A stretch of DNA of 64,000 bases from Hyalangium minutum (GTDB lineage: Bacteria; Myxococcota; Myxococcia; Myxococcales; Myxococcaceae), in NCBI RefSeq assembly GCF_000737315.1, contig NZ_JMCB01000002.1, positions 434,001 through 498,000 on the forward strand. The letters run 5' to 3'. The notes under the pieces are model-generated. The model had not been told where the DNA came from. It saw only the letters and a program-made list of their open reading frames with translations, and did not search any database. Shown here one piece after another: positions 1 to 64,000 of this stretch. The position numbers and the translations under genes are program-made. Positions within the stretch are counted from its first letter, which is position 1. Every line of letters begins with the position of its first letter.

Positions 1-471
1 ATTGGAGGGCACAAGAAGTTCGTGTTCGTCCCTCATGCCCTGGAAGAGCGAGGTTACCTGACGCTCGGACACGCTCTTCGGGCCGGTGAATACGCCATCA
101 TCCAGACGCTCGAGTCCGACAGTGCCTACTTCGTCGAGCGGTGGAGCTATCCCGATGAGCAGCTCAGGGACAAGGCGCTCGAGTTCGTGAGGAAGTATTG
201 CAGGGACATCCTCATTGGTCTCTTCCGGTCCTCCGAACACGCGCCCCCTTCTCTCTTCTTCGCGCACCGGGAGCACGTGCACGTCGCGGCACACATCGTG
301 ATGGCGGACAGTCTCATCCACCCCAAACGAGGTTTTCCCATGCTGCTCGAAGTCGCGGATTCCTCCTGCAGGGGCGTGTTTGGCACGGACTCCTTCCAAG
401 GGCTTGTCCAGGACGCCTACACGCGCGCGGGTGGCAAGTACGAGTACTTCAACGAGCGGCACTGGCGGTAG
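1..471 (+). CDS. NurA-like (RNase H/PIWI-fold) nuclease, C-terminal part; 5' end lies outside the window
   Basis: Frame 1 is open from base 1 (IGGHKKFVFVPH...) to TAG at 469-471. C-terminal GFPMLLEVAD resembles the NurA GYPxxLxxAH/D motif. Ends 6 nt before a HerA ATPase, the usual NurA partner. Catalytic N-terminal Asp not visible. Confidence 0.6.
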   Translation: MGGHKKFVFVPHALEERGYLTLGHALRAGEYAIIQTLESDSAYFVERWSYPDEQLRDKALEFVRKYCRDILIGLFRSSEHAPPSLFFAHREHVHVAAHIVMADSLIHPKRGFPMLLEVADSSCRGVFGTDSFQGLVQDAYTRAGGKYEYFNERHWR

Positions 472-477
472 CGGGAG

Positions 478-2748
478 ATGGAAGACATGGCGGATGAGAA
501 TTTGCCGAAGTTATCGGGGGTATCCCAGGGCAACAGTCCCTCGCGAGCGGTGGGGGGAGATCCCCGAGAGGTTCCTCGCTCCGCTGGAGGGGGCCTGCCT
601 GAAAGGCCTGTGCGTCTGGGAGCCGCGGTAGGAGCCATGGGGCAAGGTCGGCCGCCTGAGGCGACGACCCTTCCGGCCGCTGGCACACGCCAGGCACCTC
701 GGCCCCCTGTTCGGGAGACTGCCACTCCGGGCAAGCCCGTACCTTCTCCGGCCGCGAGCGCACCTCGGAGCGAGTCCCCACGTCCCGCACAACCGGCAGG
801 AGTCCGGGCCCAGCAGCCTCCGCGGCCCGACGGCAGCCCCAAAGAGGTTCTCCAGAGGCTTCCTGAGGCGGAAGCCCATGCGTTCACCGAGCTGCGCTCC
901 CAGGCGAATGCGGCAGCGGCGGAACTGAACCCCGAGCTCGAGAACGCAGTGGGGTTCACTCATTTCGACACCGCGTCGAGCCAGGACAACCTCATCACCG
1001 TGCTGATGACGCGGGCTGATCTGCACAAGTTGCCCTCGCAGACACTCGTGCGGGTGAAGTCCCTGGAAGACAAGCGCTCCTACCTGGGCGTGGTCGTCCG
1101 CGGCCCCTTCTCCGAGCCGGATGCCGTGGCCGCCAACTCCAACATCGCCGTGGGCGTGGTCGTCCAGGGCAAGAAGCTCTCCTTTACCTTTGATTACCAC
1201 GGCCGGGCCGAGATCGAGATCCTTGGCGAGGAGAACGACGGCAAGGTGCTTCCCCCCGGCCACCGCCCGCGCCCCAAGAGCCCCGTCTTCCTGCTGGATG
1301 ACGAAGAGAGCGAGCACGTCCTGGGGATGAAGGGAGAACTGTGTCTTGGAATGGTCGTGGGCTACAAGCAGATGGAGGCGCGCATCGACGCCCTGGACAA
1401 GTCCATCCTGCCCCGCCATACGGGCATCATCGGGACCACCGGCGGTGGCAAGTCCACCACCGTCGCGACGCTCATCCACCGGGCCCAGTCCGCTGGAGTC
1501 GCCACCATCGTCTTCGATGTGGAAGGTGAATACACCCATGTGGACCAGGCCACCGACGAGCCGACGATGCTCGCGGCACTCCAGCGCAGGAAGCAGCGGC
1601 CCGAGGGGGTGAAGGATCTGCACATCCATCACCTGATAGGCCGTGACACCCGCAACCGCCGTCATAAGCACCGGCATCCCTTCGCGTTGAGCTTCTCGAG
1701 CCTCTCACCCCATGCCATCGCGGAGATTCTCGAGATGACGGACGCGCAGCAGGAGCGCTTCCACAAGGCCTACGAGGTCACCAAGCTGCTGTTGGAGGAT
1801 CTGAAGATCTTCCCGAAGACTCCCGAAGAGCAGCAGCAGTTGATGGAACTCGATGAGCTCTCCACGGGCTATCCGCGCATGACTCTCGAGCACCTCTTGG
1901 ATGTCGTGAGCACGTACATCTACGTCCTGAGCAGTGAGGGAAGGGCTGAGAGCAAGACCAAGACCAAAGGATCCTCCCGGCAGGCCCCGGTGCCCGGCGA
2001 GAACATCGAGGAGGGGGCCGTTGAGTCGGCACCCTCCCAAGGGCCTCGGCTCTTCAGCGAGTTCAAGGAGCACCTGCACCTGGTCTTCCGCCGCGTGCAT
2101 GAGCAGAGCAGCCGGAGCGAGGTGAGCTGGAAGGCCTTGTTTGGCAGGCTCCTGCGCCTGCGGCGCCTCAAAATCTTCGACGTGGGGCATGCACGAGGCG
2201 TGGATTACGACTCCATGCTGACCCCGGGGCGGGTGTCGGTGATCGATCTGTCGGACACAGACTCGCCCCAGCTCAACAATCTCGTCATCGCCGACATCCT
2301 CCGGGGGCTCCAGGAGCGGCAGGAGGAGCGCTACCAGCGGGCCCAGGAACAGAACCACCCCGTCGACCCGGCCCTCATCATCATCGAAGAGGCCCACGAG
2401 TTCCTCTCGGCCAGCCGCATCGCGCAGATGCCGGTGCTCTTCGAGCAGGTCGCTCGCATCGCCAAGCGCGGACGCAAGCGCTGGTTGGGGCTCGTCTTCG
2501 TCACCCAGTTGCCCCAGCACCTGCCCAACGAGGTGCTCGGCCTGCTCAACAACTTCATCATCCACAAGATGACCGACAGCACCGTCATCTCCCGGATGCA
2601 GAAGTCCGTGGGTGGGATCGACGAGAGCCTCTGGGGCCGCGTCCCCCGGCTGGCTCCCGGGCAGGCCATCGCCTCGTTCAGTTCCTTCAAGCGGCCTCTG
2701 ATGATCACCGTGGATCCCGCTCCCGTGAAGCGGTTGCTCGTGGATTGA
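478..2748 (+). CDS. herA: HerA/FtsK-superfamily ATPase (HAS barrel + DUF87 type) with a Pro/Ala-rich N-terminal extension
   Basis: Walker A GTTGGGKS, strand-2 VFDVEGEY, Walker B IIIEEAHEF, arginine finger/Q motif GRKRWLGLVFVTQLP. HAS-barrel-like region LVRVKS...YLGVV...PRPKSPVFL. RBS-like GGGAG before the ATG. Confidence 0.9.
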   Translation: MEDMADENLPKLSGVSQGNSPSRAVGGDPREVPRSAGGGLPERPVRLGAAVGAMGQGRPPEATTLPAAGTRQAPRPPVRETATPGKPVPSPAASAPRSESPRPAQPAGVRAQQPPRPDGSPKEVLQRLPEAEAHAFTELRSQANAAAAELNPELENAVGFTHFDTASSQDNLITVLMTRADLHKLPSQTLVRVKSLEDKRSYLGVVVRGPFSEPDAVAANSNIAVGVVVQGKKLSFTFDYHGRAEIEILGEENDGKVLPPGHRPRPKSPVFLLDDEESEHVLGMKGELCLGMVVGYKQMEARIDALDKSILPRHTGIIGTTGGGKSTTVATLIHRAQSAGVATIVFDVEGEYTHVDQATDEPTMLAALQRRKQRPEGVKDLHIHHLIGRDTRNRRHKHRHPFALSFSSLSPHAIAEILEMTDAQQERFHKAYEVTKLLLEDLKIFPKTPEEQQQLMELDELSTGYPRMTLEHLLDVVSTYIYVLSSEGRAESKTKTKGSSRQAPVPGENIEEGAVESAPSQGPRLFSEFKEHLHLVFRRVHEQSSRSEVSWKALFGRLLRLRRLKIFDVGHARGVDYDSMLTPGRVSVIDLSDTDSPQLNNLVIADILRGLQERQEERYQRAQEQNHPVDPALIIIEEAHEFLSASRIAQMPVLFEQVARIAKRGRKRWLGLVFVTQLPQHLPNEVLGLLNNFIIHKMTDSTVISRMQKSVGGIDESLWGRVPRLAPGQAIASFSSFKRPLMITVDPAPVKRLLVD

Positions 2749-2795
2749 GACCGCGAGACCGCTTGGACACATTCGCGCGGGTGCCCTGAGGAGAT

Positions 2796-2815
2796 CCCCC
2801 GAAAGGGGGGTATGC
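2796..2815 (+). repeat. 20-bp hairpin repeat, copy 1 (CCCCCGAAAGGGGGGTATGC)
   Basis: Read directly; 18/20 identical to 5176-5195. Forms a C5-GAAA-G5 stem-loop. Confidence 0.7.
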
Positions 2816-2825
2816 CCTCGATGAC

Positions 2826-2856
2826 GCCTTTCCTAGCTTGTTTGTCACTAGGAGGC
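2826..2856 (+). promoter_or_regulatory. Hairpin occluding the Shine-Dalgarno of the kinase-synthetase gene
   Basis: GCC-TT-TCCTAG (2826-2836) pairs with CTAGGA-GGC (2848-2856): 9 Watson-Crick pairs with a 2-nt bulge, covering AGGAGG at 2850-2855; ATG at 2861. Confidence 0.5.
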
Positions 2857-2860
2857 TCGA

Positions 2861-4495
2861 ATGTCGAAGGGAGAGCGGGTTCTTGTCATCTCGGGTCCGA
2901 TTGGAGCAGGCAAGAGCACGCTTGCCCAAGGACTCGTCGAGCGCCATGGAGCACATCGTGTCAGCTCTCGGGAGCTGTTGCTCGCGCGCATGGGAGAACG
3001 CAGTGGGGACCGGCGCACGCTCCAGGAGGCCGGTGCGGCGCTGGACCGCGAGACGGGTGGGCGCTGGGTGGCGGACAGCGTGAAGGAAGTCCTTCAGCGG
3101 CAGGAAGGACCGCCCCGTCTACTCATCGTGGACTCTGTCCGCATCGCATCCCAGGCCGAGGCGCTGCGAAGAGCCCTGGGGTCCCGGGTGGTGCATGTGC
3201 ACCTGTCCGCGCCGGAGCAAGAACTCGCGGCGCGATACGAACAACGGCGTTCGCGGGCGGTGTCCGACTCCGAGGGCACCTCGTTCGAGGAGGCCCGCGC
3301 CGATGCCACGGAGCGCGGAGTGGAGACGCTCGCGGAGTTCGCGGACCTGGCGCTGAACACACACCGGCATCCCCCCGAGGCGGTGCTGGTCCAGGTCGCA
3401 TGCCTGCTCGGGCTGTTTGGCCGAGACGTGGAGCGGCTCGTCGACGTGTTGGTCGGAGGCCAGTATGGAAGCGAGGGCAAGGGGCAGATCGCCTCCTATC
3501 TCGCGCCGGAATACGACGTCTTGGTGCGCGTGGGGGGGCCCAATGCCGGACATCGCGTGTACGAGGAGCTGGGGCCTTATACCTTCCACCAGCTTCCGTC
3601 GGGGACACGGGCGGCGCCTCGCGCGCGGGTGGCGCTGGGGCCTGGAGCCACTCTCTCGCTGACGTCTCTTCAGCAAGAGATCGCTGACTGCCGGATCGAG
3701 CCGGGGAGGCTCTTCATCGATCCCCAAGCGCTCGTCATCGAACCCTCGGACGTCGCGTTCGAGGAAGAGTCCTTGCGGAAGCAAATTGCGTCGACGGCAC
3801 AAGGTGTGGGGATGGCGACGGCGCGCAAGGTGCTGCGCACGGCGGCGAAGCCGCAGGTCCGGCTTGCGAAGGAGCTTGAAGAGCTGAGGCCCTTTCTCTC
3901 CCCTACGCGAGAGGTGCTGGAGGACACCTATGCGGGTGGCGGTAAAATCCTCGTCGAGGGGACCCAGGGGGCGGGTTTGAGCTTGCACCATGGGGATTAT
4001 CCGTATGTGACCTCGCGGGACACGACGGCGAGCGGGTGTCTGGCGGAGGCCGGCATTGCTCCAGGCCGGGTGCGTAAGACGCTTCTGGTATGCCGCACTT
4101 ATCCCATTCGGGTGCAGAACCCCGATGGAGGGGATGGCACCTCGGGCCCCATGAGCAGAGAACTTTCCTGGGATGAGATTGCCCAGCGCTCGGGCTTGCC
4201 TCTGGAGGAGCTGCTGACGCAGGAGCGTACCTCGACGACGAAGCGGCAGCGGCGAGTCTCCGAGTTCGATTGGAGCCTGCTGCGCAAGGCTGCCGCGCTC
4301 AATGCCCCCACGGACGTGGTGCTGACCTTCGTGGACTATCTCGCCGCGAGCAACAGGTCCGCCCGGCGCTTCGAGCAATTGACCCCAGAGGTGCACCACC
4401 TCATTGAAGGCATCGAGCGGGTCGCCCAGGCCCCGGTGTCGATCCTGTCCACGGGCTTTGGTTTTCAGAACATCCTCGACAGGAGGGCGTGGTGA
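2861..4495 (+). CDS. Fusion of an N-terminal P-loop (d)NMP-kinase-like domain and a short PurZ/archaeal-type adenylosuccinate synthetase-like domain
   Basis: Kinase: GPIGAGKST, RRTLQEAG, LIVDSVR. Synthetase (about aa 194-544): GGQYGSEGKG, GGPNAGH, IASTAQGVG, EGTQG...HHGDYPYVTSRD, RTYPIRV, STTKRQRRV, LTFVDYL. Confidence 0.9.
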   Translation: MSKGERVLVISGPIGAGKSTLAQGLVERHGAHRVSSRELLLARMGERSGDRRTLQEAGAALDRETGGRWVADSVKEVLQRQEGPPRLLIVDSVRIASQAEALRRALGSRVVHVHLSAPEQELAARYEQRRSRAVSDSEGTSFEEARADATERGVETLAEFADLALNTHRHPPEAVLVQVACLLGLFGRDVERLVDVLVGGQYGSEGKGQIASYLAPEYDVLVRVGGPNAGHRVYEELGPYTFHQLPSGTRAAPRARVALGPGATLSLTSLQQEIADCRIEPGRLFIDPQALVIEPSDVAFEEESLRKQIASTAQGVGMATARKVLRTAAKPQVRLAKELEELRPFLSPTREVLEDTYAGGGKILVEGTQGAGLSLHHGDYPYVTSRDTTASGCLAEAGIAPGRVRKTLLVCRTYPIRVQNPDGGDGTSGPMSRELSWDEIAQRSGLPLEELLTQERTSTTKRQRRVSEFDWSLLRKAAALNAPTDVVLTFVDYLAASNRSARRFEQLTPEVHHLIEGIERVAQAPVSILSTGFGFQNILDRRAW

Positions 4496-5169
4496 GCGGG
4501 ATTCGCGCGGACGACTTCTCCGAACGCTTTCCCCTCCTCTTTCACATGGCGGAGGCAGGGAGCTGGCCGAGCATCCAGCGCCATGGGCTGCTGAGCACCT
4601 CGGCGCTCCTGGACCTCTTCGAGGTGAGGGGCGAGCAGCGGGTGGCCTTGGAAGCACGGCATCGGCCCGAGTCTGTCACGCTCTATCACCCCCGGCACGG
4701 GACTGCGGTCGTGCGAGACCAGAAACCCATGGATGATGCAGGGCTGCTGCGGAGTCTGAGCGGCGGACTGTCTCCAACGGATTGGTACCAACTGCTCAAT
4801 GCCCGGGTGTTCTTCTGGGTCACCCACGAGCGGCTCACGAAGCTTCTCAATGCCCGAGCGTACCGGAACAAGCGGCAGACGGTGCTGACGCTAGACACCG
4901 CGCGGCTGCTGGCTCGCCATGAGGCGCGCGTCATGCTGTCCCCACTCAACAGTGGAGCGACGAAGCCATCTGCATGGCCTCGTGGACCGGACACCTTCCT
5001 GCCGATGGTGCGATACCCGTTCTCTTCTTGGGACCAGAGGCGCAAGCGCCGGGATCCGGTGGTCGAACTGACCGTCACCTATTCCGTGCCCGACATCAGG
5101 GACTTCGTGCTGCGAGTCGAGGAGTACGCGGGGGGGAAGCCAGACACGCTGTTGTTCAAGGCCAGGTGA
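4489..5169 (+). CDS. DarT-like ADP-ribosyltransferase-fold protein (DUF7002-like)
   Basis: LFHMAEAGSWPSIQRHGLLS matches the DarT N-terminal YHxTxxxNLxSIxxxGLLS pattern; central VFFW; C-terminal VVELTV carries a candidate catalytic Glu. GTG start overlaps the upstream stop (translational coupling). Confidence 0.65.
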   Translation: MVSGIRADDFSERFPLLFHMAEAGSWPSIQRHGLLSTSALLDLFEVRGEQRVALEARHRPESVTLYHPRHGTAVVRDQKPMDDAGLLRSLSGGLSPTDWYQLLNARVFFWVTHERLTKLLNARAYRNKRQTVLTLDTARLLARHEARVMLSPLNSGATKPSAWPRGPDTFLPMVRYPFSSWDQRRKRRDPVVELTVTYSVPDIRDFVLRVEEYAGGKPDTLLFKAR

Positions 5170-5175
5170 GTCACA

Positions 5176-5195
5176 CCCCCGAACGGGGGATATGC
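5176..5195 (+). repeat. 20-bp hairpin repeat, copy 2 (CCCCCGAACGGGGGATATGC)
   Basis: Read directly; lies 6 nt after the ART stop and 52 nt before the next ATG. Confidence 0.7.
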
Positions 5196-5247
5196 GTCTC
5201 TGCCTCGGGTCTCTAATTTGTGTCCTGAAGCAACCCAGGAGACGTCA

Positions 5248-5442
5248 ATGGCGACCGGAGTACAGGAGTTCAAGACGGGTGAGAAGTGCGAGACCAAAGG
5301 CAACTACGCGTTCGTTCGGTACGTGGACAATCCGCAGACCCCCCTTCCGACAATCAATGAGCGGAACATTCCTCTCGACAAGGGGGACACGTTCCCTCCC
5401 ATCAAGTCTCAGAACAGGGCAGCTTGGTGGAGGCTTACCTAG
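5248..5442 (+). CDS. Small YjzC-like protein (64 aa)
   Basis: AGGAG RBS then ATG 5248. FKTGEKCETKGNY...LDKGDTFPP...WWRL resembles the YjzC pattern (KxGEKAPxxGxY...LxKGDxFP). Confidence 0.65.
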   Translation: MATGVQEFKTGEKCETKGNYAFVRYVDNPQTPLPTINERNIPLDKGDTFPPIKSQNRAAWWRLT

Positions 5443-5459
5443 GTGACGTAGACGTGATG

Positions 5460-5493
5460 GCGAGCGTCGGAGCCTGTGAGCTCTGACGCTCGC
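5460..5493. terminator. Stem-loop between convergent genes, probable terminator
   Basis: GCGAGCGTCGGAGC / GCTCTGACGCTCGC: 14-bp stem with one G:U pair and a 6-nt loop, between the stops at 5442 (+) and 5503 (-). Confidence 0.65.
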
Positions 5494-5502
5494 ATCTAAG
5501 CG

Positions 5503-6774
5503 CTACCGGCAGGGGTAGTTGGACTTCGTGCAGGTGACGCCGGAGTTATACGAGTCGTTGAAGTGGGCGTAGTACCCGTCATAGAGCGGGTGCGTCGTCC
5601 CGGTCTCGCCCGCCAACTTGACGAAGATCTCCTCGTTCTCGTTGAGCGCGTCCTGGGACCAGTTCTGCGAGCCCGTGTACACCCGGTACTGGTACGCGGA
5701 GCCGTACTTGCCGTACACGAGGAAGAACTTGTCGTGCACCTTGTCGTGCCGGCGGATGTTCACCCCCGCATCCAGCAGCGAGTTGTAGACCGACTGCGCC
5801 ATGTCGATGCCGTCGGTCGAGTTCCCGCTCACCACCATCCACACCGCGCAGCCCCCGTTGCGGTAGCGCAGCACCTGGTTGAGTAGCTCCGGGCGCCCCG
5901 TGGTGACGAACGCCATGCCAATGCGCAGGCGGCAGTTCGCGTCCGGCGTGACGTCGTTCAGCCGCGTGACGATGGTGTCCGTCTGGCCCACGGCCTCGGG
6001 CGAGGCGTAGACGTCCGCAGGGTTGGACAGGTAGTAGCCCCGGCCGCTCGCCGAGTCGTAGTAGTCATTGTTGGCGTAGTGCCGCCGGTTCCACATGTCC
6101 GAGAAGTGGGCGTTGAGCCCGTCGTACAGCGTGACGGCGTCATACACGGTGATGGCGTTGTTGGACGCATCCGGTCCGCTCGCGTACGTCAGGTTCGATG
6201 AGCCGAACCAGGACACGTTCGGGTAGAGCACCCCGCTGGGATCCGTCGCCTGGCTGAACGTGAACATCTTCGTGTGCATATTGCCGGCGCTGCTCGTGCC
6301 GATGCAGCCCCCGCCACCACTCGCGTTGGTGCAGAACTTCGCGTTGGCGATCTTCTTGAGGGTCGCCACCGCCGGATCCGTGGAGGCTGCGTTCTTCCCA
6401 TCCAGCACCAGGGACACAGAGACGCCCCGCGTCTGCGCCGCCAGCAGCGCATCCGCCACGCCATCAATGCTGATGGAGTGAATGGCGCCCCGGATGGTGC
6501 CACCCGCGGGCGTGCTGTGGATGAGCCGCTTCAGCTCGTCCGTGATGGTGTAGTCCCGGCCCGAGAACGCGGGCGGGTTGCTGAAGTGTGCCCAGACCCG
6601 CTTGCCGCCCACCGTCCCCGTCGCGGAGCTGATCCCCGCCTGAACGACGCCGGTCTCCTCGCCCAGGAGCTCTTCTTCCTCGGGAGAGCGAGGCGCGCAG
6701 GCGGTGAGCGCCGCCGCGCTGAGAGCCACTGCCAGTGCCTGCAGAACCGCCTCAATGTTTGTCCGCGAACGCAT
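5503..6774 (-). CDS. Phospholipase D-superfamily lipoprotein with two HxK modules
   Basis: Start MRSRTNIE at 6774 follows GGAGG; lipobox LTAC; HTK...GSSN and HDK...GSQN motifs. The ORF-track extension to 7182 is upstream read-through. Confidence 0.8.
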   Translation of the reverse strand: MRSRTNIEAVLQALAVALSAAALTACAPRSPEEEELLGEETGVVQAGISSATGTVGGKRVWAHFSNPPAFSGRDYTITDELKRLIHSTPAGGTIRGAIHSISIDGVADALLAAQTRGVSVSLVLDGKNAASTDPAVATLKKIANAKFCTNASGGGGCIGTSSAGNMHTKMFTFSQATDPSGVLYPNVSWFGSSNLTYASGPDASNNAITVYDAVTLYDGLNAHFSDMWNRRHYANNDYYDSASGRGYYLSNPADVYASPEAVGQTDTIVTRLNDVTPDANCRLRIGMAFVTTGRPELLNQVLRYRNGGCAVWMVVSGNSTDGIDMAQSVYNSLLDAGVNIRRHDKVHDKFFLVYGKYGSAYQYRVYTGSQNWSQDALNENEEIFVKLAGETGTTHPLYDGYYAHFNDSYNSGVTCTKSNYPCR

Positions 6775-6867
6775 CTGCTCCCTCCAGGGGCTCGACAACC
6801 CGAGAAAGCCAGAATCACGGAGATAATGATAAATCAAGTGCTCCAGGAGCCGGTGACTTTCGATATT

Positions 6868-6886
6868 GAAAATGAGAACCATTATC
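6868..6886. promoter_or_regulatory. Fur box
   Basis: GAAAATGAGAACCATTATC is 16/19 to GATAATGATAATCATTATC, in an AT-rich gap upstream of hmuY; a partial box GATAATGATAA lies at 6822-6832. Confidence 0.8.
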
Positions 6887-6976
6887 AAATAGGGTCGCGG
6901 CCCGAAGTCTTCCTCTCTCTGCACACGCCCCCTGGACAGGACTGTGGCCATGAACTCCTCCACCGAAGTGAGACCG

Positions 6977-7735
6977 ATGAATCGCGAGACCCGAGCCCGA
7001 TGGGTATGGGCGATGATGATGATGTCGATGGTGCCGCTGTGGGCAGGCTGCGGCACGGACGACGAGCCCGAGCCCGCACCGAAGTGTGAGGCCAGCGCCG
7101 TGCGGTGCACCGAGCAGAGCATCGACCAGCTCGACCTGCTCACCACCGTGTCCACGGGAGAGATTCGCGAGGAGGGAACCACCTCCGGCCAGTTCCATAC
7201 CTATGTGGATGCTCGCGCGGGCGGGCTCACGCCCACGCAGTCCTATACCTACGTCAGCTTCACCGAGCAGGGGCTGACCCGGGTGTCGGTGGATGATCAG
7301 GCGGCACTGGCGTCGACGGACTGGGACATTGCCTTCCGCCGCTTCGTCATCCGGGTGAACAGCGGCGTCTCGGGGCCCTCCTGCGTCTCCGTGGCGCAGG
7401 CCCCGGTGGGCACGACCTTTGACTCGGTGACCCGGGTGGACCCCGCGTGGCAGTTCCGCACGGAGAACTACTTCACGGAGACCTGCGAGCTCGTCGAGGA
7501 CGACACCGGCATCGGCGCGCCGGCCGCGGTGATGGGCAGCTACTGGTCCTACGAGAGCTGTCTGGTCATGACGGGCAACGTCTTCGTGCTGCGTCTGGCC
7601 GACAGCCGCCACGTCAAGGTGCAGGTGACGAGCTACTACGAGCCCTCGGTCCAGGAGACGTGCAACCAGACGGGGAGCGCGACCCAGCCGAGCGGCGCGG
7701 CGCAGTTCCGGGTCAAGTGGGCCTTCCTCCCGTGA
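6977..7735 (+). CDS. hmuY: HmuY-family heme-binding lipoprotein
   Basis: Lipoprotein signal ending WAGC; WDIAFRR and VKVQVTSYY motifs; Fur box upstream. Start could be 6944 or 6950. Confidence 0.8.
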   Translation: MNRETRARWVWAMMMMSMVPLWAGCGTDDEPEPAPKCEASAVRCTEQSIDQLDLLTTVSTGEIREEGTTSGQFHTYVDARAGGLTPTQSYTYVSFTEQGLTRVSVDDQAALASTDWDIAFRRFVIRVNSGVSGPSCVSVAQAPVGTTFDSVTRVDPAWQFRTENYFTETCELVEDDTGIGAPAAVMGSYWSYESCLVMTGNVFVLRLADSRHVKVQVTSYYEPSVQETCNQTGSATQPSGAAQFRVKWAFLP

Positions 7736-9201
7736 GGTGGGCGGCGCTGGCGGTCCTCGCCTTCGCCGGGTGTGGCCCGGGCCACTCAGCGCCCGAGCCA
7801 CATGACCGCTCACAGGCCGCGTTGTTGGCGGAGAGCCGGCCGACCTCTCCGTCCTCGAGCCTGCCGCGCTTCGAGGCCACCGAGCAGGTGGAGTCCGTGG
7901 TGTCCCCTGGGGCGCATTTCCGCATCCACTTCACGCGCAGCGGGCCCAATGCGGTGAAGGCTGCGGATGCCGATGGCAATGGCATCCCGGATGCGGTCGA
8001 CATCGTGGCTCGGACCTACGATCGGGTCGCGGCCTTCTACGCGGGGCTGGGCTACCTGCCTCCGCCCGAGGACTCCTGGCTGCCGGGAGACTTCGGCGGA
8101 GACGGGCTCTTCGATGTCTACCTGTTGGACTTCGCCGGGCGTGCGGACGGGGCGTTCCGGACAGATGGTTGCCAGGGCGCGGAGAGCCAGTGCTCGGGGC
8201 ACATGCTCCAGGAGAATGACTTCACCGGGTACAGCTACCGCTCCTATGAGGAGGCGGTGGACACGCTGGCCAGCCATGAGTTCTTCCATGCCGTGCAGGC
8301 CGCCTACCACCCCAACCTCGGGAGCGTGGCGGTGGAGGGCACCGCGGTCTGGGCGACGGAGCGCTTCGCCCCGGCCTTGGAGGATCTGGAGCAGTTCTCC
8401 TCCGCGTACCTCGATCGGCCGGATCGCAGCCTGGTCGTGGATCCCGACGGGCCGGGCAGCTTCTCCTACGGCTCCTCGCTCTACTTTCAGTTCTTGAGCG
8501 AGCGCTTCGGAGACCGGCTCATCCTGTCGATGTGGGAGGAGAGCGTCCGCACCCCCAGCGTGCGCTGGCCGGCGCTGGTGGATACCGTGCTGCGCCGCGA
8601 TTCGGGCGCGGACTTCGACCGTGCCTTCGCGGAGTTTGCCCAGTGGAACATGGCCACCGGTTCACATGCCCGGCCGGGCCAGGGGTACGCGCGCGGCGAG
8701 GGCTATGCCGAGCTCACCTCCTCCTCCAAGACCTTCCCAGTGGATGAGCCCTCGGTGCGGGTGGCTCCTGCCTCGACGCGATACTTCGAGGTGGCGGGAG
8801 CACAGAACATCTCCGTGAGCTTCCAGCCCACGGATGATGCGGAGACAGGGGCGCTCCACCTCCTGGTGGCAGTGGTGGGCCAGGACGGCACGCTCCAGGT
8901 GACCCGGGCGGACAGTCCAGGGGCTCTGCTCGCCCAGGTGTCCGCGCAGGGTGCCTCCCGCGTGCTGGTGGCGGTCGTGGATGGGCGCCACCAAGGGCTG
9001 GGGCGGTACGGGCGGCTCTGCATCACGGACACCGCCACCGGCTCGCCTTGCGGCGGGGACGCTCCCTCCGATGGCGAGGACAAGGACACGGGCTGCCAGT
9101 CAGCCCCCGGCGGATGGACGTGGTGGCTGTCCTGGCTGGTGCTGGCCGCTGGCGGGTACCGCCCCCTCCGGAAGCGGTCTCACCTCGAAGCTTCGCGCTG
9201 A
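7732..9201 (+). CDS. MXAN_6640-type secreted zinc metalloprotease lipoprotein with a MYXO-CTERM-like tail
   Basis: GTGA overlap with hmuY; lipobox FAGC; HEFFH zincin motif followed by EGTA; C-terminal GCQSAPGG + hydrophobic stretch + RPLRKR. Confidence 0.75.
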   Translation: MRWAALAVLAFAGCGPGHSAPEPHDRSQAALLAESRPTSPSSSLPRFEATEQVESVVSPGAHFRIHFTRSGPNAVKAADADGNGIPDAVDIVARTYDRVAAFYAGLGYLPPPEDSWLPGDFGGDGLFDVYLLDFAGRADGAFRTDGCQGAESQCSGHMLQENDFTGYSYRSYEEAVDTLASHEFFHAVQAAYHPNLGSVAVEGTAVWATERFAPALEDLEQFSSAYLDRPDRSLVVDPDGPGSFSYGSSLYFQFLSERFGDRLILSMWEESVRTPSVRWPALVDTVLRRDSGADFDRAFAEFAQWNMATGSHARPGQGYARGEGYAELTSSSKTFPVDEPSVRVAPASTRYFEVAGAQNISVSFQPTDDAETGALHLLVAVVGQDGTLQVTRADSPGALLAQVSAQGASRVLVAVVDGRHQGLGRYGRLCITDTATGSPCGGDAPSDGEDKDTGCQSAPGGWTWWLSWLVLAAGGYRPLRKRSHLEASR

Positions 9202-10229
9202 GAGGCCGTGGCGCTCACGCCCCGCTCCACGAAGCGCTCGAGGGTTGCCCGGATCTGCGCGCGCATGTTGGCGGCCGATTCGGGCTTTCCCTCGCGCTGG
9301 CGCTGCCGGTAGGTCTCCGCGAGCGCGAAGAGCTCCTCCGAGCGCCTCCGCCCCTCGGCGTTCTCTCTCATCGTGAGGTGGGGATGGGCCTGGAAGAGGG
9401 CGTGCCACTCCTGGCGCACCTCGCTCCAGAAGCCCTGCGTGTCCGTCCAGTAGGCGCTCGCCTCGGGCAGGCTCTGGGCCTCCGGCAGCCGGGTGTAGAC
9501 GTTGAGTCCCCGCTCCCGTACCAGCGCATGCGGCACCGGGCCGAGCACCACCTTCAGGCTGTCCTGCTCGTGCACCCAGCCCGTGGGCGTCAAGGCGTGC
9601 CGGTTGGTGCCAGTCAGGACGTCGTAGTCGCTCCGCTTCGTGTACTCGCGGCGCGGCAAGGGGCGCCATGTCTCGCCGGACTGCCAGGAGGACACTCCGC
9701 GAGCATGGGTCCAGCGCCCCGAGCCCTCATACCGAGGCCCATCGTCGACCTCGAACACGGCTTGGCTCCACGTACACCGGGCCTCCGCCGGGGACAGCGC
9801 ATGGTGCTCCCATGACTGGCGGCCGCGAAACTCGAGCAACTCGGTGTCCTCGAACGTCCAGTCCTGGCGCCAGTGCTTGAGGGGCGCTGGCTGTCCGTCT
9901 TTCGTCACCACCAGGATGTGCTGGAGCGACACGCGCCCCGGCGTGTCCTCCACCACCCCCACCCACTCCGTCCCCGTGGTGCGGTAGGGAGCCCGCGGCG
10001 TGTAGCCCTCGCTGAGGCTCACCGTCTCTTCAAAGGCGAACTCCACCCGGTAGCTTCCCGCCATGCGAAGAATCGCGGCCCTGTCGCGCTCCGGATCACA
10101 CCCCTCTGCCGCCGGCGCTTCCACCTGGACCGTGGGGGAGATGCTCCGAGGCGCGCAGGCCAGGGTCAGTGTGAGCAGGGCCCAGCGCGGCACAGGGCTC
10201 CTCCGTGGCTCCGTTGTGTGGAACGTCAT
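9180..10229 (-). CDS. DUF6607-like lipoprotein
   Basis: DRAAILRMAGSYRV, HWRQDWTFED, PLPRREYTKRSDY and GWVHEQD motifs; in an operon with hmuY and the TonB receptor. Confidence 0.7.
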   Translation of the reverse strand: MTFHTTEPRRSPVPRWALLTLTLACAPRSISPTVQVEAPAAEGCDPERDRAAILRMAGSYRVEFAFEETVSLSEGYTPRAPYRTTGTEWVGVVEDTPGRVSLQHILVVTKDGQPAPLKHWRQDWTFEDTELLEFRGRQSWEHHALSPAEARCTWSQAVFEVDDGPRYEGSGRWTHARGVSSWQSGETWRPLPRREYTKRSDYDVLTGTNRHALTPTGWVHEQDSLKVVLGPVPHALVRERGLNVYTRLPEAQSLPEASAYWTDTQGFWSEVRQEWHALFQAHPHLTMRENAEGRRRSEELFALAETYRQRQREGKPESAANMRAQIRATLERFVERGVSATASQREASR

Positions 10230-10306
10230 GGGATGCCCTCCGGTTGAGATGGGAAGCCGGTGTTGAAGGTGTGAGCTGTCACTTCATGGGCGTGCGTGTC
10301 CCAGCC

Positions 10307-10963
10307 CTATCCTTGAGGGGCAGGCGGCTTCACGCTCCCCCAGTGGAGCTGGAACATCGCTGGGGTCCCTGCCGCGTCGTAGTAGGACAGGATCCGCACC
10401 TTGAAGTAGGCGCCCTCATCCGTCCGGACGACATAGAGCATGCTGCGCGGCGAGAGCTGGTGCGTCCTCGGGTCGTAGCTGTACCAGGCCGTTCCCGACT
10501 CGAAGGCGGTGTCCGGGTCCGTGTTCTCGTCGGCACCATCCTCCGCGTCGGTGACGTACCCCTCCGCGGGGGCTTGGCTCACCTGGGCAAAGTCCGCGTC
10601 CGCAAGGATGGCCGCCGCTACGGCTCCGCTGCCATTCACGCCTCCCCGGACGCGGATGTGAAACCGCTGGAAGGCCAAGTCCCACTGCTTGTCCTCGGTC
10701 CCCTCTACCTGCTGACGCTGATCCAGGTCGAAGCCGATCCACTTCTCCGAGCTCGTCGCGTCGAGGGTGGTGGTGAGGGTGCCGTCGCCGTTGTCCACGT
10801 GGCGGATGTTCGGCTCTTGCGGCGCGTTGCCAGGATCCTCGATGTCGGGAACGTCGTCGGGATTCGGCTGGAGGTCCGGGCCACAGGCCGCCAGCCACCC
10901 CGTGAGGAGCAGCACCGAGGCGAGGGGACGGCGGAGCGCGGGGCGAAGGGGCAGGGCACGCAT
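10307..10963 (-). CDS. hmuY: Second HmuY-family lipoprotein
   Basis: Start MRALPLRP; lipobox LAAC; WDLAFQRF and YFKVRILSYY motifs. Confidence 0.8.
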   Translation of the reverse strand: MRALPLRPALRRPLASVLLLTGWLAACGPDLQPNPDDVPDIEDPGNAPQEPNIRHVDNGDGTLTTTLDATSSEKWIGFDLDQRQQVEGTEDKQWDLAFQRFHIRVRGGVNGSGAVAAAILADADFAQVSQAPAEGYVTDAEDGADENTDPDTAFESGTAWYSYDPRTHQLSPRSMLYVVRTDEGAYFKVRILSYYDAAGTPAMFQLHWGSVKPPAPQG

Positions 10964-10992
10964 GCGAGTCACCTGAGGGAAAGCGAGGAGCA

Positions 10993-12906
10993 TCAGAGCT
11001 GGAAGGACAGCCCGGCTTGGAAGGTGCGAGGCAGGATGGGCAGATCCGTGGTGTTGCCAGTCGCGGTGAGGTTGGAGCCGGCCACGAAGAGGCGGAAGCC
11101 CGCGGGGAGCTGCTGAGAGGCGCGGGCGTCCAGCGAGACGTAGGGGTCGGACTGATACGGGTCCGCGGTCCCATCCCCGTCCACGTCCGGGTAGAAGGGG
11201 CGGGGGCCCACGAGCGCGCCGCGCACCCACGCCTCCAGTCCCCAGGGCCGGAAGCGCCAGGTGGCCTGGGCCGTGAAGCGGTGGCGGGCCTGGCCCTCCA
11301 GGGGCTCTCCGGTGGTCTGATCCCTGCCGACCGTGAGCGTGTAGCTGGCGTCCACGGTGAGGCCGCCGGGGATGCGCTGGCGCAGGCCCACTTCGCCTCC
11401 GCGGACGCTGGCCCGCTCGAGGTTGGTGTAGATGAAGTGCTGCCCCTCCGTGTCTTGCCGGAGCGAGATGGTGATCATGTCCCGCAGCGAGTGCTGATAG
11501 CCACTCAGCCAGAGCAGAGTCGGCGCGGCGGGCCGCAACTCCACGGACAGGTTCACGCTGCGGGAGCGCTCGGGCTGCAGGTCCGGATTGCCGCGCACGG
11601 TGTAGCCCACCGAGGGATTCTCGAAGTCGAGCAGCAGCTCCTGGAAGCTGGGCGCACGCAGCCCCCAGCCATAGCTGGCCCGGAGCGTGACGCGGGAATG
11701 CGGATCCAGCCGCAGTGCGAGCCGCGGCGTGATGGCAGGGCCGAACTGCGAGTCCAGATCGAGCCGCGCCCCCGGGACGAGGATGAGGCGCGGCTGGAGG
11801 AGCACCGTCCAGTTGTCCTGCACGTAGAGCGACGCGCGGCCCCGCTGCCCGCTCCCGCTGTCCAGCCGGTCCGCTGCGAGGTGCTCTCCGAGCAGCTCCA
11901 CGCCTTGGATGAGCACATGCCGCTCTCCGAGCTTCAGATCGAGCTGACCGCCGAGCTGGGCCAGCTGATCCCGCGTGTCCTCCACCGAGTCGAGCGCGGT
12001 CCCCTGGCGCTGGTCGAGCAGGTAGCGGCGCTTGAACCCCGTGTAGTACGCCTCCGTGCGGAGGCTCATCGTGTCACTGAGCCGCCAGGAGGGCGACAGC
12101 CTCACGGACAAGGTGTCATCCCGGCTGGCGCGGTCGAAGGTGGCGCCCGTCGCTCCGAGGTCGACTCCGCGCTGGACGCGCCGGGAGTAGGACAGCGTGC
12201 TGGCCAGCTCCGAAGACTCCCCGCGCACGTCCCCGCGAGCGGAGACCTGGAAGCCCGCGAGGCTGCTGCCCGTGGTGCCAATGTCCGCGGGCTCCAAATC
12301 GTAGGCATCGCGGCGCTGTAGGCCTCCACTCACCCGCAGGCCCCAGTCCTCCCGCTGCATCTCACCCGTGGCGTCCACGTCGGCCTGCCGCAGGCTCCCG
12401 TACGTCACACGAAGGTCGGCGCCGAGCGGGCGGCGGGCCCGGCGGGTGATGAGGTTCACCACTCCCGCCACCGCGTCACTTCCATAGAGGACCGAGGAGG
12501 GACCTTTGACGATCTCCACCTGCTCGATGTCCTCCAGAGAGATGCGGGACAAGTCCACCGCGCCATTGACGCGCCCGTTGACCCGCTCGCCGTCCACGAG
12601 GACCAGCGCGTACTCGGGCCCGAGTCCCTGCACTTGGAGGGTGGCCCCCGAGAACGTGGACTGCACCTCCAGCCCCGGCTGGGCGCCGAGCAGCTCCGCG
12701 ACGCTCTGGGCCCCACTGGCCACGATCTCCGCGCGGGTGATGACCTCGGTCGCGACCGGAGTGTCCTCCAGCCGCTCGGGAGAACGGGCGGCCGTCACCA
12801 CTGTCTGCGCGGGAGGAGCCTCCACGCCGCCGTCAGAGGGCTCCTCGCCCCAGGCCCTCCACGGAATGGCGACCGCCACGAAGAGAAGACACCAGCGCCC
12901 CGACAT
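10993..12906 (-). CDS. TonB-dependent receptor (heme/siderophore type)
   Basis: Plug motifs VVTAARS and IEQVEIVKGPSSVLYGSDAVAGVVNLIT; NPDLQPERS; C-terminal aromatic beta strand; Fur box upstream. Confidence 0.92.
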   Translation of the reverse strand: MSGRWCLLFVAVAIPWRAWGEEPSDGGVEAPPAQTVVTAARSPERLEDTPVATEVITRAEIVASGAQSVAELLGAQPGLEVQSTFSGATLQVQGLGPEYALVLVDGERVNGRVNGAVDLSRISLEDIEQVEIVKGPSSVLYGSDAVAGVVNLITRRARRPLGADLRVTYGSLRQADVDATGEMQREDWGLRVSGGLQRRDAYDLEPADIGTTGSSLAGFQVSARGDVRGESSELASTLSYSRRVQRGVDLGATGATFDRASRDDTLSVRLSPSWRLSDTMSLRTEAYYTGFKRRYLLDQRQGTALDSVEDTRDQLAQLGGQLDLKLGERHVLIQGVELLGEHLAADRLDSGSGQRGRASLYVQDNWTVLLQPRLILVPGARLDLDSQFGPAITPRLALRLDPHSRVTLRASYGWGLRAPSFQELLLDFENPSVGYTVRGNPDLQPERSRSVNLSVELRPAAPTLLWLSGYQHSLRDMITISLRQDTEGQHFIYTNLERASVRGGEVGLRQRIPGGLTVDASYTLTVGRDQTTGEPLEGQARHRFTAQATWRFRPWGLEAWVRGALVGPRPFYPDVDGDGTADPYQSDPYVSLDARASQQLPAGFRLFVAGSNLTATGNTTDLPILPRTFQAGLSFQL

Positions 12907-12916
12907 AGATAACCAC

Positions 12917-12935
12917 GATATTGATACTGATTATC
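12917..12935. promoter_or_regulatory. Fur box in a divergent promoter
   Basis: GATATTGATACTGATTATC is 16/19 to consensus, between the TonB receptor and RCC1 genes. Confidence 0.8.
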
Positions 12936-12984
12936 AAAGTCAAATATGTCAGGGAGACAACTTCTTCCTATTGTCGGGATTCGT

Positions 12985-14472
12985 ATGCTCCTTCGCCCAC
13001 TGGCCCTTGTTGCTGCGCTGTTACTCGCTGCATGTGGATCGGACCCTGGCGCCCCGCGCGGCCCCTTGCCAGACCCAGACACGCAGGCGCCGCAGGTTCA
13101 GGTCCTGTCGCCCACGATGCACCAGAGCATCACCGTGCGGCGCGTGCGCGTGGAGGGGCTGGCCACGGATGATCGGCAGCTGGTGTCCCTCGCCTGGGAG
13201 CTCAATGGCGGGACGCCGCAAGCGCTGGACGTGACGCAGCTGGAGGCTCTGGGCGCCTTTGCCTTCGAGGTGACTCCCCGCCCGGGTGCCAACGCGTTGG
13301 TGCTGCGCGCCCAGGACGCCGCTGGCAACACCACGGAGGGGCGCACCACCTTCCTGTTCGGAAACCAGAGCGGAGGCGGCGGGCTGCACAGCGGGGTGAT
13401 CCGTGACGGCTCCCTCTACACCTGGGGCCGGAACAACCGGGGGCAGCTCGGCCTCGGCGCCGCGGTGACGGAGGACCAGAAGCTGCCGCGGAAGGTGCCG
13501 ACCCTCGAGGATGTCGCCGCCATGGCCTTCAACCAGAACCAGTCCCTGGCGCTGAAGGCGGACGGCACCGTGTGGAGCTGGGGCGAGAACGCGCAGGGGC
13601 AGCTTGGCGTGGGGACTCCGCCCGAGCCGGGCTCACCCCACACGGCGGACCTCACGCCTCGCTCGAGCCCCACGCGGATTCCGGGGCTGAGCGGCGTGGT
13701 GGCCATCGCGCTGGGCTACCGCCATGGTCTGGTGCTGATGGCGGATGGCACCGTGCGAGCCTTTGGGGACAACTCCACCGGCCAACTGGGGGATGGCTCC
13801 TCGGAGGCCCTCAGGGACTCCCCCGTCACGGCCGTGGGGCTGACGGACATCGTGAAGGTGGCCGGTGGCTCCATGCACTCGGTGGCGTTGAGGGCGGACG
13901 GCACCGTCTGGGTCTGGGGGCGCAACACCTACGGCAACCTCGGCCAGGGCACTTCGGATGCGGTGGCCCATCCCAATCCCGTGCAGGTGCCCGGTGTCAC
14001 CGGGGTGATCGACATCGCCACGGGCAGGGACCACGTGCTCGCTTTGCACGCGGATGGGACGGTCTCCTCGTGGGGGCTGGATGCCAGTGGCCAGCTCGGC
14101 TTTGGCGAGCCCATCCCGGACGAGCAAAGCGCCACGCCCGTGAAGGTCAAAGGGCTGGCGGATGCGCGCGCCGTCTTCGCCAACGCCAACATGAGCTATG
14201 CCCGGCGGGCGGATGGCACGCTCGTCTCCTGGGGGCAGAACTTCAACGGCCAGCTCGGCAACGGCGGCAAGACGGACAGCAACGTTCCTGTGACTTCAGT
14301 TCCTCTGCTCAAGGGGCTCTCCTCGTTGGGGGCGGGCGCCACGCACGTCGTCTCCATCCGTGAGGATGGGAAGTTCTTCACGTGGGGGTGGAACTCGCGC
14401 GGCAGCCTGGGCCGGGATGATCTGCTCGATAACTGGTCCTACCCTGAGCCGATCCAGGTCTCGCTGCCATGA
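12985..14472 (+). CDS. Lipoprotein with an Ig-like domain and an RCC1 beta-propeller
   Basis: Lipobox LAAC; repeated WGxNxxGQLG and GxxHxxAL units. Confidence 0.85.
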   Translation: MLLRPLALVAALLLAACGSDPGAPRGPLPDPDTQAPQVQVLSPTMHQSITVRRVRVEGLATDDRQLVSLAWELNGGTPQALDVTQLEALGAFAFEVTPRPGANALVLRAQDAAGNTTEGRTTFLFGNQSGGGGLHSGVIRDGSLYTWGRNNRGQLGLGAAVTEDQKLPRKVPTLEDVAAMAFNQNQSLALKADGTVWSWGENAQGQLGVGTPPEPGSPHTADLTPRSSPTRIPGLSGVVAIALGYRHGLVLMADGTVRAFGDNSTGQLGDGSSEALRDSPVTAVGLTDIVKVAGGSMHSVALRADGTVWVWGRNTYGNLGQGTSDAVAHPNPVQVPGVTGVIDIATGRDHVLALHADGTVSSWGLDASGQLGFGEPIPDEQSATPVKVKGLADARAVFANANMSYARRADGTLVSWGQNFNGQLGNGGKTDSNVPVTSVPLLKGLSSLGAGATHVVSIREDGKFFTWGWNSRGSLGRDDLLDNWSYPEPIQVSLP

Positions 14473-15917
14473 GAGGTCCGGGCCTGGCGCTGCTGGTGGT
14501 GTGGCTGGCGAGCTCCGCCTGCAGCCCGGGAGATGCCCCGGTTCCGTTTCCTCCCGAGGAAGAGCCCGCGCCGTCCGGACCCGAGCCGCCGCCCCGCCAT
14601 GACTTCGTGGAGCCTGGCGAGGAGCTGCCAGGCGGCGCAACCACCGTGGTGGATACGAGCCCCGAGGCCTTTACCCATCCCGCGGCGAACCTCTCGGTGG
14701 AGAGGCGCTCGGAGTTTCTCGTGGGCGAGGCCTTCTTCGAGGTGGACTGGCTCGTGGCGCCCAACGCCCGGACGGATCGGGACGGGCTGGGCCCGCTCTA
14801 TCATGCGGTCTCCTGTCTGGCGTGCCATCAGCGCAACGGGAGAGGCGCTCCGCCCAGTCCGGGGGAGGGCGTGCTCTCGTTGCTGGTGCGGATGAGTGTG
14901 CCGGGCGCGGACGCCCAGGGCGCTCCTGTGCCGGAGCCTACCTACGGAGATCAGCTGCAGCCCCGTGCCGTAGCGGGTGTTCCGCCCGAAGCCTCCGTGC
15001 AGGTGCGCACCACGGAGCTGCCGGGGGCCTTCGAGGACGGTGAGCCCTATGCGCTCGAGGCTCCCGAGTACGTCCTCACGGATCTGGCCCATGGCCCGCT
15101 GCGGCCCGACACGCGCTTGTCACCGCGGGTGGCCCAGCCGGTGTTCGGCCTTGGCCTGTTGGCGGCCGTGCCCGAGGCGCTCCTGCTGGAGTGGGCGGAT
15201 GCCGAGGACGCGAACGGGGACGGCATCTCCGGCAGGCCCAATCGCGTGTGGAACCGGCGGCTCGGGCAGACCGTACTGGGGCGCTTTGGATGGAAGGCCA
15301 ACCAGCCGAATCTGGAGCATCAGAATGCCGGTGCTCTGGCGGGCGATATGGGGCTCACTTCGCCGCTGGCGCCCAGTGAGTCCTGCACCTCCGCGCAGGC
15401 CGCGTGCCTCGCCGCGCCCAACGGTGGCACGCCCGAGGTGGACGCGCGCAAGCTGACGGCGCTCACCTTCTACACCCATGTCCTCGGAGTGCCCGCCCGC
15501 CAGGGGGTGGATGTGCCCCGGGTGCTGCGAGGCAAGGAGCTCTTTCACCGTGCCGGGTGCGCACGGTGCCATCGGCCATCGATGGAGACAGGCGCACTGG
15601 AGGGCCACCCCGAGCTGTCCCATCAGCTCATCTGGCCGTACACCGATTTGCTGCTGCATGACATGGGAGCGGGGCTGGCGGACGGACGCGAGGACTTCGC
15701 GGCCTCTGGACAGGAGTGGCGCACACCGCCGCTGTGGGGGCTGGGGCGAACAGCGGCCGTGAGTGGACACACGCGCTTGCTCCATGACGGGCGGGCCCGC
15801 TCGGTGATGGAGGCCATCCTCTGGCACGGAGGCGAGGCCGAGGCGTCACGCGAGCACGTCCGGCGGCTCACGCGCGAGGAGCGCACGGCCCTCCTCGCAT
15901 TCCTCGAGTCCCTCTGA
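14469..15917 (+). CDS. Di-heme oxidoreductase family protein (DUF1111) lipoprotein
   Basis: CLACH and CARCH heme-c motifs; GRFGWKA, YTDLLLHDMG, WRTPPLWG, LLHDGRAR; ATGA overlap with the upstream gene. Confidence 0.88.
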   Translation: MRGPGLALLVVWLASSACSPGDAPVPFPPEEEPAPSGPEPPPRHDFVEPGEELPGGATTVVDTSPEAFTHPAANLSVERRSEFLVGEAFFEVDWLVAPNARTDRDGLGPLYHAVSCLACHQRNGRGAPPSPGEGVLSLLVRMSVPGADAQGAPVPEPTYGDQLQPRAVAGVPPEASVQVRTTELPGAFEDGEPYALEAPEYVLTDLAHGPLRPDTRLSPRVAQPVFGLGLLAAVPEALLLEWADAEDANGDGISGRPNRVWNRRLGQTVLGRFGWKANQPNLEHQNAGALAGDMGLTSPLAPSESCTSAQAACLAAPNGGTPEVDARKLTALTFYTHVLGVPARQGVDVPRVLRGKELFHRAGCARCHRPSMETGALEGHPELSHQLIWPYTDLLLHDMGAGLADGREDFAASGQEWRTPPLWGLGRTAAVSGHTRLLHDGRARSVMEAILWHGGEAEASREHVRRLTREERTALLAFLESL

Positions 15918-16004
15918 GCGGGGTCTGAGTGCCAGAAGACGTGCCGGTGACCACCGTAAGAGAATGAAGGGAGCTCCGTCAGCCAGGGTGAAAGGAACAG
16001 AGCA

Positions 16005-18482
16005 ATGAACCACCCTCACCCTCCTGAGAAGCATTCCCACGCCCACTCGCACGCTCCGGTACCGGCCGAGGGCGACACCCGGCCCGTGGACCCCGTCTGC
16101 GGCATGAAGGTGAACCCCGAGGCCCCCAAGGGAGGCACTTCCGAGTACGAGGGCCACACCTACTTCTTTTGCAATCCGAAGTGCCGGGAGAAGTTCCGCG
16201 CCGAGCCGCTGAAGTACCTGAAGCCCCAGGCGGAGCCACTCCTCCCCGCTCCGGCGGGGACGACGTACATCTGCCCGATGGACCCCGAGGTCCGGCAGGA
16301 CCATCCGGGGGCCTGTCCGAAGTGCGGCATGGCGCTGGAGCCCGAGGCGCCCGTGCTGGAGACGAAGACGGAGTACGTCTGTCCCATGCACCCGGAGGTG
16401 GTGCAGGACCACCCGGGAACCTGCCCGAAGTGCGGCATGGCGCTGGAGCCGCGCACCGCCGTGGCCGAGGAGAAGCCTGACCCGGAGCTGATCAGCATGA
16501 CGCGCCGGTTCTGGGTGTCGCTGGTGCTCACCGTGCCTGGGGTCTTCCTGGGGATGTCGGACCTGATTCCCGGGCAGCCGGTGCAGCGGATGTTCTCGCC
16601 GGGCCTGCTGGCGTGGGTGCAGCTCGTGCTGGCCTCTCCGGTGGTGCTGTGGGGCGGGTGGCCCTTCTTCGAGCGGGGCTGGGCCTCGGTGCGCAACCGG
16701 CACCTGAACATGTTCACGCTCATCGCGCTGGGCACGGGCGCGGCGTACCTCTTCAGCGTCTTCGCCACGCTCTTCCCGAGCACACTGCCGCACGCCTTCA
16801 CTGGCCACGGAGGCAGCATCCCCGTCTACTTCGAGGCGGCCGCGGCCATCACCACGCTCGTGTTGGTGGGACAGGTGCTGGAACTGCGCGCGCGCCGTGC
16901 CACGTCGGGAGCGCTCCGGGCCCTGCTGAGCCTGGCGCCCGCCACGGCCCGCCGCATCCGTGAGGACGGACAGGAGGAAGACATCCCGCTGGCGCACGTG
17001 CACGCGGGGGAGCGGCTGCGCGTGCGTCCGGGCGAGAAGGTGCCCGTGGACGGAGTGGTGCTGGAGGGGAGGAGCGCGGTGGACGAGTCCATGGTGACGG
17101 GCGAGTCCCTGCCAGTGGAGAAGGCGCCGGGCCTGAAGGTGACGGGCGGCACCGTCAACGGGACGGGGAGCCTCATCATGCGGGCCGAGCGGGTGGGGCG
17201 GGACACCCTGCTGGCGCGCATCGTCCAGCGGGTGAGCGAGGCCCAGCGCAGCCGGGCGCCCATCCAGCGGCTGGCGGACAAGGTGTCGGCCCTCTTCGTG
17301 CCAGCGGTCATCGCGGTAGCGGTGGTCACGGCCATCATCTGGGGCATGTGGGGGCCAGAGCCTCGGCTGGCGCATGCGCTGGTGAACGCAGTGGCGGTGC
17401 TCATCATCGCCTGCCCGTGCGCGCTGGGTCTGGCTACGCCCATCTCGGTGGTGGTGGGCATGGGGCGAGGGGCGCAGGCGGGCGTGCTCATCCGGGACGC
17501 GGCTGCGCTCGAGCGGCTGGAGAAGGTGGACACGCTGGTGGTGGACAAGACGGGGACGCTCACGGAGGGCAAGCCGCGGCTGGTGTCGGTGGTGCCCTCG
17601 GCGGGCTTCGCGGAGGCGCAGCTGCTCCGGCTCGCCGCGAGCCTGGAGCGCGGCAGCGAGCACCCACTGGCTGCTGCCATCGTGGCCGGAGCGCAGGAGC
17701 GGGGCGTGGTGCTGGCGCAGGTGCAGGACTTCCGCTCGCTGACGGGCCAGGGCGTGACGGGCAAGGTGGATGGAACCGCCGTGGCGCTGGGCAACGCGGC
17801 GCTGCTGGCCGTGCTGGAGACGGATGCTGGCGCGCTGTCCGAGCAGGCCGAGTCGCTGCGGCGCGAGGGGCAGACGGTGGTCTACGTGGTGGCGGAGGGG
17901 CAGCCGGCCGGGTTGCTCGGGGTGGCGGATCCGGTCAAGGCGTCCACGCCCGAGGCGCTCGCGCTGTTGCGCCAAGAGGGCCTGCGGGTGGTGATGCTCA
18001 CGGGGGACAGCCGCACCACAGCGGAGGCGGTGGCGCGCAGGCTGAGCATCACCGAGGTCGTGGCGGAAGTGCTCCCGGAGGCCAAGGGAGACGTGGTGAA
18101 GAAGCTCCAGGCCGAGGGCCGGGTGGTGGCGATGGCGGGAGACGGCGTCAACGACGCTCCGGCGCTCGCGCAGGCGGACGTAGGCATCGCCATGGGCACG
18201 GGGACGGACATCGCCATGGAGAGCGCGGGTGTGACCCTGGTGAAGGGAGACCTGCGAGGCATCGCCCGGGCGAGGAAGCTCAGCCAGGGCACGCTGCGCA
18301 ACATCCGGCAGAACCTGTTCTTCGCTTTCGTCTACAACATGCTCGGAGTTCCTCTGGCGGCCGGTGTTCTCTATCCGGCGTTCGGTCTGCTCCTCAGTCC
18401 GATGATCGCCAGCGCGGCGATGAGCCTGTCCTCGGTGTCGGTCATCACCAACGCGCTGCGGCTGCGCAAGCTGTCTCTGTAG
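16005..18482 (+). CDS. copA: Cu(I)-type P1B ATPase with His-rich N-terminus, YHS domain and two YxCPM(D/H)PE metal-binding repeats
   Basis: DPVCGM/YFFC (YHS); tandem [10 protein letters not shown]; [30 protein letters not shown] and MxxSS motifs. Confidence 0.95.
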
Positions 18483-18563
18483 CGCTCGCTTCCTCGCCTC
18501 TTTGGGGTTGGTGGCGTCCTGCTCGCGCCCCACCCTCTCCATTCAAGGACTCAAGGTCTGCCT

Positions 18564-19835
18564 ATGCGCAACGCATTGCTGGTGGTCTGCCTTGTGCTGA
18601 TTCCCCTGAGCGTCGGGGCGCAGCACTCCCACGCGGAACCTGAAGCGGCCATGGCCTCCGAGGTGAAGTCCGTGCGCGACATTCCGATGATGCGCACGGC
18701 CTCGGGCACGGCGTGGCAGCCGGATGCCTCACCTCACATCGGAGTCCACTGGGGCGCGGCAGGCTGGCACTTCATGGTTCACGGCCTGCTCTTTGGCGGG
18801 TACGACTGGCAGCAAGGTGCGCGCGGTGGCGATGCCCCGCTTGGGTTGGGGTGGCTGATGCTGATGGCCGACCGCGAACTCGGAGCAGGGCGCCTCGGCG
18901 CGCGGGTGATGCTCAGCCCCGAGCCCTTCACCGCCCAGCACCACGGCGGCTATCCGCTGCTGCTCCAGACCGGCGAGACGTACCGGGGCGAGCCCCTGCG
19001 AGACCGGCAGCACCCGCACGATCTCTTCATGGAGCTGGCCGCCGTCTATACCCATGTGCTCTCGAACAACTGGGGCTTCCAGCTCTATGCCGCGCCCGCG
19101 GGGGAGCCCGCGCTCGGCCCCGCGGCCTTCCCGCATCGCCTGTCCGCCTCGTCGGATCCGCTGGCGGCCCTGAGCCACCACTGGCAGGACTCCACGCACA
19201 TCTCGTTCGGCGTGCTCACTGCGGGCCTGCTCACGCCCGTGGCAAAGCTGGAGGGCTCCTGGTTCAACGGCCGCGAGCCCGACGAGAACCGCCTCGACAT
19301 CGACTTCCGGAAGCTCGACGCCTACTCGCTGCGGCTGAGCGTCAACCCCACGCCCGAGGTCAGCGCGCAGGTGTCCTATGGCTACCTCCCCAGCCATGAC
19401 GTGCTCCACGCGGATGAGCCGCTGCACCGCCTCACGGCCTCGGCCATGTTCCACCGGCCACTCGGTGACGGAGGACTCTGGGCGACGACAGCGGTCTTCG
19501 GGCGCAACGTGGAGGGCGAGCACGGCGGCACCAACGCCTACCTCCTGGAGACGAACCTGAACCTGGATGGCCGCAACGTGCTCTTCGGTCGCGCCGAGCT
19601 CATCGAGAAGACGGGCCATGATCTGAGCCTGGACGAGCCGCTGGCGGAGGAGACCTTCCCCGTGACTGTGCTCGCCCTGGGCTACCTGCGGAACCTGGGC
19701 CACGTAGGGCCCGTGGTGCCAGGAGTGGGCCTCCGTGCGGCGGTGAACTTCGTGCCAGAGCGCCTCGAGTCCACTTATGGCGGACGGACACCTGTCGGTG
19801 GCATGCTCTATCTGCGATTGTCTTCCATGCCGTGA
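18564..19835 (+). CDS. His/Met-rich exported protein, probable outer-membrane beta-barrel associated with copper
   Basis: Signal peptide; SGTAWQP, QHPHDLFMELA, HHWQDSTHI motifs; alternating beta-strand pattern; directly downstream of copA. Confidence 0.6.
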   Translation: MRNALLVVCLVLIPLSVGAQHSHAEPEAAMASEVKSVRDIPMMRTASGTAWQPDASPHIGVHWGAAGWHFMVHGLLFGGYDWQQGARGGDAPLGLGWLMLMADRELGAGRLGARVMLSPEPFTAQHHGGYPLLLQTGETYRGEPLRDRQHPHDLFMELAAVYTHVLSNNWGFQLYAAPAGEPALGPAAFPHRLSASSDPLAALSHHWQDSTHISFGVLTAGLLTPVAKLEGSWFNGREPDENRLDIDFRKLDAYSLRLSVNPTPEVSAQVSYGYLPSHDVLHADEPLHRLTASAMFHRPLGDGGLWATTAVFGRNVEGEHGGTNAYLLETNLNLDGRNVLFGRAELIEKTGHDLSLDEPLAEETFPVTVLALGYLRNLGHVGPVVPGVGLRAAVNFVPERLESTYGGRTPVGGMLYLRLSSMP

Positions 19836-19883
19836 GCTTGGGCCGGGGCTCCGGAGTCACTCCCACTTCAGGAGTCTTCGACG

Positions 19884-20873
19884 ATGCGTACTGGCCCTCC
19901 CTCTTCGTTTCCCCGGAACCGCCGGCTCCGGCGAACCGTGGCCCACCTGTTGATCGCCATCCCCACGCTGTCGCTCACGGCGTGCTCCGCCGAGGATGAC
20001 GGAGGTTGCATTCCCTATCCCGAGCGTCCCGGGACGCGGACCTACTACGGGAACTTGCTGGATGGCGGTGTGCCCACGAACGACACCTGCATGGACGTGT
20101 GCAGGCCGCAGGTCGCCAATGCCCAGAGCTGCGAGGTGGATAGCGAGACCGTGACCTATTTGGATGGCGGGACGGGCACACGCCCGGTGATCCGGTGCCA
20201 CTACATCAGTCCGGCATATTGCGGGTCGGATGGGCGCATGCCCGAGGGACTCCAGGCTGCACGGGTGGAGGCGCGGTGTGCCCTGGGCGTCCACTTCGCC
20301 CAGATGGCCTGGATGGAGGCCGCCTCGGTGCCCGCCTTCCTCCGGCTCGCGGACGAACTGAAGGCCCACGGGGCTCCCGATTCACTGGTGCGCGCGGCCC
20401 GGCGCTCGGCGGGGGATGAGGTCCGCCACACGCGCGCGGCCGGAGCGCTGGCCCAGCGACACGGCGCCTCCGTGCCCGAGGTGGAGCTCGCACCGGTCGC
20501 TCCGCGCTCGCTGGAGGCGATGCTGCTGGAGAACGCGAAGGAAGGCTGCGTCCGGGAGACGTTTGGCGCGGTGGTCGCTGGGTGGCAGGCCCAGCATGCG
20601 CAGGACGCTCAGGTGCGAGAGGCGCTCCGCCGCATCGCCGAGGATGAGCTCCGCCACGCCGAGCTGGCCTGGGCCGTCGCGGAGTGGGCGGAAGAGCTGC
20701 TCACGCCCGAGGAGCGCCAACGGATGAAGGACGCCCGCCTTGAGGCGTTCCACGAGCTGGAGCGCAAGCTGGGCGAGGAGGAGCCCGAGCTGGCGTTGAT
20801 CCAGCAGGCGGGCGTGCCCTCGCGCGATGCCTCTCTCCAGCTTCTCCGGGGGCTGCGGACCCTGATCGCCTAG
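19884..20873 (+). CDS. Ferritin-like domain lipoprotein (myxobacterial type)
   Basis: Lipobox LTAC; Cys-rich N-domain; EAASV...DEVRH and EGCVRE...DELRH di-iron-like motifs. Confidence 0.75.
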   Translation: MRTGPPSSFPRNRRLRRTVAHLLIAIPTLSLTACSAEDDGGCIPYPERPGTRTYYGNLLDGGVPTNDTCMDVCRPQVANAQSCEVDSETVTYLDGGTGTRPVIRCHYISPAYCGSDGRMPEGLQAARVEARCALGVHFAQMAWMEAASVPAFLRLADELKAHGAPDSLVRAARRSAGDEVRHTRAAGALAQRHGASVPEVELAPVAPRSLEAMLLENAKEGCVRETFGAVVAGWQAQHAQDAQVREALRRIAEDELRHAELAWAVAEWAEELLTPEERQRMKDARLEAFHELERKLGEEEPELALIQQAGVPSRDASLQLLRGLRTLIA

Positions 20874-20881
20874 CGCTCCCG

Positions 20882-20925
20882 GCCGCGTACGCTTCTCCTC
20901 CGCCCAGGAGAAGCGTGCACGCGGC
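20882..20925. terminator. Strong intergenic stem-loop
   Basis: ACGCTTCTCCT / AGGAGAAGCGT perfect 11-bp stem plus a 7-bp outer stem (GCCGCGT / ACGCGGC). Confidence 0.55.
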
Positions 20926-20949
20926 GAGCGGCTCGCTAGACTGCACCCC

Positions 20950-22032
20950 ATGAGTTCCCGCGAGGAGCCACGTACGCCGGGGGCACCGGCCGGCAACATC
21001 TCGGTGGTCCGGCTGCCCAATAGCTGGTTCATCCTCTGTACATCGCGCGAGCTGGGCCACAAGCCCATCTCCCGGATGCTACAGGGTACTCCGCTCGTGC
21101 TCTTTCGAGGCGCGGGCGGGCAGCCCGCGGCGCTCTTGGATCGCTGTCCGCACCGCAACGTGCCGCTGTCGCTCGGCCGCGTCGTGGGCGGCCAGCTCCA
21201 GTGCGGCTACCACGGGTGGACCTTCGACTCGGCCGGCGAGTGCCGGGCCATCCCCGGCCTCTCCGGAGACACGCGCGCCAAGGCCCGCTGTGCCGCCTCG
21301 TACGCGGTGCGGGAGCAGGATGGCTTCGTGTGGGTCTACTCGACGCCCGGGGTGGTGCCCACGACGGAGCCCTATCGCTTCCCGCTGCTGGACGCGCGAG
21401 GCTACAGCACGGTGCGCCGCATCGTCCGGGCGCCCGGCTCGCTGCACGCGGCGCTGGAGAACACGCTCGACGTGCCGCACACCGCGTTTCTCCACGGCGG
21501 CCTGTTCCGCACCGCCAAGAAGAGCAACGAGATCGAGGTGGTGGTGCGGCGCGGCTCGGATCGGGTGGAGGCCGAGTACATCGGCGAGCCTCGTCCGAAG
21601 GGGCTGGTGGGCAAGGTGCTGGCACCGGGTGGAGGGGTGGTGCAGCACTTCGACCGGTTTTTGCTGCCGTCCATCGCTCAGGTGGAGTACCGCATCGGGG
21701 ATGACAGCCACCTGATGGTGTCCTCGGCGATGACGCCGGTGTCGGACTGGGACACGCTCATCTACGCGGTGGTGACGTTCCGGCTGCCCATTCCGCACTG
21801 GCTGGTGAAGCCGTTCCTCACGCCGGTGGCGCTGCACATCTTCTCGCAGGACGCGCGCATCCTGAAGGAGCAGACGGAGACCATCCACCGCTTCGGCACG
21901 GAGATGTACGTCTCCTCGGAGCTGGATGTGCTGGGGCCCGCCATCCTCCGATTGCTGCGCTCGGTGGAGCGCGAGAAGCAGGCGTCCTCCTCCGAGCCGG
22001 TGCACGAGACCCGGCTCAAGATGCTCGTGTGA
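20950..22032 (+). CDS. Rieske non-heme iron oxygenase, alpha subunit (VanA-like)
   Basis: CPHR...CGYHGW Rieske motif; ENTLDVPHTAFLH mononuclear iron site; C-terminal QD. Confidence 0.9.
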   Translation: MSSREEPRTPGAPAGNISVVRLPNSWFILCTSRELGHKPISRMLQGTPLVLFRGAGGQPAALLDRCPHRNVPLSLGRVVGGQLQCGYHGWTFDSAGECRAIPGLSGDTRAKARCAASYAVREQDGFVWVYSTPGVVPTTEPYRFPLLDARGYSTVRRIVRAPGSLHAALENTLDVPHTAFLHGGLFRTAKKSNEIEVVVRRGSDRVEAEYIGEPRPKGLVGKVLAPGGGVVQHFDRFLLPSIAQVEYRIGDDSHLMVSSAMTPVSDWDTLIYAVVTFRLPIPHWLVKPFLTPVALHIFSQDARILKEQTETIHRFGTEMYVSSELDVLGPAILRLLRSVEREKQASSSEPVHETRLKMLV

Positions 22033-23132
22033 GGTCTCTCATGTGGAATGCCGTCATGACCCGGGCTGGGCTCGCAGTCACACTGATGCTCGCCGTGGCC
22101 TGTGGCGAGGAGGAAGCGCCAGGCAACGGGCCGCCGCAGAGCAGCGCGATGACCTTGTCGCGCAGCGAGCACGCGGCGGTGTTGCTTCCCTCGGGGAAGG
22201 TGCTCGTCTCGGGCGGGGTGGCCAGTAGCAGCCTGAGCACCCAGGTGAGGGGCGCCGAGCTCTACGACCCGGACACGGGTGCCTGGTCCCTGACCGGCTC
22301 CCTGAACGAGCCGCGAAACACCCATGAGGCGGTGTTGCTTCCCTCGGGGAAGGTGCTGGTCATGGGAGACGCCCACATTGGCAACACGGCCGAGCTGTAT
22401 GACCCGGAGCGGGGAACCTGGGAGCGCACGGGGAACATGCTCGGCGGCCGCATGTTTCCCCAGGCGGTGGCGCTGCCCTCGGGCCGCGTCCTCGTGGTGG
22501 GAGGCGATCCCGGTGACCCCACAAAGCCCAGCGCGGCCGAGCTGTACGAGCCGGTTACGGGCACCTGGGCCGCGACGGGCTCAGTCACCACTGGGCGGGT
22601 GATCAGGCCCGCGGCGGTGCTGCTGCCCTCGGGCAAGGTGCTGCTCTCGGGAGGAGGCTACTCGACACCTGTGGCCGGGGCGGGTCTCTACGATCCGGCC
22701 TCTGGCACCTGGAGCAACACTGGGGCGATGAAGACGCCCCACGAGGGCCACAGGGTCACGGTGCTGCCCTCGGGCAAGGTCTTGGTGGTGGGGGGCAAGG
22801 GGAGCGGCGGGGTGCTGGCCACGGCGGAGCTGTACGACCCGGCCACGGGCACCTGGAGCCTTGCGGCCTTCATGGCCCAGGGCCGCACGGGACACACGCT
22901 CACCCTCTTGCCTTCCGGAAAGGTGCTCGTCACGGGCGGGCGCAATGACACCAGCACGTTCTCCACGGCGGAGCTGTATGACCCGGAGACGGACACCTGG
23001 AGCAGCGCGCCTCCCATGGCTGAGCCGCGCAGCGGCCATACGGCCACCTTGCTGCCCTCGGGCGAGGTGCTGATTGCGGGCGGGGCCAGCGATGAGCGCT
23101 CGCTCAACTCGTCGGAGCTCTACACGCCCTGA
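22029..23132 (+). CDS. Kelch-repeat lipoprotein
   Basis: Six LPSG(K/R/E)VL(V/L/I)xG...LY(D/E/T)P repeats; lipobox AVAC. Confidence 0.9.
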   Translation: MRSLMWNAVMTRAGLAVTLMLAVACGEEEAPGNGPPQSSAMTLSRSEHAAVLLPSGKVLVSGGVASSSLSTQVRGAELYDPDTGAWSLTGSLNEPRNTHEAVLLPSGKVLVMGDAHIGNTAELYDPERGTWERTGNMLGGRMFPQAVALPSGRVLVVGGDPGDPTKPSAAELYEPVTGTWAATGSVTTGRVIRPAAVLLPSGKVLLSGGGYSTPVAGAGLYDPASGTWSNTGAMKTPHEGHRVTVLPSGKVLVVGGKGSGGVLATAELYDPATGTWSLAAFMAQGRTGHTLTLLPSGKVLVTGGRNDTSTFSTAELYDPETDTWSSAPPMAEPRSGHTATLLPSGEVLIAGGASDERSLNSSELYTP

Positions 23133-23152
23133 CTTCGGCTCTCCGGCCACTC

Positions 23153-24772
23153 GTGGTATGGGCCGTGGCTGTCTTGGAGTCTCTCGAACCCGCCCTCTCC
23201 AGCAACAGAGCCAGTCTGGGGTCCCTCGTTCCGTATCTGGGGCTGGGCATGCTGCTGGCCTGGGTGTCGACGCCCCCCGTGGCGATGGCCGCGTGCTTCG
23301 TGGCGACCCTGATGCTGGTGCCCTCGCGGAAGCTGGCGGAGGTTCCCCGGCTTCCTTCCTTCGTGACACTGTCCGGGCTGGTGGTCTTCCTGGCGTGGAT
23401 CGTGACGAGGGGGACGTTCTCCTGGGACGAGCGCGAGGCGCTGAGCAGCGCGTACGACGCGCTGGCGCGCAGCCTCCGTGAGGGCTCGGCGGAAGTGCCT
23501 CGCGAGGACATCCAGTGGGAGGCCTGGAGCGTGGGAGGCCGCACGTTCATGTACTTTGGGCCGTTCCCCGCGCTGCTGCGGATGCTGCCGGACGCGCTCA
23601 TGCCCGGGCGGTACGGGCTCTGGTCGAGGCTCTCGGGGTTCCTCGCGGTGGTGCTCTGCCTGGGAGTCGTGGTCGCCATCACCCGGCGGCAGCTCGGCGA
23701 GAACGAGCGGCTCGGGGCACGCGGGCGCGCGGTCCTGTTCTTCGCGACGGTGGCCGCCGTGGGGCTGGGCTCGGTGCTCGTTCTCCTGGGTTCGCTCGCG
23801 AACCTGTACCACGAGGCCATTCTCTGGGGCCTGTGCGCCGCGCTGTGGGGTGTGTTCTTCATGCTCGGCGTGCTGCGGGATGACGCGGGAGCTTGGCGGA
23901 GCCTTGCGCTGCTCTCGGTGGCTGCGGGCGTGGCATTCCTCTCGCGGGTGACGTTCGGCCTGCCGCTCTACGCGCTCGTCTCGGGGCTCGCGCTGCGGCG
24001 GCTCATTCTCCAGGTGCGGCGGGAGCGGCAGCCTTTGTTCACGGCGGCGGGATGGGTGGCGCTGGCGTTGCTCCCAGCGGTCGCGGCGGGCCTCTTCCAC
24101 CTCTGGTACAACCACGCGCGCTTCGGCTCGCCGTTCGAGTTCGCGCCCTTCGCCGCGTACGAGTCTCCCTCGAAGCCACAGGGTGTGGACAGCCCGTTCC
24201 ACTGGAGTCGCATCCCGAGCGGTGCCCTGGCGTACTTCCGTATCTCGCTGGAGAACTTCCGCCTCGGGGTGCCGTTCCTGACGTTCTCGAATCCGGCGGT
24301 CTTCCGGCCGGAGCTCTACCGAGACCTGTCCACGTTGCTCATCTCGCCGCTGCTCGTCTCGCCGTGGCTGGTGGTGGCGCTCGTGGGCGGACTGCTGCTC
24401 CCAGGCAGGCCGGGAGAGCGCAGGGGGTGGATGCTCTGGGCGCTTCCGTTCGCGGCGCAGGGTCTGCTCATCCTGGCCTACTACTGGTTGGCGTACCGGT
24501 TCACGGCGGAGTTCCTGCCATTGGGCATCTGGTTCCTCGCGGCGTACCTGCGCCGGGCTGGAGCGGAGCGGGGCGTGAAGCGGCTCCTCTCACCCCCGGT
24601 CTTCGCGGCGGTGGCGGTGCTCTCCGTGGTGGCGACGATGACGTCCCTGTTCCACTTCGAGAGCCGGTGGTGGGCGTACCCGGAGAAATACCGCCAGCGC
24701 CTCTCGCGTACCTTCGAGGCGTATGACGCGCGCCTCGGTCTGGGCACGCTCGGCAGTGCCCGGGAAGAGTGA
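23153..24772 (+). CDS. Polytopic membrane protein, GT-C glycosyltransferase-like
   Basis: Many TM segments; YFGPFP, LYHEAILW and YNHARFGSPFEF loops typical of GT-C-like proteins. Confidence 0.5.
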   Translation: MVWAVAVLESLEPALSSNRASLGSLVPYLGLGMLLAWVSTPPVAMAACFVATLMLVPSRKLAEVPRLPSFVTLSGLVVFLAWIVTRGTFSWDEREALSSAYDALARSLREGSAEVPREDIQWEAWSVGGRTFMYFGPFPALLRMLPDALMPGRYGLWSRLSGFLAVVLCLGVVVAITRRQLGENERLGARGRAVLFFATVAAVGLGSVLVLLGSLANLYHEAILWGLCAALWGVFFMLGVLRDDAGAWRSLALLSVAAGVAFLSRVTFGLPLYALVSGLALRRLILQVRRERQPLFTAAGWVALALLPAVAAGLFHLWYNHARFGSPFEFAPFAAYESPSKPQGVDSPFHWSRIPSGALAYFRISLENFRLGVPFLTFSNPAVFRPELYRDLSTLLISPLLVSPWLVVALVGGLLLPGRPGERRGWMLWALPFAAQGLLILAYYWLAYRFTAEFLPLGIWFLAAYLRRAGAERGVKRLLSPPVFAAVAVLSVVATMTSLFHFESRWWAYPEKYRQRLSRTFEAYDARLGLGTLGSAREE

Positions 24773-24790
24773 GGCAGGGTTGAGAGCGCC

Positions 24791-25741
24791 TCAGCTCTTG
24801 GGCTGGATGAGCTCGGTGGAGAAGTAGCGCTCCATGCGGTCAGGGAACACCGTCACCACCTGAGCGCCGGGCCCCAGGCGCTTGGCGGCTTCCACTGCCG
24901 CCGCGTAGTTGAGGCCCGACGAAGGCCCCACCGGGAAGCCGCGCTTGATGAGCGCCCGGGCGGTGCGCATGGCCACCTCGTCCGAGACGTTCAGCTCCAC
25001 CAGCCCCGGCAGGTCCGCCTGCCGGTACAGCAGCGACAGCCCATCCACCACGCCCGGCACGCGCGAGCTGAAGCTGCAGCACTCCATGTCGCTGCCCATG
25101 CCGGAGATGGGCTTGGCCACGAACGGCGTCACCGGGCAGCCTGCCTCCGCGAACGCCTGGTACAGGCCCACCACCGTGCCACCCGTGCCCACGCCGCTCA
25201 CCACGCCGTGCACGAGCCCGCCCGGCACCTGCGAGAGGATCTCCTGCCCCGTCCACACCCGGTGCGCCTCGGCGTTGTCCGGGTTCTCGAACTGGCGCGG
25301 CGCGAAGGCCTTGCGCTCCTGGGAGAACTCCGCCGCGCGCTGGATGGCGGCCCGGATGCCCTCGCCCCGAGGCACCAGCACCACATCGCCGCCATAGGCG
25401 CGGATGGTGAGCACGCGCTCATCCGTGACGCCCTCCGGCATGACGGCGGTGAACTTCAACCCCATCTGCGCCGAGGCCAGCGCCAGCGCGATGCTCGTCG
25501 AGCCGCTCGAGGCCTCCACCACCTCGCCGCCGGGGCACAGCTCGCCCAGCCGCCACGCCTTCTCCAGCATGTAGCGGGCGATGCGGTCCTTGGTGGAGCC
25601 GCTCGGGTTGAGGAACTCCAGCTTGCACCAGATGGTGGGCCCCTCCTCCTGCAGGCGGACGGGCACCAGCGGCGTGGGGCCAATGGCCTGGATGAAGCGG
25701 CCATCGGCGGGCAGGGGGCGACAAGGGGCGCGAGGGTTCAT
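24791..25741 (-). CDS. PLP-dependent cysteine synthase-family protein
   Basis: KLEFLNPSGSTKDR (PLP lysine), GVGTGGT, VGPSSG, VFPDRMERY; substrate loop is SSGST rather than TSGNT. Confidence 0.88.
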   Translation of the reverse strand: MNPRAPCRPLPADGRFIQAIGPTPLVPVRLQEEGPTIWCKLEFLNPSGSTKDRIARYMLEKAWRLGELCPGGEVVEASSGSTSIALALASAQMGLKFTAVMPEGVTDERVLTIRAYGGDVVLVPRGEGIRAAIQRAAEFSQERKAFAPRQFENPDNAEAHRVWTGQEILSQVPGGLVHGVVSGVGTGGTVVGLYQAFAEAGCPVTPFVAKPISGMGSDMECCSFSSRVPGVVDGLSLLYRQADLPGLVELNVSDEVAMRTARALIKRGFPVGPSSGLNYAAAVEAAKRLGPGAQVVTVFPDRMERYFSTELIQPKS

Positions 25742-25933
25742 GAGGGGCTCGGGTTCCGTTCCACATACCTCGAAAGCCTGCGTCCCGGGGAGGGCCCCAG
25801 ATGACTCCTAGCGGACAGAACGCCCGCTTTCCTGGCTGTCATTCCGGCCAGGGTGCGACCGGAGCTTCCACCAGCCAACCAATGGGCGCGGAGCCTGTCG
25901 CTTCTTTCAGGGAAGACCGCCACTCTGTTGGGC

Positions 25934-26518
25934 ATGCCGAACGAAAAGCTCGTCTTCGCTCAATCCGTGGAGGCCCTCTTCGTCCGGTCGCTCGGACCGC
26001 ATCTGACGTCCGAGGGACGGCGCTTGCTGCGTGGCGTGGGGTTGGATCTCTCCGAGCCGCTGCGGCCCTCCTACTCGCTGGAGCAGTGGCGAACCTTCCT
26101 GCGCGTGGCCGCGCCGGATGTGTTCCCCAGGGCTTCGCCTGATGCCGCCTACTTCGGGCTGGGCGAGCGCTACGTGCAAGGCTACCGGCAGACGGCGGTG
26201 GGCCGCGCGAGCATGGCCCTCATCGCGCACCTGGGGCCTCGGGGCACGCTGGAGCGCGTCACCCATGGCGCTCGCGCGGGCAACAACTTCAACGAGGCCC
26301 GCGTGAAGGAGCTGGGCAACCGCGAGGCCACGCTCTGGATGAAGAACGTGTCCGCGGACAATCCGTTCTTCGCCTGTGGCTTCGTGGCGGAGACGCTGCG
26401 GGGCTCGGGGGCCGCGGAGATTCACGTGGAGCCCGTGGCGTTCGACGGCATCTCCGCCACCTTCCGCATCACCTGGGAGGTCGCCTCCCGGCGCCCGGTC
26501 GTTGCTGCTGCGGGGTGA
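25934..26518 (+). CDS. DUF2378 family protein (Myxococcales-restricted)
   Basis: EKLVFAQSVEALF...GLDL...YSLEQW...G...YxQTxVG pattern. Confidence 0.75.
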   Translation: MPNEKLVFAQSVEALFVRSLGPHLTSEGRRLLRGVGLDLSEPLRPSYSLEQWRTFLRVAAPDVFPRASPDAAYFGLGERYVQGYRQTAVGRASMALIAHLGPRGTLERVTHGARAGNNFNEARVKELGNREATLWMKNVSADNPFFACGFVAETLRGSGAAEIHVEPVAFDGISATFRITWEVASRRPVVAAAG

Positions 26519-26538
26519 GCGTGGCGGGAGCGTGGCTC

Positions 26539-27798
26539 CTACGTCGGAGTCTCGCTGAGCCGGGCGGCGTGCGTCAGGAGGTAGTTGCGCTCCGACAGGC
26601 TCGTGGTGCGCTCCGCGGCGCGCCGGTAGTGCGTGATGGCGCCTTCGAGGTCTCCGGCCCGCTCCAGCAGGTGCGCGCGCACCGCGTCCAGGCGGTGGTG
26701 GCCTTCGAGGCGGGGATCCTCTGAGAGCGCATCGAGCCGCTCGAGGCCCGCGGCTGGACCGTGCACCATCGCCGTGGCGATGGCGCAGTTGAGCGTCACC
26801 ATCGGGTTGTCGGACATGCGCTGCAGCACTTCGTACAGCGCGAGGATCTCCGCCCAGTCCGTGGCCTCGGTGCTGGGCGCCTCGTCGTGCACGGCGGCGA
26901 TGGCGGCCTGCAGTTGATAGGGGCCGACGGCGCCCCGTGACAGCGCGGTGGTGACGAGCGCCACGCCCTCGGCAATGGCACTGCGGTCCCAGAGGCTCCG
27001 GTCCTGCTCGTCAAGCGGGATGAGCTCGCCGGAGGGGCCGGTTCGCGCGGCACGCCGGGCGTCGGTGAGGAGCATGATCGCGAGGAGCCCCTCGATTTCG
27101 GCATCGCCGGGGACGAGGCGGTGGAGCATGCGCGTGAGGCGGATGGCCTCGTTGGAGAGATCGCTGCGGTGGAGCTCGGGGCCCGATGAGGCGGTGTAGC
27201 CCTCGTTGAAGATGAGATACAGCACGTGCATCACGGCGCCGAGGCGTGCGGTGCGCTCCTCGGGGGTGGGCTGCTGGAAGGGGACGCCGGAGGACTTGAT
27301 GGTCTGCTTGGCGCGGCTGATTCGCTGCGCCAGGGTGGCCTCGGGCACGAGGAAGGCCTTGGCGATCTCGAAGGTCGTCAGGCCGCCGACGGCGCGAAGC
27401 GTGAGGGCGATGGCGGAGGAGGGCGAGAGCGTGGGGTGGCAGCACATGAAGAGCAGGTCGAGGGTGTCATCGCGCTCGGTGGCGCCGGCCTCATCGGCGG
27501 CGAGGGCGAGCTGTTCCTCGGGAGGCACGAGGCTGACCACGAGCTGCTCGCGGTGTCGGCGGGCGGCCTCGGCGCGGACCTGATCGGTGATGCGGCGGGA
27601 GGCGACCTGGATGAGCCATGCGCGCGGATTGTCGGGGAGGCCCTCGCGCGGCCACTGGGTGGTGGCGGCGATGAGGGCCTCCTGGACCGCGTCTTCCGAA
27701 GCGGCGAAGTCGCGGAACCGGCGGATGACGGCGCCCAGCACCTGCGGCGCGAGGTCGCGCAACAGGTGCAGGGTGCGGGTGTCCAGGGAGGGGTTCAT
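26539..27798 (-). CDS. ECF sigma factor with C-terminal TPR/DUF6596 extension (ECF42 type)
   Basis: Sigma regions 2 and 4 (EDAVQEA, LFMCCHP, LTLRAVGGL), LYLIFNEGY, QDRSLWD, YQLQAAIAA; overlaps the upstream DGPF gene. Confidence 0.88.
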   Translation of the reverse strand: MNPSLDTRTLHLLRDLAPQVLGAVIRRFRDFAASEDAVQEALIAATTQWPREGLPDNPRAWLIQVASRRITDQVRAEAARRHREQLVVSLVPPEEQLALAADEAGATERDDTLDLLFMCCHPTLSPSSAIALTLRAVGGLTTFEIAKAFLVPEATLAQRISRAKQTIKSSGVPFQQPTPEERTARLGAVMHVLYLIFNEGYTASSGPELHRSDLSNEAIRLTRMLHRLVPGDAEIEGLLAIMLLTDARRAARTGPSGELIPLDEQDRSLWDRSAIAEGVALVTTALSRGAVGPYQLQAAIAAVHDEAPSTEATDWAEILALYEVLQRMSDNPMVTLNCAIATAMVHGPAAGLERLDALSEDPRLEGHHRLDAVRAHLLERAGDLEGAITHYRRAAERTTSLSERNYLLTHAARLSETPT

Positions 27799-28193
27799 CC
27801 GATCAGGTCTTTGGGCGGGCCGCTCGGGACGAGGCGCACTTCGATGGACATGTTGAGGGGCTCACCGCCGGGGCCGGGGGCGGCAGAGGCCTCGGCGGCG
27901 ATGGCGTAGGCGCGCTCGGGGGAGTCGACGTCGATGATCCAGAAGCCGGCGAGGAACTCCTTGGACTCGGGGAAGACGCCGTCGGTGATGGGCTTGCCGT
28001 CCTTGCCGGCGCGCACGCGCTTGGCCTGCTCGGGGCCGGAGAGGCCCTCGCCGGCAACGAGCTCGCCCGACTCGGTGAGCTTCTTGGAGAACTGCATCAT
28101 GAAGGCGATATGGGCCTGGAGGTCCTTCTTGGGCCAGCTGGCGATCTGGTACGGCCCATTGCCAGGGTGGTTCATCATCAGCATGTACTTCAT
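27795..28193 (-). CDS. YciI/DGPF family protein
   Basis: MKYMLM start; ITDGVFPESKEFLAGFWII; IEVR. Confidence 0.88.
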   Translation of the reverse strand: MKYMLMMNHPGNGPYQIASWPKKDLQAHIAFMMQFSKKLTESGELVAGEGLSGPEQAKRVRAGKDGKPITDGVFPESKEFLAGFWIIDVDSPERAYAIAAEASAAPGPGGEPLNMSIEVRLVPSGPPKDLIG

Positions 28194-28246
28194 GGGTGGC
28201 TCCTTATTGACGGGCGCTCCAGCGTGGAGCGTGCGTTCACCGAGGA

Positions 28247-28295
28247 GTCGGAGCCCAAAAGCGGTTCTCGACATCGGCGACGCGCTCTTTCGACA
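28247..28295 (-). promoter_or_regulatory. Candidate ECF42 autoregulatory promoter
   Basis: Minus strand carries TGTCGA twice (28295-28290 and 28273-28268); the proximal one is followed by 17 nt and CGAC. This matches my recollection of the ECF42 -35 TGTCGA / -10 CG(A/T)C motif. Confidence 0.5.
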
Positions 28296-28388
28296 TTTTT
28301 TCCGAGCTCGCGCAAGTGCCTGGAATGATTGATGTTGGCGGCGGGGCAGGGCTCCTCATCGGAGGTTGAGGCTGATAAATTCGCTCAA

Positions 28389-28817
28389 ATGCCGAGGCTT
28401 ATCGCCCTCCTACCATTGTTGGTGCTCACGGGCTGGGGATGTGCGGTCAAGCCCGGTGTTCGTGGAGGAACGCTCTACCAAACAGCACCGGCTTCTGGCC
28501 CAGCCACACCACTGCCAACTGAGGGACATACGAGGGGGTTCTCGTTCTGCGAACTCAATCCAGATATTTGTCTGGACCCTTTACCTGCTCCGGAGCCAGG
28601 CGAGGCCGAAGTTACTGCGGACCCTTGGAAGTCCTTGGCGTGCATTCAGGCGTGCCAAGCCGGGAGTGAGGCGATGGAGACCTTCTGCGCGAGACTTCCG
28701 GGAAGGACGAAGCGTCAGCAGAAGATCAAGGCCATGTGCTTTGGCTCATGCTACGCGGGGAAGGCCGCATGCATCGTGTTCTGCCGGGCCACCTTTGGTC
28801 CTCCGAGGGAACCATGA
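28389..28817 (+). CDS. Small exported Cys-rich protein (putative lipoprotein)
   Basis: Hydrophobic signal ending GWGC; C-terminal CxxxC...C...CxxxC...CxxxC; ATGA overlap with the next gene. Confidence 0.55.
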   Translation: MPRLIALLPLLVLTGWGCAVKPGVRGGTLYQTAPASGPATPLPTEGHTRGFSFCELNPDICLDPLPAPEPGEAEVTADPWKSLACIQACQAGSEAMETFCARLPGRTKRQQKIKAMCFGSCYAGKAACIVFCRATFGPPREP

Positions 28818-29203
28818 AGTCGCGATCCGTGCCGCAGGACGAGGCTTGGCGCCCGAAGCTGAGCCGGATTGAGGACCCGATCGCGGAGGATTGCTGGGAG
28901 TACGTCACTCCCAAGGGGCAGAAGCGCTTCTCTCGGCTCATGGTGGGGCGGCCAGTGCACTACCCCGAGCATCAGCTCTGGTACTGCCCGGTCCTGATCG
29001 AGGGCTACACCCAGCCTCGGATCAAGCCGATCTTCGGCATGGGGCCTGTGGATTCGCTGATGAATGCGATGACCTTCGTCCGCACGTTCTTCGAGGAGAA
29101 CTCCGAGGTTCTGCCTGGAGCGAAACCAGCGGGTACTCAGCGGTCTCGCCCGGCCGCTTCTCGCAAGAGATCCACGCCTCGCCGAAAGTCCCGGTCCGTG
29201 TAG
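28814..29203 (+). CDS. DUF6968-like protein
   Basis: IAE..W...LMVGRP...WYCPVLIEG...IFGMGPVDSLMNAM pattern; coupled to the upstream gene. Confidence 0.6.
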   Translation: MKSRSVPQDEAWRPKLSRIEDPIAEDCWEYVTPKGQKRFSRLMVGRPVHYPEHQLWYCPVLIEGYTQPRIKPIFGMGPVDSLMNAMTFVRTFFEENSEVLPGAKPAGTQRSRPAASRKRSTPRRKSRSV

Positions 29204-29301
29204 GTCCCCAAGGCAGCTTCATGCCCTGCTAGGGGATCCAACAGGTAGGCGTGGCGCGCATTGACGGCGTGCTGTACCTGTGTTCAGGCTACGGGTGCGC
29301 C

Positions 29302-32300
29302 ATGGCTCCGCAGATCTCCATTGATTTCCACGCCGCTCAGGCGGCTCACCCCTCGTTGATGCCCTTCCATCCGGTGGTGCGCCGGTGGTTCGCGGAGCGG
29401 CTGGGCGAGCCCTCGCAGCCCCAGGTCGAGGGCTGGCCGCTCATTCAAGCGGGGCATGACGTCCTCATCGCCGCCCCCACCGGCAGCGGTAAGACGCTGA
29501 CCGCCTTCCTGGCCGCACTCGATGGGTTGTTCCGCCAGGCGCTCGAAGGCACGCTCCGGGACCAGACGCAGGTGCTGTACGTGTCGCCCCTCAAGGCCCT
29601 GGGCAACGACGTGCAGAAGAACCTCCTGCAGCCGCTCGAGGAGCTGCTCACCCGGGCCCGTGCCGAGGGCTACTCGCCCCAGGACCTGCGCGTCCAGGTG
29701 CGCACCGGTGACACCTCCGCCTCCGAGCGCGCGCAGATGATCAAGCGCCCGCCGCACATCCTCATCACCACGCCGGAGTCGCTCTACCTCTACCTCACCG
29801 CCGATCGCGCCCGCGCCACCCTGCGCGCCGTCCACACCGTCATCGTGGACGAGATCCACGCCCTCGCCCGCGACAAGCGCGGCAGCCACTTCACGCTCTC
29901 CCTGGAGCGGCTCAAGGTCCTCACCGAGGTGCGCCCTCAGCTCATCGGCCTGTCCGCTACCCAGAAGCCGCTGGACCGGATCGCTGGCTTCCTCACCGGC
30001 GCCACCCTCCAAGAGTGCAAGCGCGTCGAAGTGGGCCACGTGCGTCCCTGGGACCTCACCGTCGAGATTCCCGACGCAGAGCTGAGCTCCATCGCCTCGC
30101 ACGAGATGTGGGGCCAGATCTACGACCGATTGGTGCAGCTGACCTCGGAGCACCGCACCACGCTCATCTTCGTCAACACGCGCAAGATGGCCGAGCGCGT
30201 GGCGCATGACCTCGGCGAGCGCCTGGGCAAGCACAAGGTCGCGGCCCACCACGGCAGCATGTCGCGAGAGATTCGCCTCTCCGCCGAGGAGCGGCTCAAG
30301 AGCGGCCAGCTCGTGGCGATGGTGGCCACCGCCTCGCTGGAGCTCGGCATCGACGTGGGCAACGTGGACCTCGTGGTCCAGTTGGGCACCACGAAGGCCA
30401 TCTCCGTGCTGCTCCAGCGCGTGGGCCGCGCCGGCCACTATAAAGGTGGCATCTCCAAGGGCCTCCTCTTCGCGATGACCCGCGACGAGCTGGTCGAGTG
30501 CGTCGCGCTGCTCAACGCCGTGCGCGAGGGCGAGCTGGACGCGGTGCGCATCCCCGAGAAGCCCATGGATGTGCTCGCGCAGCAGATCGTCGCCGCCTGC
30601 GCCTGCGAGGAGTGGGACGAGCGTGCCCTGTTCTCCGTCTTCCAGCGCGCCTACCCGTACCGGGACCTCACGTGGGAGGAGTACCAGTCCGTAGTGGAGA
30701 CGCTCTCGGAGGGCATCTCCCTGCGCCGGGGCCGCAGCGGCGTGCACCTGCACCGCGACCGGGTGAACCACAAGCTGAAGGGACGCCGCGGCGTGCGCAT
30801 CACCGCGCTGACCAATGGCGGTGCCATCCCCGACACCTTCTCCTTCTCCGTCACCGCCGAGCCCGAGGGAAAGATTGTCGGCCAGCTCGACGAGGACTTC
30901 GCGGTGGAGTCCTCCCCCGGCGACATCTTCCTGCTGGGCTCCACGGCGTGGCGCATCCAGCGCGTGACGGGCAGCACCGTGCAGGTGGAGGACGCGAAGG
31001 GCGCTCCCCCCACGGTGCCCTTCTGGCGCGGCGAGGCCCCTGGCCGCACCGACGAGCTGTCCCTCCAGGTGGGCCGCCTGCGCGAGGAGTTGCTGCGGCA
31101 CGATGACCCCGCAGCCTTCCTCCAGAAGCAGCTGCAGGTGCCCGCCCCCGCGACGGACGCGCTGCTGGGCTACCTGCGCCTGGGACAGAAGATGCTAGGC
31201 GGCGTGATTCCCAGCCACACCACCGTGGTGGCCGAGCGCTTCTTCGACGAGGCGGGCGGCATGCAGCTCATCATCCACGCGCCCTTCGGTAGCCGCATCA
31301 ACCGCGCGTGGGGCCTGGCCCTGCGCAAGCGCTTCTGCCGCTCCTTCGACTTCGAGCTGCAGGCCGCTGCCACCGAGGACGGTCTCCTGCTCTCCCTGGG
31401 CGAGCAGCACTCCTTCCCGCTGGGCGACATCTTCGAGTTCCTCCACCCGGACAACGTGGAGGAGGTGCTGGTGCAGGCCGTGCTCCAGGCCCCCATCTTT
31501 GGCACCCGCTTCCGGTGGAATGCGACGCGCTCGCTGGCGCTCAACCGCTTCTCCGGCGGCAAGCGCGTGGCCCCCAACCTCCAGCGCGCCCGGAGTGAGG
31601 ACCTGCTGGCCGCCGTCTTCCCCGCGCAGGTGGGCTGCCAGGACAACCACGGCGGTGGCGACATCGAGCTGCCGGGCCATCCGCTGGTGAAGCAGACAAT
31701 GGAGGACTGTCTGCGCGAGGCCATGGACATCGACGGCCTGCGCGAGGTGCTCCGCCGCATCAAGGATGGGCGCATCCGCCTGGAGGCCCGTGATGTGCCG
31801 GAGCCCAGCGTCTTCGCCCACCAGATGATCAACAGCATGCCGTACACCTTCCTGGACGACGCGCCAGCGGAGGAGCGGCGGGTGCGCAATGTGGCGCTGC
31901 GCCGGGCCATGCCCGCCGAGGATGCGGCGGCCTTCGGGGCGCTCGACGCCGGAGCCATCGCCCAGGTGGTGGAGGACGCGGCGCCCCCCATGCGCGACGC
32001 GGACGAGCTGCACGATGCGCTGCTGCAGTTGGTGCTGCTGCGGTCCTCGGAAGTGCCTCGGGGGCTGGATGCGCCGCTCTTCGCGCAGGGCCGTGTGGCG
32101 TGGCTGGAGCTTCCGGGCGGACGCTTCCTGGTCCCCGCCGAGCGTGGCACTGCCGTCCGGGCGCTTTTCCCCGAGGTGGCGACTCAGCCGGAGCTGCCGC
32201 TGCTGGAGGGCGACAAGCCCATGGAGCGGGACGCGGCGGTGCTCCAGGTGGTGCGCGGGTATATGGAGATGCTCGGGCCCACCACCGCGGGCGAGCTCGC

Positions 32301-33630
32301 GCGGCTGACGCTGCTGGACGAGGGGGAGATCAACATCGCCCTGCACGCCCTCGAGAGCACGGGCGGTATCCTGCGCGGCCAGTTCCGCGCGCCCACCGAG
32401 CCTCGTGCCCCGGGCGAGCCCGTGCCCCTGGAGTGGTGCGATCGGCGCCTGCTCCAGCGCATCCACCGGCTCACCGTGGGCCGGCTGCGCAAGGAGATCG
32501 AGCCGCTCAGCGCACAGGACTTCATGCGCTTCCTCTTCCGGTGGCACCACCTGGAGGAGGTGGACGCACTGCGAGGCTCCACCGGCCTGCTCAAGGCCAT
32601 CACCCTGCTGCAGGGCTATGAGGCGCCCGCCTCGGCGTGGGAGCGCTTCCTGCTGCCCTCGCGCATGAAGGGCTACACGGGCGAGCTGTTGGAGCGCGCC
32701 TGCTACGCCGGTGAGGTCGCCTGGGGACGGCTGACGGTGAAGGACGCGCGTCCGCCGCCGGGGCCTCGCCGGGGCGCTCCCGTGGAGCCGGAGGCCCCGC
32801 GTCCCCGTGCGCCTCAGCCCACGCGCAACGCGAGCCTCACCTTCACCCGCCGAGAGAACCTCGACTGGATGCTGGCTGCCGCCCGGCCGGACGCGGTGTT
32901 CTCGGACGGGGGCGTGTGGCTGCCGCCGGACCTGTCCGCCGCCGCGAGGGACGTGGTGAACGTGCTGGAGCAGCGCGGGGCGTGCTTCTTCAATGATCTC
33001 GCGTCTCGCGCCCGCCGGCTGCCCGCCGAGGTGGAGGATGCGCTCTGGGAGCTGGTGGCTCGGGGGCTCGTCACCGCGGACGCGGTGCAGAACCTGCGGG
33101 TGCTTCAGAGTCCGGCCCAGCGCCGCCGCCAGAAGCTGCTGCAGCGCGGCGGTCCGGGGCGCTGGAGCCTGCTGGTTCCCTCCGAGCCGAAGCCTGCCGA
33201 CGAGGTGCTCGAGCAGCGCGCGCGCCTGTTCCTCCAGCGCTACGGCATCATCTGGAGAGACCTGGCGATGCGCGAGGCACTGGCGCCCAGCTGGCGCGAG
33301 CTGCTGTTCATCTACCGCCGCATGGAGGCGCGCGGAGAGGTGCGCGGCGGGCGCTTCGTCTCGGGCTTCGTGGGCGAGCAGTTCGCGCTCCCCGAGGCGG
33401 TGGACATGGCGCGGGCGGTGCGGCGCCAGGCGCCCTCGGGTGTGCGGGTGCAGTTGTCGGCGGTGGATCCGCTCAACCTCACGGGCGTGGTGACGCCAGG
33501 GCCGCGCGTGCCCGCCACGGTGGGAAACGTTGTCACCTGGATAGATGGCATTCCCCAGGGCGTCGACGCGCTCGCCGAGGACGAGGACGAGGGGCCCGAG
33601 GCTCCCGAGGGCGAAGCGGCCGCGAGCTGA
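29302..33630 (+). CDS. lhr: Lhr-family SF2 helicase, long form with C-terminal winged-helix/AlkZ-like domain
   Basis: APTGSGKT, YVSPLKAL, TTPESL, DEIH, SAT, HHGS, ATASLELGID, QRVGRAGH; C-terminal RGGRFV...EQFALP and SAVDPLNL. Confidence 0.92.
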   Translation: MAPQISIDFHAAQAAHPSLMPFHPVVRRWFAERLGEPSQPQVEGWPLIQAGHDVLIAAPTGSGKTLTAFLAALDGLFRQALEGTLRDQTQVLYVSPLKALGNDVQKNLLQPLEELLTRARAEGYSPQDLRVQVRTGDTSASERAQMIKRPPHILITTPESLYLYLTADRARATLRAVHTVIVDEIHALARDKRGSHFTLSLERLKVLTEVRPQLIGLSATQKPLDRIAGFLTGATLQECKRVEVGHVRPWDLTVEIPDAELSSIASHEMWGQIYDRLVQLTSEHRTTLIFVNTRKMAERVAHDLGERLGKHKVAAHHGSMSREIRLSAEERLKSGQLVAMVATASLELGIDVGNVDLVVQLGTTKAISVLLQRVGRAGHYKGGISKGLLFAMTRDELVECVALLNAVREGELDAVRIPEKPMDVLAQQIVAACACEEWDERALFSVFQRAYPYRDLTWEEYQSVVETLSEGISLRRGRSGVHLHRDRVNHKLKGRRGVRITALTNGGAIPDTFSFSVTAEPEGKIVGQLDEDFAVESSPGDIFLLGSTAWRIQRVTGSTVQVEDAKGAPPTVPFWRGEAPGRTDELSLQVGRLREELLRHDDPAAFLQKQLQVPAPATDALLGYLRLGQKMLGGVIPSHTTVVAERFFDEAGGMQLIIHAPFGSRINRAWGLALRKRFCRSFDFELQAAATEDGLLLSLGEQHSFPLGDIFEFLHPDNVEEVLVQAVLQAPIFGTRFRWNATRSLALNRFSGGKRVAPNLQRARSEDLLAAVFPAQVGCQDNHGGGDIELPGHPLVKQTMEDCLREAMDIDGLREVLRRIKDGRIRLEARDVPEPSVFAHQMINSMPYTFLDDAPAEERRVRNVALRRAMPAEDAAAFGALDAGAIAQVVEDAAPPMRDADELHDALLQLVLLRSSEVPRGLDAPLFAQGRVAWLELPGGRFLVPAERGTAVRALFPEVATQPELPLLEGDKPMERDAAVLQVVRGYMEMLGPTTAGELARLTLLDEGEINIALHALESTGGILRGQFRAPTEPRAPGEPVPLEWCDRRLLQRIHRLTVGRLRKEIEPLSAQDFMRFLFRWHHLEEVDALRGSTGLLKAITLLQGYEAPASAWERFLLPSRMKGYTGELLERACYAGEVAWGRLTVKDARPPPGPRRGAPVEPEAPRPRAPQPTRNASLTFTRRENLDWMLAAARPDAVFSDGGVWLPPDLSAAARDVVNVLEQRGACFFNDLASRARRLPAEVEDALWELVARGLVTADAVQNLRVLQSPAQRRRQKLLQRGGPGRWSLLVPSEPKPADEVLEQRARLFLQRYGIIWRDLAMREALAPSWRELLFIYRRMEARGEVRGGRFVSGFVGEQFALPEAVDMARAVRRQAPSGVRVQLSAVDPLNLTGVVTPGPRVPATVGNVVTWIDGIPQGVDALAEDEDEGPEAPEGEAAAS

Positions 33631-33702
33631 GCGAGGCGGGAAGAGGGCGCGCGGCGCCTCCAGGGCTGCTAGGGTGTCCCCGTCACAGCGAGGGGAACGC
33701 CG

Positions 33703-36258
33703 ATGCGCCGTCTGCTCATCCTGGGGTTGTTGTTACTCACGGGCTGTCCTGAAGACACGGGCGAAGAGCCGCTTCCGACCGACGAGGGTCGCGTCCAGGG
33801 CAAGCTGACTCCATTCCTGGGCTCCAGCTCCGTGGGCTCCACGGCGTCGCGCCCGGCCCTGCTCCAAGGCCAAGGGGCCGCCGAGCTCTCCCGAGCTCTC
33901 CAGCGTGCACGCGCGCAGCAGCAGCGGCTGAAGCAGCAGAAGGCCTCGCTGGATGTCTCGCAGCCGGACTTCCCGGTCATCCCGACGCCTCCGGGGCCTC
34001 CGCCGCTCAAGCGGCTGCCTGCGGGGGATCCCACCATCATCGGTGACGTCATCGTCCGCTTCGAGCAGGCGGGGGTGAGCGCGCAGCGGGCCCTGGAGCA
34101 GGTCCAGGTGCCCGGCTACCGAGTGACGCACAAGGGCTACTCCAGCGAGTACCTGCACCTGGTGGGCTTCGAGGCGCTCGATGGCCACGCGCTCACGGTG
34201 GAGGAGACGGGCCAGCTGGTGTCGCAGCTGGCGCAGGTGCCCGGCGTGCGCTTCACCGAGAAGAACCTGCGCATGTACCCGTTCCGCACGCCGAACGACA
34301 AGGTGTACTCGCTGCAGTGGCATTACTCGGCGCTGAACCTCCCGGCCGCCTGGGACGTGAGCACGGGCGGCAGCACCGTGACGGTGGCCGTGCTCGACAC
34401 GGGCATCGTCTCCCACCCGGACCTCACCCCGCGCATCGTCGCGGGCTACGACATGGTCAGCGACGTGTCCAACGCGGGGGATGGGAACGGCCGTGACTCG
34501 GATCCCACCGACATGGGCGGCGACGAGCCGGGGGGTGGCTCCTCGTGGCACGGCTCGCACGTGGCGGGCACCATCGGCGCGGCCACGGACAACACCAGCG
34601 GCGTGGCGGGCGTTACTTGGACGGCGCGCATCATGCCGGTGCGCGTGCTGGGCAAGCAGGGTGGAACCAGCGCGGACATCGCCGCTGCCATGACGTGGGC
34701 CACGGGCGGCAGCGTGCCGGGCTTGCCGGCCAACCCCACGCCCGCCAAGGTCGTCAACATGAGCCTCGGCGGCGCCTCGGCTCCGTCGCGGACGTACCAG
34801 GATGTCATCGACGCGCGCGTGCCGGCCGGGGCCATCTTCGTCATCGCCGCGGGCAACGAGAACACGGACGCGGCCAACTCCACGCCGTGCAACCAGCAGA
34901 ACGTCATCTGCGTGGGCTCGACGAACTTCGCGGGCAAGCGCAGCAGCTTCTCCAACTACGGCGCGCCGGTGGATGTGATGGCGGCGGGCGGCGAGATGCG
35001 CGAGGACCTCAACGGCGACGGGTACGCGGACGGCGTGCTCTCCACCGCGCTGGATGACAACAAGCAGCCGGCCTACGTCTTCAACCAGGGCACCAGCATG
35101 GCCACGCCGCACGTGTCGGGTGTGGTGGCGCTGATGGCCGCCGTGAGCGCTGACCAGGGCCAGAACCTGACGATGGCGCAGGCGGAGAACATCTTGAAGG
35201 CCACGGCCAGCCCCAGCAGCCAGTGCTCCCAGGGCTGTGGCGCGGGCCTGGTGAACGCGCAGGCGGCGCTCAAGGCGCTGAGTGGCAACCCCAACGACCC
35301 GCCGAAGCTGGGCGTCACCACCTCGCTGCTGTCCTTCCGCAACGGTGGCACGCAGCAGGTGCTCCTCTCCAACCTGGGCGGAGGTTCTCTGAAGGTGACG
35401 CTGGCGAAGTCGGGGACTCAGGCCTCCGCGGTGACGCTCTCTACCACCACCGTGACCATCCCTGCCTTCCGCACCCAAACGCTGGACGTGGGCGTGAACA
35501 CGGGGGGGCTCGCCAACGGGGACTACTCGGCGACGCTCACCCTCACGGGGACGGATGCGAACTCGAACGCGGCCGTGGGCACGGCGACGGTGGCGGTGAA
35601 GATCCGCGTGGGCCTGGCGGAGGATCAGGACGCGTTCATCGCGTTCGCGTACCAGAACTCGCTCGGCGAGTGGAAGGTGGACGACAATGCGGTCGCGGTC
35701 GTCGAGGCGTCGACGGGCTACCAGTACAGCATCAAGTTGTCGGCGAGGACGTACTACACGCTCGCGACGATCGACGACGACAACGACGGCGAGTTCTTCG
35801 AGGACGGCGAGCGCACGGGCTTCTGGCGGAACGTGGACGACTTCGAGCCCATCCCGCTGGCGGCGCAGCAGACGATCACGGGCATCAGCTATGACTTGGT
35901 GCCGCTGGCCCCCATCGACGACTCGCCCGCGCTGGTGGTGGGCAGCCCCTGCACGAGCAACGCGGACTGCCCGGATGGCGGCCGGTGCGTGCTGAGCTAC
36001 CCCGGCGGCTACTGCACGCGCGACTGCAACACGCAGTCCTGCCCCGCGGGCTCCAAGTGCTACGTCGTGGACCAGGCCTCCGACGCCCGGGTCTGCATCC
36101 AGAGTTGCTCGGGGCCGAGCCTGGGACAGAGCAACTGCCGCACCAGCTACGTCTGCTACGACGATTCGGCGGGGGGCGGACAGTGCCTGCCGAACTGCAA
36201 CGCCTACAACATCTGCGGCTCCACCCCCGCGTGCCGGGCCAACGGCTACTGCCAGTAG
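33703..36258 (+). CDS. Subtilisin (S8) lipoprotein protease with a Cys-rich C-terminal region
   Basis: Lipobox LTGC; catalytic triad motifs VLDTG, HGSHVAG, GTSMATPHV; GGYCTRDC-type Cys repeats. TGCTAGGGT (extended -10-like) at 33667-33675. Confidence 0.92.
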   Translation: MRRLLILGLLLLTGCPEDTGEEPLPTDEGRVQGKLTPFLGSSSVGSTASRPALLQGQGAAELSRALQRARAQQQRLKQQKASLDVSQPDFPVIPTPPGPPPLKRLPAGDPTIIGDVIVRFEQAGVSAQRALEQVQVPGYRVTHKGYSSEYLHLVGFEALDGHALTVEETGQLVSQLAQVPGVRFTEKNLRMYPFRTPNDKVYSLQWHYSALNLPAAWDVSTGGSTVTVAVLDTGIVSHPDLTPRIVAGYDMVSDVSNAGDGNGRDSDPTDMGGDEPGGGSSWHGSHVAGTIGAATDNTSGVAGVTWTARIMPVRVLGKQGGTSADIAAAMTWATGGSVPGLPANPTPAKVVNMSLGGASAPSRTYQDVIDARVPAGAIFVIAAGNENTDAANSTPCNQQNVICVGSTNFAGKRSSFSNYGAPVDVMAAGGEMREDLNGDGYADGVLSTALDDNKQPAYVFNQGTSMATPHVSGVVALMAAVSADQGQNLTMAQAENILKATASPSSQCSQGCGAGLVNAQAALKALSGNPNDPPKLGVTTSLLSFRNGGTQQVLLSNLGGGSLKVTLAKSGTQASAVTLSTTTVTIPAFRTQTLDVGVNTGGLANGDYSATLTLTGTDANSNAAVGTATVAVKIRVGLAEDQDAFIAFAYQNSLGEWKVDDNAVAVVEASTGYQYSIKLSARTYYTLATIDDDNDGEFFEDGERTGFWRNVDDFEPIPLAAQQTITGISYDLVPLAPIDDSPALVVGSPCTSNADCPDGGRCVLSYPGGYCTRDCNTQSCPAGSKCYVVDQASDARVCIQSCSGPSLGQSNCRTSYVCYDDSAGGGQCLPNCNAYNICGSTPACRANGYCQ

Positions 36259-36344
36259 CGGCACGCTGAGGGAGCAGGGCAGGGGCGTCGGGTGTTTCAC
36301 CCGGCGCCCCTTGCCGTTTCAGGGCCTGAAGTGGGGGAGGCGGC

Positions 36345-38066
36345 TCAGGTCAACGCCTTGGCGGCGGGGAGGTTGAGGCGGAACGTGGTGCCCCGGTCCA
36401 CCTCGCTCTCCACCGTGATGGTGCCGCCGAGCGTGGTGATGATGCTGTGGACCATGGCGAGTCCCAGGCCGGTGCCCTCGCCCACGGGCTTCGTGGTGAA
36501 GAACGGATCGAAGATGCGGTCCAGGTTCTCTGGAGGAATTCCGCACCCGGTGTCGCGGATCTCCACCACGATGAACTCGGGCGTGTCCTGCCGGGTGGAG
36601 ACGCGGATCTCGTTCTCCTCCACCTGCCCCTCGGGAATGGCATGGGCGGCGTTGATGAGCAGGTTGAGGAACACCTGGCCCAGGCGCGAGGCATTGCCCT
36701 GCACGGGGGGCACGTCCTCGCCCAGCTCCGCCACGAGGCGGGCGCGGCGGCGGATCTCGTGTGAGGCAATCTTCACCGCGGCGTGCACCACGGTCTTCAG
36801 GTCCGCCCGTCCGTTCTGGGCGTCGTCCGGGCGCGAGAGCGTCTTGAGATCCTGGACGATGACGCGCACACGCTCGGCGCCCTCCTTGGCATCCGTGACG
36901 GCCGTCAGCAGCTCCTGGAAGTCCTCCTGCGAGGGAGCCCCTTGGGTGCGGTTCAGCTCCTTGTGGAGGAAGTTGAGGTTGCTGATGACGTAGGCCAGCG
37001 GGTTGTTGATCTCGTGGCCCACGCCCGCGGCCAGCTTGCCCATGGAGGCCAGGCGGTCATTGAAGATGAGCTGCGCCTGCATGCTCTGGAGCTGCCGCAG
37101 GCTGGAGGCCAACTGGATGTTGGCGTTCTCGAGCTCTCCGGTGCGCGCGCGCACCATGTGCTCCAGGGCCGCGTTGTAGCGGTGAAGGTCTCTCGCGGCG
37201 ATCTCGGCCTCCTCGCGGCGCTCGCGCTCAGCGGCCTCGGCCTGGGCCTGGAGCATGCGCTCCTTCTCGCGCAGGGAATCCCTCAGCTCCTGCGCCATCC
37301 GGTTGAGGGCGTGCGCGAGCGAGCCCAGCTCGTCCTGGCGCTCGGCGGGGAGCTCGGCGGAGAAATCTCCCTGGCGGATGCGCTCGGCGGTGGTGTGCAG
37401 CTCGCGCAACTCACGCAGCAGGGGCGCCAGGAGGAACGCGGCCAGCGGGCCTAGCACCAGGCCCACCAAAAGCGGCAGGACGCCACTCAGCACCTGCTCA
37501 TTCTCGAGGTGCTCGTCCATCTGGGCCTGGAGCAGCTGCTTCCGCTCCCGCTGGGCGGCTGCGGCGTTGTCGAGGTGAGGCCTCACCCCTTGCTCATAGG
37601 TGGAGAACAGCTCCCACCAGGCGCTGTTGGAGGAGTTGGCGGGGAGCGTCACCGGCCGGAGCACCACCTCTACGCCTCGGGCCCATTGGCGCTGGGCGTC
37701 AATGAGGTTCTCGATGAGCTGGGATTGACGGGCATTGCCTGGAGTGTCTTTCCACTGCTGCTCCTCGCGCAGGCCCTCCTGCAGGTTGAGAAGGTTCTCG
37801 TTGAGCAGTTGCTCGTAGTCCCGGAGCAGTGCGCGCGAGTCCATTCCCAGACGTCCCGCCTGGAGCAGGTGTGCCAGATAGTTCCATGCCTGGGGCTGCA
37901 TCCCGGAATAGAGGCGCAGTTGCTGATCCACCACCGCGATGCGCGCGCGGAGCTCCTGCGCGCTCGAGGCATTGCGGTGCAGCACGATCCCCGCGGCGGC
38001 CACGAGACCGAACGCCACCCCCGCGAACAGCAGGACCTTGGTGCGGATCGACATGGAGACAGGCAT
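36345..38066 (-). CDS. Membrane HAMP sensor histidine kinase (orphan)
   Basis: Two TM segments, HAMP (RQDELGSLAHALNRM), H-box HEINNP, N-box, DTGCGI, FDPFFTTK, GTGLGL; no adjacent response regulator. Confidence 0.92.
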   Translation of the reverse strand: MPVSMSIRTKVLLFAGVAFGLVAAAGIVLHRNASSAQELRARIAVVDQQLRLYSGMQPQAWNYLAHLLQAGRLGMDSRALLRDYEQLLNENLLNLQEGLREEQQWKDTPGNARQSQLIENLIDAQRQWARGVEVVLRPVTLPANSSNSAWWELFSTYEQGVRPHLDNAAAAQRERKQLLQAQMDEHLENEQVLSGVLPLLVGLVLGPLAAFLLAPLLRELRELHTTAERIRQGDFSAELPAERQDELGSLAHALNRMAQELRDSLREKERMLQAQAEAAERERREEAEIAARDLHRYNAALEHMVRARTGELENANIQLASSLRQLQSMQAQLIFNDRLASMGKLAAGVGHEINNPLAYVISNLNFLHKELNRTQGAPSQEDFQELLTAVTDAKEGAERVRVIVQDLKTLSRPDDAQNGRADLKTVVHAAVKIASHEIRRRARLVAELGEDVPPVQGNASRLGQVFLNLLINAAHAIPEGQVEENEIRVSTRQDTPEFIVVEIRDTGCGIPPENLDRIFDPFFTTKPVGEGTGLGLAMVHSIITTLGGTITVESEVDRGTTFRLNLPAAKALT

Positions 38067-38092
38067 TAGGAGAGAAGGGCCTCCAGCACAAG

Positions 38093-38785
38093 ATGGGTGG
38101 TGGACACTTGCGCTGGAGGCAGGTTCCCTCCGCCCAGAACTTGCATCATCTTCTGGGGGCTTTGCACACCGAGCCGCGAAATCTTCTCCAGCGTCTCAAG
38201 GCCGAGACGCGTCCCCACCACGAGCGCGCGGAGCGCACCGTCCGCTTGATGGACCCCGGCCTCACCCTCGAGCACTACCGCCACCACCTGGAGGCGCTCT
38301 ACGGCTTCTATGGCCCGCTCGAAGCCCGGCTGGCTCGACAGCTCTCCGGCCTCGTCCCTGAGTTGCGCGCCTCTGAGCGGTGGAAGCTCCCGCTGCTCGC
38401 GAGAGACCTGCGCTCGCTGGGGCATGACGCAGCATCCCTCGCGAGCCTGCCCCAGGCCACCTGGCTGCCGCCGCTCACGGGCCTGCCCGAGGCACTCGGC
38501 GGCTTCTACGTCCTGGAGGGGGCCACGCTCGGGGGCCAGCTCATCCTCCGCCACCTTCGGCGCCACTTCGAGGGCATCCCCGCGGGCGAGTTCGCCTTCT
38601 TCCGCGCCTATGACGAGGACGTGGGCCCCATGTGGAAGGCCTTCGGCGAGGCCGTCACCCGCGCCTCCGAGGCTGCTGCCTCCGAGGACTTCGACTCACG
38701 CGCCGTTCAGTCCGCCAAGGACACCTTCGATGCCTTCGGACGCTGGCTCCAGAAGGAGGCCTCGGAGGCCACGCTGGAGCCTTGA
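38093..38785 (+). CDS. Biliverdin-producing heme oxygenase (BphO-like); start uncertain
   Basis: RLKAETRPHHERAE proximal His; YVLEGATLGG distal helix; AxDTF near the C-terminus. Confidence 0.82.
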   Translation: MGGGHLRWRQVPSAQNLHHLLGALHTEPRNLLQRLKAETRPHHERAERTVRLMDPGLTLEHYRHHLEALYGFYGPLEARLARQLSGLVPELRASERWKLPLLARDLRSLGHDAASLASLPQATWLPPLTGLPEALGGFYVLEGATLGGQLILRHLRRHFEGIPAGEFAFFRAYDEDVGPMWKAFGEAVTRASEAAASEDFDSRAVQSAKDTFDAFGRWLQKEASEATLEP

Positions 38786-38791
38786 GCCGGC

Positions 38792-39355
38792 CTACGGCGA
38801 GGCCGGCAGGCTGCCACGCAGCATGAAGAACACCACCACGCCCGTCACCGAGACGTAGATCCAGATGGGCGCCAGCCACCGCGTCACCTTGCGGTGCCGC
38901 CGGAAGTCCTGCTTCCACGCGAAGTAGAAGGCCGTCAGTGCCAGCGGCAGCACCGGCATGGACAGCAGCACGTGCGTGGCGAGGATGAGCAGGTACACCG
39001 CCTTCATTGCCCCCGTCCCCGCGTACTTCGTGTCCCCGTGCACGTAGTGGTACGCCAGGTACCCCACCAGGAACAGCGATGACGCCGCGAACGTGGACAC
39101 CATCAGGTACTGGTGCAGCCGCCGCGCGCCCTTCCTGATGGCCACCCACCCGGCCACCAACAGGCTCGCCGCCAGCGCGTTCAGGCTCGCGTTCACCGCG
39201 GGCATGAACCGCAGATCCACGCCCTCCGCGCCCCCGCGCCGGATCAGCAGCAGCCACGCCAGCAATGCCAGGGCCGCCGCCGACACAACGCCCGTGAAGA
39301 CGTAGAAGGTTCGATCACTCACACGGGATGTAGGGGCTTGGCTCGCGGTCGACAT
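38792..39355 (-). CDS. DUF420 membrane protein
   Basis: PAVNASLN, HQYLM, FLVGYLAYH, ILATHV, HRKVTRW...IWIYVSVTG. Confidence 0.85.
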   Translation of the reverse strand: MSTASQAPTSRVSDRTFYVFTGVVSAAALALLAWLLLIRRGGAEGVDLRFMPAVNASLNALAASLLVAGWVAIRKGARRLHQYLMVSTFAASSLFLVGYLAYHYVHGDTKYAGTGAMKAVYLLILATHVLLSMPVLPLALTAFYFAWKQDFRRHRKVTRWLAPIWIYVSVTGVVVFFMLRGSLPASP

Positions 39356-39513
39356 GGGTCTCTGAATGTCTGGAACCTCGCACACTTGCAACTGCTCACC
39401 GGGGGGTAGGGGGTGAGGCTACCTCCACTGTGTGTGAAGGGGGACTGGCTAAAGATCGGAAATCCGGGCATAACACGTGTCCGGAATCACCCAGTACCCC
39501 CCCGGAGGTCCCT

Positions 39514-41517
39514 GTGCCTCGCGTACGACACTTCTTGGCCGCCTTGGCGGCCTTTGCCCTTCTTCAGGCCGCTCCTGCCTCTGCCGAGGAAGCGGTGTGC
39601 TCGGTCGTAGACAAGGTTCCTCTGGAGCGGCACCTGCGCCAGCTCTCCCTGGACCTGCTCGGCCGTCCTCCCACCATCGAGGAGTACCGCGCCTTCCAGG
39701 CCAAGGGCTCCATCACCGCCGAGGACATCCAGCAGATGATGGACTCGGAGGGCTTCTACGAGCGCATGCGCGGCTACCACCGCGCGCTGCTGCGCTCGAA
39801 CATCAACGCCAGCGTGTTCGACAACGGTGACACGCGCCTGACAGGCACCGGCGCCATCGCTGCCGGCACGACGGTGAACAACCCGTACGGCTTCCGCAAC
39901 ACCACCAGCAGCTCCCTGCGCGGCAACAACAACCAGGGCTGTGACGCCTTTATTCCGCAGGACACCTGCAACTCCCAGAAGCAGGATCCGCACGCGGAAC
40001 CGGCCAACAAGGTGTGCCGTGACGAGCAGGGCGTGCCGCTGCCGGTCAGCTACGACTACGACACCACCAGCTACTACGCGTGCAACCGGCTGGACTCGAC
40101 GGACACCACCATCACCGACTGCACCGTGGCCGTCAGCAAGGGCGCCATCGCGGCCAAGTACCTGTACTTCTGCGACATGCGGCGGCTGAGCGACAACAAG
40201 CTCCACCCGCACCTGTGCTTGCCGGACCCCGCAAAGAACACCACGGTCGCGCTGACGCAGGAGGAGCTGGACTCCGGGGGCAAGGTGGTGGCCTTCGTCC
40301 ACCCGAACCCGCCCTCGGGCACCTCGCTGACGCGGCTGGACCGCTGCACGCTGGACCTGACGCTGCGCAACGGCATCAAGGGGGCCTGGGTGCCCCAGCG
40401 CGGCTGCTTCCAGCGCGAGGGCTTCGTCACCAGGAGCGGGCCCTTCTTCGCCACGGACCCGTCGGCTCAGGTGACGGTGTGCGCCATCGAGGCGCAGGAG
40501 CGCCCCTCCAACCCGTGGACGATGGAGTCCTGCGAGACGACGCGCTTCCGGAGCGACCGGAGCTGCGGCTGCGGCAAGGACATGCGCCGCTGCGAGGTGA
40601 CCGCCGTGCACACCGCGCGCGTGGACGCCATCAACAAGGAGCAGGAGCTCATCACGGACTCGGTGGTCCGCCACGATGAGCCCTACTTCAACATCCTCAC
40701 CACGCGCCGCTCGTTCGTGAACGGCACGCTGTCCGAGATGTACCGGCAGCAGCAGGGCGTGGGCATCTTCACCATCACCTCGCCGGCCAACCCGGACGTG
40801 GTGCCGTCGGTGCCCTACGCGCAGGCGAGCACCTGGACGGAGTACACGCGGGATCCGCAGCACTCCGGCGTGCTCACCACGCCTTCGTTCCTGTACCGCT
40901 TCCCCACGCAGCGCGCCCGCGTGAACCACTTCTACGAGGCCTTCCTCTGCAAGACGTTCGTCCCGTCCTCGGACCCGCTGCCTCCGCCCGAGGACAACTG
41001 CAACCGCGAGAACAACCTGGCCCGCCGCTGCGGCTGCAACTACTGCCACGCCACCATCGAGCCCACCGGCGCCCACTGGGGCCGCTTCGACGAGCGCAAC
41101 TCGCTCTTCCTCACGGAGGAGAAGTTCCCCCGGTTTGATCCCAAGTGCCGTGACTGCGCGCTGGCCGGCGACACCAACTGCGGCGGCGAGTGCAGCCAGT
41201 ACGTGATGCAGGCGTATGACGGTGACGGCGCCGCCTCGCTGGGCATGCTCAAGACGTACCTGTACCGGACGGCGGACGAGGAGGCGAACATCGCCGGCGG
41301 CCCGCAGCTCCTGGTGCGGCGCATGCTGCAGACCGGAGACCTGGAGCGCTGCGCCGTGAAGCGCGTCTGGAGCGAGTTCCTCGGCCGGCCGATGACGGCG
41401 GAAGAGCAGCGGCTGTACCTGCAGGAGCTTTCGGAAGACTTCTCTGCCCACAACCACAGCCTCAAGTCGCTCATCCAGAAGCTGGTGACGACCGACGCCT
41501 ACCGGAGGATCGACTGA
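39514..41517 (+). CDS. Exported DUF1588/DUF1585-type protein with a heme-c motif and Cys-rich insert
   Basis: GGAGG then GTG; signal peptide; LRQLSLDLLGRPP, GVLTTPSFL...QRARV, CNYCH, CAVKRVWSEFLGR, LKSLIQKLV. Confidence 0.75.
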   Translation: MPRVRHFLAALAAFALLQAAPASAEEAVCSVVDKVPLERHLRQLSLDLLGRPPTIEEYRAFQAKGSITAEDIQQMMDSEGFYERMRGYHRALLRSNINASVFDNGDTRLTGTGAIAAGTTVNNPYGFRNTTSSSLRGNNNQGCDAFIPQDTCNSQKQDPHAEPANKVCRDEQGVPLPVSYDYDTTSYYACNRLDSTDTTITDCTVAVSKGAIAAKYLYFCDMRRLSDNKLHPHLCLPDPAKNTTVALTQEELDSGGKVVAFVHPNPPSGTSLTRLDRCTLDLTLRNGIKGAWVPQRGCFQREGFVTRSGPFFATDPSAQVTVCAIEAQERPSNPWTMESCETTRFRSDRSCGCGKDMRRCEVTAVHTARVDAINKEQELITDSVVRHDEPYFNILTTRRSFVNGTLSEMYRQQQGVGIFTITSPANPDVVPSVPYAQASTWTEYTRDPQHSGVLTTPSFLYRFPTQRARVNHFYEAFLCKTFVPSSDPLPPPEDNCNRENNLARRCGCNYCHATIEPTGAHWGRFDERNSLFLTEEKFPRFDPKCRDCALAGDTNCGGECSQYVMQAYDGDGAASLGMLKTYLYRTADEEANIAGGPQLLVRRMLQTGDLERCAVKRVWSEFLGRPMTAEEQRLYLQELSEDFSAHNHSLKSLIQKLVTTDAYRRID

Positions 41518-42212
41518 TGCGCCGCCTCGTCGCCCTCGCGCTCATCGCGCTCGCACCCGCTTGCTCCAAGTCCGAGGACAAGCCCCTGCCCCCGCCCCTG
41601 GACGGGCAGCTGGAGCCTGTCCCCAACCCCCACGGCACGGTGACGCCGCTGCCGGACCCGGAGATGCAGGAAGGCTCCGTGGGCCGTGCTCCTCGCCGCA
41701 TCACCGTGGCCCAGCTGGACACCTCCATCCGCACCGTGGTGGGCCGCGGCTGGGAGTGTCCTGCCAACGCCCCGTCCTCCTGCGTGGACCTGGCCGATGT
41801 GGCCCCCTCGCTGGGCAAGGCGGACTTCGCCAACGTCTCCACGGAGAACACCGAGGCCAACCTCGTGTTCGCCAAGTTCCTCGAGGATGGCGCGCGTGAC
41901 GTGTGCATGGCGCAGGCCACCGCCGAGCTGACCGTCACGGACCCGAACGCCCGGGTGCTCACCCGCACCGTCCCCACGCTGACTGGGACGGCGGGCAACC
42001 TGACGCAGCTCAGCGACGCGCAGGTGACGGAGCTGCTCACCTACCTGTCCACCCGCTTCTGGGGCGCGCCGCTGTCGGGCGAGGAGCTTCCGAAGTGGAA
42101 GAACTTCTTCACCCAGGCCGCCGCCCGCGCGGAGACCATCAAGAAGCGTGACCAGGCCTTCGCGGCCATGTGCATCGCGATGATGACGGACTCGCGCTTC
42201 CTCACCTACTGA
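41517..42212 (+). CDS. Lipoprotein (DUF1595-like partner)
   Basis: TGATG overlap; lipobox APAC; PRRITVAQL; C-terminal FLTY. Confidence 0.7.
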   Translation: MRRLVALALIALAPACSKSEDKPLPPPLDGQLEPVPNPHGTVTPLPDPEMQEGSVGRAPRRITVAQLDTSIRTVVGRGWECPANAPSSCVDLADVAPSLGKADFANVSTENTEANLVFAKFLEDGARDVCMAQATAELTVTDPNARVLTRTVPTLTGTAGNLTQLSDAQVTELLTYLSTRFWGAPLSGEELPKWKNFFTQAAARAETIKKRDQAFAAMCIAMMTDSRFLTY

Positions 42213-42234
42213 TACGCACCCGGGGACACTTGCC

Positions 42235-43617
42235 ATGAAGAAGAACCCGAACACTCCCAACTCCGGGCGCCGCACGTTCCTCAAGGCGGCCGCTGGCTTC
42301 ATGGGTGCCACCCTCTTCGGGGGCATCCCCTTCCGCGCCTTTGCCCAGGCGACCAACCTGGCGCCGGCCGATCGCTGCTTCGTCTTCGCCTACTTCTCCG
42401 GCGGCTGGGATCAGCTCCTGGCCTTCGACCCGAAGGATCCGGCCGAGTTCACCCCGGAGCGCGTGTCCGAGACGCGCATCCTCCCGGGCTACAGCCTCAT
42501 CAACGACTCGCGCTACTCGGGGGTGCCCGTCATCCCCGAGAAGAACAACGTGCGCTCGAACATCGCGTTCGGGCCCGCGGTGGGCCGGCTGGCGGACCAC
42601 TTCGATTTGATGACCGTGGTGCGCGGCATCAACATGACGACGCTGGGCCACGAGGTGGGCTTCCGCTACTTCCTCACGGGCAAGCGTCCCATCGGCAGCG
42701 CGGCGCGCGGCTCGTCCACGGCGACGGAGATTGTGGGCCAGCTGCACCCGGCGGTGCCGATTCCGTCCGTGGCCTACAACATCGAGACGTACAACGACCG
42801 CTACCCTGGCTACGCCAACGCGCTGCGGGTGAGCCGCTCCACGGACCTGCTGCTGACGCTGTCGCCCAGCACCAAGCAGCTGGACAGTGAGCTGGAGCGG
42901 CAGCTGGTGGACTTCCGCGGGCAGCCCATCTCCTGCGAGGCGGCGGCCTACGGCACGCGCGGCGTGGGCGCCACGTACTCCAACAGCCAGGACCAGATGC
43001 AGACGGTGCTCTCCAGCCGGCTGGACAACTCGTTCCGGTTCGAGCTGGCGGAGAACGCCGAGGTGCGCCAGAAGTACGGCCTGGCGGCCGCGGGCCCCTA
43101 CGACAACGAGGCGGGCCGCGCGGCGCTGGTGGCCACGGCGCTCAAGAAGGGCATCAGCCAGTGCGTCTCCATCAACCTGGCGGGCGGCCTGGACACGCAC
43201 TTCGGCACGCAGCTGACGCACGCCAACAACCAGCGCCGCGGCTTCGACGCGCTGGCCATGCTGGTGGATGACTTGCGGGGCACGGCGCACCCGGCGGGCG
43301 GCAACTTCATGGACCACACCACCATCCTGGTGTTCTCCGAGTTCTCCCGCACGCCGCTCATCAACGCCAGCGGCGGCCGCGACCACCACATCAGCAACAG
43401 CTGCATGCTGATGGGCGCGGGCGTGAAGCACAACTACGTGTTCGGGGCGAGCGGTGACATCGGCATGGGGCCGGGCACGTTCGACCTGCGCAACGGCGCG
43501 GCGTCCGCCACCGGAGAGAACATCCTCCCCGAGCACATCATCGCCACCGTCCTCGCCTCTGCGAAGCTGGACTACAGCATCACCCGCGTGTCGCCCCTGC
43601 AGCCGATCCTGGCCTGA
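42235..43617 (+). CDS. Tat-exported DUF1501 protein
   Basis: RRTFLK Tat motif; FSGGWDQ, GGLDTH, TILVFSEFSRTP, GRDH. Confidence 0.88.
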   Translation: MKKNPNTPNSGRRTFLKAAAGFMGATLFGGIPFRAFAQATNLAPADRCFVFAYFSGGWDQLLAFDPKDPAEFTPERVSETRILPGYSLINDSRYSGVPVIPEKNNVRSNIAFGPAVGRLADHFDLMTVVRGINMTTLGHEVGFRYFLTGKRPIGSAARGSSTATEIVGQLHPAVPIPSVAYNIETYNDRYPGYANALRVSRSTDLLLTLSPSTKQLDSELERQLVDFRGQPISCEAAAYGTRGVGATYSNSQDQMQTVLSSRLDNSFRFELAENAEVRQKYGLAAAGPYDNEAGRAALVATALKKGISQCVSINLAGGLDTHFGTQLTHANNQRRGFDALAMLVDDLRGTAHPAGGNFMDHTTILVFSEFSRTPLINASGGRDHHISNSCMLMGAGVKHNYVFGASGDIGMGPGTFDLRNGAASATGENILPEHIIATVLASAKLDYSITRVSPLQPILA

Positions 43618-43628
43618 AGTCACAGCCA

Positions 43629-45170
43629 ATGAAGACTCCTCTCCTGTGCGTCTGGGGGAAGGGTGGGACTGTTGCGCCCGCTCTTCTCCTCCTCCTGGCT
43701 GCCGCGTGCGGTGGCTCTTCTTCCTCTTCGCTGGAGCTGGAGCGCCCGCAGGCGACGGCCTTCCAGCCTACGCAGATCCGCTCGCCCATGGCGCTGGCCT
43801 CGGGCACGGGTTTCGCGGACCAGACGGGCGGAGGCGTCTTCATCTCCGCGGCGGGGAAGGCCGTGCGGCTGCGGCTGGACGGCACCCAGGCCCAGCTGGA
43901 AAGCCACCCGGGGAACACCGTGGCTCCTGGCACCGCGAGCGCGGCCTTCCGGATGGGGCCTCGCACCGCGCTGGTGGAGACGGCCACGGGCCTGTTCCTG
44001 GCCGACGCGGGCTGGCTGATCGCCCCGCCGTGGCGGGATGCACTCGGGCCGGGGACGAAGGCCACGGCGCAGGGCGCGGACGGAGCGGTGTGGCTGGCGC
44101 ATACTTCCGGCCTGTACCGGTTGGTGGACGGGCAGCTCTCCGCGCTCAAGGTGAGCGGTGCGGCGCTCGAGGGCATCACCCAGCTGGCGGTCGCTCCCGC
44201 AGAGGACGGAGCCCCCGGCGTGTGGATGCTGCGCAACGGGGCGCTGCATGTGGCCGTGGCCACGGCGCCCAACGTGTTCCAGGTGCGCCCGGCGGCCCTG
44301 GCGCTCGAGGAGAAGGAGACGCTGGTGTCCATCGCGTCGCTGCTTCCCGGCAAGGAGCAGAGCGCGGAGCTGTGGGTGCTCACCTCGGAGCGGCTGCTGC
44401 GGCACAAGGACAAGGCCTGGAAGCGCGTGGAGTTCGCGCAGCGGCCGGTGCAGCTGCTGGGCTCCGGGCGCTTCCTCTGGGTGAAGTCCAGCGATCAGCT
44501 GCTCTCGTATGACGCGGACGCAGGCAAGTGGGGCGTGGCCACGGGCGTGGACACCCGCGAGTTCCGCTTCCTGGCGGCCGATGAGAGTGGGTGCGCCTGG
44601 GCGCAGCTCGGCGCGGACTCGGTGGCGATCAGCCGCGCCCCGGCTCCCCGCGTGGTCGGGCTGAATCAGAGCGCGCGCGTGGTGGAGGATGGCCTCATCA
44701 TCCGCGCGGTGCCGCCCGCGGGCACCGACTCGCCGACGATTCTGTTCCGCATCGGCGGCACGGAGCAGGTGGTGGAGGCGCCCGAGTACAGCCTGGGTGG
44801 GCTGGAGAAGGACGGGTCGGCGCGGCCCTTCTCATTCGCGGCGCTGGAGCCGGGCGTGAACTCGCTCGAGGTGGTGGCGCGCTTGCTGGATGGCACGGAG
44901 GCCCGGCGCACGGTGCACTTCGACTTCCAGCCCCTCTCTCCCATCCAGGTGGGCTTCGAGAAGGACATCCGCCCCATCTACGAGTCCCGCTGCGCCAAGT
45001 GCCACGTCTCGGGTCCCGGCCGGCCGCTCTCCACGTATGAGCTGTGGAAGCAGAACGCCGATCTCATCTCCGCCGCGGTGCGCGACCAGCGCATGCCCGC
45101 CGACGGTCCCTTGGATCCCCAGCTGATCTCCCTCATCCAGCGGTGGGTTGCCGCTGGCACCCAGCCCTGA
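43629..45170 (+). CDS. Lipoprotein with a propeller-like region and C-terminal cytochrome c domain
   Basis: Lipobox AAAC; FEKDIRPIYESRCAKCH...RMP (His/Met heme c). Confidence 0.75.
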   Translation: MKTPLLCVWGKGGTVAPALLLLLAAACGGSSSSSLELERPQATAFQPTQIRSPMALASGTGFADQTGGGVFISAAGKAVRLRLDGTQAQLESHPGNTVAPGTASAAFRMGPRTALVETATGLFLADAGWLIAPPWRDALGPGTKATAQGADGAVWLAHTSGLYRLVDGQLSALKVSGAALEGITQLAVAPAEDGAPGVWMLRNGALHVAVATAPNVFQVRPAALALEEKETLVSIASLLPGKEQSAELWVLTSERLLRHKDKAWKRVEFAQRPVQLLGSGRFLWVKSSDQLLSYDADAGKWGVATGVDTREFRFLAADESGCAWAQLGADSVAISRAPAPRVVGLNQSARVVEDGLIIRAVPPAGTDSPTILFRIGGTEQVVEAPEYSLGGLEKDGSARPFSFAALEPGVNSLEVVARLLDGTEARRTVHFDFQPLSPIQVGFEKDIRPIYESRCAKCHVSGPGRPLSTYELWKQNADLISAAVRDQRMPADGPLDPQLISLIQRWVAAGTQP

Positions 45171-45190
45171 GCTCACCTCCGAGGTTCTTC

Positions 45191-48100
45191 ATGAAGTCCC
45201 GACTGCTCGCTCGCGCGGCGTGTGCCTCCGCGCTCCTGGCCCTGGCTTGCGGTGAGGAGGCTGTACCTCCAACTCCCGAAGCGCCCGTGGTGAATCCCTG
45301 CGACGGGCTGCCGCCGATGACGCTGAAGGCCGAGCCCACCCGCCTCCGGGTGGCGGGCGCGGTGGACCTCACCGCCACGGGCGGCAGCGGCCACTACCGC
45401 TTCCGTGCCGAGGCGGGCGGCTCCTCCGGTGAGATGCGCGGGGACCGCTTCATCGCGGGAGCCACTCCGGGCACGGACACCCTGGTGGTGGAGGACATCC
45501 AGTGCTCCGGGTCCGCGCAGGCCACGGTGCAGGTGATCGCGGGCTTCGACGTGGGGCCGGCACGCGCCATGGTGCGCCCGGGCACCTCCTTCCAGGTGTT
45601 CACGCAGGGGATGCTTGGCAACCCGGACTTCACGCTGGTCTCCAGCTCCGCGGGCAGCACGCTCTCGCCCACGGGTGTGTACAGGGCGGGCCAGGGCTCG
45701 GGCGTGGACCTGCTGCGCGTGCGCGATGGGCAGACGGGCGATGAGGCGCTGCTCCAGTACGAGGTGAGCGCCAGCGCGCGGCTGCGCGGCGACCCGGTGG
45801 TCCTGGCGCTGCCGCCGGGCTCGTCCATTCCGCTGGCCACGGCGGGCGGCAGCGACCGGGTGTCGTGGACGAAGGTCTCCGGCCCGGGCACCCTCGAGGG
45901 GGGCCGCTTCAAGGCCGAGACCTCCGCCCGGGGGCTGGCCATCCTCGAGGCGACGGATCCCTTCACCAAGGACACGGCGCGCATCTCCGTGCGCGTGATG
46001 GACGAGCTGACGCGCCCCACGCAGCCGCACGGCCGCATCACGGACGTGGCCACCGTCGTCTCCGCGGACTTCGACGGGGATGGCATGCAGGACGTGGCGG
46101 TGGGGCAGCGTGAGAGCGATCTCAACCGGCCGCTCGGCGGCGCGGTGTTCATCTTCAAGGGCAGCTCCACCGGCTTCCCCCAGCAGCCCACGTGGGTGCT
46201 GACGGGGGCCACGGACACGGCGGCCTTCGGCGACACGCTGGCGGCGGGAGACTTGGACAAGGATGGGAAGGCGGAGCTGGCGGTGGGCTCTCCGGGCGCG
46301 GACATCACCGGCGCGGACTCGGGTGCGGTGTACCTCTACCGCTGGGGCGCCAATGGGCCGGAGTTGATGCGCCAGCCTCTCACGAGCGTGGCCCGCGGTG
46401 GCGCCTTCAGCACGGGCCTCGCCATGGCGGATGCGGATGGGGATGGGGACCTGGATCTGATCATCGGCGCGCCCGCGGGAGACCTGGCGCCCTCGTCCAC
46501 GGTGTCTCGCCGCGGCACGGTGGACATCTTCACGATTACGCCGGGCCAGCCCATTCCGGACCTGCCGGCCATCCGGCTCGGCGGCTCGGACCTGTCCAAG
46601 ACGAACACGCTCATGTCCCGCAGCAACACGGACCTGGGCCGCGCCATCGTGGCGGCGGACCTGAACGGGGACGGGCTGACGGACATCGCGGCGCTGAGCA
46701 AGGTGTCGCGCTACCTGGCGGACGGCACCACGCAGGCCACGGTGCTCGTGGCGGTGTCCGTGCACTTCGGGCGGAGCTCGGGGACGCGGTTCCGGGCCGC
46801 CGCGGACGTGTATGTGCTACCGATGAACTCGGCGGACGGCACCGAGGGCACCTGGCGCCTGGGCTTCGCCCCGAGCGAGGGGACCCGGCCTCCGCTGCTC
46901 ATGGCGGTGGCGGACCGCACGGACTCGCCGAATCTGAGCCCTGGTGGCAACCCGGGGGCCACGGACGCGGGCGGCGCGCTGTTGTTCGACCTGACGGCGT
47001 ACAAGCCCACGGGCGAGCCCTCGGACACGCCGGTGCAGGTGACGAAGGATGCGGCCTATGCCCGCATCTATGGTGAGGCTGCGGGCATCTTCGCGGGCCG
47101 CAGCTTCGCGGTGATGGACGTGGACGGGCAGTCCGGCTCGGAGCTGGTGCTCGGGGCGCCCAACGCGTCCGCGCCGTCGGGGTCGACCACGCTGCGCCTG
47201 GCAGGCCGGGTGCTGGCCTATCCGCTGGCGACGCTCACGGCGGGCAGCGTCATCAACAAGCCGCTGGCCGTCATCCACGGGCAGAGCAAGTCGGACGTGT
47301 TCGGCGTGGGCCTGGCCGCGTGGGGGAACTCGAGCGGTGGCGGCCTGTTGGCCTTCTCCGGGCGGTCCTCCTCCGAGGCGGGTGCCTTCACCGGACGGCT
47401 GGAGTTCTTCACGCGGGCGGGCGCCTCGTTCGCCGAGTGGACCCGCGGTATCGCGGTGGTGCCGGCGAAGCCCGCGGTGGAGCGCTTCGGCGAGGTGGTG
47501 GCGGCGACGACGGGCGTGGGCGGCCGGGCCGTGGCGCTCGTGGGCGCGCCGGGCGTCGCGGGCCCTGGCACGCAGGCGGACGGCAATGACTTCAACGTGG
47601 GTCGGGCCTTCACGTACGACCTGACGCAGGGCACGGTGGCCTCCATGGTGGCCGAGGGCGCGAGCGCGCCGGTGGTGAAGGGCCGCAGCGTGGGCACGGA
47701 CGTGACATTCACGGACTTCAATGGCGACGGGCGCCAGGATGTGGTGGTGGGCGCGCCATCCTTCACGGTGCCAGCCTCCAATGCGACGGCGGACCTGTCG
47801 GTGTATGCCGCCCAGAAGACGGGCTGTGTCACGACGGCCTCGCAGGGCGTGGGCGGGCTGCTGGTGTCGCTGGGGCAGGCGGACGGCTCCTTCAAGGATG
47901 CCTATCGGCTGTGGGCGCCGCTGGTGATTCCGGGCTGCACGCCGGACACGGACACGCGCTGCCGCCGCAGCCAGATTGGCCGCGGCGTGGTGGGTGAGTT
48001 CGACTTCAACGGCGATGGGCGTGATGACATCGGCGTGCTGCGCAACAACGGCTTCGAGGTGTTCCTCGGCCGCACGCCGGATGACGCCTCGCTGGCGAAG

Positions 48101-48904
48101 CTGACGATGGGGTGCGATCCGCTCTACTTCACGGACGGCTCCACGACGCGCCAGACGAGCGCCCCGGCGGTGCTGGGCGACCTGAACGGCGACGGCTGCG
48201 AAGAGGTGAGCTGGCGCTACACGGAGACGAACCGTTCGGGCGTCATCATCCTCTTCGGCTACGACGCGGGCGGTACGCGCTGCGGCGGCCGGACGGCGGC
48301 CTCGTGGGTGCGGCTGGCGGCGGATGGCGAGGTGGGTGGCAACGTGCTGGGTCTCGGCGTGGCGACAGCGCGGGCGGGCAAGTTCCTCAACGATGGGAAG
48401 GACCGCATCGCCATCAGCGCGACGTCCGTCCCCTTCGACGGGGTGACGCAGCCGGCGGTGCTGCTCTTCGACAAGGATCTGCTGGTGGGGCGCCGTCCGA
48501 CGGGGGCGGGTGAGGCGCTGGTGGGCGCGCTGGGCGATGGGGTCAACCCGGTGACGGTGGTGCACCGCACACGCGCGGTGAACTTCGGGCGTGCGCTGGC
48601 GGGAGGCCGGGACCTGAATGGCGACTCCATCCCGGATCTGATCGTCGGTGCTCCGGGAGCCTCGGAGTCCTCGGACGGTGGCGGCGCGGTGTTCCTCTAT
48701 GCGGGTGGCGCGCAGCCGACGGGCCGGCTGACGCCATGGCTGATCGCGGTGGGCGATGTGGCGGAGCGCTCCAACATCGGCCAGGACCTCTCGCTCACGC
48801 AGGGCGGGGCGAACAGCCCGCCGACGCTCGTCATCGGCGCGCCGACGAGCTATCGCACGGGGACACAGAACGGCACGGCCTTCTCGCTGCCGCTTTCGTT
48901 CTAA
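45191..48904 (+). CDS. Large FG-GAP/integrin-like repeat lipoprotein with Ig-like N-terminal repeats
   Basis: Lipobox ALAC; repeated DFDGDG/DLNGDG...DxxVGAP units. Confidence 0.88.
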   Translation: MKSRLLARAACASALLALACGEEAVPPTPEAPVVNPCDGLPPMTLKAEPTRLRVAGAVDLTATGGSGHYRFRAEAGGSSGEMRGDRFIAGATPGTDTLVVEDIQCSGSAQATVQVIAGFDVGPARAMVRPGTSFQVFTQGMLGNPDFTLVSSSAGSTLSPTGVYRAGQGSGVDLLRVRDGQTGDEALLQYEVSASARLRGDPVVLALPPGSSIPLATAGGSDRVSWTKVSGPGTLEGGRFKAETSARGLAILEATDPFTKDTARISVRVMDELTRPTQPHGRITDVATVVSADFDGDGMQDVAVGQRESDLNRPLGGAVFIFKGSSTGFPQQPTWVLTGATDTAAFGDTLAAGDLDKDGKAELAVGSPGADITGADSGAVYLYRWGANGPELMRQPLTSVARGGAFSTGLAMADADGDGDLDLIIGAPAGDLAPSSTVSRRGTVDIFTITPGQPIPDLPAIRLGGSDLSKTNTLMSRSNTDLGRAIVAADLNGDGLTDIAALSKVSRYLADGTTQATVLVAVSVHFGRSSGTRFRAAADVYVLPMNSADGTEGTWRLGFAPSEGTRPPLLMAVADRTDSPNLSPGGNPGATDAGGALLFDLTAYKPTGEPSDTPVQVTKDAAYARIYGEAAGIFAGRSFAVMDVDGQSGSELVLGAPNASAPSGSTTLRLAGRVLAYPLATLTAGSVINKPLAVIHGQSKSDVFGVGLAAWGNSSGGGLLAFSGRSSSEAGAFTGRLEFFTRAGASFAEWTRGIAVVPAKPAVERFGEVVAATTGVGGRAVALVGAPGVAGPGTQADGNDFNVGRAFTYDLTQGTVASMVAEGASAPVVKGRSVGTDVTFTDFNGDGRQDVVVGAPSFTVPASNATADLSVYAAQKTGCVTTASQGVGGLLVSLGQADGSFKDAYRLWAPLVIPGCTPDTDTRCRRSQIGRGVVGEFDFNGDGRDDIGVLRNNGFEVFLGRTPDDASLAKLTMGCDPLYFTDGSTTRQTSAPAVLGDLNGDGCEEVSWRYTETNRSGVIILFGYDAGGTRCGGRTAASWVRLAADGEVGGNVLGLGVATARAGKFLNDGKDRIAISATSVPFDGVTQPAVLLFDKDLLVGRRPTGAGEALVGALGDGVNPVTVVHRTRAVNFGRALAGGRDLNGDSIPDLIVGAPGASESSDGGGAVFLYAGGAQPTGRLTPWLIAVGDVAERSNIGQDLSLTQGGANSPPTLVIGAPTSYRTGTQNGTAFSLPLSF

Positions 48905-48932
48905 GCTGGCGCCCTCTTTTCAAGGGGGAGCC

Positions 48933-49940
48933 ATGTCGTTGTGGGGAGGACTGCGGGACCGGCTGTTTGGAAAACCTGGGAACTCCGCGCAGGTCAGCCG
49001 GTTCGACATCGAGCCTGGTCTCTCGGTGTTGTTCACCCGCCACCGCCTCTCCACGCAGCAGGGGCTCATCGATTGCTGTTCGTATGTGACGGAGGGGCTG
49101 GCGGAGCACCGGCAGAAGGAGATGGTGCTCACGCTGCGCGAGACGGCGGAAGTGAAGGAGGATGCTTTCCGTCAGCGGGTGTTCTCGGCCTTCTCCACGT
49201 TCAAGCATTTCGCCGCGCAGGGCCGGACGGTGGACGTGGGAGATGTCACGAGCTTCGGTGAGCGGCGGCCGTTCCCAGGCAGGCAGTTCCTCTACGCGGC
49301 GGCGAGTCCCATGCCCGGGGTTCCCGTGCCGCAGGGGGCGCTGGCGGTCATGCTCATCACCGACAAGGAACTGGAGATCTACATGCGCTGCGGGGCCGCA
49401 CGCGTCTTCGCCTCGCTCGGCAAGGCTTTGGGTTACTACCCGCATCCCTCCTGGTCGGATCTCCACCGCGCGGAGCTGCCAGCGTCCCTCCTCGAAGAGA
49501 GCCTGTTGCCCAAGGTCCCCAGTGTGCACATGTGGAGTGCGCGGGTCGTGCAGACGGAGGGAGACCTCGTCCTGCGTGTCGCACCGGGGAGTCATGAACA
49601 CTTTCGCAAGTTGTTCGAGCAACTGCCTGGCGAGACGCAGCCCTTCGCGTTCCTGACCGGCATGGATGCGGCCGCGAATGCGTGTCTCGTCTGGGAGAAA
49701 GGGCAGAGCGAGACCTCCGCCATCACCCCTCCTGGCAGCAGAGCGGAGCGGATCAGCGGATGCTTTCTCATGATCCTTCCCGGGGTGGAGCCGGAAGGCG
49801 TCAAACAACAAGAGGACGGCTACGTCTGGTGCCTCTCGGAAGCGTCCTTCCAGGCCTTGAAGCGTGCGCTGTGCGAAGAGCAGGCGCTGGCGCTGCTTGT
49901 GGAAGGTTGGCGGCTGAGGGTCGAGTGGCTGGCCCCTTGA
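48933..49940 (+). CDS. Bacterial homologue of the SARA/endofin C-terminal domain (DUF3480/SUFU-like fold)
   Basis: Collinear motifs YVTEGL...QKEMV, FLY, LAVMLI...E, LG...YYPHPSWS, ANACLVW, RISGCFL, EDGYVW...FQALKRAL match my recollection of the human ZFYVE9 C-terminus. Confidence 0.7.
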   Translation: MSLWGGLRDRLFGKPGNSAQVSRFDIEPGLSVLFTRHRLSTQQGLIDCCSYVTEGLAEHRQKEMVLTLRETAEVKEDAFRQRVFSAFSTFKHFAAQGRTVDVGDVTSFGERRPFPGRQFLYAAASPMPGVPVPQGALAVMLITDKELEIYMRCGAARVFASLGKALGYYPHPSWSDLHRAELPASLLEESLLPKVPSVHMWSARVVQTEGDLVLRVAPGSHEHFRKLFEQLPGETQPFAFLTGMDAAANACLVWEKGQSETSAITPPGSRAERISGCFLMILPGVEPEGVKQQEDGYVWCLSEASFQALKRALCEEQALALLVEGWRLRVEWLAP

Positions 49941-50437
49941 TGCCGATGGCCCCGAGGACAGCGCGCTTCTCCCTGCGGAAGTTCACGAGCGGGGACGTGG
50001 GCCTGTACCACCAGCTTACGGGGAACGTGCGGGTCATGCAGTTCGTCACGGGCCGCCCATTCACATGGGAGGAGACGGCGGAGAAGTTCGAGCGCATCCT
50101 GGCCAGGAGCGCCCAGCACGAGCACGAGGGCGTCTACGCCATCCACGACTCGGGCACGGACGAGTTCGTGGGGGCCGCCGCGCTGCTGCGAGAGCCCACC
50201 GGGCGGGTGGAACTCGGCTACAGGATCCTCGACACGCACTGGGGACGTGGAATCGCCACAGAGGTAGCCGCCGAGCTGCTGCGTTTCGGCCTCCACGTCC
50301 TACACGCGCCAGCGGTTGTCGCGTATGTGGACGCGGAGAACACCGCGTCCATCCGGGTGTTGGAGAAGATCGGCATGCGGCGCGTGGCCACGACCTCCGA
50401 GGGTGGCTGCACCGAGCACGAGTATCTGCTCGGGTAG
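49940..50437 (+). CDS. GNAT N-acetyltransferase (RimJ/RimL type)
   Basis: ELGYRI...WGRGIATE; NTASIRVLEKIGM; TGATG overlap. Confidence 0.9.
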   Translation: MPMAPRTARFSLRKFTSGDVGLYHQLTGNVRVMQFVTGRPFTWEETAEKFERILARSAQHEHEGVYAIHDSGTDEFVGAAALLREPTGRVELGYRILDTHWGRGIATEVAAELLRFGLHVLHAPAVVAYVDAENTASIRVLEKIGMRRVATTSEGGCTEHEYLLG

Positions 50438-50712
50438 AGCGATGATCAGTTCCTGGCTGACAGGTCAGCGGTGGGAACGACCTGTGAGAAGAGAGGGCTG
50501 ACACGTCGAGCCACAGGTGCGCGGTTCCCCGCCCACCATGCCCAGCACCTGCGTAGGCCCTGGTTCGTCCCCGAGCGGCCGCCCAAGGCACGCCCCACAG
50601 CCCAGCGCGGAAAGCGCTGAGGCGCTGATTCCGGAGTCGAGACGCCGGGGGAGCGCTGGCTCCCCTGGCAGGAGAATGCCGGGCGAGCCGGAGGGCGTTA
50701 GGAGAGGCAGCC

Positions 50713-51087
50713 ATGCCCATCAAGACCAAGCGCTGGGTCGTGCCCGCGGAGCCGGATGACGGCCTGAGGGTGCTGATCTGCCGCTACCGGCCACGCGGTG
50801 TGACGAAGGCGAAGGAGACCTGGGACGTCTGGATGCGCGACCTGGCGCCCAGCCCCGAGCTCTTCGACGCCTTCTACGGCAAGGGCCAGACGCCCATCAC
50901 GTTGGATGCCTACCGCGAGCGCTACATGAGCGAGATGCAGGCCCAGCAGGAGAAGATCGCCGAGCTGGCCGCCCGTGTGGACCGGGGCGAGACGGTGACG
51001 CTGCTCTGCTCGAAGGACTGCATCCTGGAGCAGGTGTGCCACCGCACCCTTCTGGCCGAGCTCATCGAGGCTGCTCGGAAGCGCTGA
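50713..51087 (+). CDS. DUF488 (YeaO-like) protein
   Basis: DDGLRVLICRYRPRG, WMRDLAPS, VTLLC...CHR. Confidence 0.85.
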   Translation: MPIKTKRWVVPAEPDDGLRVLICRYRPRGVTKAKETWDVWMRDLAPSPELFDAFYGKGQTPITLDAYRERYMSEMQAQQEKIAELAARVDRGETVTLLCSKDCILEQVCHRTLLAELIEAARKR

Positions 51088-51119
51088 GAGGCGCACGCTC
51101 TCAAATGTAGAGTGCTCCC

Positions 51120-51875
51120 ATGACCTCGACCTCCACGCATCGCCGGAGCGCCCTGGGAACCTGGGTGCTCGTGTGTCTCCTCGCGGGGCCGCTCACGGCC
51201 TGGGCGCAGAAGAAGGACTCTTCCCGCGCGAAGTATCTCGCCGAGCTCTCGAAGTTGAAGCGCGCCAAAAAGGGTTCGGTCGAGCCTGTGTTCCATCTGG
51301 GCCTCGCCGCCGCCCAGGAACTGCAGGAGCAAATCATGGAGCGCGACGAGGCTCCCGCGGGTGACCCGAAGGCCAAAACACCCGTGAACACGAAGCTCGA
51401 GGGCTTCAATGTCAGCACCGGGGAGGCGCTCTACGCCGTGCCGCGGACTGCCTACTTCCTGGCGCTCGCCCGGAAGAAGGGCACGCCGGAGGACATCGCC
51501 TTCTTCGAGAACATCCAGCGCACCTTCCCGGAGCACGATGCGTGGCCGGCGTTCGTCGAGCAGCAGACGGACTACAGCGGTTGCACCCTCTACAACTCGC
51601 CGGAGCTCATCTCCGTTTACCGGGGCTGGTCTGAGTTCGCCGCGAAGTATCCCAAGGCCTACCCGGAAGAGGTGGCCAAAGAACTCGAACGCATCCACGA
51701 GGCGATGACCCAGGAGGAAGGCTGTGCCTGCGAGAAGGCCGAGGGCGTCACCGCCGGCTTCGAGGCCTTTCTCAAGGCCTTCCCGAAGGCTCCCATCGCC
51801 GACACGGTGAAGGCGCGCCTGGAGGCCTTGCGGGCAGGGAAGAGCGACATTCGCTTCGAGTGCCAGAGCGGCTGA
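51120..51875 (+). CDS. Secreted hypothetical protein
   Basis: Signal peptide ending AWA; GC-biased codon usage; no family recognised. Confidence 0.7.
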   Translation: MTSTSTHRRSALGTWVLVCLLAGPLTAWAQKKDSSRAKYLAELSKLKRAKKGSVEPVFHLGLAAAQELQEQIMERDEAPAGDPKAKTPVNTKLEGFNVSTGEALYAVPRTAYFLALARKKGTPEDIAFFENIQRTFPEHDAWPAFVEQQTDYSGCTLYNSPELISVYRGWSEFAAKYPKAYPEEVAKELERIHEAMTQEEGCACEKAEGVTAGFEAFLKAFPKAPIADTVKARLEALRAGKSDIRFECQSG

Positions 51876-51959
51876 GGACACACGAAACAACAGAGGCCGC
51901 AGCCCGGAGGTCCTTGAAGGGGGATAAGCACCTCCGAGCTGCGAGGCCTCCCGGGCGCC

Positions 51960-53000
51960 TTAGCGGCGGCCCGTTCCCGGCGCGCCGTGGTCCGGCAGTT
52001 CCACGGCGGTGCCGTCGAGCGTCGCGGTGCCGCAGTCCGGCCCGAACACCAGCGTGTGCGTCGTGCCGTCCGAGGTGGCACGCGTGAGGGTGCCAGCGGT
52101 CGGCCAGCGGCACACATTCCGCGGCGCGCGCACGATGTTCTCCAGCGTCACCGTGCCTGTGGTGCCGTCGAGGTACGCCTCGGTGTACGAGCCGTTCACC
52201 GTGCGCGTCGGCGGCGTGTCGCTGGAGAACTCCACCGTCATGGAGCCGGTCAGGTGCACCGAGCTCACCACCGAGCCCGACGCATCGGTGCGAGAGCGCG
52301 TGACATCGGCCTGGGTCGTCTTCGTCTGCGGCGGAGCCTCCCCGTTGAGCGTCGCGCTCGAGGAGGTGGTGCCCTGCACCGTCGACACGGAGCCATCCTC
52401 TCCCGTGCGGGAGAGCTGGAAGGTCACGCTCTGGTCCTGCTGCACCGTGGAGCAGTCCTCGGACGCCTTGTAGTCATAAGCGATGTCCACCGTGCCGCTG
52501 GAGGGACCGAAGCGCGGCCCGCCGCACGTCTTCAGGTCCCCGTCTCCCGGCGCTGGCGTCGTCGGCGTCGTGGTGGTGTCCATGCTCGAGACGGTGCCGG
52601 TGCTCGTGCCGCCCGTGCCGCCGGACGGAGGCTGACGTCCCCCGCCTCCGCCGTGGCCACCACCGCGCCCACCGCCCCCGGGCCTGCCAGGGGACTCGCA
52701 GTCGGTCCACTCGAGGTGAACCGTGGCGGGGAGGCTCTTGCCACAGACATCCACGTAGGTGATGTCCGGGCTGGCGTCACAGTGGAAGCCCTCCACCGCA
52801 TCCGGACGCAGCGTGTGCAGGCCGCGCATCAGGCTCGATACCTCGACCGCATCGCTCGAGTCCGAGGTGGCCTCCACCGTCTGAGACACCACCTCCGTGG
52901 TGTCCTCTTCCGAGCTGTTCCCCGTGCACCCGCTCGTCAGCGCCCCGGCGACGAGGGCGACGGCTCCCAGCCATGAGCTGCTCTTCTTCCAGTGCGTCAT
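51960..53000 (-). CDS. Ser/Thr-rich beta-structured lipoprotein of unknown function
   Basis: MTHWKKS start; lipobox TSGC; Gly/Arg-rich insert; Cys pairs. Confidence 0.75.
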   Translation of the reverse strand: MTHWKKSSSWLGAVALVAGALTSGCTGNSSEEDTTEVVSQTVEATSDSSDAVEVSSLMRGLHTLRPDAVEGFHCDASPDITYVDVCGKSLPATVHLEWTDCESPGRPGGGGRGGGHGGGGGRQPPSGGTGGTSTGTVSSMDTTTTPTTPAPGDGDLKTCGGPRFGPSSGTVDIAYDYKASEDCSTVQQDQSVTFQLSRTGEDGSVSTVQGTTSSSATLNGEAPPQTKTTQADVTRSRTDASGSVVSSVHLTGSMTVEFSSDTPPTRTVNGSYTEAYLDGTTGTVTLENIVRAPRNVCRWPTAGTLTRATSDGTTHTLVFGPDCGTATLDGTAVELPDHGAPGTGRR

Positions 53001-53050
53001 ATGTGCTCCCGTGCGTTTCGGTTCCGGCCCGAACCGACTGCATGCGGAGA

Positions 53051-53076
53051 GACGAGAAGGGGAATTTTCGTGTTCC
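53051..53076 (-). promoter_or_regulatory. ECF-type promoter GGAAC-N17-CGTC driving the divergent lipoprotein gene
   Basis: Minus strand: GGAAC (53076-53072), 17 nt, CGTC (53054-53051), 50 nt before the ATG at 53000. Confidence 0.6.
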
Positions 53077-53131
53077 CGGCACCGTGCGCGTTTTTGCGGA
53101 CCCATCCTTGGGGGAAGCTAGACTGGGGGCC

Positions 53132-53773
53132 TTGGCCGAGAACGAAGAGCTGCGCGCATTGATCGCCGAGGCCCAGGACGGCAGCGTCCGCGCCTTCGAG
53201 CTGTTGGTGTCCTCGTACCTGCCCCAGGTGCGCCGCTTCGCGCGCGCGTTCGCCAGGTCAGACTCGGATGCGGACGACTTGGCGCAGGAGGCACTGGTCA
53301 AGGTCTACAAGAGCCTGCGCTCGTACCGCTTCCAGTCCGCGTTCAAGACGTGGCTCTATGCGGTGGTGCGCAACGTCGTCGTGGACGCGGCGCGCAGCCG
53401 CGCGGGCCGGGAGCGCTCTCAAGAGGATCCGCTCCCCACGGACCATGCCCGGCTGCCTTCCACCGCCGAGCCGCCCGATGAGGGCCTCGCTCGGGCGCAG
53501 GAGCGACAGCGGCTCTGGAAGGCGCTGCGTCAACTGCCGGAGGAGTTCCGCACGGCGGTGGTGCTCTTCGATGTCGAGGGGCACACGTATGACGAGGTGG
53601 CAGCCATCGAAGGCGTGCCCATCGGTACAGTAAAATCGAGGCTTTCGCGGGGCCGGACGCTGCTCCGGGACTTGCTGGCGGGCGAGCGGGCGCCCGATCC
53701 GGCGGCGAGTGAAGCCACGGTGGGAACATCCGGCCCAGGTGTTTCGTCCCATGGGCGTAGGAGCGAGAAATGA
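53132..53773 (+). CDS. ECF RNA polymerase sigma factor
   Basis: DADDLAQEALVK, FKTWLY, EEFRTAVVL...YDEVA...GTVKSRLSRGR; probable TTG start. Confidence 0.9.
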   Translation: MAENEELRALIAEAQDGSVRAFELLVSSYLPQVRRFARAFARSDSDADDLAQEALVKVYKSLRSYRFQSAFKTWLYAVVRNVVVDAARSRAGRERSQEDPLPTDHARLPSTAEPPDEGLARAQERQRLWKALRQLPEEFRTAVVLFDVEGHTYDEVAAIEGVPIGTVKSRLSRGRTLLRDLLAGERAPDPAASEATVGTSGPGVSSHGRRSEK

Positions 53774-54369
53774 GTGAGCTGGAGCCATCGGAGGAGCGCG
53801 CGCTGCGAGAGCAGCTGGGAGCGCTGCGGGAAGACCCGCCCGAGCTGGGCTTCCAGGCCTCGCTCCATCGGCGGCTGGCCGCGGCGGGCCCGCCAGAGCC
53901 CGCGTCCGGGTGGGACCGGGTCCGCTCGTTCTTCCGCCGGGGGGCGCCGGTGCTCTGGCCCGCGGTGGGGGTCGCGGCGGGCGTGGCCGCGTTCCTGATT
54001 CTGAGCGCCGTGCAGACGCCTCCGGCCGCTCCGCAGGGCTCCGCCGAGGTGGCGCAGCCGCTGGAGACGCCGGGCACGGCCGTGCCAGCCAGCAAGGTGG
54101 CGGTCATCAAGCTGGACTTCACGGCGGACGTGGCGGTGGAGGAGGCGGACTTCCAGGTGAGCCTGCCCGAGGGCCTGTCCTTCTGGGCGGACGGCGAGGA
54201 CTTGCCGCTGCGCTCCTTCCAATGGACGCAGCCGCTGAACGCAGGCAGCAACGTCATCCCCATCGCGGTGCGCGGGCACAAGCCGGGCCGCTATCTGGTC
54301 ACGGCGATGGCTCGCGCGGGAGATCAGAAGATAGAGCATGATGTGGTGCTCGAGGTGACTGACGGATGA
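53770..54369 (+). CDS. Single-pass membrane protein, putative anti-sigma factor
   Basis: ATGA overlap with the sigma gene; short cytoplasmic N-domain, one TM helix, periplasmic Ig-like beta domain. Confidence 0.65.
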   Translation: MSELEPSEERALREQLGALREDPPELGFQASLHRRLAAAGPPEPASGWDRVRSFFRRGAPVLWPAVGVAAGVAAFLILSAVQTPPAAPQGSAEVAQPLETPGTAVPASKVAVIKLDFTADVAVEEADFQVSLPEGLSFWADGEDLPLRSFQWTQPLNAGSNVIPIAVRGHKPGRYLVTAMARAGDQKIEHDVVLEVTDG

Positions 54370-54890
54370 ACCGGTCCATTGCACAGCTCGGGGCAGTCGC
54401 CGTGGCGCTCGTGCTGCTCGGGGCCGGGAGCGCGCGTGCGCAGGCTCAGGCGGTGCCCCCGCCCACAGCGCCCCCGCCTCAAGCAGCGCCCCCACCTGCA
54501 TCTCCTCCACAAGGAGCACCGGCCCAGACGGCTCCGGCGGACACGGGCGCGATCCGTGGCCCTGATGCTCCGGCACCCTCCGCGCTGGAGCCGCGAGGCG
54601 CGGAGCCGCGCGTCCGCGTGCGCAGCTCGCACACCGTGGACGTCATCGCGCCGGGTGAGAAGGTCGACACGATTCTGGGCCGGATGCGCACGGAGCGTCC
54701 GGCACCTCCACCGCGAGGAGACACGGTACGGCCGCCTCCAGGCCCGGATGGACGAGGTGCTCACCGCCAGCAGGGCCCGGGGCGCTCAGGACCGCCGCGC
54801 CCCGGTGAGGATGGGCGCGGTCCGCCATCTCCTCGCACGGACGGCACTCCTCCTCCCCCGGGCTCCCAGCTTCCGCCACCGCCGCGATGA
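54366..54890 (+). CDS. Exported Pro-rich protein
   Basis: Signal peptide; low complexity with an ordered core VRSSHTVDVIAPGEKVDTI; coupled on both sides. Confidence 0.6.
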   Translation: MNRSIAQLGAVAVALVLLGAGSARAQAQAVPPPTAPPPQAAPPPASPPQGAPAQTAPADTGAIRGPDAPAPSALEPRGAEPRVRVRSSHTVDVIAPGEKVDTILGRMRTERPAPPPRGDTVRPPPGPDGRGAHRQQGPGRSGPPRPGEDGRGPPSPRTDGTPPPPGSQLPPPPR

Positions 54891-56695
54891 TGCTCGCCCC
54901 AGTGCTTGCCCTCCTGGCGCTGTCGGCCACGGGGGCTTCGCTCACAGAGGCACAGCAGGCCTTCGCCGAGGGACGGTACGAGGGCGCGGAGCAATTGGCG
55001 CTGCAGGCCGCGAAACCTCCACAGGAAGGCGCCGCGCTCTACCTGGTGGGCTTGGCGCGCTTTCGCAGTGGGCGGCCGGCCGACGCCCTGGAGGCGCTCG
55101 AGGCTGCGGGCAAGGCGCAGGACGCGCCCGAGCGGGCGCCCTGGAACTTCAACCGCGGCGCCTGTCTGTACGAGCTGGGCCGCTTCGAGGAGGCCGAGCA
55201 GGCCTTCCTCCAGGCCGCGGCGGACGAGTCCCTCTCCCGGGTGGCTTGGGTGAATGCGGGCTTCGCCGCGCTGGATGCGGGCTTCCCCGAGCGGGCCGCG
55301 CAGTGGGCAGCTCGGGCGAAGGCAGGAGCCGCCGAGCGGGAGCTCGCGCTGGTGGAGGAACTGCTCTCGGAAGTGGCGCACGCAAAGGGAGCCACGGTGA
55401 GCGCGGGCGACGAGTCCTATCGACAGGGCCTCACGTCCTTTGACGCCGGGCGCTTCGAGGAGGCGCGCACGCATTTCCTGGAGGCCGCGAAGTGGGAAGG
55501 CTCCTCTGGCCGCGCGCGGCTCATGGCGGGAGCCTCCGCCTACCGGACGGGAGACCGGGTGGCGGCGCGGGAGGACATCGTGACGGCGCTGGCGCTGCGG
55601 TTGGAGCCCCGGGACAGGGAAGTCGCCCGGGACTACCTCGACCGGCTCTCCTACGGCCTTCGCTCCAGCGGGCAGGGGCTGGGGGCCTCGGTGGGGGCGG
55701 GCGTGGGTTACGACAGCAACGTGCTGCAGGTGGGCGTGGCGGCGCGGGATGGTTCGCTCGGGTCGAGGACGCTGGATACCGCCAGCCAGTTCGTGGAGGT
55801 GGGGCTCGGGCTCGTCGCGCGGCTGCGGCTCTCGGACACGGTGTTCTCCGAGCTGTCGTACGGCGGCTCGCAGCGGGCGTACACGGAGAGCTCCGCCAGC
55901 GACTACTCGCTGCAGCTGCACCGCGCGGGAGCCGCCGTGGAGTGGGACGCCGTGCGCCGCCTTCGCCTGGGCGCCTCGGCCAACGGGGAGGTGTACTTCA
56001 CCGGCATCTCGGCGTTCCGGGGGCTGCAGGCCTCAGCCACGGGCTCGGTGTGGGTGGCGCTGGACGAGAATGAGCTGACGAGCACGCGGCTCGATGCCTC
56101 TTTCTCGCGCAAGGTGGGGCTCGCCAGCGAGTTCAGCTACCTCACGGGCCGGCGGCTGGATGCGACGCTGTCCCAGGACCTGCGCCTCCGGAAGTTTCTG
56201 CTGACAGGGTGGTACCGCTACCGGGAAGACCGCATCGGCACGCTGATGCAGTCGGCCTCCAGCGGGGGCTCCGGCCTGCTGCAGGAGTACGTCATCCCCT
56301 TTGCCTGGGCGGGCCACGCCACGGGCGCATCGGCGCGCTGGGAGCTGGGCGAGGGCTTCGAGGCGAGCCTCTACGCGGGGCTGGAGTGGCGCCGCTACCT
56401 CAGCGAGAGCTTCCTGCGCGTCCAGTTGTTGGACGGGAGCGAGCAGGAGTGGGGGCATCGCCAGCGCCGGGACACGCGCCTCGTCCTGGGCCCGGCCCTG
56501 AGCGCCCAACTGGGCAAGCACCTCCAGTTGTCCGTGCGGTACGACTTCCTGTCGAACGACTCGAACGTGGACACGCGGCTGGCCGACCCGGCGGATGCAT
56601 GCGAGGCGCCGGACTACGTGTGCCATCGCTACGACTACACGAACGGGAACTACCAGAAGCACCAGCCCATGTTGGAGCTGAGCGGGACGTGGTGA
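54887..56695 (+). CDS. TPR + outer-membrane beta-barrel protein
   Basis: N-terminal TPR helices; barrel start VGVGYDSNV; terminal W. Confidence 0.78.
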   Translation: MMLAPVLALLALSATGASLTEAQQAFAEGRYEGAEQLALQAAKPPQEGAALYLVGLARFRSGRPADALEALEAAGKAQDAPERAPWNFNRGACLYELGRFEEAEQAFLQAAADESLSRVAWVNAGFAALDAGFPERAAQWAARAKAGAAERELALVEELLSEVAHAKGATVSAGDESYRQGLTSFDAGRFEEARTHFLEAAKWEGSSGRARLMAGASAYRTGDRVAAREDIVTALALRLEPRDREVARDYLDRLSYGLRSSGQGLGASVGAGVGYDSNVLQVGVAARDGSLGSRTLDTASQFVEVGLGLVARLRLSDTVFSELSYGGSQRAYTESSASDYSLQLHRAGAAVEWDAVRRLRLGASANGEVYFTGISAFRGLQASATGSVWVALDENELTSTRLDASFSRKVGLASEFSYLTGRRLDATLSQDLRLRKFLLTGWYRYREDRIGTLMQSASSGGSGLLQEYVIPFAWAGHATGASARWELGEGFEASLYAGLEWRRYLSESFLRVQLLDGSEQEWGHRQRRDTRLVLGPALSAQLGKHLQLSVRYDFLSNDSNVDTRLADPADACEAPDYVCHRYDYTNGNYQKHQPMLELSGTW

Positions 56696-56813
56696 CGGGC
56701 TGCGGCTCGAAGAAGCTCCTGGAGCCTGGACAACCTGAGAGGTTCACCTTCCCACTCCCAACGTGCCAGGCAAGCTGCTAGGGTGCGCGCCTTCTCGCAG
56801 AGGGGGGTACGCC

Positions 56814-57584
56814 ATGGCAGCAAGGAAGGGACGCTTCGACTGGTTCGACCTGATGACGCCGGACGTGGCCGCAGCCCGGTCGTTCTACACGGCCGTCATC
56901 GGCTGGAAGACCACGAAGTGGGAGCAAGCTGACTATGAGATGTGGACCGTAGGGAATGAGACCATCGGCGGGATGATGGCCCTGCCGGCGGAGGAGACGA
57001 AGCGGGGCACGCCGCCGCACTGGCTGGCCCATATCGAGACAGATGACGTCGACGCCACGGTGAAGAAGGCGCAAGAGCTTGGGGGCAAGGTGCTCCGGCC
57101 GGGGACGGACATCCCCACCGTGGGCCGCTTCGCCATCCTGGCGGATCCGCAGGGCGCCATCTTCGGCGTGTTCCGGCCGCAGGAGCCGATGAACGATGCT
57201 CCCCGCAAGCCGGGCTACTTCACCTGGCACGAGCTGAACACCACCGACTACCAGGGCGCCTGGAAGTTCTACTCGGAGCTGTTCGGGTGGAAGCACACCC
57301 GCTCCATGGACATGGGCCCGGAGATGGGCGCGTATTGGATGTTCGGCTACGACGCGCAGACCTCTCTCGGAGGGATGTCGAACGTCGCCGTGCAGATGAA
57401 GGTGCCGGCGCATTGGCTCTACTACGTGTCGGTAGAGGACCTCGACGCGGCTCTGGCGCGCGTGAAGCAGCTCGGAGGTCAAATCCTCAACGGGCCCATG
57501 GAAGTGCCGGGCGGCGATCGGATCGCCCAGTGTATGGATCCGCAGGGGGGGATGTTCGCCCTCCACATGAGCCCTCAGTCCTAG
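56814..57584 (+). CDS. Two-domain VOC/glyoxalase protein
   Basis: WFDLMTPD and WHELNTTD repeats; GRFAILADPQGA. TGCTAGGGT upstream at 56776-56784. Confidence 0.9.
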   Translation: MAARKGRFDWFDLMTPDVAAARSFYTAVIGWKTTKWEQADYEMWTVGNETIGGMMALPAEETKRGTPPHWLAHIETDDVDATVKKAQELGGKVLRPGTDIPTVGRFAILADPQGAIFGVFRPQEPMNDAPRKPGYFTWHELNTTDYQGAWKFYSELFGWKHTRSMDMGPEMGAYWMFGYDAQTSLGGMSNVAVQMKVPAHWLYYVSVEDLDAALARVKQLGGQILNGPMEVPGGDRIAQCMDPQGGMFALHMSPQS

Positions 57585-57607
57585 CCCGCTTCCCAGGAGT
57601 GACAGAC

Positions 57608-58102
57608 ATGTCCAAGATCATTCCCTGCCTCTGGTTCAACTACGACGCCGAGGAGGCCGCGAAGTTCTACGTCACGCTGCTGCCCAACTCCCGCATCGAC
57701 AAGGTGACGCGCTCTCCGGCCGACAACCCGAGCATGTCCGCGGGCGCGGTGCTGACCGTGGAGTTCACGCTCGCCGGACAGCCCTTCGTGGGGCTCAACG
57801 GTGGCCCGCAGTTCCCCTTCACCGAGGGCGTGTCCTTCACCATCGACTGCGAGGACCAGGCCGAGGTGGACCGGCTGTGGGAGACGCTGTCGAAGGACGG
57901 CGGCAAGCCGGGACAGTGTGGCTGGATCAAGGATCGGTTCGGGCTCTCATGGCAGATCGTCCCGCGCGCCCTGAACCAGCTGCTGCAGGGCTCCAACCGC
58001 GAGGGCGCGGCCCGCGCCATGCAGGCGATGCTCAAGATGAGCAAGCTCGACGTCGCCGCGCTCCAGCGCGCCTATGACGGCGCGAGCGCTCCCAAGCACT
58101 GA
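57608..58102 (+). CDS. VOC family protein (PhnB / 3-demethylubiquinone-9 methyltransferase-like)
   Basis: KIIPCLWF, LNGGP, CGWIKDRFGLSWQI, MLKMSKLD. Confidence 0.9.
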   Translation: MSKIIPCLWFNYDAEEAAKFYVTLLPNSRIDKVTRSPADNPSMSAGAVLTVEFTLAGQPFVGLNGGPQFPFTEGVSFTIDCEDQAEVDRLWETLSKDGGKPGQCGWIKDRFGLSWQIVPRALNQLLQGSNREGAARAMQAMLKMSKLDVAALQRAYDGASAPKH

Positions 58103-58110
58103 GGGACGCC

Positions 58111-58950
58111 TTACGGGCCCGCTGGCGGCTTCGGGGCCACGCTGGCGCGCATGAAGGCCATGTACTCGTCCTCGGAGGTCTGCCGGCGTGCGCGAACGAG
58201 CGGGAGAATGTCGCTCGTCGCCACGTAGCGCAGGCGCTCCGAGGTGTCGTTCGTTGCCTCGAAGATGACCTCGGCGACGTGCTCGGACGTCGAGTCCTTG
58301 CTCGCGCTGCGCGAGGCCCGCATCGCCGCGAAGACCTGGTGCGCCTCCGAGACGAAGGAGTCGTAGTCCCGGATGCCGCTCGAGAGCAGGCTTGCCTCCT
58401 TCGCGGAGCGCTCACCGAACTTCGTGGTGATGACGCCGCCTGGCTCGACGATCTTCACGCGGATGCCGAGCGCGCCAAGCTCGTACGAGAGGGACTCGGA
58501 GAAGCCCTCGAGCGCGAACTTGCTCGCGTTGTAGAGGGAGATCATCGGCAGCGCGAACACGCCCGCGCCGGAGCTCACGTTGACGATGCAGCCTCCCTTG
58601 TTGGCGCGGAAGTGCGGCAGCACCGCGCGCACGACGTTCATGACGCCGAAGACGTTCACCTCGAACTGCTCGCGGACCTTCTCGTCCGGGGTCAGCTCGA
58701 AGACGCCGAACGCGCCATAGCCCGCGTTGTTCACCACGGCGTCAATGCGTCCGAACCGCGTGAGGCCCGCATCGATGGCGGCGCGGATCGTCTCGGGCTT
58801 CTGGACGTCGAGCGGGGTGACGAACGTGCCGGGAAGCTCCTGGGGCGTTCGCATGGTGGCGATGACGTTCCAGCCACGGGCGGCAAACAGCTCCGCGGTG
58901 GCCTTGCCGAACCCAGATGATGCGCCGGTGATGAGGACGGTCTTCTTCAT
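58111..58950 (-). CDS. SDR oxidoreductase
   Basis: TGASSGFG, NNAG, YNASK. Confidence 0.92.
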   Translation of the reverse strand: MKKTVLITGASSGFGKATAELFAARGWNVIATMRTPQELPGTFVTPLDVQKPETIRAAIDAGLTRFGRIDAVVNNAGYGAFGVFELTPDEKVREQFEVNVFGVMNVVRAVLPHFRANKGGCIVNVSSGAGVFALPMISLYNASKFALEGFSESLSYELGALGIRVKIVEPGGVITTKFGERSAKEASLLSSGIRDYDSFVSEAHQVFAAMRASRSASKDSTSEHVAEVIFEATNDTSERLRYVATSDILPLVRARRQTSEDEYMAFMRASVAPKPPAGP

Positions 58951-59042
58951 GGTGCTCCTCCTGTGGAGACCGTCAGATAGCGGCGCGGGACTGGTGCAAC
59001 AATCACAGCAACATGAGATGAACTGGTGCAGGAGACAGCACA

Positions 59043-59951
59043 ATGAAACGACCGGATCTCTTCGAGCTCCAGGCCATCTCGGCAGTGGCCTCCCGCCGCA
59101 GCTTCCGGGCCGCCGCGGCCGAGCTGAGCCTCTCGCCGTCAGCGCTGAGCCATCGGGTGGCGGCGCTCGAGCGGCGGCTCGGCGTCCGGCTCTTCCAGCG
59201 CACGACGCGCAGCGTGTCGCTCACGGAGGCGGGGGAGCAGTTTCTCGCGCGCGTTCGGCCCGCGCTCGCCGAGCTCTCGGCGGCGATGGAGATGGTCAAA
59301 GAGTTCCGCGACACGCCCGCGGGCACGCTGCGCATCACCACCTCGGAGGGCGCCGCGCGGCAGGTGCTCACGCCCGTGGTGCTCGAGTTCATGGAGCGCT
59401 ACCCCGACATGCGGGTGGAGCTGGTGGTCGAGTCGCGGTTCATGGACATCGTGAAGGAGGGCTTCGACGCGGGTCTCCGGCTGCTCGAAGCGGTGCCGCA
59501 GGACATGGTGGCCGTGTCCTGTGGCCCGAGGCAGCGCTCCGTGGTGGTCGGCTCTCCCCGGTACTTCAAGGCGAACCCCCGGCCGAAGGTGCCGGCCGAC
59601 CTGCGCGCGCACCGCTGCATCCGCACGCGGAAGCGGAATGGCGGCATCTACGCGTGGGAGTTCGAACGACGGGGCGAGGAGCTGGAGATCGAGGTGGATG
59701 GGCCGCTCACACTCGACACGCTCTCGCTGGTGATAGAGGCGGCGATGAATGGCGCGGGGCTCGCGTATCTGAGCGAGTGGGAGGTTCGCTCGGCGCTTGC
59801 TTCCGGAAAGCTCGTGAGCGTGCTGGAGGACTGGTTGCCCTCATACCCGGGGCTGTGCGTCTTCTATCCGAGCCACCGCCACGTGCCTGCGGGGCTGCGA
59901 GCCTTCGTGGAGGTGGTGAAGCAGTTCACGAAGCGCCAGGAAAGTGTGTGA
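59043..59951 (+). CDS. LysR-family regulator divergent from the SDR gene
   Basis: N-terminal HTH (SFRAAAAEL...LERRLGVRLFQRTTRSVSLTEAG) and LysR substrate domain. Confidence 0.95.
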   Translation: MKRPDLFELQAISAVASRRSFRAAAAELSLSPSALSHRVAALERRLGVRLFQRTTRSVSLTEAGEQFLARVRPALAELSAAMEMVKEFRDTPAGTLRITTSEGAARQVLTPVVLEFMERYPDMRVELVVESRFMDIVKEGFDAGLRLLEAVPQDMVAVSCGPRQRSVVVGSPRYFKANPRPKVPADLRAHRCIRTRKRNGGIYAWEFERRGEELEIEVDGPLTLDTLSLVIEAAMNGAGLAYLSEWEVRSALASGKLVSVLEDWLPSYPGLCVFYPSHRHVPAGLRAFVEVVKQFTKRQESV

Positions 59952-60002
59952 GTGGAAAGCGGCTATGCTGGCGCCTCTTTTGTGGTGGGAAGGAGATGGA
60001 AG

Positions 60003-60884
60003 ATGGCGTCCAGCAGTGCAGCGAAGGTGGGGGTGATCGGCAGTGGTCTCATGGGAACCGCACTGGCGCGAGCCTTGGCAGCGGCCGGTCATGACGTCGT
60101 GGTGTGGAACAGGACTCCCAGCAAGGCCCAGGCTGTAGGCAGTGGCACCGTGGCAAGGGAGAACCTGGTCGAGGCCGTCTCGGGCCGAGAGCTGGTCATC
60201 GTCTCTGTGTCCAACTATGCCGCCAGCTTCGAGCTGCTCTCCGCGAAGGGGGTTGCGCAGGCGCTGGCCGGGAAGACGCTCGTTCAGCTCACCAGTGGCT
60301 CTCCCGCGGATGCTCGCGCGGCCCTGGAGTGGGCCACGGCTCACGGCGTGGACTATTTGGACGCTGCGATTCTCGCCTACCCGAGTTTCGTCGCCACCGA
60401 TTACGCGACGGTCTTCTACGCCGGGCTGCGCACCGTCTTCGACCGGCACCTTCCTACCCTTCAGGCGATTGCCAAGAACTCCATCTACGTCGACGAGAAG
60501 ATCGGGGCCGCCGCGACGCTCGACTGCGCGATTCTGGAGTCCTATTACGGAGGCTCTCTGGCCTTCCTGCACGCTGCGGCGATGTGCCAGGCGGAGGGCC
60601 TGGACCCGAAGACGTTCTTCGCCCACAAGAACTCCTTCCTCGGGCTGATCTCCGTGACGGCTGATGCCGCACAGGGGATGATCGAGCGCAACGACTTCTC
60701 GGGCGACCAGTGCAGTCTCAACACCCACGTCGCGGCCATCGAGCACATCGTCCGGTTGAGCCAGGACGCCCGCATGAGCGCACGCTTCCCCAAAGAGCTG
60801 CTCGACAACTACAAGCGAGCCGTGAGCGCGGGATGGGGAGGCCAGGAGTTGCCAGCAGTGTTCCGGACGCTCAAGCAGGACTGA
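60003..60884 (+). CDS. NADPH-dependent imine reductase (IRED)-family protein
   Basis: GSGLMG...WNRT, VSVSNY, QLTSGSP, YLDAAIL and LDCAILESYYG. Confidence 0.78.
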   Translation: MASSSAAKVGVIGSGLMGTALARALAAAGHDVVVWNRTPSKAQAVGSGTVARENLVEAVSGRELVIVSVSNYAASFELLSAKGVAQALAGKTLVQLTSGSPADARAALEWATAHGVDYLDAAILAYPSFVATDYATVFYAGLRTVFDRHLPTLQAIAKNSIYVDEKIGAAATLDCAILESYYGGSLAFLHAAAMCQAEGLDPKTFFAHKNSFLGLISVTADAAQGMIERNDFSGDQCSLNTHVAAIEHIVRLSQDARMSARFPKELLDNYKRAVSAGWGGQELPAVFRTLKQD

Positions 60885-60985
60885 GTTCCGCAGTCATCGA
60901 GGCGACACACGCTCTGCTTCAGCAGGCAATCTCGGCGTGAACAGGGTAGTGCGGTTGGCTCTTCAACCCACACGACGGACAACCC

Positions 60986-61606
60986 ATGGACGAGAAAGTC
61001 ACGGCGGTGCTCGACGCCTATCACGAGCGCATACGCGCAGAAGACCAGCTGATGCGGGAGGCGCCGCAAAAGGGCGGCTTTGAGGGGTTGCGCGATCAGG
61101 TCCTGCTCTCCGTGGGACCGGACACGGGCAAGCTGATCAACATCCTTGCGCGGAGCTTGAAGGCCCCCCACATCCTGGAGCTCGGCACTTCTTACGGTTA
61201 CTCCGGGATCTGGCTGGCGGAAGCCGCGCGGGCGACTGGCGGCCGGGTGACCACCATGGAGCTGCAGGACTACAAGGCAGCCTATGCGCGCGGCATGGCG
61301 GAGAAGGCGGGGCTGGCCGGCTCCATCGACTTCAAGGTGGGTGATGCGGTTCAGATGATCAACGAGTTGCCGTTCAAGCTCGACTTCGTGCTCGTTGACC
61401 TGTGGAAGGACCTCTACGTGCCGTGCCTCGAGGCCTTCTATCCCAAGCTCAATCCGGGGGCGATCATCGTCGCCGATAACATGCTCCGGCCTGGTGGCGA
61501 AGAGGTGCAGCGCTATGGCCGAGCCGTACGCGCGAAGCCCGGAATCACCAGTGTCCTGCTCCCCGTGGGGTCTGGGCTGGAGGTCAGCCGTTTCGAGCCG
61601 AGCTGA
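60986..61606 (+). CDS. Class I SAM-dependent O-methyltransferase
   Basis: ILELGTSYGYS, DFVLVD, GAIIVADN. Confidence 0.9.
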   Translation: MDEKVTAVLDAYHERIRAEDQLMREAPQKGGFEGLRDQVLLSVGPDTGKLINILARSLKAPHILELGTSYGYSGIWLAEAARATGGRVTTMELQDYKAAYARGMAEKAGLAGSIDFKVGDAVQMINELPFKLDFVLVDLWKDLYVPCLEAFYPKLNPGAIIVADNMLRPGGEEVQRYGRAVRAKPGITSVLLPVGSGLEVSRFEPS

Positions 61607-61659
61607 CCGCTTTGCGCGAGCACTGGCGCGTGTCGTGGCTGCCGGTTAGGGATACGGCC

Positions 61660-62451
61660 ATGAGCCACGATACGACCTCCTCACCCCATGCCTCTCGCCC
61701 CGTGGTGGTGCTCGGAGCCGCCGGGCGCCTGGGCCGTGAGCTTGTCCATGCGGCCCTGCGGCTGGGACAGCCGGTCACGGCCGTCGCCCGGAGCCGCGAG
61801 AAGCTCCGGGAGACGCTCCGAGTCGCGGATAACCCGTTGCTCACCTTGACCGAGGGCGATGCTCGCGACGCCGAGGCCATGGTTGCGGTGATGAGGGGCG
61901 CATCCGCCGTGGTGAACTCGGCGGGGCATGCGGGAGACGGAGCGGCGTTCATCGAACTGGGCCGCACGGTCGTCCACGCGGCGGAGCGCATGCTTGGGCC
62001 CGGCGGACGGCTCTGGTTCCTCGGCGGCCTGGGCGTGATGCGCATCCCGAACACGAACCGTCTCGGCATTGATCTCGCCGGGATGCCGGAGATGTACCAG
62101 ACCCACCGCGCCAACCACGAGACGCTGCGTGCCTCGTCGCTCGACTGGTCGATGCTCTGCCCGGGTCCGTTGATTGATTCGGCCGACAGGCCCGCCGTGG
62201 ACACGCTGCGCATCAGCACCGAAGTCCTCCCCGTCGAGATCGACGTGAGTGATGCGCCGGACGATGCGCGGCTCTTCGCGCGGCTGCGCGAGCGGTTCCC
62301 TGAGACCACCATCCCCTATGCAACAGCGGCCGAAGTGGTGATGCGCCACCTGGAAAAGAATGGCCCGTTCAACCGCCAGCGGGTGGGTATTGCCCTTCCG
62401 GTGGGACATACCGCTGAGAAGCAGGGGTGGACGCTCGGCAAGCGAGGGTGA
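61660..62451 (+). CDS. NAD(P)H-binding atypical SDR (flavin reductase-like)
   Basis: GAAGRLG, LWFLGGLG, DWSMLCPG. Confidence 0.85.
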   Translation: MSHDTTSSPHASRPVVVLGAAGRLGRELVHAALRLGQPVTAVARSREKLRETLRVADNPLLTLTEGDARDAEAMVAVMRGASAVVNSAGHAGDGAAFIELGRTVVHAAERMLGPGGRLWFLGGLGVMRIPNTNRLGIDLAGMPEMYQTHRANHETLRASSLDWSMLCPGPLIDSADRPAVDTLRISTEVLPVEIDVSDAPDDARLFARLRERFPETTIPYATAAEVVMRHLEKNGPFNRQRVGIALPVGHTAEKQGWTLGKRG

Positions 62452-62605
62452 GGTGCTAGGGAGCGCTCAGAGGGGGCCGAGCCAAACGAGCGAGTGCTCC
62501 TCAAGTGAGTCCCAACGCATTGAAGGCTGCGGCCTTGGGATCACCATTGCACCTGCCAGCGCTGCTTCTCTGTCCGCAGCATTCAGCAACCGGAAGAAGA
62601 CCGTC

Positions 62606-63787
62606 TCACCCATCACCCACCTCCGAACCTGAAACCTGCGGCGTGCCCTGCGCTCCCGTTTCCATCCCGTGCTGCTCGAACAGCGCGAGGTACGGCTCAT
62701 ACCGATACAGCCGGTTCCGCTTCTGCCCCGTTGTTTCCCGCAGCAATCCAGCCGCCACCAACTGTTCAATGGTGCTGGCCGCCGTCGCGAACGAGCACCT
62801 CAGGTGCTGCTCCGCCGCGCGCACGGACATGAACGGCTTCTCGAAGAGGTAGTCCAGTAGCCGGATACCCAGCGCGTTGGCGGCGAGTTTCTGCCGTGCG
62901 TCCTCTCGCAGGTGGAGAATGGAGCGCGCGGTGTTCGTCGCCGCGACACTCACTTCGGCAACACCTTTGAGGAAGAAGCGCAACCACCCCTCCCAGTCTC
63001 CCGCCGTTCGCACGGCCGTGAGCCGGTCGTAATACTCCGCGCGGTGGGCCTTGAGGTACACGCTGAGGTACAGCAGTGGACGTGCCAAGATGCGCTGCTC
63101 GCACAGCAACAGCGTGATCAACAAGCGCCCCACACGGCCGTTGCCGTCCAGGAACGGGTGGATGGTCTCGAACTGCGCGTGCGCCAGGCCGCACTGCACG
63201 AGCGGAGGCAAGCCCCGGCTGTCGTGCAGGAACTTCTCCAAGTTGCCAAGCGCCTCCTTCATTTCGTGAGGAGGTGGTGGCACGAAAGTGGCTGTCTGCA
63301 GGTTGCAACCTTGCGGGCCAATCCAGTTTTGCGAAGTGCGGAACTCCCCGGGGCTCCGCTCACTGCCGCGGACGCCCTCCATCAGCCTTCCATGGATCTC
63401 CCGCAGTAACCGCAGCGAGAGCGGCAAGGTCTTGAGCCGCTCCAGGCCATGGTTCATCGCCGCCACATAGTTGACGACTTCGCCCGCATCCTTGGCGATG
63501 CGAGGTCCCTTTGCGTCGATTTCGTACTGGAGGACATCCTCGAGCGTGCTCTGCGTACCCTCAATCTGCGAACTCAGGACCGCTTCATGCCGTACGTACA
63601 TCGCCACGAAGAGGTCCGGGTTGGGCAGAATGGAAGCGACCCCGTCCAGCCGTCCGAGCGCCCGGTCTGCCTCACTCATCAGGGCCGTCAACTCCCCCTC
63701 CATGCGCACAGGGGACGTAGGGGGCAAGGCGGCGGGAATGAACGCCCGGTATCCATGGAGTTGCTGTACGTATTGCCCTGCGCGCAT
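62606..63787 (-). CDS. fic: Fic-family protein (SoFic type: Fic_N, Fic, C-terminal HTH)
   Basis: HPFLDGNGRVGR catalytic motif; N-terminal inhibitory SSQIEG; C-terminal ETTGQKRNRLY. Confidence 0.93.
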   Translation of the reverse strand: MRAGQYVQQLHGYRAFIPAALPPTSPVRMEGELTALMSEADRALGRLDGVASILPNPDLFVAMYVRHEAVLSSQIEGTQSTLEDVLQYEIDAKGPRIAKDAGEVVNYVAAMNHGLERLKTLPLSLRLLREIHGRLMEGVRGSERSPGEFRTSQNWIGPQGCNLQTATFVPPPPHEMKEALGNLEKFLHDSRGLPPLVQCGLAHAQFETIHPFLDGNGRVGRLLITLLLCEQRILARPLLYLSVYLKAHRAEYYDRLTAVRTAGDWEGWLRFFLKGVAEVSVAATNTARSILHLREDARQKLAANALGIRLLDYLFEKPFMSVRAAEQHLRCSFATAASTIEQLVAAGLLRETTGQKRNRLYRYEPYLALFEQHGMETGAQGTPQVSGSEVGDG

Positions 63788-64000
63788 CGGATTGCGCCTC
63801 CTGCCTACTGAAGTAGCCCGAGATAATCCTGCGTAAGACGCGCGGTTATTGCAATCGACTGCCAGATCCTGAAATAAGGATCGTGTTCGCGATCCGGTAT
63901 TTCAACCTGCTTCCATAGCGGATTGCTCAGGGGCCGTGGATTTCGAGAGGCATACGCCGCCGTTTCCACCATGGCGGAATCGATGGCGCCGAGCGGCCCT

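Follow-up and report, generated by a model that had tools for sequence, protein, structure and literature searches.

The window analysed here is a stretch of 64,000 nucleotides from Hyalangium minutum (Myxococcota; contig NZ_JMCB01000002.1), and its positions 1–5442 carry five co-oriented ORFs, all on the plus strand (Table 1), as an earlier note made from the sequence had described; the domain assignments given there were corroborated by the ORFs, profile matches and predicted folds. The 6-nt gap reported between nurA and herA holds when HerA starts at ATG 478, while the alternative start ATG 487, which is the call of the source record and is better suited by the GGGAG at 473–477, gives a gap of 15 nt. 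The synthetase and ADP-ribosyltransferase (ART) genes do overlap, the DUF7002 start sharing 4 nt (GTGA) with the fusion gene at its stop codon, or 7 nt if the alternative GTG at 4489 is used. However, the description of the genes as tightly spaced applies to two of the four junctions, as 112 nt separate HerA from the fusion and 78 nt DUF7002 from YjzC. The NurA-like gene in full encodes 393 aa and starts 710 nt 5′ of the window (L001 6430–7611, source contig).

Table 1. Features at positions 1–5442 of the window.
Feature	Position	Strand	Remarks
NurA-like gene, 3′ part	1..471	+	last 156 codons; TAG stop 469-471; module A
HerA-type FtsK/HerA-superfamily ATPase	478..2748	+	ATG 478; final gene of module A
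Hairpin element CCCCCGAAAGGGGG	2796..2809	+	head of ~70-nt conserved leader directly 5′ of the fusion gene; left edge of module B
Kinase/synthetase fusion gene	2861..4495	+	preceded by AGGAGG; module B
Fusion, N-terminal P-loop NMP-kinase-like domain	2861..3430	+	residues 1-190; Walker A Lys18
Fusion, C-terminal PurZ-type (short, archaeal-like) adenylosuccinate-synthetase domain	3431..4495	+	residues 191-544; Ser204
DUF7002 protein, predicted DarT-like ADP-ribosyltransferase fold	4492..5169	+	GTG start; module B
Hairpin element, second copy CCCCCGAACGGGGG	5176..5189	+	7 nt past DUF7002 stop; head of yjzC leader
YjzC-like small protein	5248..5442	+	ATG, 64 aa; or TTG 5218, 74 aa

The HerA–fusion gap is the border between two modules, A and B. 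Module A consists of genes for a sigma-70-region-2-like protein, a small HTH protein, an M78 (CapP-like) peptidase, a NurA-like nuclease and a HerA ATPase, that is, a cassette of HerA motor and RNase-H-fold nuclease with its own regulator trio, of which the window holds the final part of the NurA-like gene and all of the HerA gene, the first genes lying upstream. The NurA-like protein had no match in Pfam, PADLOC or PDB sequence searches, and this RNase-H-fold protein is recognisable as NurA-like by predicted fold only: the best Foldseek matches of its AlphaFold model (mean pLDDT 68.8) were NurA 2ygk (E 6.4e-6), the HerA–NurA complex 9x1m and NurA 3tai. Some of its homologues carry the UniRef label 'NurA domain-containing'. 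HerA matched the Pfam families DUF87 (4.2e-22), HerA_C (7e-14) and TrwB_AAD_bind and the PADLOC HerA models (down to 5e-30), and scored far under the cut-offs of the NCBIfam HerA equivalogs. Its first ~165 residues form a Pro/Ala/Gly-rich extension, and stand-alone HerA homologues are 653–678 aa long.

Module B (2796–5189) is an obligate two-gene unit of the kinase–PurZ fusion and the translationally coupled DUF7002 ART. The kinase domain of the fusion matched AAA_33 (3.6e-10) and AAA_18 (2.3e-9) in Pfam, and adenylate kinases and AdkA-like proteins in a PDB profile search (E 1e-7 to 1e-5), and its residues G12, P13, G17, K18, T20, D91 and R94 do not vary between phyla. The synthetase domain matched PF00709 (Adenylsucc_synt, 5.4e-53) and, in the PDB, archaeal PurA 5k7x (6e-47), PurZ0 7vf6 (8.5e-34) and PurZ 6fm1 (1e-32), archaeal PurA being its closest structural relative by sequence overall. 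It scored under every PurA equivalog cut-off, with 271 bits against a cut-off of 368 for NF003295 (9.7e-81), and likewise reached 217 bits against a cut-off of 300 for the NCBIfam PurZ model NF038379 (3e-64). That the synthetase is PurZ-like, as had been proposed, is sustained by the P-loop Ser, a PurZ-specific insertion and a clade shared with viral PurZ. Ser204, correctly named in the note, is invariant and stands where PurA has the catalytic Asp, all members carrying the PurZ-type Ser; this P-loop Ser and an insertion after PIRV ending in Trp are common to PurZ and the fusion synthetase (PMC8342488); and in an NJ tree with two outgroups only, all Ser-type sequences including viral PurZ formed one clade with P. 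horikoshii PurA outside (100/100). Each of the two fusion domains keeps its full catalytic residue set unchanged across phyla, and the putative substrates of the synthetase and kinase domains are deduced from the two PurZ signatures.

The DUF7002 protein matched PF22531 (8.5e-76), and the top Foldseek matches of its AlphaFold model (pLDDT 92.1) were DarT1 8baq (E 1.2e-3, prob 0.99), DarTG 7omu, cholera toxin A1 and Tpt1/KptA, with low TM-scores of 0.37–0.40. This predicted-structure comparison bears out the DarT-like ART claimed downstream of the synthetase, the predicted ART fold being nearest to DarT1/DarTG. The invariant H, FFW and E of DUF7002 (candidate catalytic residues H18, F107-F108-W109 and E192) correspond to the Hxx/FFW/xxE motifs published for the Lmac_3114 family of ARTs. 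In a 2025 survey, an atypical docked NAD+ pose was reported for this ART family and its association with adenylosuccinate synthetase was noted independently (PMC12522546), so the claim that no described system combines these components needs qualifying with respect to the ART–synthetase link. When PADLOC v2 was run, no model matched the ART, and the fusion obtained weak matches in its kinase domain only.

Homologues of the fusion numbered at least 571 confirmed matches in hundreds of species, the best 80 all being full length. Among the matches listed, they came from Myxococcota, Acidobacteriota, Gemmatimonadota, Planctomycetota, Verrucomicrobiota, Chloroflexota, Eremiobacterota, Pseudomonadota and Synergistota and, in the archaea, from Nitrosopumilus/Cenarchaeum, with identities of 48–58% across phyla. 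In a survey of 81 loci, covering many bacterial phyla and two thaumarchaea, DUF7002 adjoined the fusion in 78 of the 81 independent loci, far beyond chance, and no other effector ever took its place. The 4-nt overlap recurs in many pairs, and in one locus kinase, synthetase and DUF7002 form a single 757-aa ORF.

A usual third component, missed in the earlier note and not found in the window, is an IrrE/ImmA (M78) protease fused to a SCO6735-type macrodomain. This partner is usual outside Myxococcota, and its gene was near the fusion in 68 of 81 loci, mostly directly upstream and co-oriented. The macrodomain matched 2afc/2fg1 (3e-49) and SCO6735 (2.5e-45), and the latter is reported to cut thymidine-linked ADP-ribose off DNA (PMC9411070). 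The resulting three-gene cassette, headed by the protease–macrodomain gene and similar to DarTG in layout (macrodomain plus ART), has probably been passed on horizontally among many bacterial phyla and to Thaumarchaeota, and the myxobacterial module B is its macrodomain-less form. Since module B of the window is without the macrodomain 'antidote', its ART cannot simply be a constitutively acting toxin, and the parallel with DarTG is only partial.

The fusion–ART pair was found on 14 plasmids or chromids, where its neighbours are OLD/TOPRIM-UvrD or AAA-UvrD pairs, Gabija-like by our own reading, together with integrases, VapBC, partition genes and a Tn7-like element. In Sorangium the pair lies beside STAND/EAD1 genes, and its immediate neighbours elsewhere include transposases, resolvases, Fic, AbiEi, AIPR and KAP, while neighbours matched BilD, IetA, QatA and PDC candidates in PADLOC. 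These plasmids, transposases and PADLOC-matched neighbours support the mobile or defence-type context that had been expected, and a defence-island enrichment of module B is only suggestive from a neighbour survey without matched background. Module A aside, the Hyalangium flanks hold ordinary genes, namely a haem-uptake cluster and a secreted PLD-like protein.

The hairpin pattern has just two matches within the 64-kb window, and the leader/hairpin element has no Rfam match. In three genomes the yjzC leader can be aligned with that of the fusion gene across ~80 nt. The fusion-gene leader itself is kept in Archangium, in Hyalangium sp. and also in Melittangium, where no HerA gene lies upstream. 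YjzC (PF14168, 1.7e-9) was present in only three closely related loci (L001–L003) among the 81 surveyed, and was not found downstream of the fusion–ART pair in Stigmatella and Melittangium. YjzC is a lineage-specific bystander that has a leader element in common with the fusion gene, and is conserved with neither module.

Our preferred explanation, which we consider probable, is that two separable accessory cassettes stand side by side in one lineage and that module B is a DarTG-like conflict module based on NAD+ and deoxyguanylate. The earlier note had instead joined all five genes into one defence system, in which the fusion's nucleotide signals the ART or marks DNA for NurA–HerA. The genes do lie next to one another in the same orientation in Hyalangium, Stigmatella and the Archangium and Cystobacter MAGs, with a short HerA–fusion spacer (73–112 nt) in which a terminator-like site was looked for and none found. 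However, these composite loci belong to one lineage of Cystobacterineae and all lie at the same syntenic chromosomal site, and therefore count as one historical juxtaposition; HerA, NurA-like and sigma/HTH/M78 genes were beside the fusion in just 3–4 of 81 loci, plus Stigmatella, and 77 of the 81 fusion–ART loci were without NurA-like and HerA. Module A occurs without module B beside it in Melittangium, Myxococcus and one delta-proteobacterial MAG. The Melittangium boletus chromosome carries module A 2 Mb away from the fusion–ART pair, which there directly follows the same flanking genes as in Hyalangium; relative to Melittangium, module A is a clean indel, with insertion borders visible in the alignment. 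The module B leader conserved with or without HerA upstream, and the Stigmatella composite without YjzC, also speak against a single system. Homologues of NurA–HerA and YjzC thus rarely occur together with the fusion and do not accompany it outside one myxobacterial lineage, while the expected co-occurrence of fusion and ART does hold. By distribution the five-gene system is already largely refuted, and we regard it as very unlikely, but the idea of a non-canonical purine nucleotide, produced by the fusion and coupled to the ART, is still plausible.

Module B might also be a toxin–antitoxin in which the fusion is the antidote, sequestering the ART or detoxifying ADP-ribosylated guanine nucleotide, with a role in addiction or stabilisation of mobile DNA over phage defence. 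The obligate pairing, translational coupling and one single-polypeptide fusion, the fused DarTG polypeptide 7omu among the ART fold matches, the restraint that the two-gene myxobacterial form needs on its ART, and the plasmid copies beside VapBC and partition genes all fit this; yet it appears unlikely, as the 544-aa fusion keeps its two catalytic centres unchanged across phyla, which exceeds the needs of a binding antidote, and most loci already have a macrodomain fitting that role. Somewhat less likely again is a corrupter of the nucleotide pool that would turn dG nucleotides into succino-/2-amino-adenine nucleotides, with the ART as an independent effector or NAD+ consumer, chemically uncoupled. 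This leaves the ART, never exchanged (78/81 loci), and the triple fusion unexplained, although the joining of NMP kinase and base-modifying enzyme is like that of the kinase–deaminase fusions DcdV and dCTP deaminase, the kinase domain has a weak PADLOC dCTPase match (0.004), phage Z-cluster expression is toxic to E. coli (PMC8342488), and a P. aeruginosa variant has an added NUDIX gene (PMC12522546) that could supply dGMP like phage MazZ. Finally, a housekeeping or RNA-repair function, whether of a specialised purine-salvage synthetase or of a Tpt1/KptA-like phosphotransferase with kinase and Appr-1''-p-processing macrodomain, would agree with archaeal PurA as best sequence match of the synthetase, with Tpt1/KptA among the ART fold matches and with the match of the macrodomain profile to ADP-ribose-1''-phosphate phosphatases (1.7e-10). 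It is highly improbable given the patchy distribution in which bacterial and archaeal proteins are ~50% identical, the plasmid and island settings, the Ser in place of the PurA catalytic Asp in all members, synthetase scores under every PurA equivalog cut-off, and an ART nearer to DarT than to Tpt1.

For module B as a DarTG-like, NAD+-dependent conflict or anti-phage module, we infer a defence role, a DNA target, dGMP as substrate and a coupling of the nucleotide product to the ART. The ART would be the growth-arresting effector and would ADP-ribosylate nucleic acid, most likely DNA bases, and in the canonical cassette the macrodomain would strip off the ADP-ribose mark, with the fused M78 protease as the switch. 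The fusion would convert dGMP, aspartate and NTP to N6-succino-2-amino-dAMP, as PurZ does, and its kinase domain would phosphorylate an NMP of the same pathway. Because dGMP is scarce save during DNA degradation, the fusion would be a substrate-gated sensor and transducer, with a product that would license the ART or feed it, and the reaction would at the same time deplete the dG pool and corrupt it. The fusion–ART pair occurs widely and is a candidate new module of anti-phage or toxin type.

Upstream sequence of 7.1 kb from JMCB01000002.1 (GCA_000737315.1) was added to the window locus to give L001, in which the window position equals the L001 position minus 7140, and the genes were mapped as listed in the table. 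The five genes that the earlier note had read as a single defence system, NurA-like, HerA, a kinase-synthetase fusion, a DarT-like ADP-ribosyltransferase (ART, here DUF7002) and YjzC, are all present and co-oriented as it described. The tight spacing it reported was confirmed at the NurA-like/herA junction (6 or 15 nt between stop and start) and at the fusion/DUF7002 junction (a 4-nt overlap, GTGA), but not at the herA/fusion and DUF7002/YjzC junctions, where gaps of 112 and 78 nt are found. A neighbourhood search over 81 fusion loci recovered the expected co-occurrence of the fusion with the ART in 78 of them, while HerA was found in 4, and the NurA-like gene and YjzC in 3 each, so that the association of NurA-HerA with the fusion is confined to the closest myxobacterial relatives. 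Therefore, the specific five-gene system is not supported.

Genes and leader elements at the locus, with positions in the window
Feature	Position (nt)	Strand	Description
Module A, five genes	..2748 (L001 4727-9888)		sigma-like, HTH, M78, NurA-like and HerA
Sigma-70-region-2-like gene	upstream of window		202 aa; co-oriented, overlapping neighbours
HTH-type gene	upstream of window		125 aa; marginal HTH matches, E 0.02-0.04; co-oriented, overlapping
M78 (ImmA/IrrE) peptidase gene	upstream of window		244 aa; M78 4.9e-13, PADLOC capP 3.6e-9
NurA-like gene	ends 471	+	last 156 codons of 393 aa
herA	478/487-2748	+	
Low-complexity stretch of HerA ORF	478-~970	+	first ~165 residues, Pro/Ala/Gly-rich
Leader of fusion gene	2796-2860		
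Kinase-synthetase fusion	2861-4495	+	544 aa
DUF7002	4492-5169	+	225 aa
Leader of yjzC	5176-5247		
YjzC-like	5248-5442	+	PF14168, 38.3 bits, above the Pfam gathering cut-off of 25
PLD-domain protein gene	5503-7182	-	two PLDc_2 repeats, lipoprotein-like N-terminus
Haem-uptake-type cluster	after PLD gene, to ~14500		HmuY and TonB-dependent receptor

Related genomes separate the locus into two modules, the sigma/HTH/M78/NurA-like/HerA cassette (module A) and the fusion with DUF7002 (module B). Melittangium boletus has the same flanks as Hyalangium (a GerE regulator, a haem-oxygenase-like gene and an acetyltransferase) and carries the fusion and DUF7002 directly after the acetyltransferase, and its module A lies 2 Mb off on the same chromosome. 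In the spacer alignment, the left half of the Melittangium spacer corresponds to the Hyalangium acetyltransferase-sigma spacer and the right half to the ~70 nt between Hyalangium herA and the fusion, by which module A is seen as an indel. Consistently, the sigma, HTH and M78 genes of module A were each detected by tblastn in 3 of the 81 fusion loci, those of the closest myxobacterial relatives. Stigmatella aurantiaca holds the composite at the same syntenic site without YjzC, indicating one juxtaposition inherited within the lineage, with YjzC a still more local neighbour. Cloning a 'five-gene system' would thus mix two independent cassettes. On the right, the PLD and haem-uptake genes are ordinary and give that flank no defence-like character.

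The fusion gene and yjzC share a leader of ~80 nt, also seen in the homologous loci L002, L003 and L082, which consists of a hairpin, CCCCCGAA[A/C]GGGGG, followed by TATGC...CTA..TTGT...AGGAG...ATG. The hairpin pattern has two matches in 64 kb, exactly at these two leaders, and the predicted fold would pair the Shine-Dalgarno sequence in both, being weakly better than shuffles (z about -1.8). No Rfam family was found for the shared leader, and a scan for promoter and terminator consensus returned one promoter-like and one terminator-like site, at or below shuffle expectation.

Module A is a conserved five-gene unit, found also in loci L165, L166, L167 and L171. Its HerA matches PF01935 (DUF87, 4.2e-22), PF05872 (HerA_C, 7e-14) and many PADLOC HerA models, and has a Walker A motif; it scores far under every NCBIfam HerA equivalog cut-off and is thus a superfamily member with no named orthologue. 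Stand-alone HerA homologues, of 653-678 aa in L167 and L165, are shorter than the window ORF, whose low-complexity N-terminal stretch is either disordered or the product of a start called too far upstream. The NurA-like protein as a single query gave no match to Pfam, PADLOC or PDB sequences, a set of 20 homologues gave none to Pfam, and the 20-member profile found nothing in the PDB. Its AlphaFold model, of moderate confidence (pLDDT 68.8), has NurA or HerA-NurA structures as its top six Foldseek matches (E 6e-6 to 5e-4). The predicted NurA-type RNase-H fold and the position before herA, and not sequence, thus support naming the 393-aa protein NurA-like.

About 250 homologues of the NurA-like protein, mostly from Myxococcota, were found, and the sites of module A are varied. 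In Myxococcus hansupus it stands alone, interrupted by an IS element, and in a delta-proteobacterial MAG it stands alone amid helicase/S24, SACS/NOV_C, HATPase_c_3, methyltransferase and PIN-antitoxin genes, clearly a defence-type island. Module A resembles the archaeal/bacterial NurA-HerA end-resection complex in its HerA domains and in the predicted NurA-fold partner directly upstream, but differs from it in that this partner has no NurA Pfam match, its HerA falls below the equivalog cut-offs, and the unit is accessory and mobile and carries a sigma-like/HTH/M78 regulator trio. The HerA domains are also shared with Sir2-HerA and DUF4297-HerA, whereas the partner here is NurA-like, neither SIR2 nor DUF4297. 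The order of a small, putatively HTH-type protein and then an M78 peptidase that matches capP recalls CapH/CapP, the regulators of CBASS and other defences, although the HTH match is marginal and the sigma-like gene is extra. Module A is therefore a second, separate candidate conflict system, which with its sigma, HTH and M78 regulators deserves its own test.

For the fusion, one genome per species was scanned and at least 571 relatives were confirmed. The best 80 of these are all full-length fusions, 48-89% identical, from Myxococcota, Acidobacteriota, Gemmatimonadota, Planctomycetota, Verrucomicrobiota, Chloroflexota, Eremiobacterota and several Pseudomonadota, together with one Synergistaceae genome, Nitrosopumilus and Cenarchaeum. 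By tblastn with the window proteins, DUF7002 adjoins the fusion in 75 of the 81 loci, a number that rises to 78 when divergent copies are added: three loci that appeared to lack the gene carry a divergent DUF7002, and one further locus ends at a contig edge. No other effector occupies the DUF7002 position among the 81 loci, and a CBASS-like design, with a signal and swappable effectors, was dropped because the loci that looked DUF7002-less hold divergent copies. The 4-nt fusion/DUF7002 overlap recurs in ~18 pairs. In a Bryobacterales MAG (L031, 10004-12277), kinase, PurZ-type synthetase and DUF7002 form one 757-aa ORF with Pfam matches for all three, a single case that may reflect a sequencing error at the stop codon.

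When the flanking ORFs were clustered, 68 of the 81 loci proved to have a further gene of ~455 aa close to the fusion, mostly immediately upstream and co-oriented, whose product joins an IrrE/ImmA M78 peptidase to a macrodomain. The profile of this protein matched 2afc/2fg1 (3e-49), Streptomyces SCO6735 (2.5e-45), the ALC1 and TARG1 macrodomains, and, through the M78 domain, IrrE and CapP structures, the last a further likeness to CapH/CapP. SCO6735 is reported to cleave thymidine-linked ADP-ribosylation of DNA (PMC9411070). The canonical cassette thus comprises protease-macrodomain, fusion and DarT-like ART, a DarTG-like layout with one more enzyme. No macrodomain was found in the 64-kb window, in L001-L007 or in the myxobacterial loci, and the NurA-like protein showed no relationship to the M78-macrodomain protein. 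Beyond the three cassette genes nothing is conserved, the next neighbour cluster occurring in 8 of 81 loci. The complete cassette was also found in Nitrosopumilus (L034) and Cenarchaeum (L065), at ~8500-12250 of each locus, with fusions ~48-49% identical to bacterial ones; its presence in these two thaumarchaeal genomes indicates transfer between domains.

The fusion begins with a P-loop domain whose nearest relatives are adenylate kinases and AdkA-like NMP kinases, and the C-terminus is a short archaeal-type adenylosuccinate-synthetase domain. That the protein serves as a housekeeping PurA is unlikely in view of its Ser substitution, its scores below threshold and its distribution. In its P-loop the fusion reads GSEGKG, comparable with GSEAKG in PurZ0 and GSTGKG in phiVC8 PurZ, while PurA reads GDEGKG; the PurA catalytic residue Asp13 is thus replaced by Ser204. 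An insertion, RVQNPDGGDGTSGPMSRELSW, that follows the conserved PIRV and ends in Trp aligns with the PurZ insertions. In S-2L PurZ, the P-loop Ser is reported to contact the substrate, and the insertion is among the features tied to missing ribonucleotide stabilisation (PMC8342488). Across 15 fusions of distant phyla, neither Ser204 nor any other member of the catalytic set varies. The motifs for binding Asp and nucleotide are likewise conserved, and the P-loop Ser is invariant across 35 cellular and 45 viral sequences. The fusion scored 217.1 bits against the PurZ model NF038379 (cut-off 300), and 271 and 181 bits against the PurA models NF003295 (368) and TIGR00184 (396); being under the curated cut-offs for both PurZ and PurA, it represents a separate family.

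A rough neighbour-joining tree was built from 36 cellular fusions, 5 full-length fusions on viral contigs and 40 kinase-less viral homologues, with the PurA of P. horikoshii and of E. coli as its only two outgroups. All Ser-type sequences formed a clade without archaeal PurA in 100 of 100 bootstraps, the 41 full-length fusions were monophyletic in 100 of 100, and the viral sequences alone were monophyletic in 27 of 100. The cellular fusions stood inside or beside the kinase-less viral PurZ-like sequences, away from archaeal PurA. This two-outgroup tree agrees with the PurZ signatures, and judged from these sequence characters the synthetase domain is PurZ-type. Kinase-less PurZ-like genes are present on about 75 IMG/VR contigs (L090-L164); their proteins all have the P-loop Ser and are 33-42% identical to the window synthetase domain; 5 of the 80 viral-contig matches are full-length fusions, 3 of them with DUF7002 and 2 of these also with the M78-macrodomain gene. 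The fusion shares with phage PurZ/PurZ0, the succino-2-amino-deoxyadenylate synthetase of Z-genome phages, the P-loop Ser, the post-Val insertion and the Ser-type clade, but differs in being fused to an NMP kinase, falling below the NCBIfam PurZ cut-off, being cellular or plasmid-borne and being paired with an ART, whereas the partners of phage PurZ are DatZ, MazZ and DpoZ (PMC8342488).

The DUF7002 protein has PF22531 (8.5e-76) as its sole Pfam match, and gave none to Pfam DarT (DUF4433), PADLOC, NCBIfam or, at E<=10, PDB sequences; with sequence searches empty, it was placed by fold comparison alone. Its AlphaFold model is of high confidence (pLDDT 92), and Foldseek returned DarT1 8baq first (E 1.2e-3, prob 0.99), then DarTG 7omu, cholera toxin A1 and Tpt1/KptA, all at low TM (0.37-0.40) and all of them ADP-ribosyltransferases. 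The invariant residues are H18, F107-F108-W109 and E192, FFW standing at the Tyr motif of the DarT H-Y-E triad. Both enzyme assignments of the earlier note thus hold up, DarT-like for DUF7002 on its Foldseek matches and PurZ-like for the synthetase on its P-loop Ser, post-PIRV insertion and Ser-type clade. DUF7002 resembles DarTG in its predicted fold, nearest to DarT1/DarTG, in the H...E catalytic pattern, and in having a macrodomain gene of the SCO6735 family in the same operon in most lineages. Unlike DarTG, it belongs to a separate family (PF22531) with FFW for Tyr, has no macrodomain in the window and, elsewhere, one fused to an IrrE/ImmA protease instead of the DarG C-terminal domain, and has the 544-aa kinase-PurZ-type enzyme as an obligate extra partner.

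The association of such an ART with a synthetase is already in print without an assigned function (PMC12522546). A Legionella survey (BMC Genomics 2025) described the Lmac_3114 ART-like family, with Hxx/FFW/xxE motifs and ~60% co-occurrence with an adenylosuccinate-synthetase domain, proposed regulation via purine and NAD+ supply, and reported the cassette in Pseudomonas (PMC12522546). DUF7002 is almost certainly this family, as matched by motifs and context and not by sequence comparison: the motif set, the DarT/Tpt1-like similarity, the synthetase co-occurrence and the taxa agree. That paper does not mention the PurZ signatures, that fusion to the kinase is the rule, the partner with M78 and macrodomain, the copies in archaea or the defence-island context, and the first four were found described nowhere in the literature searched. 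Searches for DUF7002 by name found nothing, and those for adenylosuccinate synthetase or PurZ with anti-phage or defence systems found nothing relevant.

DUF7002 with an adjacent 'adenylosuccinate synthetase' was also found on 14 plasmids, chromids or megaplasmids of Rhizobium, Agrobacterium, Sinorhizobium, Ralstonia, Burkholderia, Caballeronia, Methylobacterium and Streptomyces, and DUF7002 had no match in 50,697 genomes of cultured phages. On a B. thailandensis plasmid (NZ_CP141811.1; L168, 1-11200), the pair lies amid OLD/TOPRIM-UvrD genes, which we take to resemble Gabija, a Tn7-like DDE transposase/ATPase module, a PDDEXK nuclease and an integrase, in what looks like a transposon cargo region. 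Its neighbours on pAt1D132a are an AAA-UvrD pair, VapBC and an integrase, and in Sorangium it comes after genes for HerA-AAA_16, STAND-WD40 and EAD1-trypsin proteins. The 148 immediate neighbours sampled at 74 loci included transposases, resolvases, Fic, RhuM, KAP, AbiEi and AIPR as well as ordinary metabolic genes, with strong PADLOC matches to BilD (3), IetA (2), QatA, AbiEi and several PDC candidates. These neighbours, counted with no matched background or formal enrichment, suggest a defence-island or mobile context for the pair. A Z-DNA self-modification device of mobile elements was considered for module B and dropped, as DUF7002 is absent from the phage genomes searched and the pair is chromosomal in most loci.

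Module B thus shows obligate pairing, horizontal spread, intact catalytic motifs in three enzymatic domains, an ART fold and, in most loci, a macrodomain partner. It is partly DarTG-like and partly PurZ-like, reaches the formal sequence thresholds of neither, and would fall among the ART/macrodomain conflict systems. By analogy with DarTG, we infer that it acts in conflict or against phages, with the ART as the presumed effector and the macrodomain as the presumed reverser. The myxobacterial two-gene form has no macrodomain, which implies that its ART is restrained otherwise, with the fusion as the only candidate. In two less favoured readings, the fusion could be an antidote to the ART, or it could corrupt the nucleotide pool as an effector with no chemical coupling to the ART, in the manner of the kinase-deaminase DcdV. 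As in DcdV/dCTP deaminase systems, a P-loop kinase is fused to an enzyme predicted to rewrite a (deoxy)nucleotide base, and a weak match to PADLOC dCTPase was seen for the kinase domain (E 0.004), but a synthetase replaces the deaminase and the ART is an extra obligate partner.

Our preferred model therefore casts the fusion as a gate on the ART. The PurZ-type domain would require dGMP, which would rise on DNA degradation, and would convert dGMP and aspartate to N6-succino-2-amino-dAMP; the kinase domain would phosphorylate an NMP of this pathway, and the product would license the ART or be used by it, the dG pool being drained simultaneously. The likeness to Kongming, the dITP-signalling defence cited in the earlier note, lies in the general idea alone, that immunity may be signalled by a purine nucleotide of non-canonical type. 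Neither a deaminase nor a SIR2 domain was found in the window proteins with Pfam, PADLOC or NCBIfam.

That this cellular PurZ-type clade, always kinase-fused and ART-paired, makes 2-aminoadenine-pathway deoxynucleotides within bacteria and archaea as an immune signal, an ART co-substrate or a DNA poison is a tentative proposal, less likely than not but with a real chance of holding, under which the clade could be the cellular relative or the source of phage PurZ; candidate products would be N6-succino-2-amino-dAMP or its phosphorylated or ADP-ribosylated derivatives. Hundreds of species have the cassette, which is also carried by plasmids, among them those of Rhizobium, Agrobacterium, Burkholderia and Ralstonia, so direct testing in tractable hosts is possible. 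The PurZ-type synthetase has been known so far solely as a phage enzyme that swaps A for 2-aminoadenine. Should the proposal for the core pair hold, prokaryotic immunity would gain a new chemistry, with a host-side PurZ-type synthetase linked to a macrodomain and an ADP-ribosyltransferase of DNA type, and Z-base chemistry would, beyond phages, be part of host immunity, gated by dGMP from degraded DNA.

Follow-up and report, generated by a model that had tools for sequence, protein, structure and literature searches.

Genes at the locus

The window, by which we mean the whole 64-kb stretch of DNA that was analysed, carries an ORF at 2861–4495 that encodes a protein of 544 aa (stop codon TGA at 4493–4495 included); this and the other window features described below lie on the forward strand. 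A Shine–Dalgarno sequence, AGGAGG, can be read at 2850–2855, 5 nt ahead of the ATG at 2861. Pfam recognizes AAA_33/AAA_18 and then Adenylsucc_synt (PF00709) along the protein, for which there are more than 100 full-length homologues with a length of about 534 aa. The gene product is a kinase joined to a PurZ-like enzyme, and not a spare enzyme of purine synthesis; we will call its gene the fusion gene. The first-pass annotation had placed the gene at 3440–4495, which covers the C-terminal domain only, and had described a lone enzyme of about 350 aa. That length must be revised to 544 aa to accommodate the N-terminal P-loop kinase, while the absence of the insertion found in bacterial PurA stands. 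Besides the kinase fusion, it had overlooked the coupled gene downstream and the HerA-like ATPase upstream.

The downstream gene, at 4489–5169, begins with GTG at either 4489 or 4492, and its product matches Pfam DUF7002 at 8.5e-76. Its start overlaps the stop of the fusion gene, and its own Shine–Dalgarno sequence (AGGAGG, 4481–4486, again from reading the sequence) lies within the 3' end of the fusion gene. The DUF7002 gene is translationally coupled to the fusion gene.

Upstream, a HerA-like ATPase (Pfam DUF87/HerA_C and PADLOC HerA models) is encoded at 478–2748, with some 220 aa of Pro/Ala-rich sequence extending its N-terminus. Ahead of it, at 1–471, lies the 3' part of a gene that encodes an unknown protein of 391 aa; this part is collinear with positions 5230–5933 of the locus of a Hyalangium relative (L012); there was no Pfam match for 22–468. 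The 112-nt spacer between the HerA-like gene and the fusion gene contains a G+C hairpin, CCCCC-GAAA-GGGGGG (2796–2810, by reading), which is a possible boundary of the unit, albeit one with no T tract, and which was not called in the intrinsic terminator scan. In a region of 66% GC, that scan and the one for sigma-70 promoters are uninformative.

Positions 1–5495 form a syntenic block among three myxobacterial genomes. Comparison of these genomes indicates purifying selection on all three window genes, with a dN/dS of 0.19–0.27 in the case of the fusion gene.

The kinase domain

Residues 1–190 of the fusion protein (2861–3430) constitute an adenylate-kinase-like domain with a probable NMP-kinase fold, as judged by profile comparison with the PDB. 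The domain has the P-loop GPIGAGKST and the motif VDSVR, and its invariant positions are GxxxxGK[ST], R51, Q55, D91-x-x-R94, and R125. The profile matches the AdkA-like protein SSO1041 over its full length at 2e-8 and adenylate kinases at about 1e-4. Generic adenylate-kinase-like proteins give the strongest matches, and the NCBIfam adk models give weak ones, all of them falling far under the respective cut-offs.

The PurA/PurZ-like domain

Residues 194–544 (3440–4492) make up a short archaeal-type PurA/PurZ-like domain, delimited by PDB matches, NCBIfam models, and a residue table. Its place in PF00709 is clear (180.7 bits against a cut-off of 27), and the marks of the superfamily are present, that is, the P-loop GxxxGxEGKG, NAGH, and the IMP- and Asp-binding residues. 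The motifs on which the first-pass annotation relied (GGQYGSEGKG, CRTYPIRV, STTKRQRRV, and LTFVDY) are all found in this ORF. Alignment bears out its assignment of Ser204 (codon 3470–3472) to the position of the catalytic Asp13 of E. coli PurA, and the Arg303 equivalent that it reported as kept is R462. The catalytic set of PurA is retained (K16, N38, H41, T129, R143, Q224, T239, T301, R303, and R305).

Ser204 is invariant in the alignment of homologues, and Ser is found at the Asp13 position in 44 of 44 fused relatives and in 63 of 68 stand-alone relatives. Since it is common to both groups and the gene is under purifying selection, it is not a chance substitution. The derived states of the fusion protein are D13S, T128S, S241R, G298T, G302K, and a TSG insertion, and D13S, T128S, S241R, G302K, and the insertion are common to this protein and PurZ/PurZ0. 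The complete catalytic set, the PurZ-type derived states, and Asp333 occur together in 43–44 of the 44 fused relatives.

Asp333, the residue of GTP recognition, is kept as the D of LTFVDY; therefore, GTP dependence of the domain is probable, as the first reading had suggested. Its description of the site as intermediate, with Phe at K331 and Asp at D333, is also correct: PurZ has N-F-x-N/Q-Y at this site, whereas PurA and PurZ0 have T-K/M-L-D. The ATP-type donor pocket is absent, with T-F-V-D-Y in the window compared with N-F-C/A-N/Q-Y in VP2, S-2L, and Bacillus phage 140.

The NCBIfam PurZ model (NF038379, succino-amino-deoxyadenylate synthase) gives 217.1 bits against a cut-off of 300, and the PurA equivalog models also remain below theirs (TIGR00184, 181/395.6; NF002223, 160/402; archaeal NF003295, 271/368 bits). 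The top NCBIfam model is that for archaeal-type PurA, NF003295, and the closest solved structure is Pyrococcus horikoshii PurA (7e-47 over the full domain). Identity to members of PurZ/PurZ0 is 31–37%. In a neighbour-joining (NJ) tree with bootstrap, a phylogeny of the kind that the first-pass annotation had proposed, the window protein lies outside both the PurZ clade (S-2L, VP2, PMBT28, and JeffCo) and the PurZ0 clade (Herb and Archimedes), each of which has 100% support. The Ser-type clade is split from archaeal-type PurA, likewise with 100% support, though the backbone has low support and the tree gives no firm order of the Ser-type subclades.

Judged by its residues, the domain is a PurA-family enzyme with the Ser-for-Asp13 state typical of PurZ/PurZ0, while by score, identity, and tree position the fusion protein belongs to neither. 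Of the PurZ signature claimed earlier, the Ser state thus survives and the membership of PurZ or PurZ0 does not. Nor is Ser peculiar to this gene, for most members of a very large clade, cellular as well as viral, have it as a rule.

The predicted ADP-ribosyltransferase partner

Among 80 loci drawn from the reference genomes of archaea and of many bacterial phyla, the DUF7002 gene lies directly 3' of the fusion gene in 74, is close by in 5, and is absent in 1. An AF2 model of DUF7002 built from a 50-sequence alignment has a pLDDT of 94.4, whereas single-sequence AlphaFold gave only 32. When the model was searched with Foldseek, the top 50 matches were all ADP-ribosyltransferases (ARTs), led by DarT1, cholera toxin A1, Mtb DarT, and Tpt1; the best was DarT1 8baq (E 4.8e-4, probability 1.0). 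H18, FFW107-109, and E192 remain constant between sequences that are only 25% identical, and the ART fold comes with the expected NAD-binding His and catalytic Glu.

As modelled, DUF7002 is an ADP-ribosyltransferase fold nearest to DarT1. The structural matches are modest (TM 0.46–0.50), which leaves DNA, RNA, a protein, and a small molecule all as possible targets. At the sequence level Pfam gives DUF7002 only, and PADLOC has no DarT match.

Upstream neighbours

In 69 of 82 loci, the pair is preceded by a gene that joins an M78 peptidase to a macrodomain, and Pfam Macro is detected in 14 of 15 members of this family. The macrodomain matches PDB 2afc (2.5e-47), SCO6735 (5.7e-43), TARG1 (2e-11), and DarG (5e-5). 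TARG1-class macrodomains form a class of ester and base-ADP-ribose hydrolases. SCO6735 takes thymidine-linked ADP-ribose off DNA (PMC9411070).

There is no macrodomain gene anywhere in the 64-kb window, which leaves tolerance of a toxic transferase unexplained there and counts against the reading that we favour below. The myxobacterial lineage is without the M78-macrodomain gene and has instead an upstream block of HTH, M78, unknown, and HerA genes. In L012, the gene for the 391-aa protein precedes HerA, with an HTH protein and a stand-alone M78 peptidase encoded further upstream. We considered the HerA-like ATPase as a functional partner; tblastn matches were obtained only at the two closest relatives (L011 and L012), so we treat it as a lineage-specific neighbour, possibly outside the module.

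Distribution and mobility

Matching genomic stretches number at least 571 and come from archaea as well as many bacterial phyla; identity in the best 80 loci is 48–89%. Eleven full-length copies reside on plasmids, and plasmid-borne copies are found in proteobacteria. The window and several plasmids have the two-gene form, without the M78-macrodomain gene.

What flanks the pair varies from locus to locus (123 Pfam families among 125 flanking proteins) and includes DrmA/D, HsdR, GajB-like, BrxH, IetA, PbeA, integrases, and transposases; this richness in defence genes is a descriptive observation. On a Burkholderia (B.) thailandensis plasmid, the pair is found among TOPRIM/UvrD, transposase, PD-(D/E)XK, and integrase genes. 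Both GC and GC3 of the island are below those of its surroundings. Adenylosuccinate lyase was dropped as a candidate pathway partner, all three matches in the flanks being on the opposite strand; one of these lyases is 40% identical to E. coli PurB and is probably a housekeeping enzyme.

Phages encode homologues of the entire fusion, 47–48% identical and with the same motifs. The phage gene sits between those for a DnaB-like helicase and for a primase and PolA (a family-A DNA polymerase), with no DUF7002 gene, and this setting beside PolA in the absence of the transferase suggests a role in the supply of deoxynucleotide precursors. A sequence search against the PDB found no MazZ- or DatZ-like proteins beside the phage fusion in one such contig (L103). 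In the fusion tree, viral or plasmid-borne sequences form the deep branches, and the complete three-gene system is present on two IMG/VR contigs (L102 and L107). None of 50,697 phage records contains DUF7002, and among 2.9 million viral contigs only 3 carry it.

Neither the window nor 84 cellular loci contain DatZ, MazZ/DUF550, DutZ/DmtZ, or a DNA polymerase, and DCD/dUTPase-like genes adjoin only 3 related loci. There are no phage genes in the window. The earlier statement that neither phage genes nor DatZ/MazZ lie nearby thus holds as far as tested in the window, as does the conclusion drawn from it that this is no ordinary Z-genome cluster. No PADLOC model matches either core protein. Our literature search found no study of the DUF7002/fusion system and no report of antiphage activity for any member, and some published antiphage screens do not mention the module.

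Interpretation

Once the fused kinase and the obligate partner, which is DarT-like, are taken into account, the reading moves from an odd purine enzyme, or a possible chromosomal Z pathway, to a mobile conflict module of two or three genes. Our best reading is that 2861–5169 is the two-gene core of such a module, as yet uncharacterized, with the predicted function of pairing nucleotide conversion with ADP-ribosylation, and that it is neither a housekeeping PurA nor a Z-genome cluster. We put somewhat more than even weight on this core being part of a system that is probably antiphage and acts by abortive infection or in a toxin–antitoxin-like manner.

A mechanism can be proposed on this basis. 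Because its catalytic residues are conserved, the PurZ-like domain is expected to carry out GTP/guanine-nucleotide chemistry: a phosphate from GTP would be placed on the 6-oxo group of a guanine-type nucleotide, which is most likely dGMP although the sequence does not tell a deoxy from a ribo substrate, and aspartate would then be added, giving N6-succino-2-amino(deoxy)adenylate as the predicted product. The kinase domain would phosphorylate a nucleoside monophosphate of the same route, either the succino product or the 2-aminoadenine nucleotide left by the host adenylosuccinate lyase. DUF7002 would be the harmful effector, responsible for NAD+-dependent ADP-ribosylation of nucleic-acid bases or of a nucleotide. 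Since the fusion protein is the sole constant partner of the transferase in the two-gene forms and its catalytic residues are conserved, we infer that its chemistry gates or feeds the transferase. This could occur through a drain on dGMP/GTP, through a 2-aminoadenine-type nucleotide entering replicating DNA, or through supply of the ligand or acceptor of the transferase. Where the third gene is present, the M78-macrodomain protein may serve as ADP-ribose eraser and proteolytic switch; the myxobacterial lineage would have lost it.

Several other explanations should be kept in mind. One is that the fusion protein is a housekeeping adenylosuccinate synthetase of the short archaeal type, which the matches to Pyrococcus horikoshii PurA and NF003295 would suggest, and the 64-kb window holds no other purA. 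Nevertheless, Asp13, which one study found in 99% of the PurA clade (PMC12884076), is replaced in every fused relative, and the score stays beneath the archaeal PurA cut-off. A canonical PurA lies 3 kb away from the fusion gene at locus L088, proteobacterial copies are plasmid-borne, the patchy distribution looks like the result of horizontal transfer, and the island has a low GC3. Plasmid carriage, the canonical PurA beside the L088 member, patchy spread, variable flanks, and sub-cut-off scores make this explanation very unlikely. It is also highly improbable that the enzyme synthesizes a nucleoside natural product or modified base as an analogue of ToyG, the PurA-like step of toyocamycin/sangivamycin synthesis. 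A Rhizobium plasmid (L098) does carry a short PurA-like relative in a FolE-AdSS-PurB-QueE-IMPDH-nitrile hydratase-QueC-HAD-PRT cluster, but that enzyme has Asp, not Ser, and is only 33% identical. A stand-alone Ser-type relative (L092) adjoins P450-like, MMPL, and UbiA genes; the fused family, however, has no conserved biosynthetic, tailoring, or export neighbours, with only DUF7002 and M78-macro recurring, and the window flanks contain no genes of these kinds. A true PurZ/PurZ0-type pathway, in which the enzyme, host PurB, the fused kinase, and NDK would yield dZTP and place 2-aminoadenine in the DNA of the host or of a resident element, is unlikely as well. Ser13 and the other PurZ-type derived residues, together with the retained Asp-binding residues, speak in its favour, and the phage homologues of the whole fusion lie beside PolA much as purZ lies beside dpoZ. 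In known Z-phages, host PurB and GMP kinase carry out the later steps (10.1101/2025.10.22.683976), and the fused kinase could stand in for the latter. Yet with no DatZ, MazZ, or the like in the window or the cellular loci, dATP would outcompete dZTP; the obligate ADP-ribosyltransferase partner is found in no Z-cluster, and the variable, defence-rich flanks, the PurZ score, and the position outside both clades also argue otherwise.

A more serious contender, though one that we still doubt, is a toxin–antitoxin or addiction module without a dedicated antiphage role, in which the transferase is the toxin, the fusion protein the antitoxin, and the benefit the stabilization of a plasmid or island. 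An overlapping gene order with the antitoxin first is a common layout of type II systems, and here the upstream gene overlaps that for the putative toxin. Copies on conjugative plasmids fit this explanation, the canonical set of macrodomain, fusion, and ART genes resembles DarTG, and the single 757-aa ORF of locus L034, which holds all three domains of the fusion–DUF7002 pair, recalls the fused DarT-DarG (7omu). On the other hand, an antitoxin that acts by binding only would not need at least 20 invariant catalytic residues across two enzyme domains, and the company of defence genes speaks for a different role. DarTG is itself antiphage (LeRoux et al. 2022, as cited in PMC13069673), so this explanation overlaps with our main reading and does not exclude it. 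We give very little credence to a phage-derived remnant or counter-defence cargo, with the pair serving a mobile element against host immunity. The fusion does occur in bona fide phage replication modules, the three-gene system on viral contigs, and the deep branches on viruses or plasmids, but the near absence of DUF7002 from phage records and viral contigs, the lack of phage genes in the window, and the synteny and purifying selection of the block among the three myxobacterial genomes all weigh against it.

Returning to the conflict module, a bolder form of this reading, which we offer only tentatively, is a cellular system of immunity or conflict that makes a PurZ-type deoxynucleotide (N6-succino-2-aminoadenine or 2-aminoadenine) coupled to NAD+-dependent ADP-ribosylation and that represents a third PurZ lineage. 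In one version, the DarT-like enzyme would ADP-ribosylate the succinyl carboxylate or the 2-amino group of the PurZ-type nucleotide, or alternatively DNA into which this nucleotide has been incorporated, with the TARG1-class macrodomain as eraser. If this is true, the combination would be a new nucleotide-based effector or signal, a kinase-fused PurZ lineage would be common to phages (beside PolA) and to cellular defence, and the third lineage would bear on the origin of phage Z-genome chemistry.

Significance and comparison with known systems

PurZ chemistry has so far been regarded as a phage invention that hides DNA from host defences. Here, a PurZ-like derived active site is found in a very large clade of cellular and viral relatives, one branch of which is tied to a kinase and a DarT-like transferase across bacteria, archaea, and plasmids. 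Should the module prove to be an immune system, it would have a new effector logic, purine-nucleotide conversion plus ADP-ribosylation, and hosts and phages would have the same enzyme toolkit in common. Phages whose contigs carry the kinase-PurZ fusion beside PolA are candidate members of a new class with modified genomes. Thousands of database entries labelled 'adenylosuccinate synthetase' are probably mis-annotated.

Archaeal-type PurA (P. horikoshii, PDB 2D7U/5K7X; NF003295) has the same short architecture without bacterial insertions, but it possesses Asp13 where the fusion protein has Ser, and both the score (271 < 368 bits) and the NJ tree (100% support) keep the two apart. PurZ0, the GTP-using 2-aminoadenylosuccinate synthetase of Arthrobacter/Gordonia-type Z-phages (PDB 7VF6, Gordonia phage Archimedes), is built on this same scaffold. 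Like the fusion protein, it carries Ser at the Asp13 and T128 positions and Thr at G298, has replaced the Gly at G302, and contains an insertion with SG behind the RV motif. It also keeps Asp333 (LTMLDQ in Herb), which predicts a guanine-nucleotide phosphate donor. It differs in its identity of 33–37%, in its clade, which excludes the window protein with 100% support, and in its P-loop, which reads GSEAKG as opposed to GSEGKG. The fusion protein has Arg at S241 and Phe/Tyr at 331/334, as does PurZ, and is cellular, with an N-terminal kinase, an ART partner, and no DutZ/DmtZ/DpoZ neighbours, whereas dutZ is present in every PurZ0 genome (PMC12884076).

The ATP/dATP-using PurZ of phiVC8, S-2L, and Acinetobacter-type Z-phages (PDB 6FM1, 7ODX) converts dGMP and Asp, with (d)ATP, into N6-succino-2-amino-dAMP and is represented by a match to PHROG 1211 at 1e-68. 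Ser13, Ser128, Arg241, Lys302, the (T/S)SG insertion, Phe331, and Tyr334 are common to both proteins. At 31–33% identity, PurZ has GSTGKG in place of GSEGKG and N-F-x-N/Q-Y in place of T-F-V-D-Y, the latter of which keeps the guanine-recognizing Asp. The fusion protein also lacks the DatZ/MazZ context and has instead the kinase fusion and the ART partner.

A survey of Legionella ARTs (BMC Genomics 2025, PMC12522546) described an ART-like family, 'Lmac_3114', which in 60% of the neighbourhoods shares an operon with an adenylosuccinate synthetase domain, and proposed that purine synthesis regulates the ART. Judged by its Hxx, FFW, and xxE motifs and its operon, this is the same family as DUF7002. 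The survey mentions neither the Ser13/PurZ-like state nor the fused kinase, and is likewise silent on the M78-macrodomain gene, on the spread to archaea and plasmids, and on homologues in phages.

The other close relative in organization is DarTG. In that system, DarT ADP-ribosylates bases of ssDNA and the DarG macrodomain reverses the modification. The module resembles it in the modelled ART fold of DUF7002, which matches DarT1 best and has the core H...(F/Y/W)...E, and, in its canonical form, in the possession of a macrodomain of the TARG1/DarG/SCO6735 class. DUF7002 differs from DarT in having no Pfam or PADLOC DarT match and a TM of only 0.46–0.50, and the macrodomain of the module is fused to an M78 peptidase and missing from this window. 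A kinase-PurZ-like gene is intercalated in the module, and it is a more constant partner of the transferase than the macrodomain gene is (74/80 versus 69/82 loci).

Structural annotation of the fusion gene

The first-pass annotation had placed a chromosomal PurA with a PurZ signature (Asp13 replaced by Ser) at 3440–4495. That interval does hold the PurA-like part, but it is merely the C-terminal two-thirds of a forward-strand ORF running from the ATG at 2861 to the TGA at 4495 and encoding 544 amino acids. The motifs on which the reading was based (GGQYGSEGKG, CRTYPIRV, STTKRQRRV, and LTFVDY) were each found in this ORF. An AGGAGG sequence lies 5 nt before the start, and a dN/dS of 0.19–0.27 against the two closest relatives indicates purifying selection.

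Residues 1–190 form a P-loop kinase domain (Pfam AAA_33 and AAA_18), whose family profile matched archaeal AdkA-like SSO1041 from end to end (2e-8) and, more weakly, adenylate kinases (about 1e-4). Residues 194–544 form a short archaeal-type PurA-family domain; of the solved structures, Pyrococcus horikoshii PurA matches best (7e-47), followed by PurZ0 (7VF6; 2e-33) and φVC8 PurZ (2.5e-32).

Active-site residues and placement

We aligned the window protein with the PurA of Escherichia coli and that of P. horikoshii, and with phage enzymes, two PurZ0 and five of the PurZ type. As first proposed, Ser204 occupies the Asp13 position and R462 that of Arg303. The description of the donor pocket as intermediate also stands, with T-F-V-D-Y in the window protein, N-F-x-N/Q-Y in ATP-type PurZ, and T-K/M-L-D in PurA and PurZ0; the window F-V-D aligns to K331-L332-D333 of E. 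coli PurA. The entire catalytic and substrate-binding set of the residue table (K16, N38, H41, T129, R143, Q224, T239, V273, T301, R303 as R or K, and R305) is kept in the window protein and in 43–44 of 44 fused relatives. The fused family shares with PurZ and PurZ0 the derived states D13S, T128S, S241R, G298T, and G302K, together with a (T/S)SG insertion after the RV motif. It also retains Asp333, which in E. coli PurA recognizes the guanine of GTP. We infer an active, GTP-using enzyme, predicted to aminate a 2-amino-6-oxopurine nucleotide with aspartate.

Ser13 is widely shared: when 1.84 billion representatives were searched exhaustively, GSEGKG appeared in nearly all 150 closest proteins, both fused (about 500–560 aa) and stand-alone (about 340–370 aa). 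Judged by membership, the gene also fails to qualify as PurZ, PurZ0, or PurA. The domain scores under all curated cut-offs (archaeal PurA 271/368 bits, PurZ 217/300, bacterial PurA 181/396), and in a neighbor-joining tree it lies outside the PurZ and PurZ0 clades (100% support each), though the backbone of this tree lacks resolution. All Ser-type sequences split from the PurA of P. horikoshii and that of E. coli (100% support), and 43 of the 44 fused sequences group together.

The original PurZ0 paper reportedly describes PurZ0 as a GTP user, opposite to the wording of one other article. In that article, PurZ0 and PurZ are said to prefer "ATP and GTP, respectively" (PMC12884076), an order that seems to have been swapped, since elsewhere it is PurZ0 that is described as using GTP; a preprint has PurZ moved to ATP/dATP (10.1101/2025.10.22.683976). 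Donors were assigned here after the preprint and the original PurZ0 description rather than PMC12884076.

Ser-type and related genes also occur in other settings. At L092 (404–5668), a stand-alone Ser-type gene seems to share an operon with genes for a P450-like protein, an MMPL transporter, and a UbiA prenyltransferase, a setting unrelated to ADP-ribosyltransferases (ARTs). A toyocamycin/sangivamycin-like 7-deazapurine cluster on a Rhizobium leguminosarum plasmid (L098, 5363–12926; FolE, short AdSS, PurB, QueE, IMPDH-like, nitrile hydratase alpha, QueC, HAD, and PRT) contains a short relative with Asp, not Ser, which fits, since a GMP-reductase-like step in such clusters would strip the 2-amino group beforehand. 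DCD (dCTP-deaminase/dUTPase-like) genes recur close to Ser-type genes (L097, 5995–8057; L096, 5030–6621; L003, 10336–11999): one is the direct partner of a stand-alone enzyme on a plasmid of Sinorhizobium; a second, accompanied by a SAM methyltransferase, lies upstream on a plasmid of Agrobacterium; the third lies downstream, together with thymidylate synthase, in a MAG from soil. This is reminiscent of PurZ0, which has DutZ as its partner in phages.

The DUF7002 partner

The next forward-strand gene starts at a GTG (4489 or 4492) that overlaps the fusion gene stop, ends at 5169, and has its own AGGAGG inside the fusion gene. It matches Pfam DUF7002 (8.5e-76). An AlphaFold model from a 50-sequence alignment had a pLDDT of 94.4, and its top Foldseek matches in the PDB were all ARTs (E. 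coli DarT1, cholera toxin A1, Mycobacterium tuberculosis DarT, and Tpt1). No variation was seen at H18, R58, R75-D76-Q77, F107-F108-W109, Y124, N153, R164, or E192, down to a subfamily with just 25% identity.

DUF7002 and "Lmac_3114", described in a 2025 survey as a DarT-like ART with the motifs Hxx/FFW/xxE, are one family. In 60% of the family's neighborhoods, the survey found an adenylosuccinate synthetase domain (PMC12522546). The ART–AdSS association is already published, as bioinformatics only; that paper mentions neither the PurZ-like state nor the kinase nor a macrodomain gene.

Conservation of the module

From at least 571 matching stretches, we retrieved the best 80 loci in reference genomes (48–89% identical). 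These span Myxococcota, Acidobacteriota, Gemmatimonadota, Planctomycetota, Verrucomicrobiota, Chloroflexota, Alphaproteobacteria, and Actinomycetota, as well as archaea, among them Nitrosopumilus, Cenarchaeum, and Thermoplasmata. DUF7002 lies directly 3' of the fusion gene in 74 loci, nearby on the other strand in five, and is absent from one. In a Bryobacterales MAG (L034, 8004–10277), a single 757-aa ORF carries kinase, PurA/PurZ-like, and DUF7002 parts; it is either a true three-domain fusion or an assembly frameshift.

A third gene lies 5' of the pair in 69/82 loci. It encodes an M78 (ImmA/IrrE-type, HExxH) peptidase with a C-terminal 160-residue macrodomain of the TARG1/ALC1/DarG class (PDB 2afc, 2.5e-47; SCO6735, 5.7e-43; TARG1, 2e-11; Poa1p, 4e-10; DarG, 5e-5), with Pfam Macro detected in 14 of 15 members. 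By hydrolysis, SCO6735 removes ADP-ribose linked to thymidine in DNA (PMC9411070). The 64-kb window has no M78-macrodomain gene. In the full-length fusion tree, the window protein joins the two-gene forms of other myxobacteria, and this group is nested within three-gene forms, which suggests secondary loss in this lineage; plasmids too carry two-gene forms.

Genomic context

Nucleotide synteny with the Archangium and Hyalangium relatives covers 1–5495 and ends just short of a reverse-strand PLD-family nuclease gene (PLDc_2, NgoFVII-like; 5503–7182), which may be a further variable island gene. Island genes (1–6000) have a GC of 0.63–0.66 and a GC3 of 0.78–0.83, against about 0.69–0.72 and 0.85–0.96 for most other window genes, consistent with horizontal acquisition. 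Upstream of the fusion gene, profile matches identify a HerA-like ATPase (478–2748), common only to the window and these two relatives, whose N-terminal stretch of about 220 aa is Pro/Ala-rich and of low complexity. In the Hyalangium relative (L012, 2819–7887) it is preceded by genes for a sigma-70-like protein, an HTH protein, a stand-alone M78 peptidase, and a 391-aa protein without an assigned family, the 3' end of whose equivalent occupies window 1–471. One possibility is that these genes are a HerA-based defence system in their own right; another is that they stand in for the M78-macro gene as an alternative set of regulators. The HerA/fusion spacer holds a G+C hairpin (CCCCC-GAAA-GGGGGG, 2796–2810) without a T tract, which may be a terminator or regulatory element.

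Outside the synteny block the window genes are ordinary chromosomal ones, and the remark that no phage genes lie nearby is borne out for the rest of the window, which also has no polymerase, purA, or purB gene. Downstream genes for a 584-aa protein without a Pfam match (7447–9201, +), a DUF6607 protein (9180–10229, −), and an RCC1-repeat protein (12946–14472, +) have no evident tie to the module.

Could the fusion enzyme serve a housekeeping role? Its flanks are highly variable (123 Pfam families among 125 flanking proteins), full-length fusions occur on 11 plasmids or megaplasmids, and in one locus 3 kb separate the fusion gene from a canonical purA (L088, 3806–5083, −) whose product is 53% identical to E. 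coli PurA. Such a role is therefore very unlikely. A purB (40%) also lies within 3 kb of a module (L081, 10461–11777, −); both genes are on the opposite strand, in unrelated genomes, and although two cases in 80 loci exceed expectation, their proximity is probably coincidence. Recurrent flank genes linked to defence or mobile elements include ResIII, SNF2/DrmD, DrmA, HsdR, GajB-like, BrxH, IetA, PbeA, Schlafen, Fic, integrases, and transposases, and on a Burkholderia thailandensis plasmid the pair sits amid TOPRIM/UvrD, transposase, PD-(D/E)XK, and integrase genes. These flanks are at most suggestive of a link to defence.

Phage homologues

DUF7002 was absent from 50,697 phage records and present on just 3 of 2.9 million IMG/VR contigs; the fusion gene occurs on about nine viral contigs. 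Viral fusions without DUF7002 (L103, 5992–7581, with the near-identical L106; L104, 6004–7587) are 47–48% identical to the window protein and retain GSEGKG, LTFVDY, and TTTKRxRR. The L103 gene lies in a replication module, between a DnaB-like helicase on one side and a primase and family-A DNA polymerase on the other, and the L104 gene is near a PolA; PolA was found in 0/84 cellular loci. This layout mirrors that of Z-phages, in which purZ adjoins dpoZ. Known Z-phages use host PurB and GMP kinase for the later steps to dZTP (10.1101/2025.10.22.683976), so a built-in kinase would be a sensible addition.

In our view, the PolA-linked viral fusions are the strongest sign so far that a deoxynucleotide precursor is what the fusion enzyme makes. 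A 746-aa relative (P0135) with two tandem P-loop kinase domains (cytidylate-kinase-like and AAA_18/33) N-terminal to a PurZ-like domain likewise favours this role, suggesting that two phosphorylation steps may occur within one protein. L103 and L104 may represent a third PurZ lineage, fused to a kinase, and phages of this type are candidate modified-purine phages.

Proposed mechanism and comparison with known systems

Sequence analysis shows that both enzyme domains of gene 1 are intact, as is the ART core of gene 2; that the two genes are translationally coupled and, across domains of life, nearly always found together; that most versions add an eraser-type macrodomain; and that the module is mobile. 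The PurZ-like domain would convert dGMP (or GMP), aspartate, and GTP to an N6-succino-2-aminoadenine nucleotide, and the kinase would phosphorylate a monophosphate of this route. By analogy with DarT, and given the co-occurring erasers, the ART would be a harmful NAD+-dependent effector. Because the fusion enzyme is its sole constant partner in two-gene forms and keeps all catalytic residues, fusion chemistry would gate or feed the ART, either by shifting guanine-nucleotide pools or through a nucleotide product serving as ART ligand, ART acceptor, or DNA substituent. The M78-macro protein would act as ADP-ribose eraser and proteolytic switch, and the role would be antiphage, by abortive infection or a toxin–antitoxin mechanism. 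We lean slightly toward the overall reading of fusion and ART as a conflict module; any single version of how the chemistry gates or feeds the ART is doubtful, the weaker ones distinctly unlikely.

In the literature searched, we found no account of the AdSS as PurZ-like, of its fusion to a kinase, of the M78-macro gene, of the spread to archaea and plasmids, or of phage homologues linked to PolA. There is a real chance that the module is a new kind of system. In its way of working as an enzyme, the fusion is nearest to PurZ0, judging from sequence. As a system the module resembles DarTG, though its eraser is different, and at times absent, and a nucleotide-converting enzyme is intercalated.

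Follow-up and report, generated by a model that had tools for sequence, protein, structure and literature searches.

The N-terminal 193 residues of the protein encoded by this locus are a genuine and intact NMP-kinase-type P-loop domain, which is fused to a short adenylosuccinate-synthetase-family domain resembling that of phage PurZ0. The open reading frame (positions 2861 to 4495, forward strand, 544 amino acids, with AGGAGG upstream of the ATG) is followed by a gene for a DarT/Tpt1-like ADP-ribosyltransferase (ART) of the DUF7002 family (Table 1). We put at about 45% the probability of our preferred reading, namely, that the fusion is one bifunctional nucleotide-converting enzyme at the core of a mobile cassette with DUF7002, the purine-pool output of which is gated by ADP-ribosylation.

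Table 1. Features of the kinase-synthetase locus, numbered along the window, i.e., the whole 64-kb stretch of DNA analysed
Feature	Position (nt)	Residues	Strand	Basis or remark
3' end of ~400-aa gene, running off the window	1-471		+	Upstream of the HerA-like gene
HerA-like ATPase, direct upstream neighbour	478-2748		+	Occupies the M78-macrodomain position of most relatives
Spacer, HerA-like gene to fusion gene, 112 bp	2749-2860		+	Shine-Dalgarno AGGAGG 7 nt before ATG
NMP-kinase-fold P-loop domain, N-terminal	2861-3439	1-193	+	Pfam/profile matches, model, conservation
Walker A GPIGAGKST	2894-2920	12-20	+	Motif
Helical hairpin R51-x3-Q55...D62...W69	3011-3067		+	Motif, conservation
RRTLQEAG	3011-3034	51-58	+	Motif
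D91-x2-R94 (DSVR)	3131-3142	91-94	+	Motif
LID-like R125/R129	3233-3247		+	Motif
Conserved linker LGLFGR	3407-3424		+	Joins kinase and synthetase domains
PurZ0-like short adenylosuccinate-synthetase-family domain	3440-4495, stop included	194-544	+	Motifs, scores, tree
DUF7002 ('Lmac_3114' family), DarT/Tpt1-like ADP-ribosyltransferase fold	4492-5169		+	PF22531, fold, motifs

The identity of the kinase domain is not due to chance, since above-cut-off Pfam matches, profile matches in the PDB, matches of the structural model and conservation all point to it. Pfam AAA_33 (3.6e-10) and AAA_18 (2.3e-9) each exceed their cut-offs, and a profile of the domain retrieves AdkA-like proteins and adenylate kinases from the PDB at 2.5e-9. 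Structure prediction followed by Foldseek, the check proposed by an earlier sequence-only reading of this DNA, returned the NMP-kinase fold: the AlphaFold model of the isolated domain (pLDDT 85) contains the core, NMP-binding and LID parts and matches NMP kinases at TM 0.6-0.78, the top structural match being the AMP-bound Sulfolobus AdkA-like protein 3LW7 (TM 0.70/0.78), with AK1, AK5 and UMP-CMP kinases at TM 0.63-0.67. The GPIGAGKST, RRTLQEAG and DSVR motifs on which that reading was built are present where it placed them, and the domain end that it gave, nucleotide 3439, corresponds to residue 193, at the conserved linker ahead of the synthetase domain (from residue 194). Across 241 distinct fused homologues, the residues K18, R51, W69, D91 and H112 are invariant, the Walker A lysine, D91, R94 and the LID arginines R125/R129 are fully conserved, and 239 keep an unbroken GxxxxGK[ST]; the P-loop is therefore not degenerate, and the objection to a kinase that a degenerate P-loop would have raised falls away.

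The domain shares with the NMP kinases (SSO1041/UPF0200 AdkA-like 3LW7, adenylate and UMP/CMP kinases) a common fold (TM 0.63-0.78), the Walker A motif, an Asp-x-x-Arg past strand 3 and a short LID helix with arginines, but it is set apart by an HxH strand and by a family-specific invariant hairpin, R-x3-Q-x2-G-x2-LD-x4-G-x-W, and it scores under the curated cut-offs of all named kinase families (Pfam ADK, 16.8 bits against 26.8; TIGR01351, 30 against 168; guanylate kinase, 17 against 160), only the generic AAA_33 and AAA_18 being passed. The likeness to NMP and phage dNMP kinases suggested from the motifs holds for the NMP-kinase fold, while that to phage dNMP kinases appears to be one of generic fold only: Pfam DNMK (PF21448, T4 gp1 type) is not matched by the kinase domain, PHROG 139 (phage dNMP kinase) is matched at only 7.5e-6 (residues 6 to 154), viral dNMP kinases appear in the Foldseek list among generic kinases only, and the best matches are AMP and UMP-CMP kinases. 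Both the scores under the named-family cut-offs and the closest kinase structures, which belong to an archaeal protein and to AMP and UMP/CMP rather than GMP kinases, count against our preferred reading.

The synthetase domain carries the motifs GSEGKG (Ser at the PurA Asp13 position), GPNAGH, EGTQG, TSTTKRQRR and TFVD, with an insertion after the valine of IRV; TTK[RK]xRR, GPNAGH, the post-IRV insertion and Ser for Asp13 are hallmarks of PurZ/PurZ0, the succino-amino-deoxyadenylate synthase of Z-genome phages (PMC12884076, PMC8342488). The significance of the serine and of the insertion has been described previously (PMC8342488, PMC12884076), Ser rather than Asp at this position being a criterion for PurZ (PMC12884076), and of 96 sequences checked only one departs from serine, having Gly; every kinase-fused sequence carries the serine. 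With phage PurZ0/PurZ (PDB 7VF6, 6FM1, 7ODX) the domain has in common the short archaeal-type PurA scaffold, the serine, GPNAGH, the insertion and a TT[KN][KR]xRR aspartate loop, and, as in PurZ0, it retains the base-pocket Asp that marks GTP use. It differs in an identity of only 34-37% and in its N-terminal kinase, which occurs in 0/219 matching cultured-phage PurZ/PurZ0 records; these records and the PurA structures in the PDB cover only residues ~190 to 544, in agreement with the earlier statement that canonical PurA has no such domain. The best pairwise match, aligned over the full length of the C-terminal domain (1.6e-46), is the archaeal short PurA of Pyrococcus horikoshii (PDB 5K7X/2D7U; NF003295), which shares the length class (about 340 residues) but has the catalytic Asp, nothing inserted after RV and no kinase domain. 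Neither the curated PurZ model (NF038379, 217 bits where 300 are required) nor the curated PurA equivalogs (NF003295, 271 against 368; TIGR00184, 181 against 395.55) are reached, and the clade with Ser stands apart from Pyrococcus and canonical PurA in 39/50 neighbor-joining (NJ) bootstraps, a moderate support that is distance-based only. From these motifs we infer that the synthetase works like phage PurZ0, with its ribo/deoxy and G/I specificity read in the same way. Public annotation names the fusion 'adenylosuccinate synthetase'.

The fusion is conserved among homologues, being kept in 80/80 metagenome loci, and a single origin of the kinase-fused synthetases has 100% NJ bootstrap support; they form one clade within the phage PurZ radiation. 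The branching order of phage and cellular fusions is recovered in only 16/60 bootstraps, and for this reason we do not claim which came first. At one locus (L253) a kinase gene and a PurZ-like gene lie near each other unfused, and at another (L252) the kinase is followed directly by DUF7002 with no synthetase, an arrangement that links the kinase with the ART instead of the synthetase and speaks against our preferred reading. Several candidate stand-alone kinase homologues (P0122, P0126 and others) were rejected as frameshifted or truncated fusions; true stand-alone kinase paralogues do exist, and the two examined adjoin PLP-decarboxylase genes, in unrelated contexts. Cassettes with the fusion occur in many bacterial and archaeal phyla, with at least 573 hits in metagenomes, and are patchily distributed in mobile elements, plasmids or defence islands.

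DUF7002, which occurs at 333 loci among 185,579 species genomes, is the near-constant neighbour of the fusion in cellular DNA. In the window, the GTG start codon of its gene shares bases with the TGA stop codon of the fusion gene (GTGA), with an alternative GTG at 4489. The product matches PF22531 (DUF7002) only, not Pfam DarT/DUF4433, and its triad H18/F107-F108-W109/E192 corresponds to the H, FFW and E motifs of the 'Lmac_3114' ART-like family (PMC12522546), which is the same family. Foldseek aligns it with DarT1 and DarTG (E 1.5e-3 to 3.5e-3, TM about 0.4) and also with Tpt1, and, judged from the model, its relation to DarT is at the superfamily level only. It lies downstream of the fusion in 74/76 assessable metagenome loci and adjoins 11/11 intact fusion copies on plasmids, and in one MAG (L053) kinase, synthetase and ART form a single ORF; cellular copies of the fusion hardly ever lack it. 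The ART itself is tolerated alone, because 38/80 DUF7002 loci are solo, with catalytic residues kept and no macro gene; no conserved partner of these solo genes was found, and upstream of them lie long stop-free stretches without domains. The Legionella ART survey that described the family reported that 60% of cases have an adenylosuccinate-synthetase gene in the vicinity, as well as a Pseudomonas variant with AAA and NUDIX genes, and went no further than suggesting a loose regulatory connection; the PurZ-type synthetase, the kinase fold, the M78-macro partner and the phage relatives were not recognised there (PMC12522546).

The usual upstream gene encodes a fusion protein in which an IrrE/CapP-like M78 peptidase is joined with a TARG1/DarG-like macrodomain (73/75 metagenome loci; 33/48 genome loci). 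This macrodomain is of the TARG1/ALC1/SCO6735 class, with a weak match to DarG, and its gene tracks the fusion, not the ART. No macrodomain is encoded within the 64 kb of the window. The HerA-like ATPase found instead (Table 1) was considered as a conserved component and rejected, as its presence beside the fusion is confined to the closest relatives (L010-L012). The ~400-aa protein encoded upstream of HerA has no match in PDB, Pfam or PADLOC, and in relatives 88-89% identical the genes ahead of its own are sigma70-like, HTH and short M78 (CapP-like) ones. A promoter/terminator scan of positions 2600 to 5600 gave no sigma-70 consensus match in the spacer ahead of the fusion. This cellular context, a DarT-like ART partner and usually an M78-macrodomain protein as well, had been missed by the sequence-only reading.

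In uncultivated phages the same fusion is located amid DnaB, primase, PolA and nucleotide-metabolism genes. Three loci (L173/L176/L182) have portal, DnaB, fusion, primase, PolA and RecA, another (L171) has PolA, fusion, AAA_28, NT5C and DNMK, L174 has PolA near the fusion, and L178 has an NDT-like gene downstream of it. This replication and nucleotide-metabolism setting fits a nucleotide-supply role. BLAST of the viral contigs within 8-kb flanks gave no relatives of DatZ, Dut, NDT or polymerase of known Z phages, and hence we make no Z-genome claim for these phages.

The known Z pathway depends on phosphorylation of a monophosphate, normally by a kinase of the host (bioRxiv 10.1101/2025.10.22.683976; PMC8342488), and its expression is toxic to E. 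coli (PMC8342488). The two-step nucleotide module proposed earlier is partly supported by the intact kinase domain, the essentially invariant fusion and the phage replication context, while the cellular context points elsewhere. In our preferred reading, (i) the synthetase would, as its motifs suggest, use GTP to activate a guanine (deoxy)nucleoside monophosphate at its 6-oxo group before adding aspartate, giving an N6-succino-2-aminoadenine nucleotide; (ii) host PurB would convert the succino-nucleotide to 2-aminoadenine (Z) monophosphate; (iii) the kinase domain, which its fold, conservation and context suggest is an active NMP kinase of the same pathway, would most likely convert Z or succino-Z monophosphate to the diphosphate, pulling the product towards the triphosphate with no reliance on host GMP kinase; (iv) in the window the enzyme would be the core of a mobile two-gene cassette, translationally coupled with the DarT-like DUF7002, to which most relatives add the M78-peptidase-macrodomain protein; and (v) the harmful or defensive output would be purine-pool conversion, possibly gated by ADP-ribosylation, with DUF7002 as the putative writer and the macrodomain, where present, as the putative eraser. 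Operons encoding writer, eraser and their target together exist, and the cassette as we read it resembles them. The locus is probably a conflict-type cassette (defence or toxin-like) rather than a Z-genome pathway, because its partners are ADP-ribosylation proteins and no DatZ, MazZ or DpoZ is nearby.

The gene content would be fitted about as well by a DarTG-like system or by an ADP-ribosylated nucleotide product. If the system is DarTG-like, DUF7002 would be a toxic effector that modifies DNA or RNA, with the macrodomain as antitoxin and the kinase-synthetase as an accessory that triggers, supplies or neutralises it. The fold matches of DUF7002 to DarT1, DarTG and Tpt1, its H/FFW/E triad (PMC12522546), the class of the partner macrodomain with its weak DarG match, the translational coupling of the genes and their mobile or defence-island contexts all favour this reading. 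With DarTG the cassette shares an ART of the DarT/Tpt1 neighbourhood, a mobile distribution and, in most relatives, a TARG1/DarG-class macrodomain in the same operon; however, the ART is of a separate Pfam family, the relatives' macrodomain forms one protein with an IrrE/CapP-type peptidase, and a nucleotide-converting enzyme stands between the ART and macrodomain genes. Moreover, the solo DUF7002 genes, catalytically intact with neither macro gene nor other conserved neighbour, make an indiscriminate toxin unlikely, and the macro gene is absent from the window and follows the fusion rather than the ART, so we regard a DarTG-like system as unlikely, though a serious contender.

Doubtful, too, is a reading in which kinase, PurZ-like synthetase and DarT-like ART act in sequence to make a previously undescribed ADP-ribosylated, base-modified purine nucleotide, with ADP-ribose placed on the phosphate or the succinyl carboxylate, the product serving as an immune signal or replication poison and the TARG1-like macrodomain of three-gene versions erasing it. 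The single polypeptide of L053, the kinase and ART pair of L252, the structural likeness of DUF7002 to Tpt1/KptA, which ADP-ribosylate phosphates, and the NUDIX gene of the Pseudomonas variant (PMC12522546) speak for it. The ability of TARG1-class macrodomains to hydrolyse ADP-ribose linked through an ester or a phosphate is in keeping with it as well. Yet the cassette comes with no gene for a receptor or effector, solo DUF7002 is conserved with no nucleotide-making enzyme, and the fusion functions in phages that have no ART beside it.

Quite improbable is a non-catalytic P-loop domain (sensor or regulator), or one running in reverse, from NDP to NMP, to feed the synthetase and drain guanine nucleotides. 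Kinase-like P-loop domains attached to defence enzymes that modify nucleotides can have a role in regulation instead of catalysis, and the window protein weakly matches (E 0.004) the kinase-like region of the PADLOC dCTPase (dCTP-deaminase) model. Its architecture is that of AvcD and other defensive dCTP deaminases, conflict systems in which a kinase-like P-loop domain precedes an enzyme that modifies the base of a nucleotide, but there the catalytic partner is a deaminase, not a PurA-type ligase, and the similarity is marginal. Further points in its favour are that the domain falls under every curated kinase-family cut-off and that the synthetase keeps the Asp for GTP use, so that both substrates could be guanine nucleotides. 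Against it, the residues that a working phosphotransferase needs (Walker A Lys, D91, R94, R125/R129) are conserved throughout the homologues, and in L025 and L171 extra kinase genes stand beside the fusion, which suggests a phosphorylation ladder.

Taken literally, the sequence-only reading implies a self-contained dZTP pathway that replaces adenine in the DNA of the element or host. The PurZ-type hallmarks and the phage relatives in replication modules agree with this, but it is highly improbable, as no DatZ, MazZ/DUF550, DutZ/DmtZ, NDT-like protein or dedicated polymerase (DpoZ) is encoded in the window or in the cellular relatives, the constant partners are ADP-ribosylation proteins, and, unlike phage PurZ of Z-genome phages, the enzyme is encoded in a myxobacterial chromosome region adjoining ordinary genes and next to an ADP-ribosyltransferase. 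The chance that this is an ordinary purine-biosynthesis paralogue, a PurA fused to adenylate kinase that makes AMP and then ADP, is next to negligible: the public annotation and weak adk matches are outweighed by the loss of the catalytic Asp13, scores below the PurA cut-offs and the patchy, mobile distribution on plasmids and in defence islands.

No experimental study of the fusion or the cassette was found in the literature, and the Legionella ART survey (PMC12522546) is the only publication found on this synthetase, DUF7002, PurZ or the ART in defence or conflict systems. A review of NAD-ADPr in viruses makes no mention of the cassette, and neither the fusion nor DUF7002 is represented among the PADLOC models. 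To our knowledge, PurZ chemistry has so far been known only as a phage device that writes 2-aminoadenine into phage DNA, the host performing the kinase step. The lineage described here, of single origin, joins a PurZ-type synthetase to its own NMP kinase and is used by uncultivated phages in replication modules; the fusion suggests a more self-sufficient Z-type pathway, with the kinase domain as a candidate dedicated kinase. The same enzyme is found in a very common cassette with ADP-ribosylation proteins, namely, a putative DarT-like writer and, joined to a CapP/IrrE-type peptidase, a putative TARG1-like eraser. Should this cassette act in defence or as a toxin, it would combine nucleotide-pool corruption and ADP-ribosylation, two immune themes, in one operon, and DUF7002 would gain a function.

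A P-loop kinase domain fused to a synthetase had been proposed from the sequence alone, and domain matches, a structural model and conservation among homologues bear this out. All the motifs that had been quoted are present (GPIGAGKST, aa 12-20; RRTLQEAG, aa 51-58; DSVR, aa 91-94), and residues 7-137 fall into generic P-loop kinase families of Pfam (AAA_33, 3.6e-10; AAA_18, 2.3e-9); matches to adenylate, shikimate and guanylate kinase models stay below their cut-offs. When compared with the PDB, a profile of 32 kinase-domain sequences (alignment A1) matched the Sulfolobus AdkA-like protein SSO1041 over its full length (3LW7/3H0K, 2.5e-9) as well as many adenylate kinases, and an AlphaFold model built from this domain by itself (pLDDT 85.4) superposed best on AMP-bound 3LW7 (TM 0.70/0.78), with AK1, AK5 and UMP/CMP kinases at 0.63-0.67 and shikimate kinases lower, at 0.52-0.58. 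Among predicted viral structures, the model resembled dNMP and adenylate kinases as well as stand-alone kinases from uncultured phages (TM 0.6-0.7). The suggested likeness to NMP and phage dNMP kinases holds at the level of the NMP-kinase fold; as to membership of the T4-type dNMP kinases, Pfam DNMK gave no match to the domain and PHROG 139 matched at 7.5e-6. Walker A is intact in 239 of 241 distinct fused homologues, so that the degenerate P-loop named as refuting the proposal is not what most homologues carry. The same 241 sequences all share K18, R51, W69, D91 and H112; R94, R125, E151, D62 and H114 vary very little, and the domain has a signature hairpin of its own (R-x3-Q-x2-G-x2-LD-x4-G-x-W). 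Together, the profile and model matches and the residue conservation argue for a working-looking domain of NMP-kinase fold.

Over its full length, the remainder of the protein (residues 194-544) aligned best with PurA of Pyrococcus (340 aa; 1.6e-46) and next with the PurZ0 of Gordonia phage Archimedes (7VF6) and the PurZ proteins of phiVC8 and S-2L. Neither curated NCBIfam family takes it in, as its scores are under both cut-offs (archaeal PurA, 271 against 368; PurZ, 217 against 300). Four features are PurZ-like: (i) GSEGKG, with Ser at the position of the catalytic Asp13 of PurA; (ii) GPNAGH; (iii) an insertion of several residues after the conserved IRV; and (iv) TSTTKRQRR, where PurA has TGRRRR. 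Reading these motifs as PurZ marks is supported by earlier work: within the E. coli-type PurA clade, conservation of Asp13 reaches 99%, and all 147 phage sequences in the PurZ group have Ser there (PMC12884076); in the S-2L structure this Ser lies beside the 2-amino group of dGMP, and the conserved Val is pressed against the ribose 2' position by the insertion that follows it (PMC8342488). In a distance-based neighbor-joining tree with PurA and PurZ references, the Ser-bearing sequences grouped together with Pyrococcus PurA outside (39/50 bootstraps). The Asp of the TKLD-type pocket is kept (TFVD), as in PurA and in the Ghobes PurZ0 and unlike the NFCN of a Vibrio PurZ, which points to GTP as the probable phosphate donor.

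The fusion has a single origin and has remained constant. In the distance trees, kinase-fused synthetases came out as a single clade in every bootstrap (60/60 and 50/50), and nearly all of the 120 best full-length matches (55-88% identity; Myxococcota, Acidobacteriota, Gemmatimonadota and others) are 527-546 aa long with both domains. A full-length-alignment scan of metagenomes returned at least 573 relatives, and the kinase domain, whose conservation among homologues had been proposed as a check, was present in all 80 loci kept; here and below, the best 80 loci were taken from a larger number, so that fractions describe these samples, and ORFs were called stop to stop. The domain was absent from all 219 PurZ- or PurZ0-bearing cultured phages. 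When the kinase profile was run against 1.84 billion representatives, 461 proteins came out below 1e-30; the best 150 of these comprised 44 fusions, 56 fragments, about a dozen frameshifted fusions and about 35 genuine stand-alone proteins of roughly 185 aa. One locus, of a different setting (L253, 502-3812), carries unfused parts, namely a stand-alone kinase, a 232-aa protein, a 341-aa protein judged by eye to be dCTP-deaminase-like and, on the opposite strand, a separate 348-aa Ser-type PurZ-like gene, and another (L025) has a second kinase paralogue directly upstream of the fusion. Distant stand-alone paralogues (35-38% identity) adjoin PLP-dependent decarboxylase genes on two contigs of 243-436 kb that also carry TnpB-like, HNH and RadC genes (L004, 6001-6567; L005, 6001-6651). 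Sinorhizobium and Rhizobium plasmids (H13-H23) recurrently carry a different, short PurA-like gene without the kinase domain, annotated as adenylosuccinate synthetase (33-36% identity to aa 194-542).

Features of the cassette and its surroundings (window positions)
Feature	Position	Strand	Remarks
3' end of ~400-aa protein gene	1-471	+	upstream of HerA-like gene
HerA-like ATPase	478-2748	+	upstream of fusion; Pro/Ala-rich N-terminal ~150 aa
Fusion gene	2861-4495	+	544 aa; ATG seven bases 3' of AGGAGG
Kinase domain	2861-3439	+	residues 1-193
Synthetase domain	residues 194-544 of fusion	+	end-to-end PurA/PurZ alignment
DUF7002 gene	4492-5169	+	GTG start overlaps TGA of fusion; Pfam match 8.5e-76
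Six genes downstream of cassette	5503-7182, 6944-7735, 9180-10229, 10993-12906, 12946-14472, 14469-15917	-, +, -, -, +, +	products among them: PLD-like protein, HmuY-like, DUF6607, TonB-dependent receptor, RCC1-repeat protein, di-haem peroxidase

The partner gene, DUF7002, encodes a protein whose model (pLDDT 93) matched ADP-ribosyltransferases only, at low TM scores of 0.3-0.45 (cholera toxin A1, DarT1, DarTG, Tpt1/KptA, pertussis toxin and pierisin). Its invariant residues, H18, F107-F108-W109 and E192, are the motifs of the DarT-like family 'Lmac_3114', for which an adenylosuccinate-synthetase gene nearby was reported in 60% of cases and the link taken no further (PMC12522546). In a scan of one genome per species (333 loci, best 80 kept), the fusion lay immediately upstream of DUF7002 in 42 loci; the 38 others (within L022-L089, mostly Acetobacteraceae MAGs) had DUF7002 alone, with every candidate catalytic residue retained and no conserved neighbor found. 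Starting from the fusion, DUF7002 was downstream in 74 of 76 assessable metagenome loci from the best 80, three of these copies being divergent and Pfam-confirmed, and it adjoined 11 of 11 intact plasmid copies. In a Bryobacterales MAG (L053, 5372-7654) all three domains form one 761-aa frame (junction DRRKWSMPD), through a natural triple fusion or else the loss of a stop codon, and in a single instance (L252, 373-1678) a stand-alone 192-aa kinase is directly followed by DUF7002, with the synthetase absent.

A further gene, coding for about 470 aa, lies upstream and ends where the fusion begins; it was present in 33 of the 48 loci from genomes and 73 of the 75 from metagenomes. The N-terminal part of its product is an IrrE/CapP-type M78 peptidase with HExxH (PDB IrrE, 3.5e-12; CapP, 1.1e-8; PADLOC capP, 2e-21), and this is followed by a C-terminal macrodomain that belongs to the BT1257/SCO6735/ALC1/TARG1 class (3e-47 to 6e-11) and weakly matches DarG. 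This gene was never found beside DUF7002 in the 38 solo loci, and no macrodomain is encoded anywhere in the 64-kb window, where the fusion is preceded by the HerA-like gene and a ~400-aa protein without Pfam, PDB or PADLOC match. In relatives 86-89% identical (L010-L012), sigma70-like, HTH and short CapP-like M78 genes lie ahead of these two, and all share one strand; the array may form a HerA-based system in its own right or may, in this lineage, have replaced the M78-macro gene. The genes downstream of the cassette look like ordinary chromosomal ones, and the nearest relatives of the window's proteins are from Hyalangium, Archangium and Stigmatella (Myxococcota). The window is rich in GC, its first 8 kb (64-66%) being 3-5% lower than later stretches (~69-70%). 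Elsewhere, the cassette adjoins Mrr, Dcm, Vsr and GmrSD in L002, Wadjet in L006, or OLD/UvrD genes, transposases and integrases (L007), and some copies are on conjugative plasmids.

Ten viral contigs carry the fusion, three in the cassette form and the rest not. Among the rest are contigs of uncultivated phages (IMG/VR): three (L173, L176, L182) encode a T4-like portal, helicase, DnaB, the fusion, a DnaG-like primase, PolA with UDG-like and exonuclease domains, and RecA; L171 has PolA, a VWA protein, the fusion, AAA_28, a 5'-deoxynucleotidase (NT5C) and a DNMK-type kinase; L174 has PolA near the fusion; and L178 has, directly downstream, a nucleoside-deoxyribosyltransferase-like gene, a kind of partner reported from PurZ0 phages (PMC12884076). 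Polymerase, primase, PurZ, DatZ and helicase are arranged comparably in a known Vibrio Z phage. This context suggests a role for the phage-borne fusion in making DNA precursors; since no DatZ or Dut relatives were found in the 8-kb flanks of the viral loci, we do not assert Z genomes for them.

Given these domain identities, conserved catalytic-type residues and gene associations, family knowledge suggests that (i) the synthetase, whose aspartate-loop residues are conserved, would activate a guanine (deoxy)nucleoside monophosphate and add aspartate, (ii) host PurB would then remove fumarate, and (iii) the kinase would phosphorylate a monophosphate of this pathway, a step that known Z phages leave to host GMP kinase (bioRxiv 10.1101/2025.10.22.683976; PMC8342488). 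At the level of the enzyme, the two-step module of the sequence-only reading stands in part; it missed the wider system of DUF7002 cassette and M78-macro partner. The main clue to that system is an asymmetry: the ADP-ribosyltransferase persists alone, the cellular fusion almost never occurs without it, and the macrodomain, of eraser type, is found only where the fusion is present. Together with the toxicity of Z-pathway expression to E. coli (PMC8342488), this leads us to favor, with modest confidence, the nucleotide-converting enzyme as the harmful output, which ADP-ribosylation would restrain or switch. Two alternatives fit the gene content nearly as well, namely that the ADP-ribosyltransferase is itself a DarT-like toxin, or that all domains jointly build an ADP-ribosylated nucleotide. 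The known substrates of TARG1-class macrodomains are ester-, phosphate- and thymidine-linked ADP-ribose rather than guanine-N2 adducts, which argues mildly against the 2-amino group as target of the transferase. The system as a whole brings familiar components together in a new and widespread way: an NMP kinase, a PurZ-type synthetase, a DarT-like ADP-ribosyltransferase and a macrodomain.
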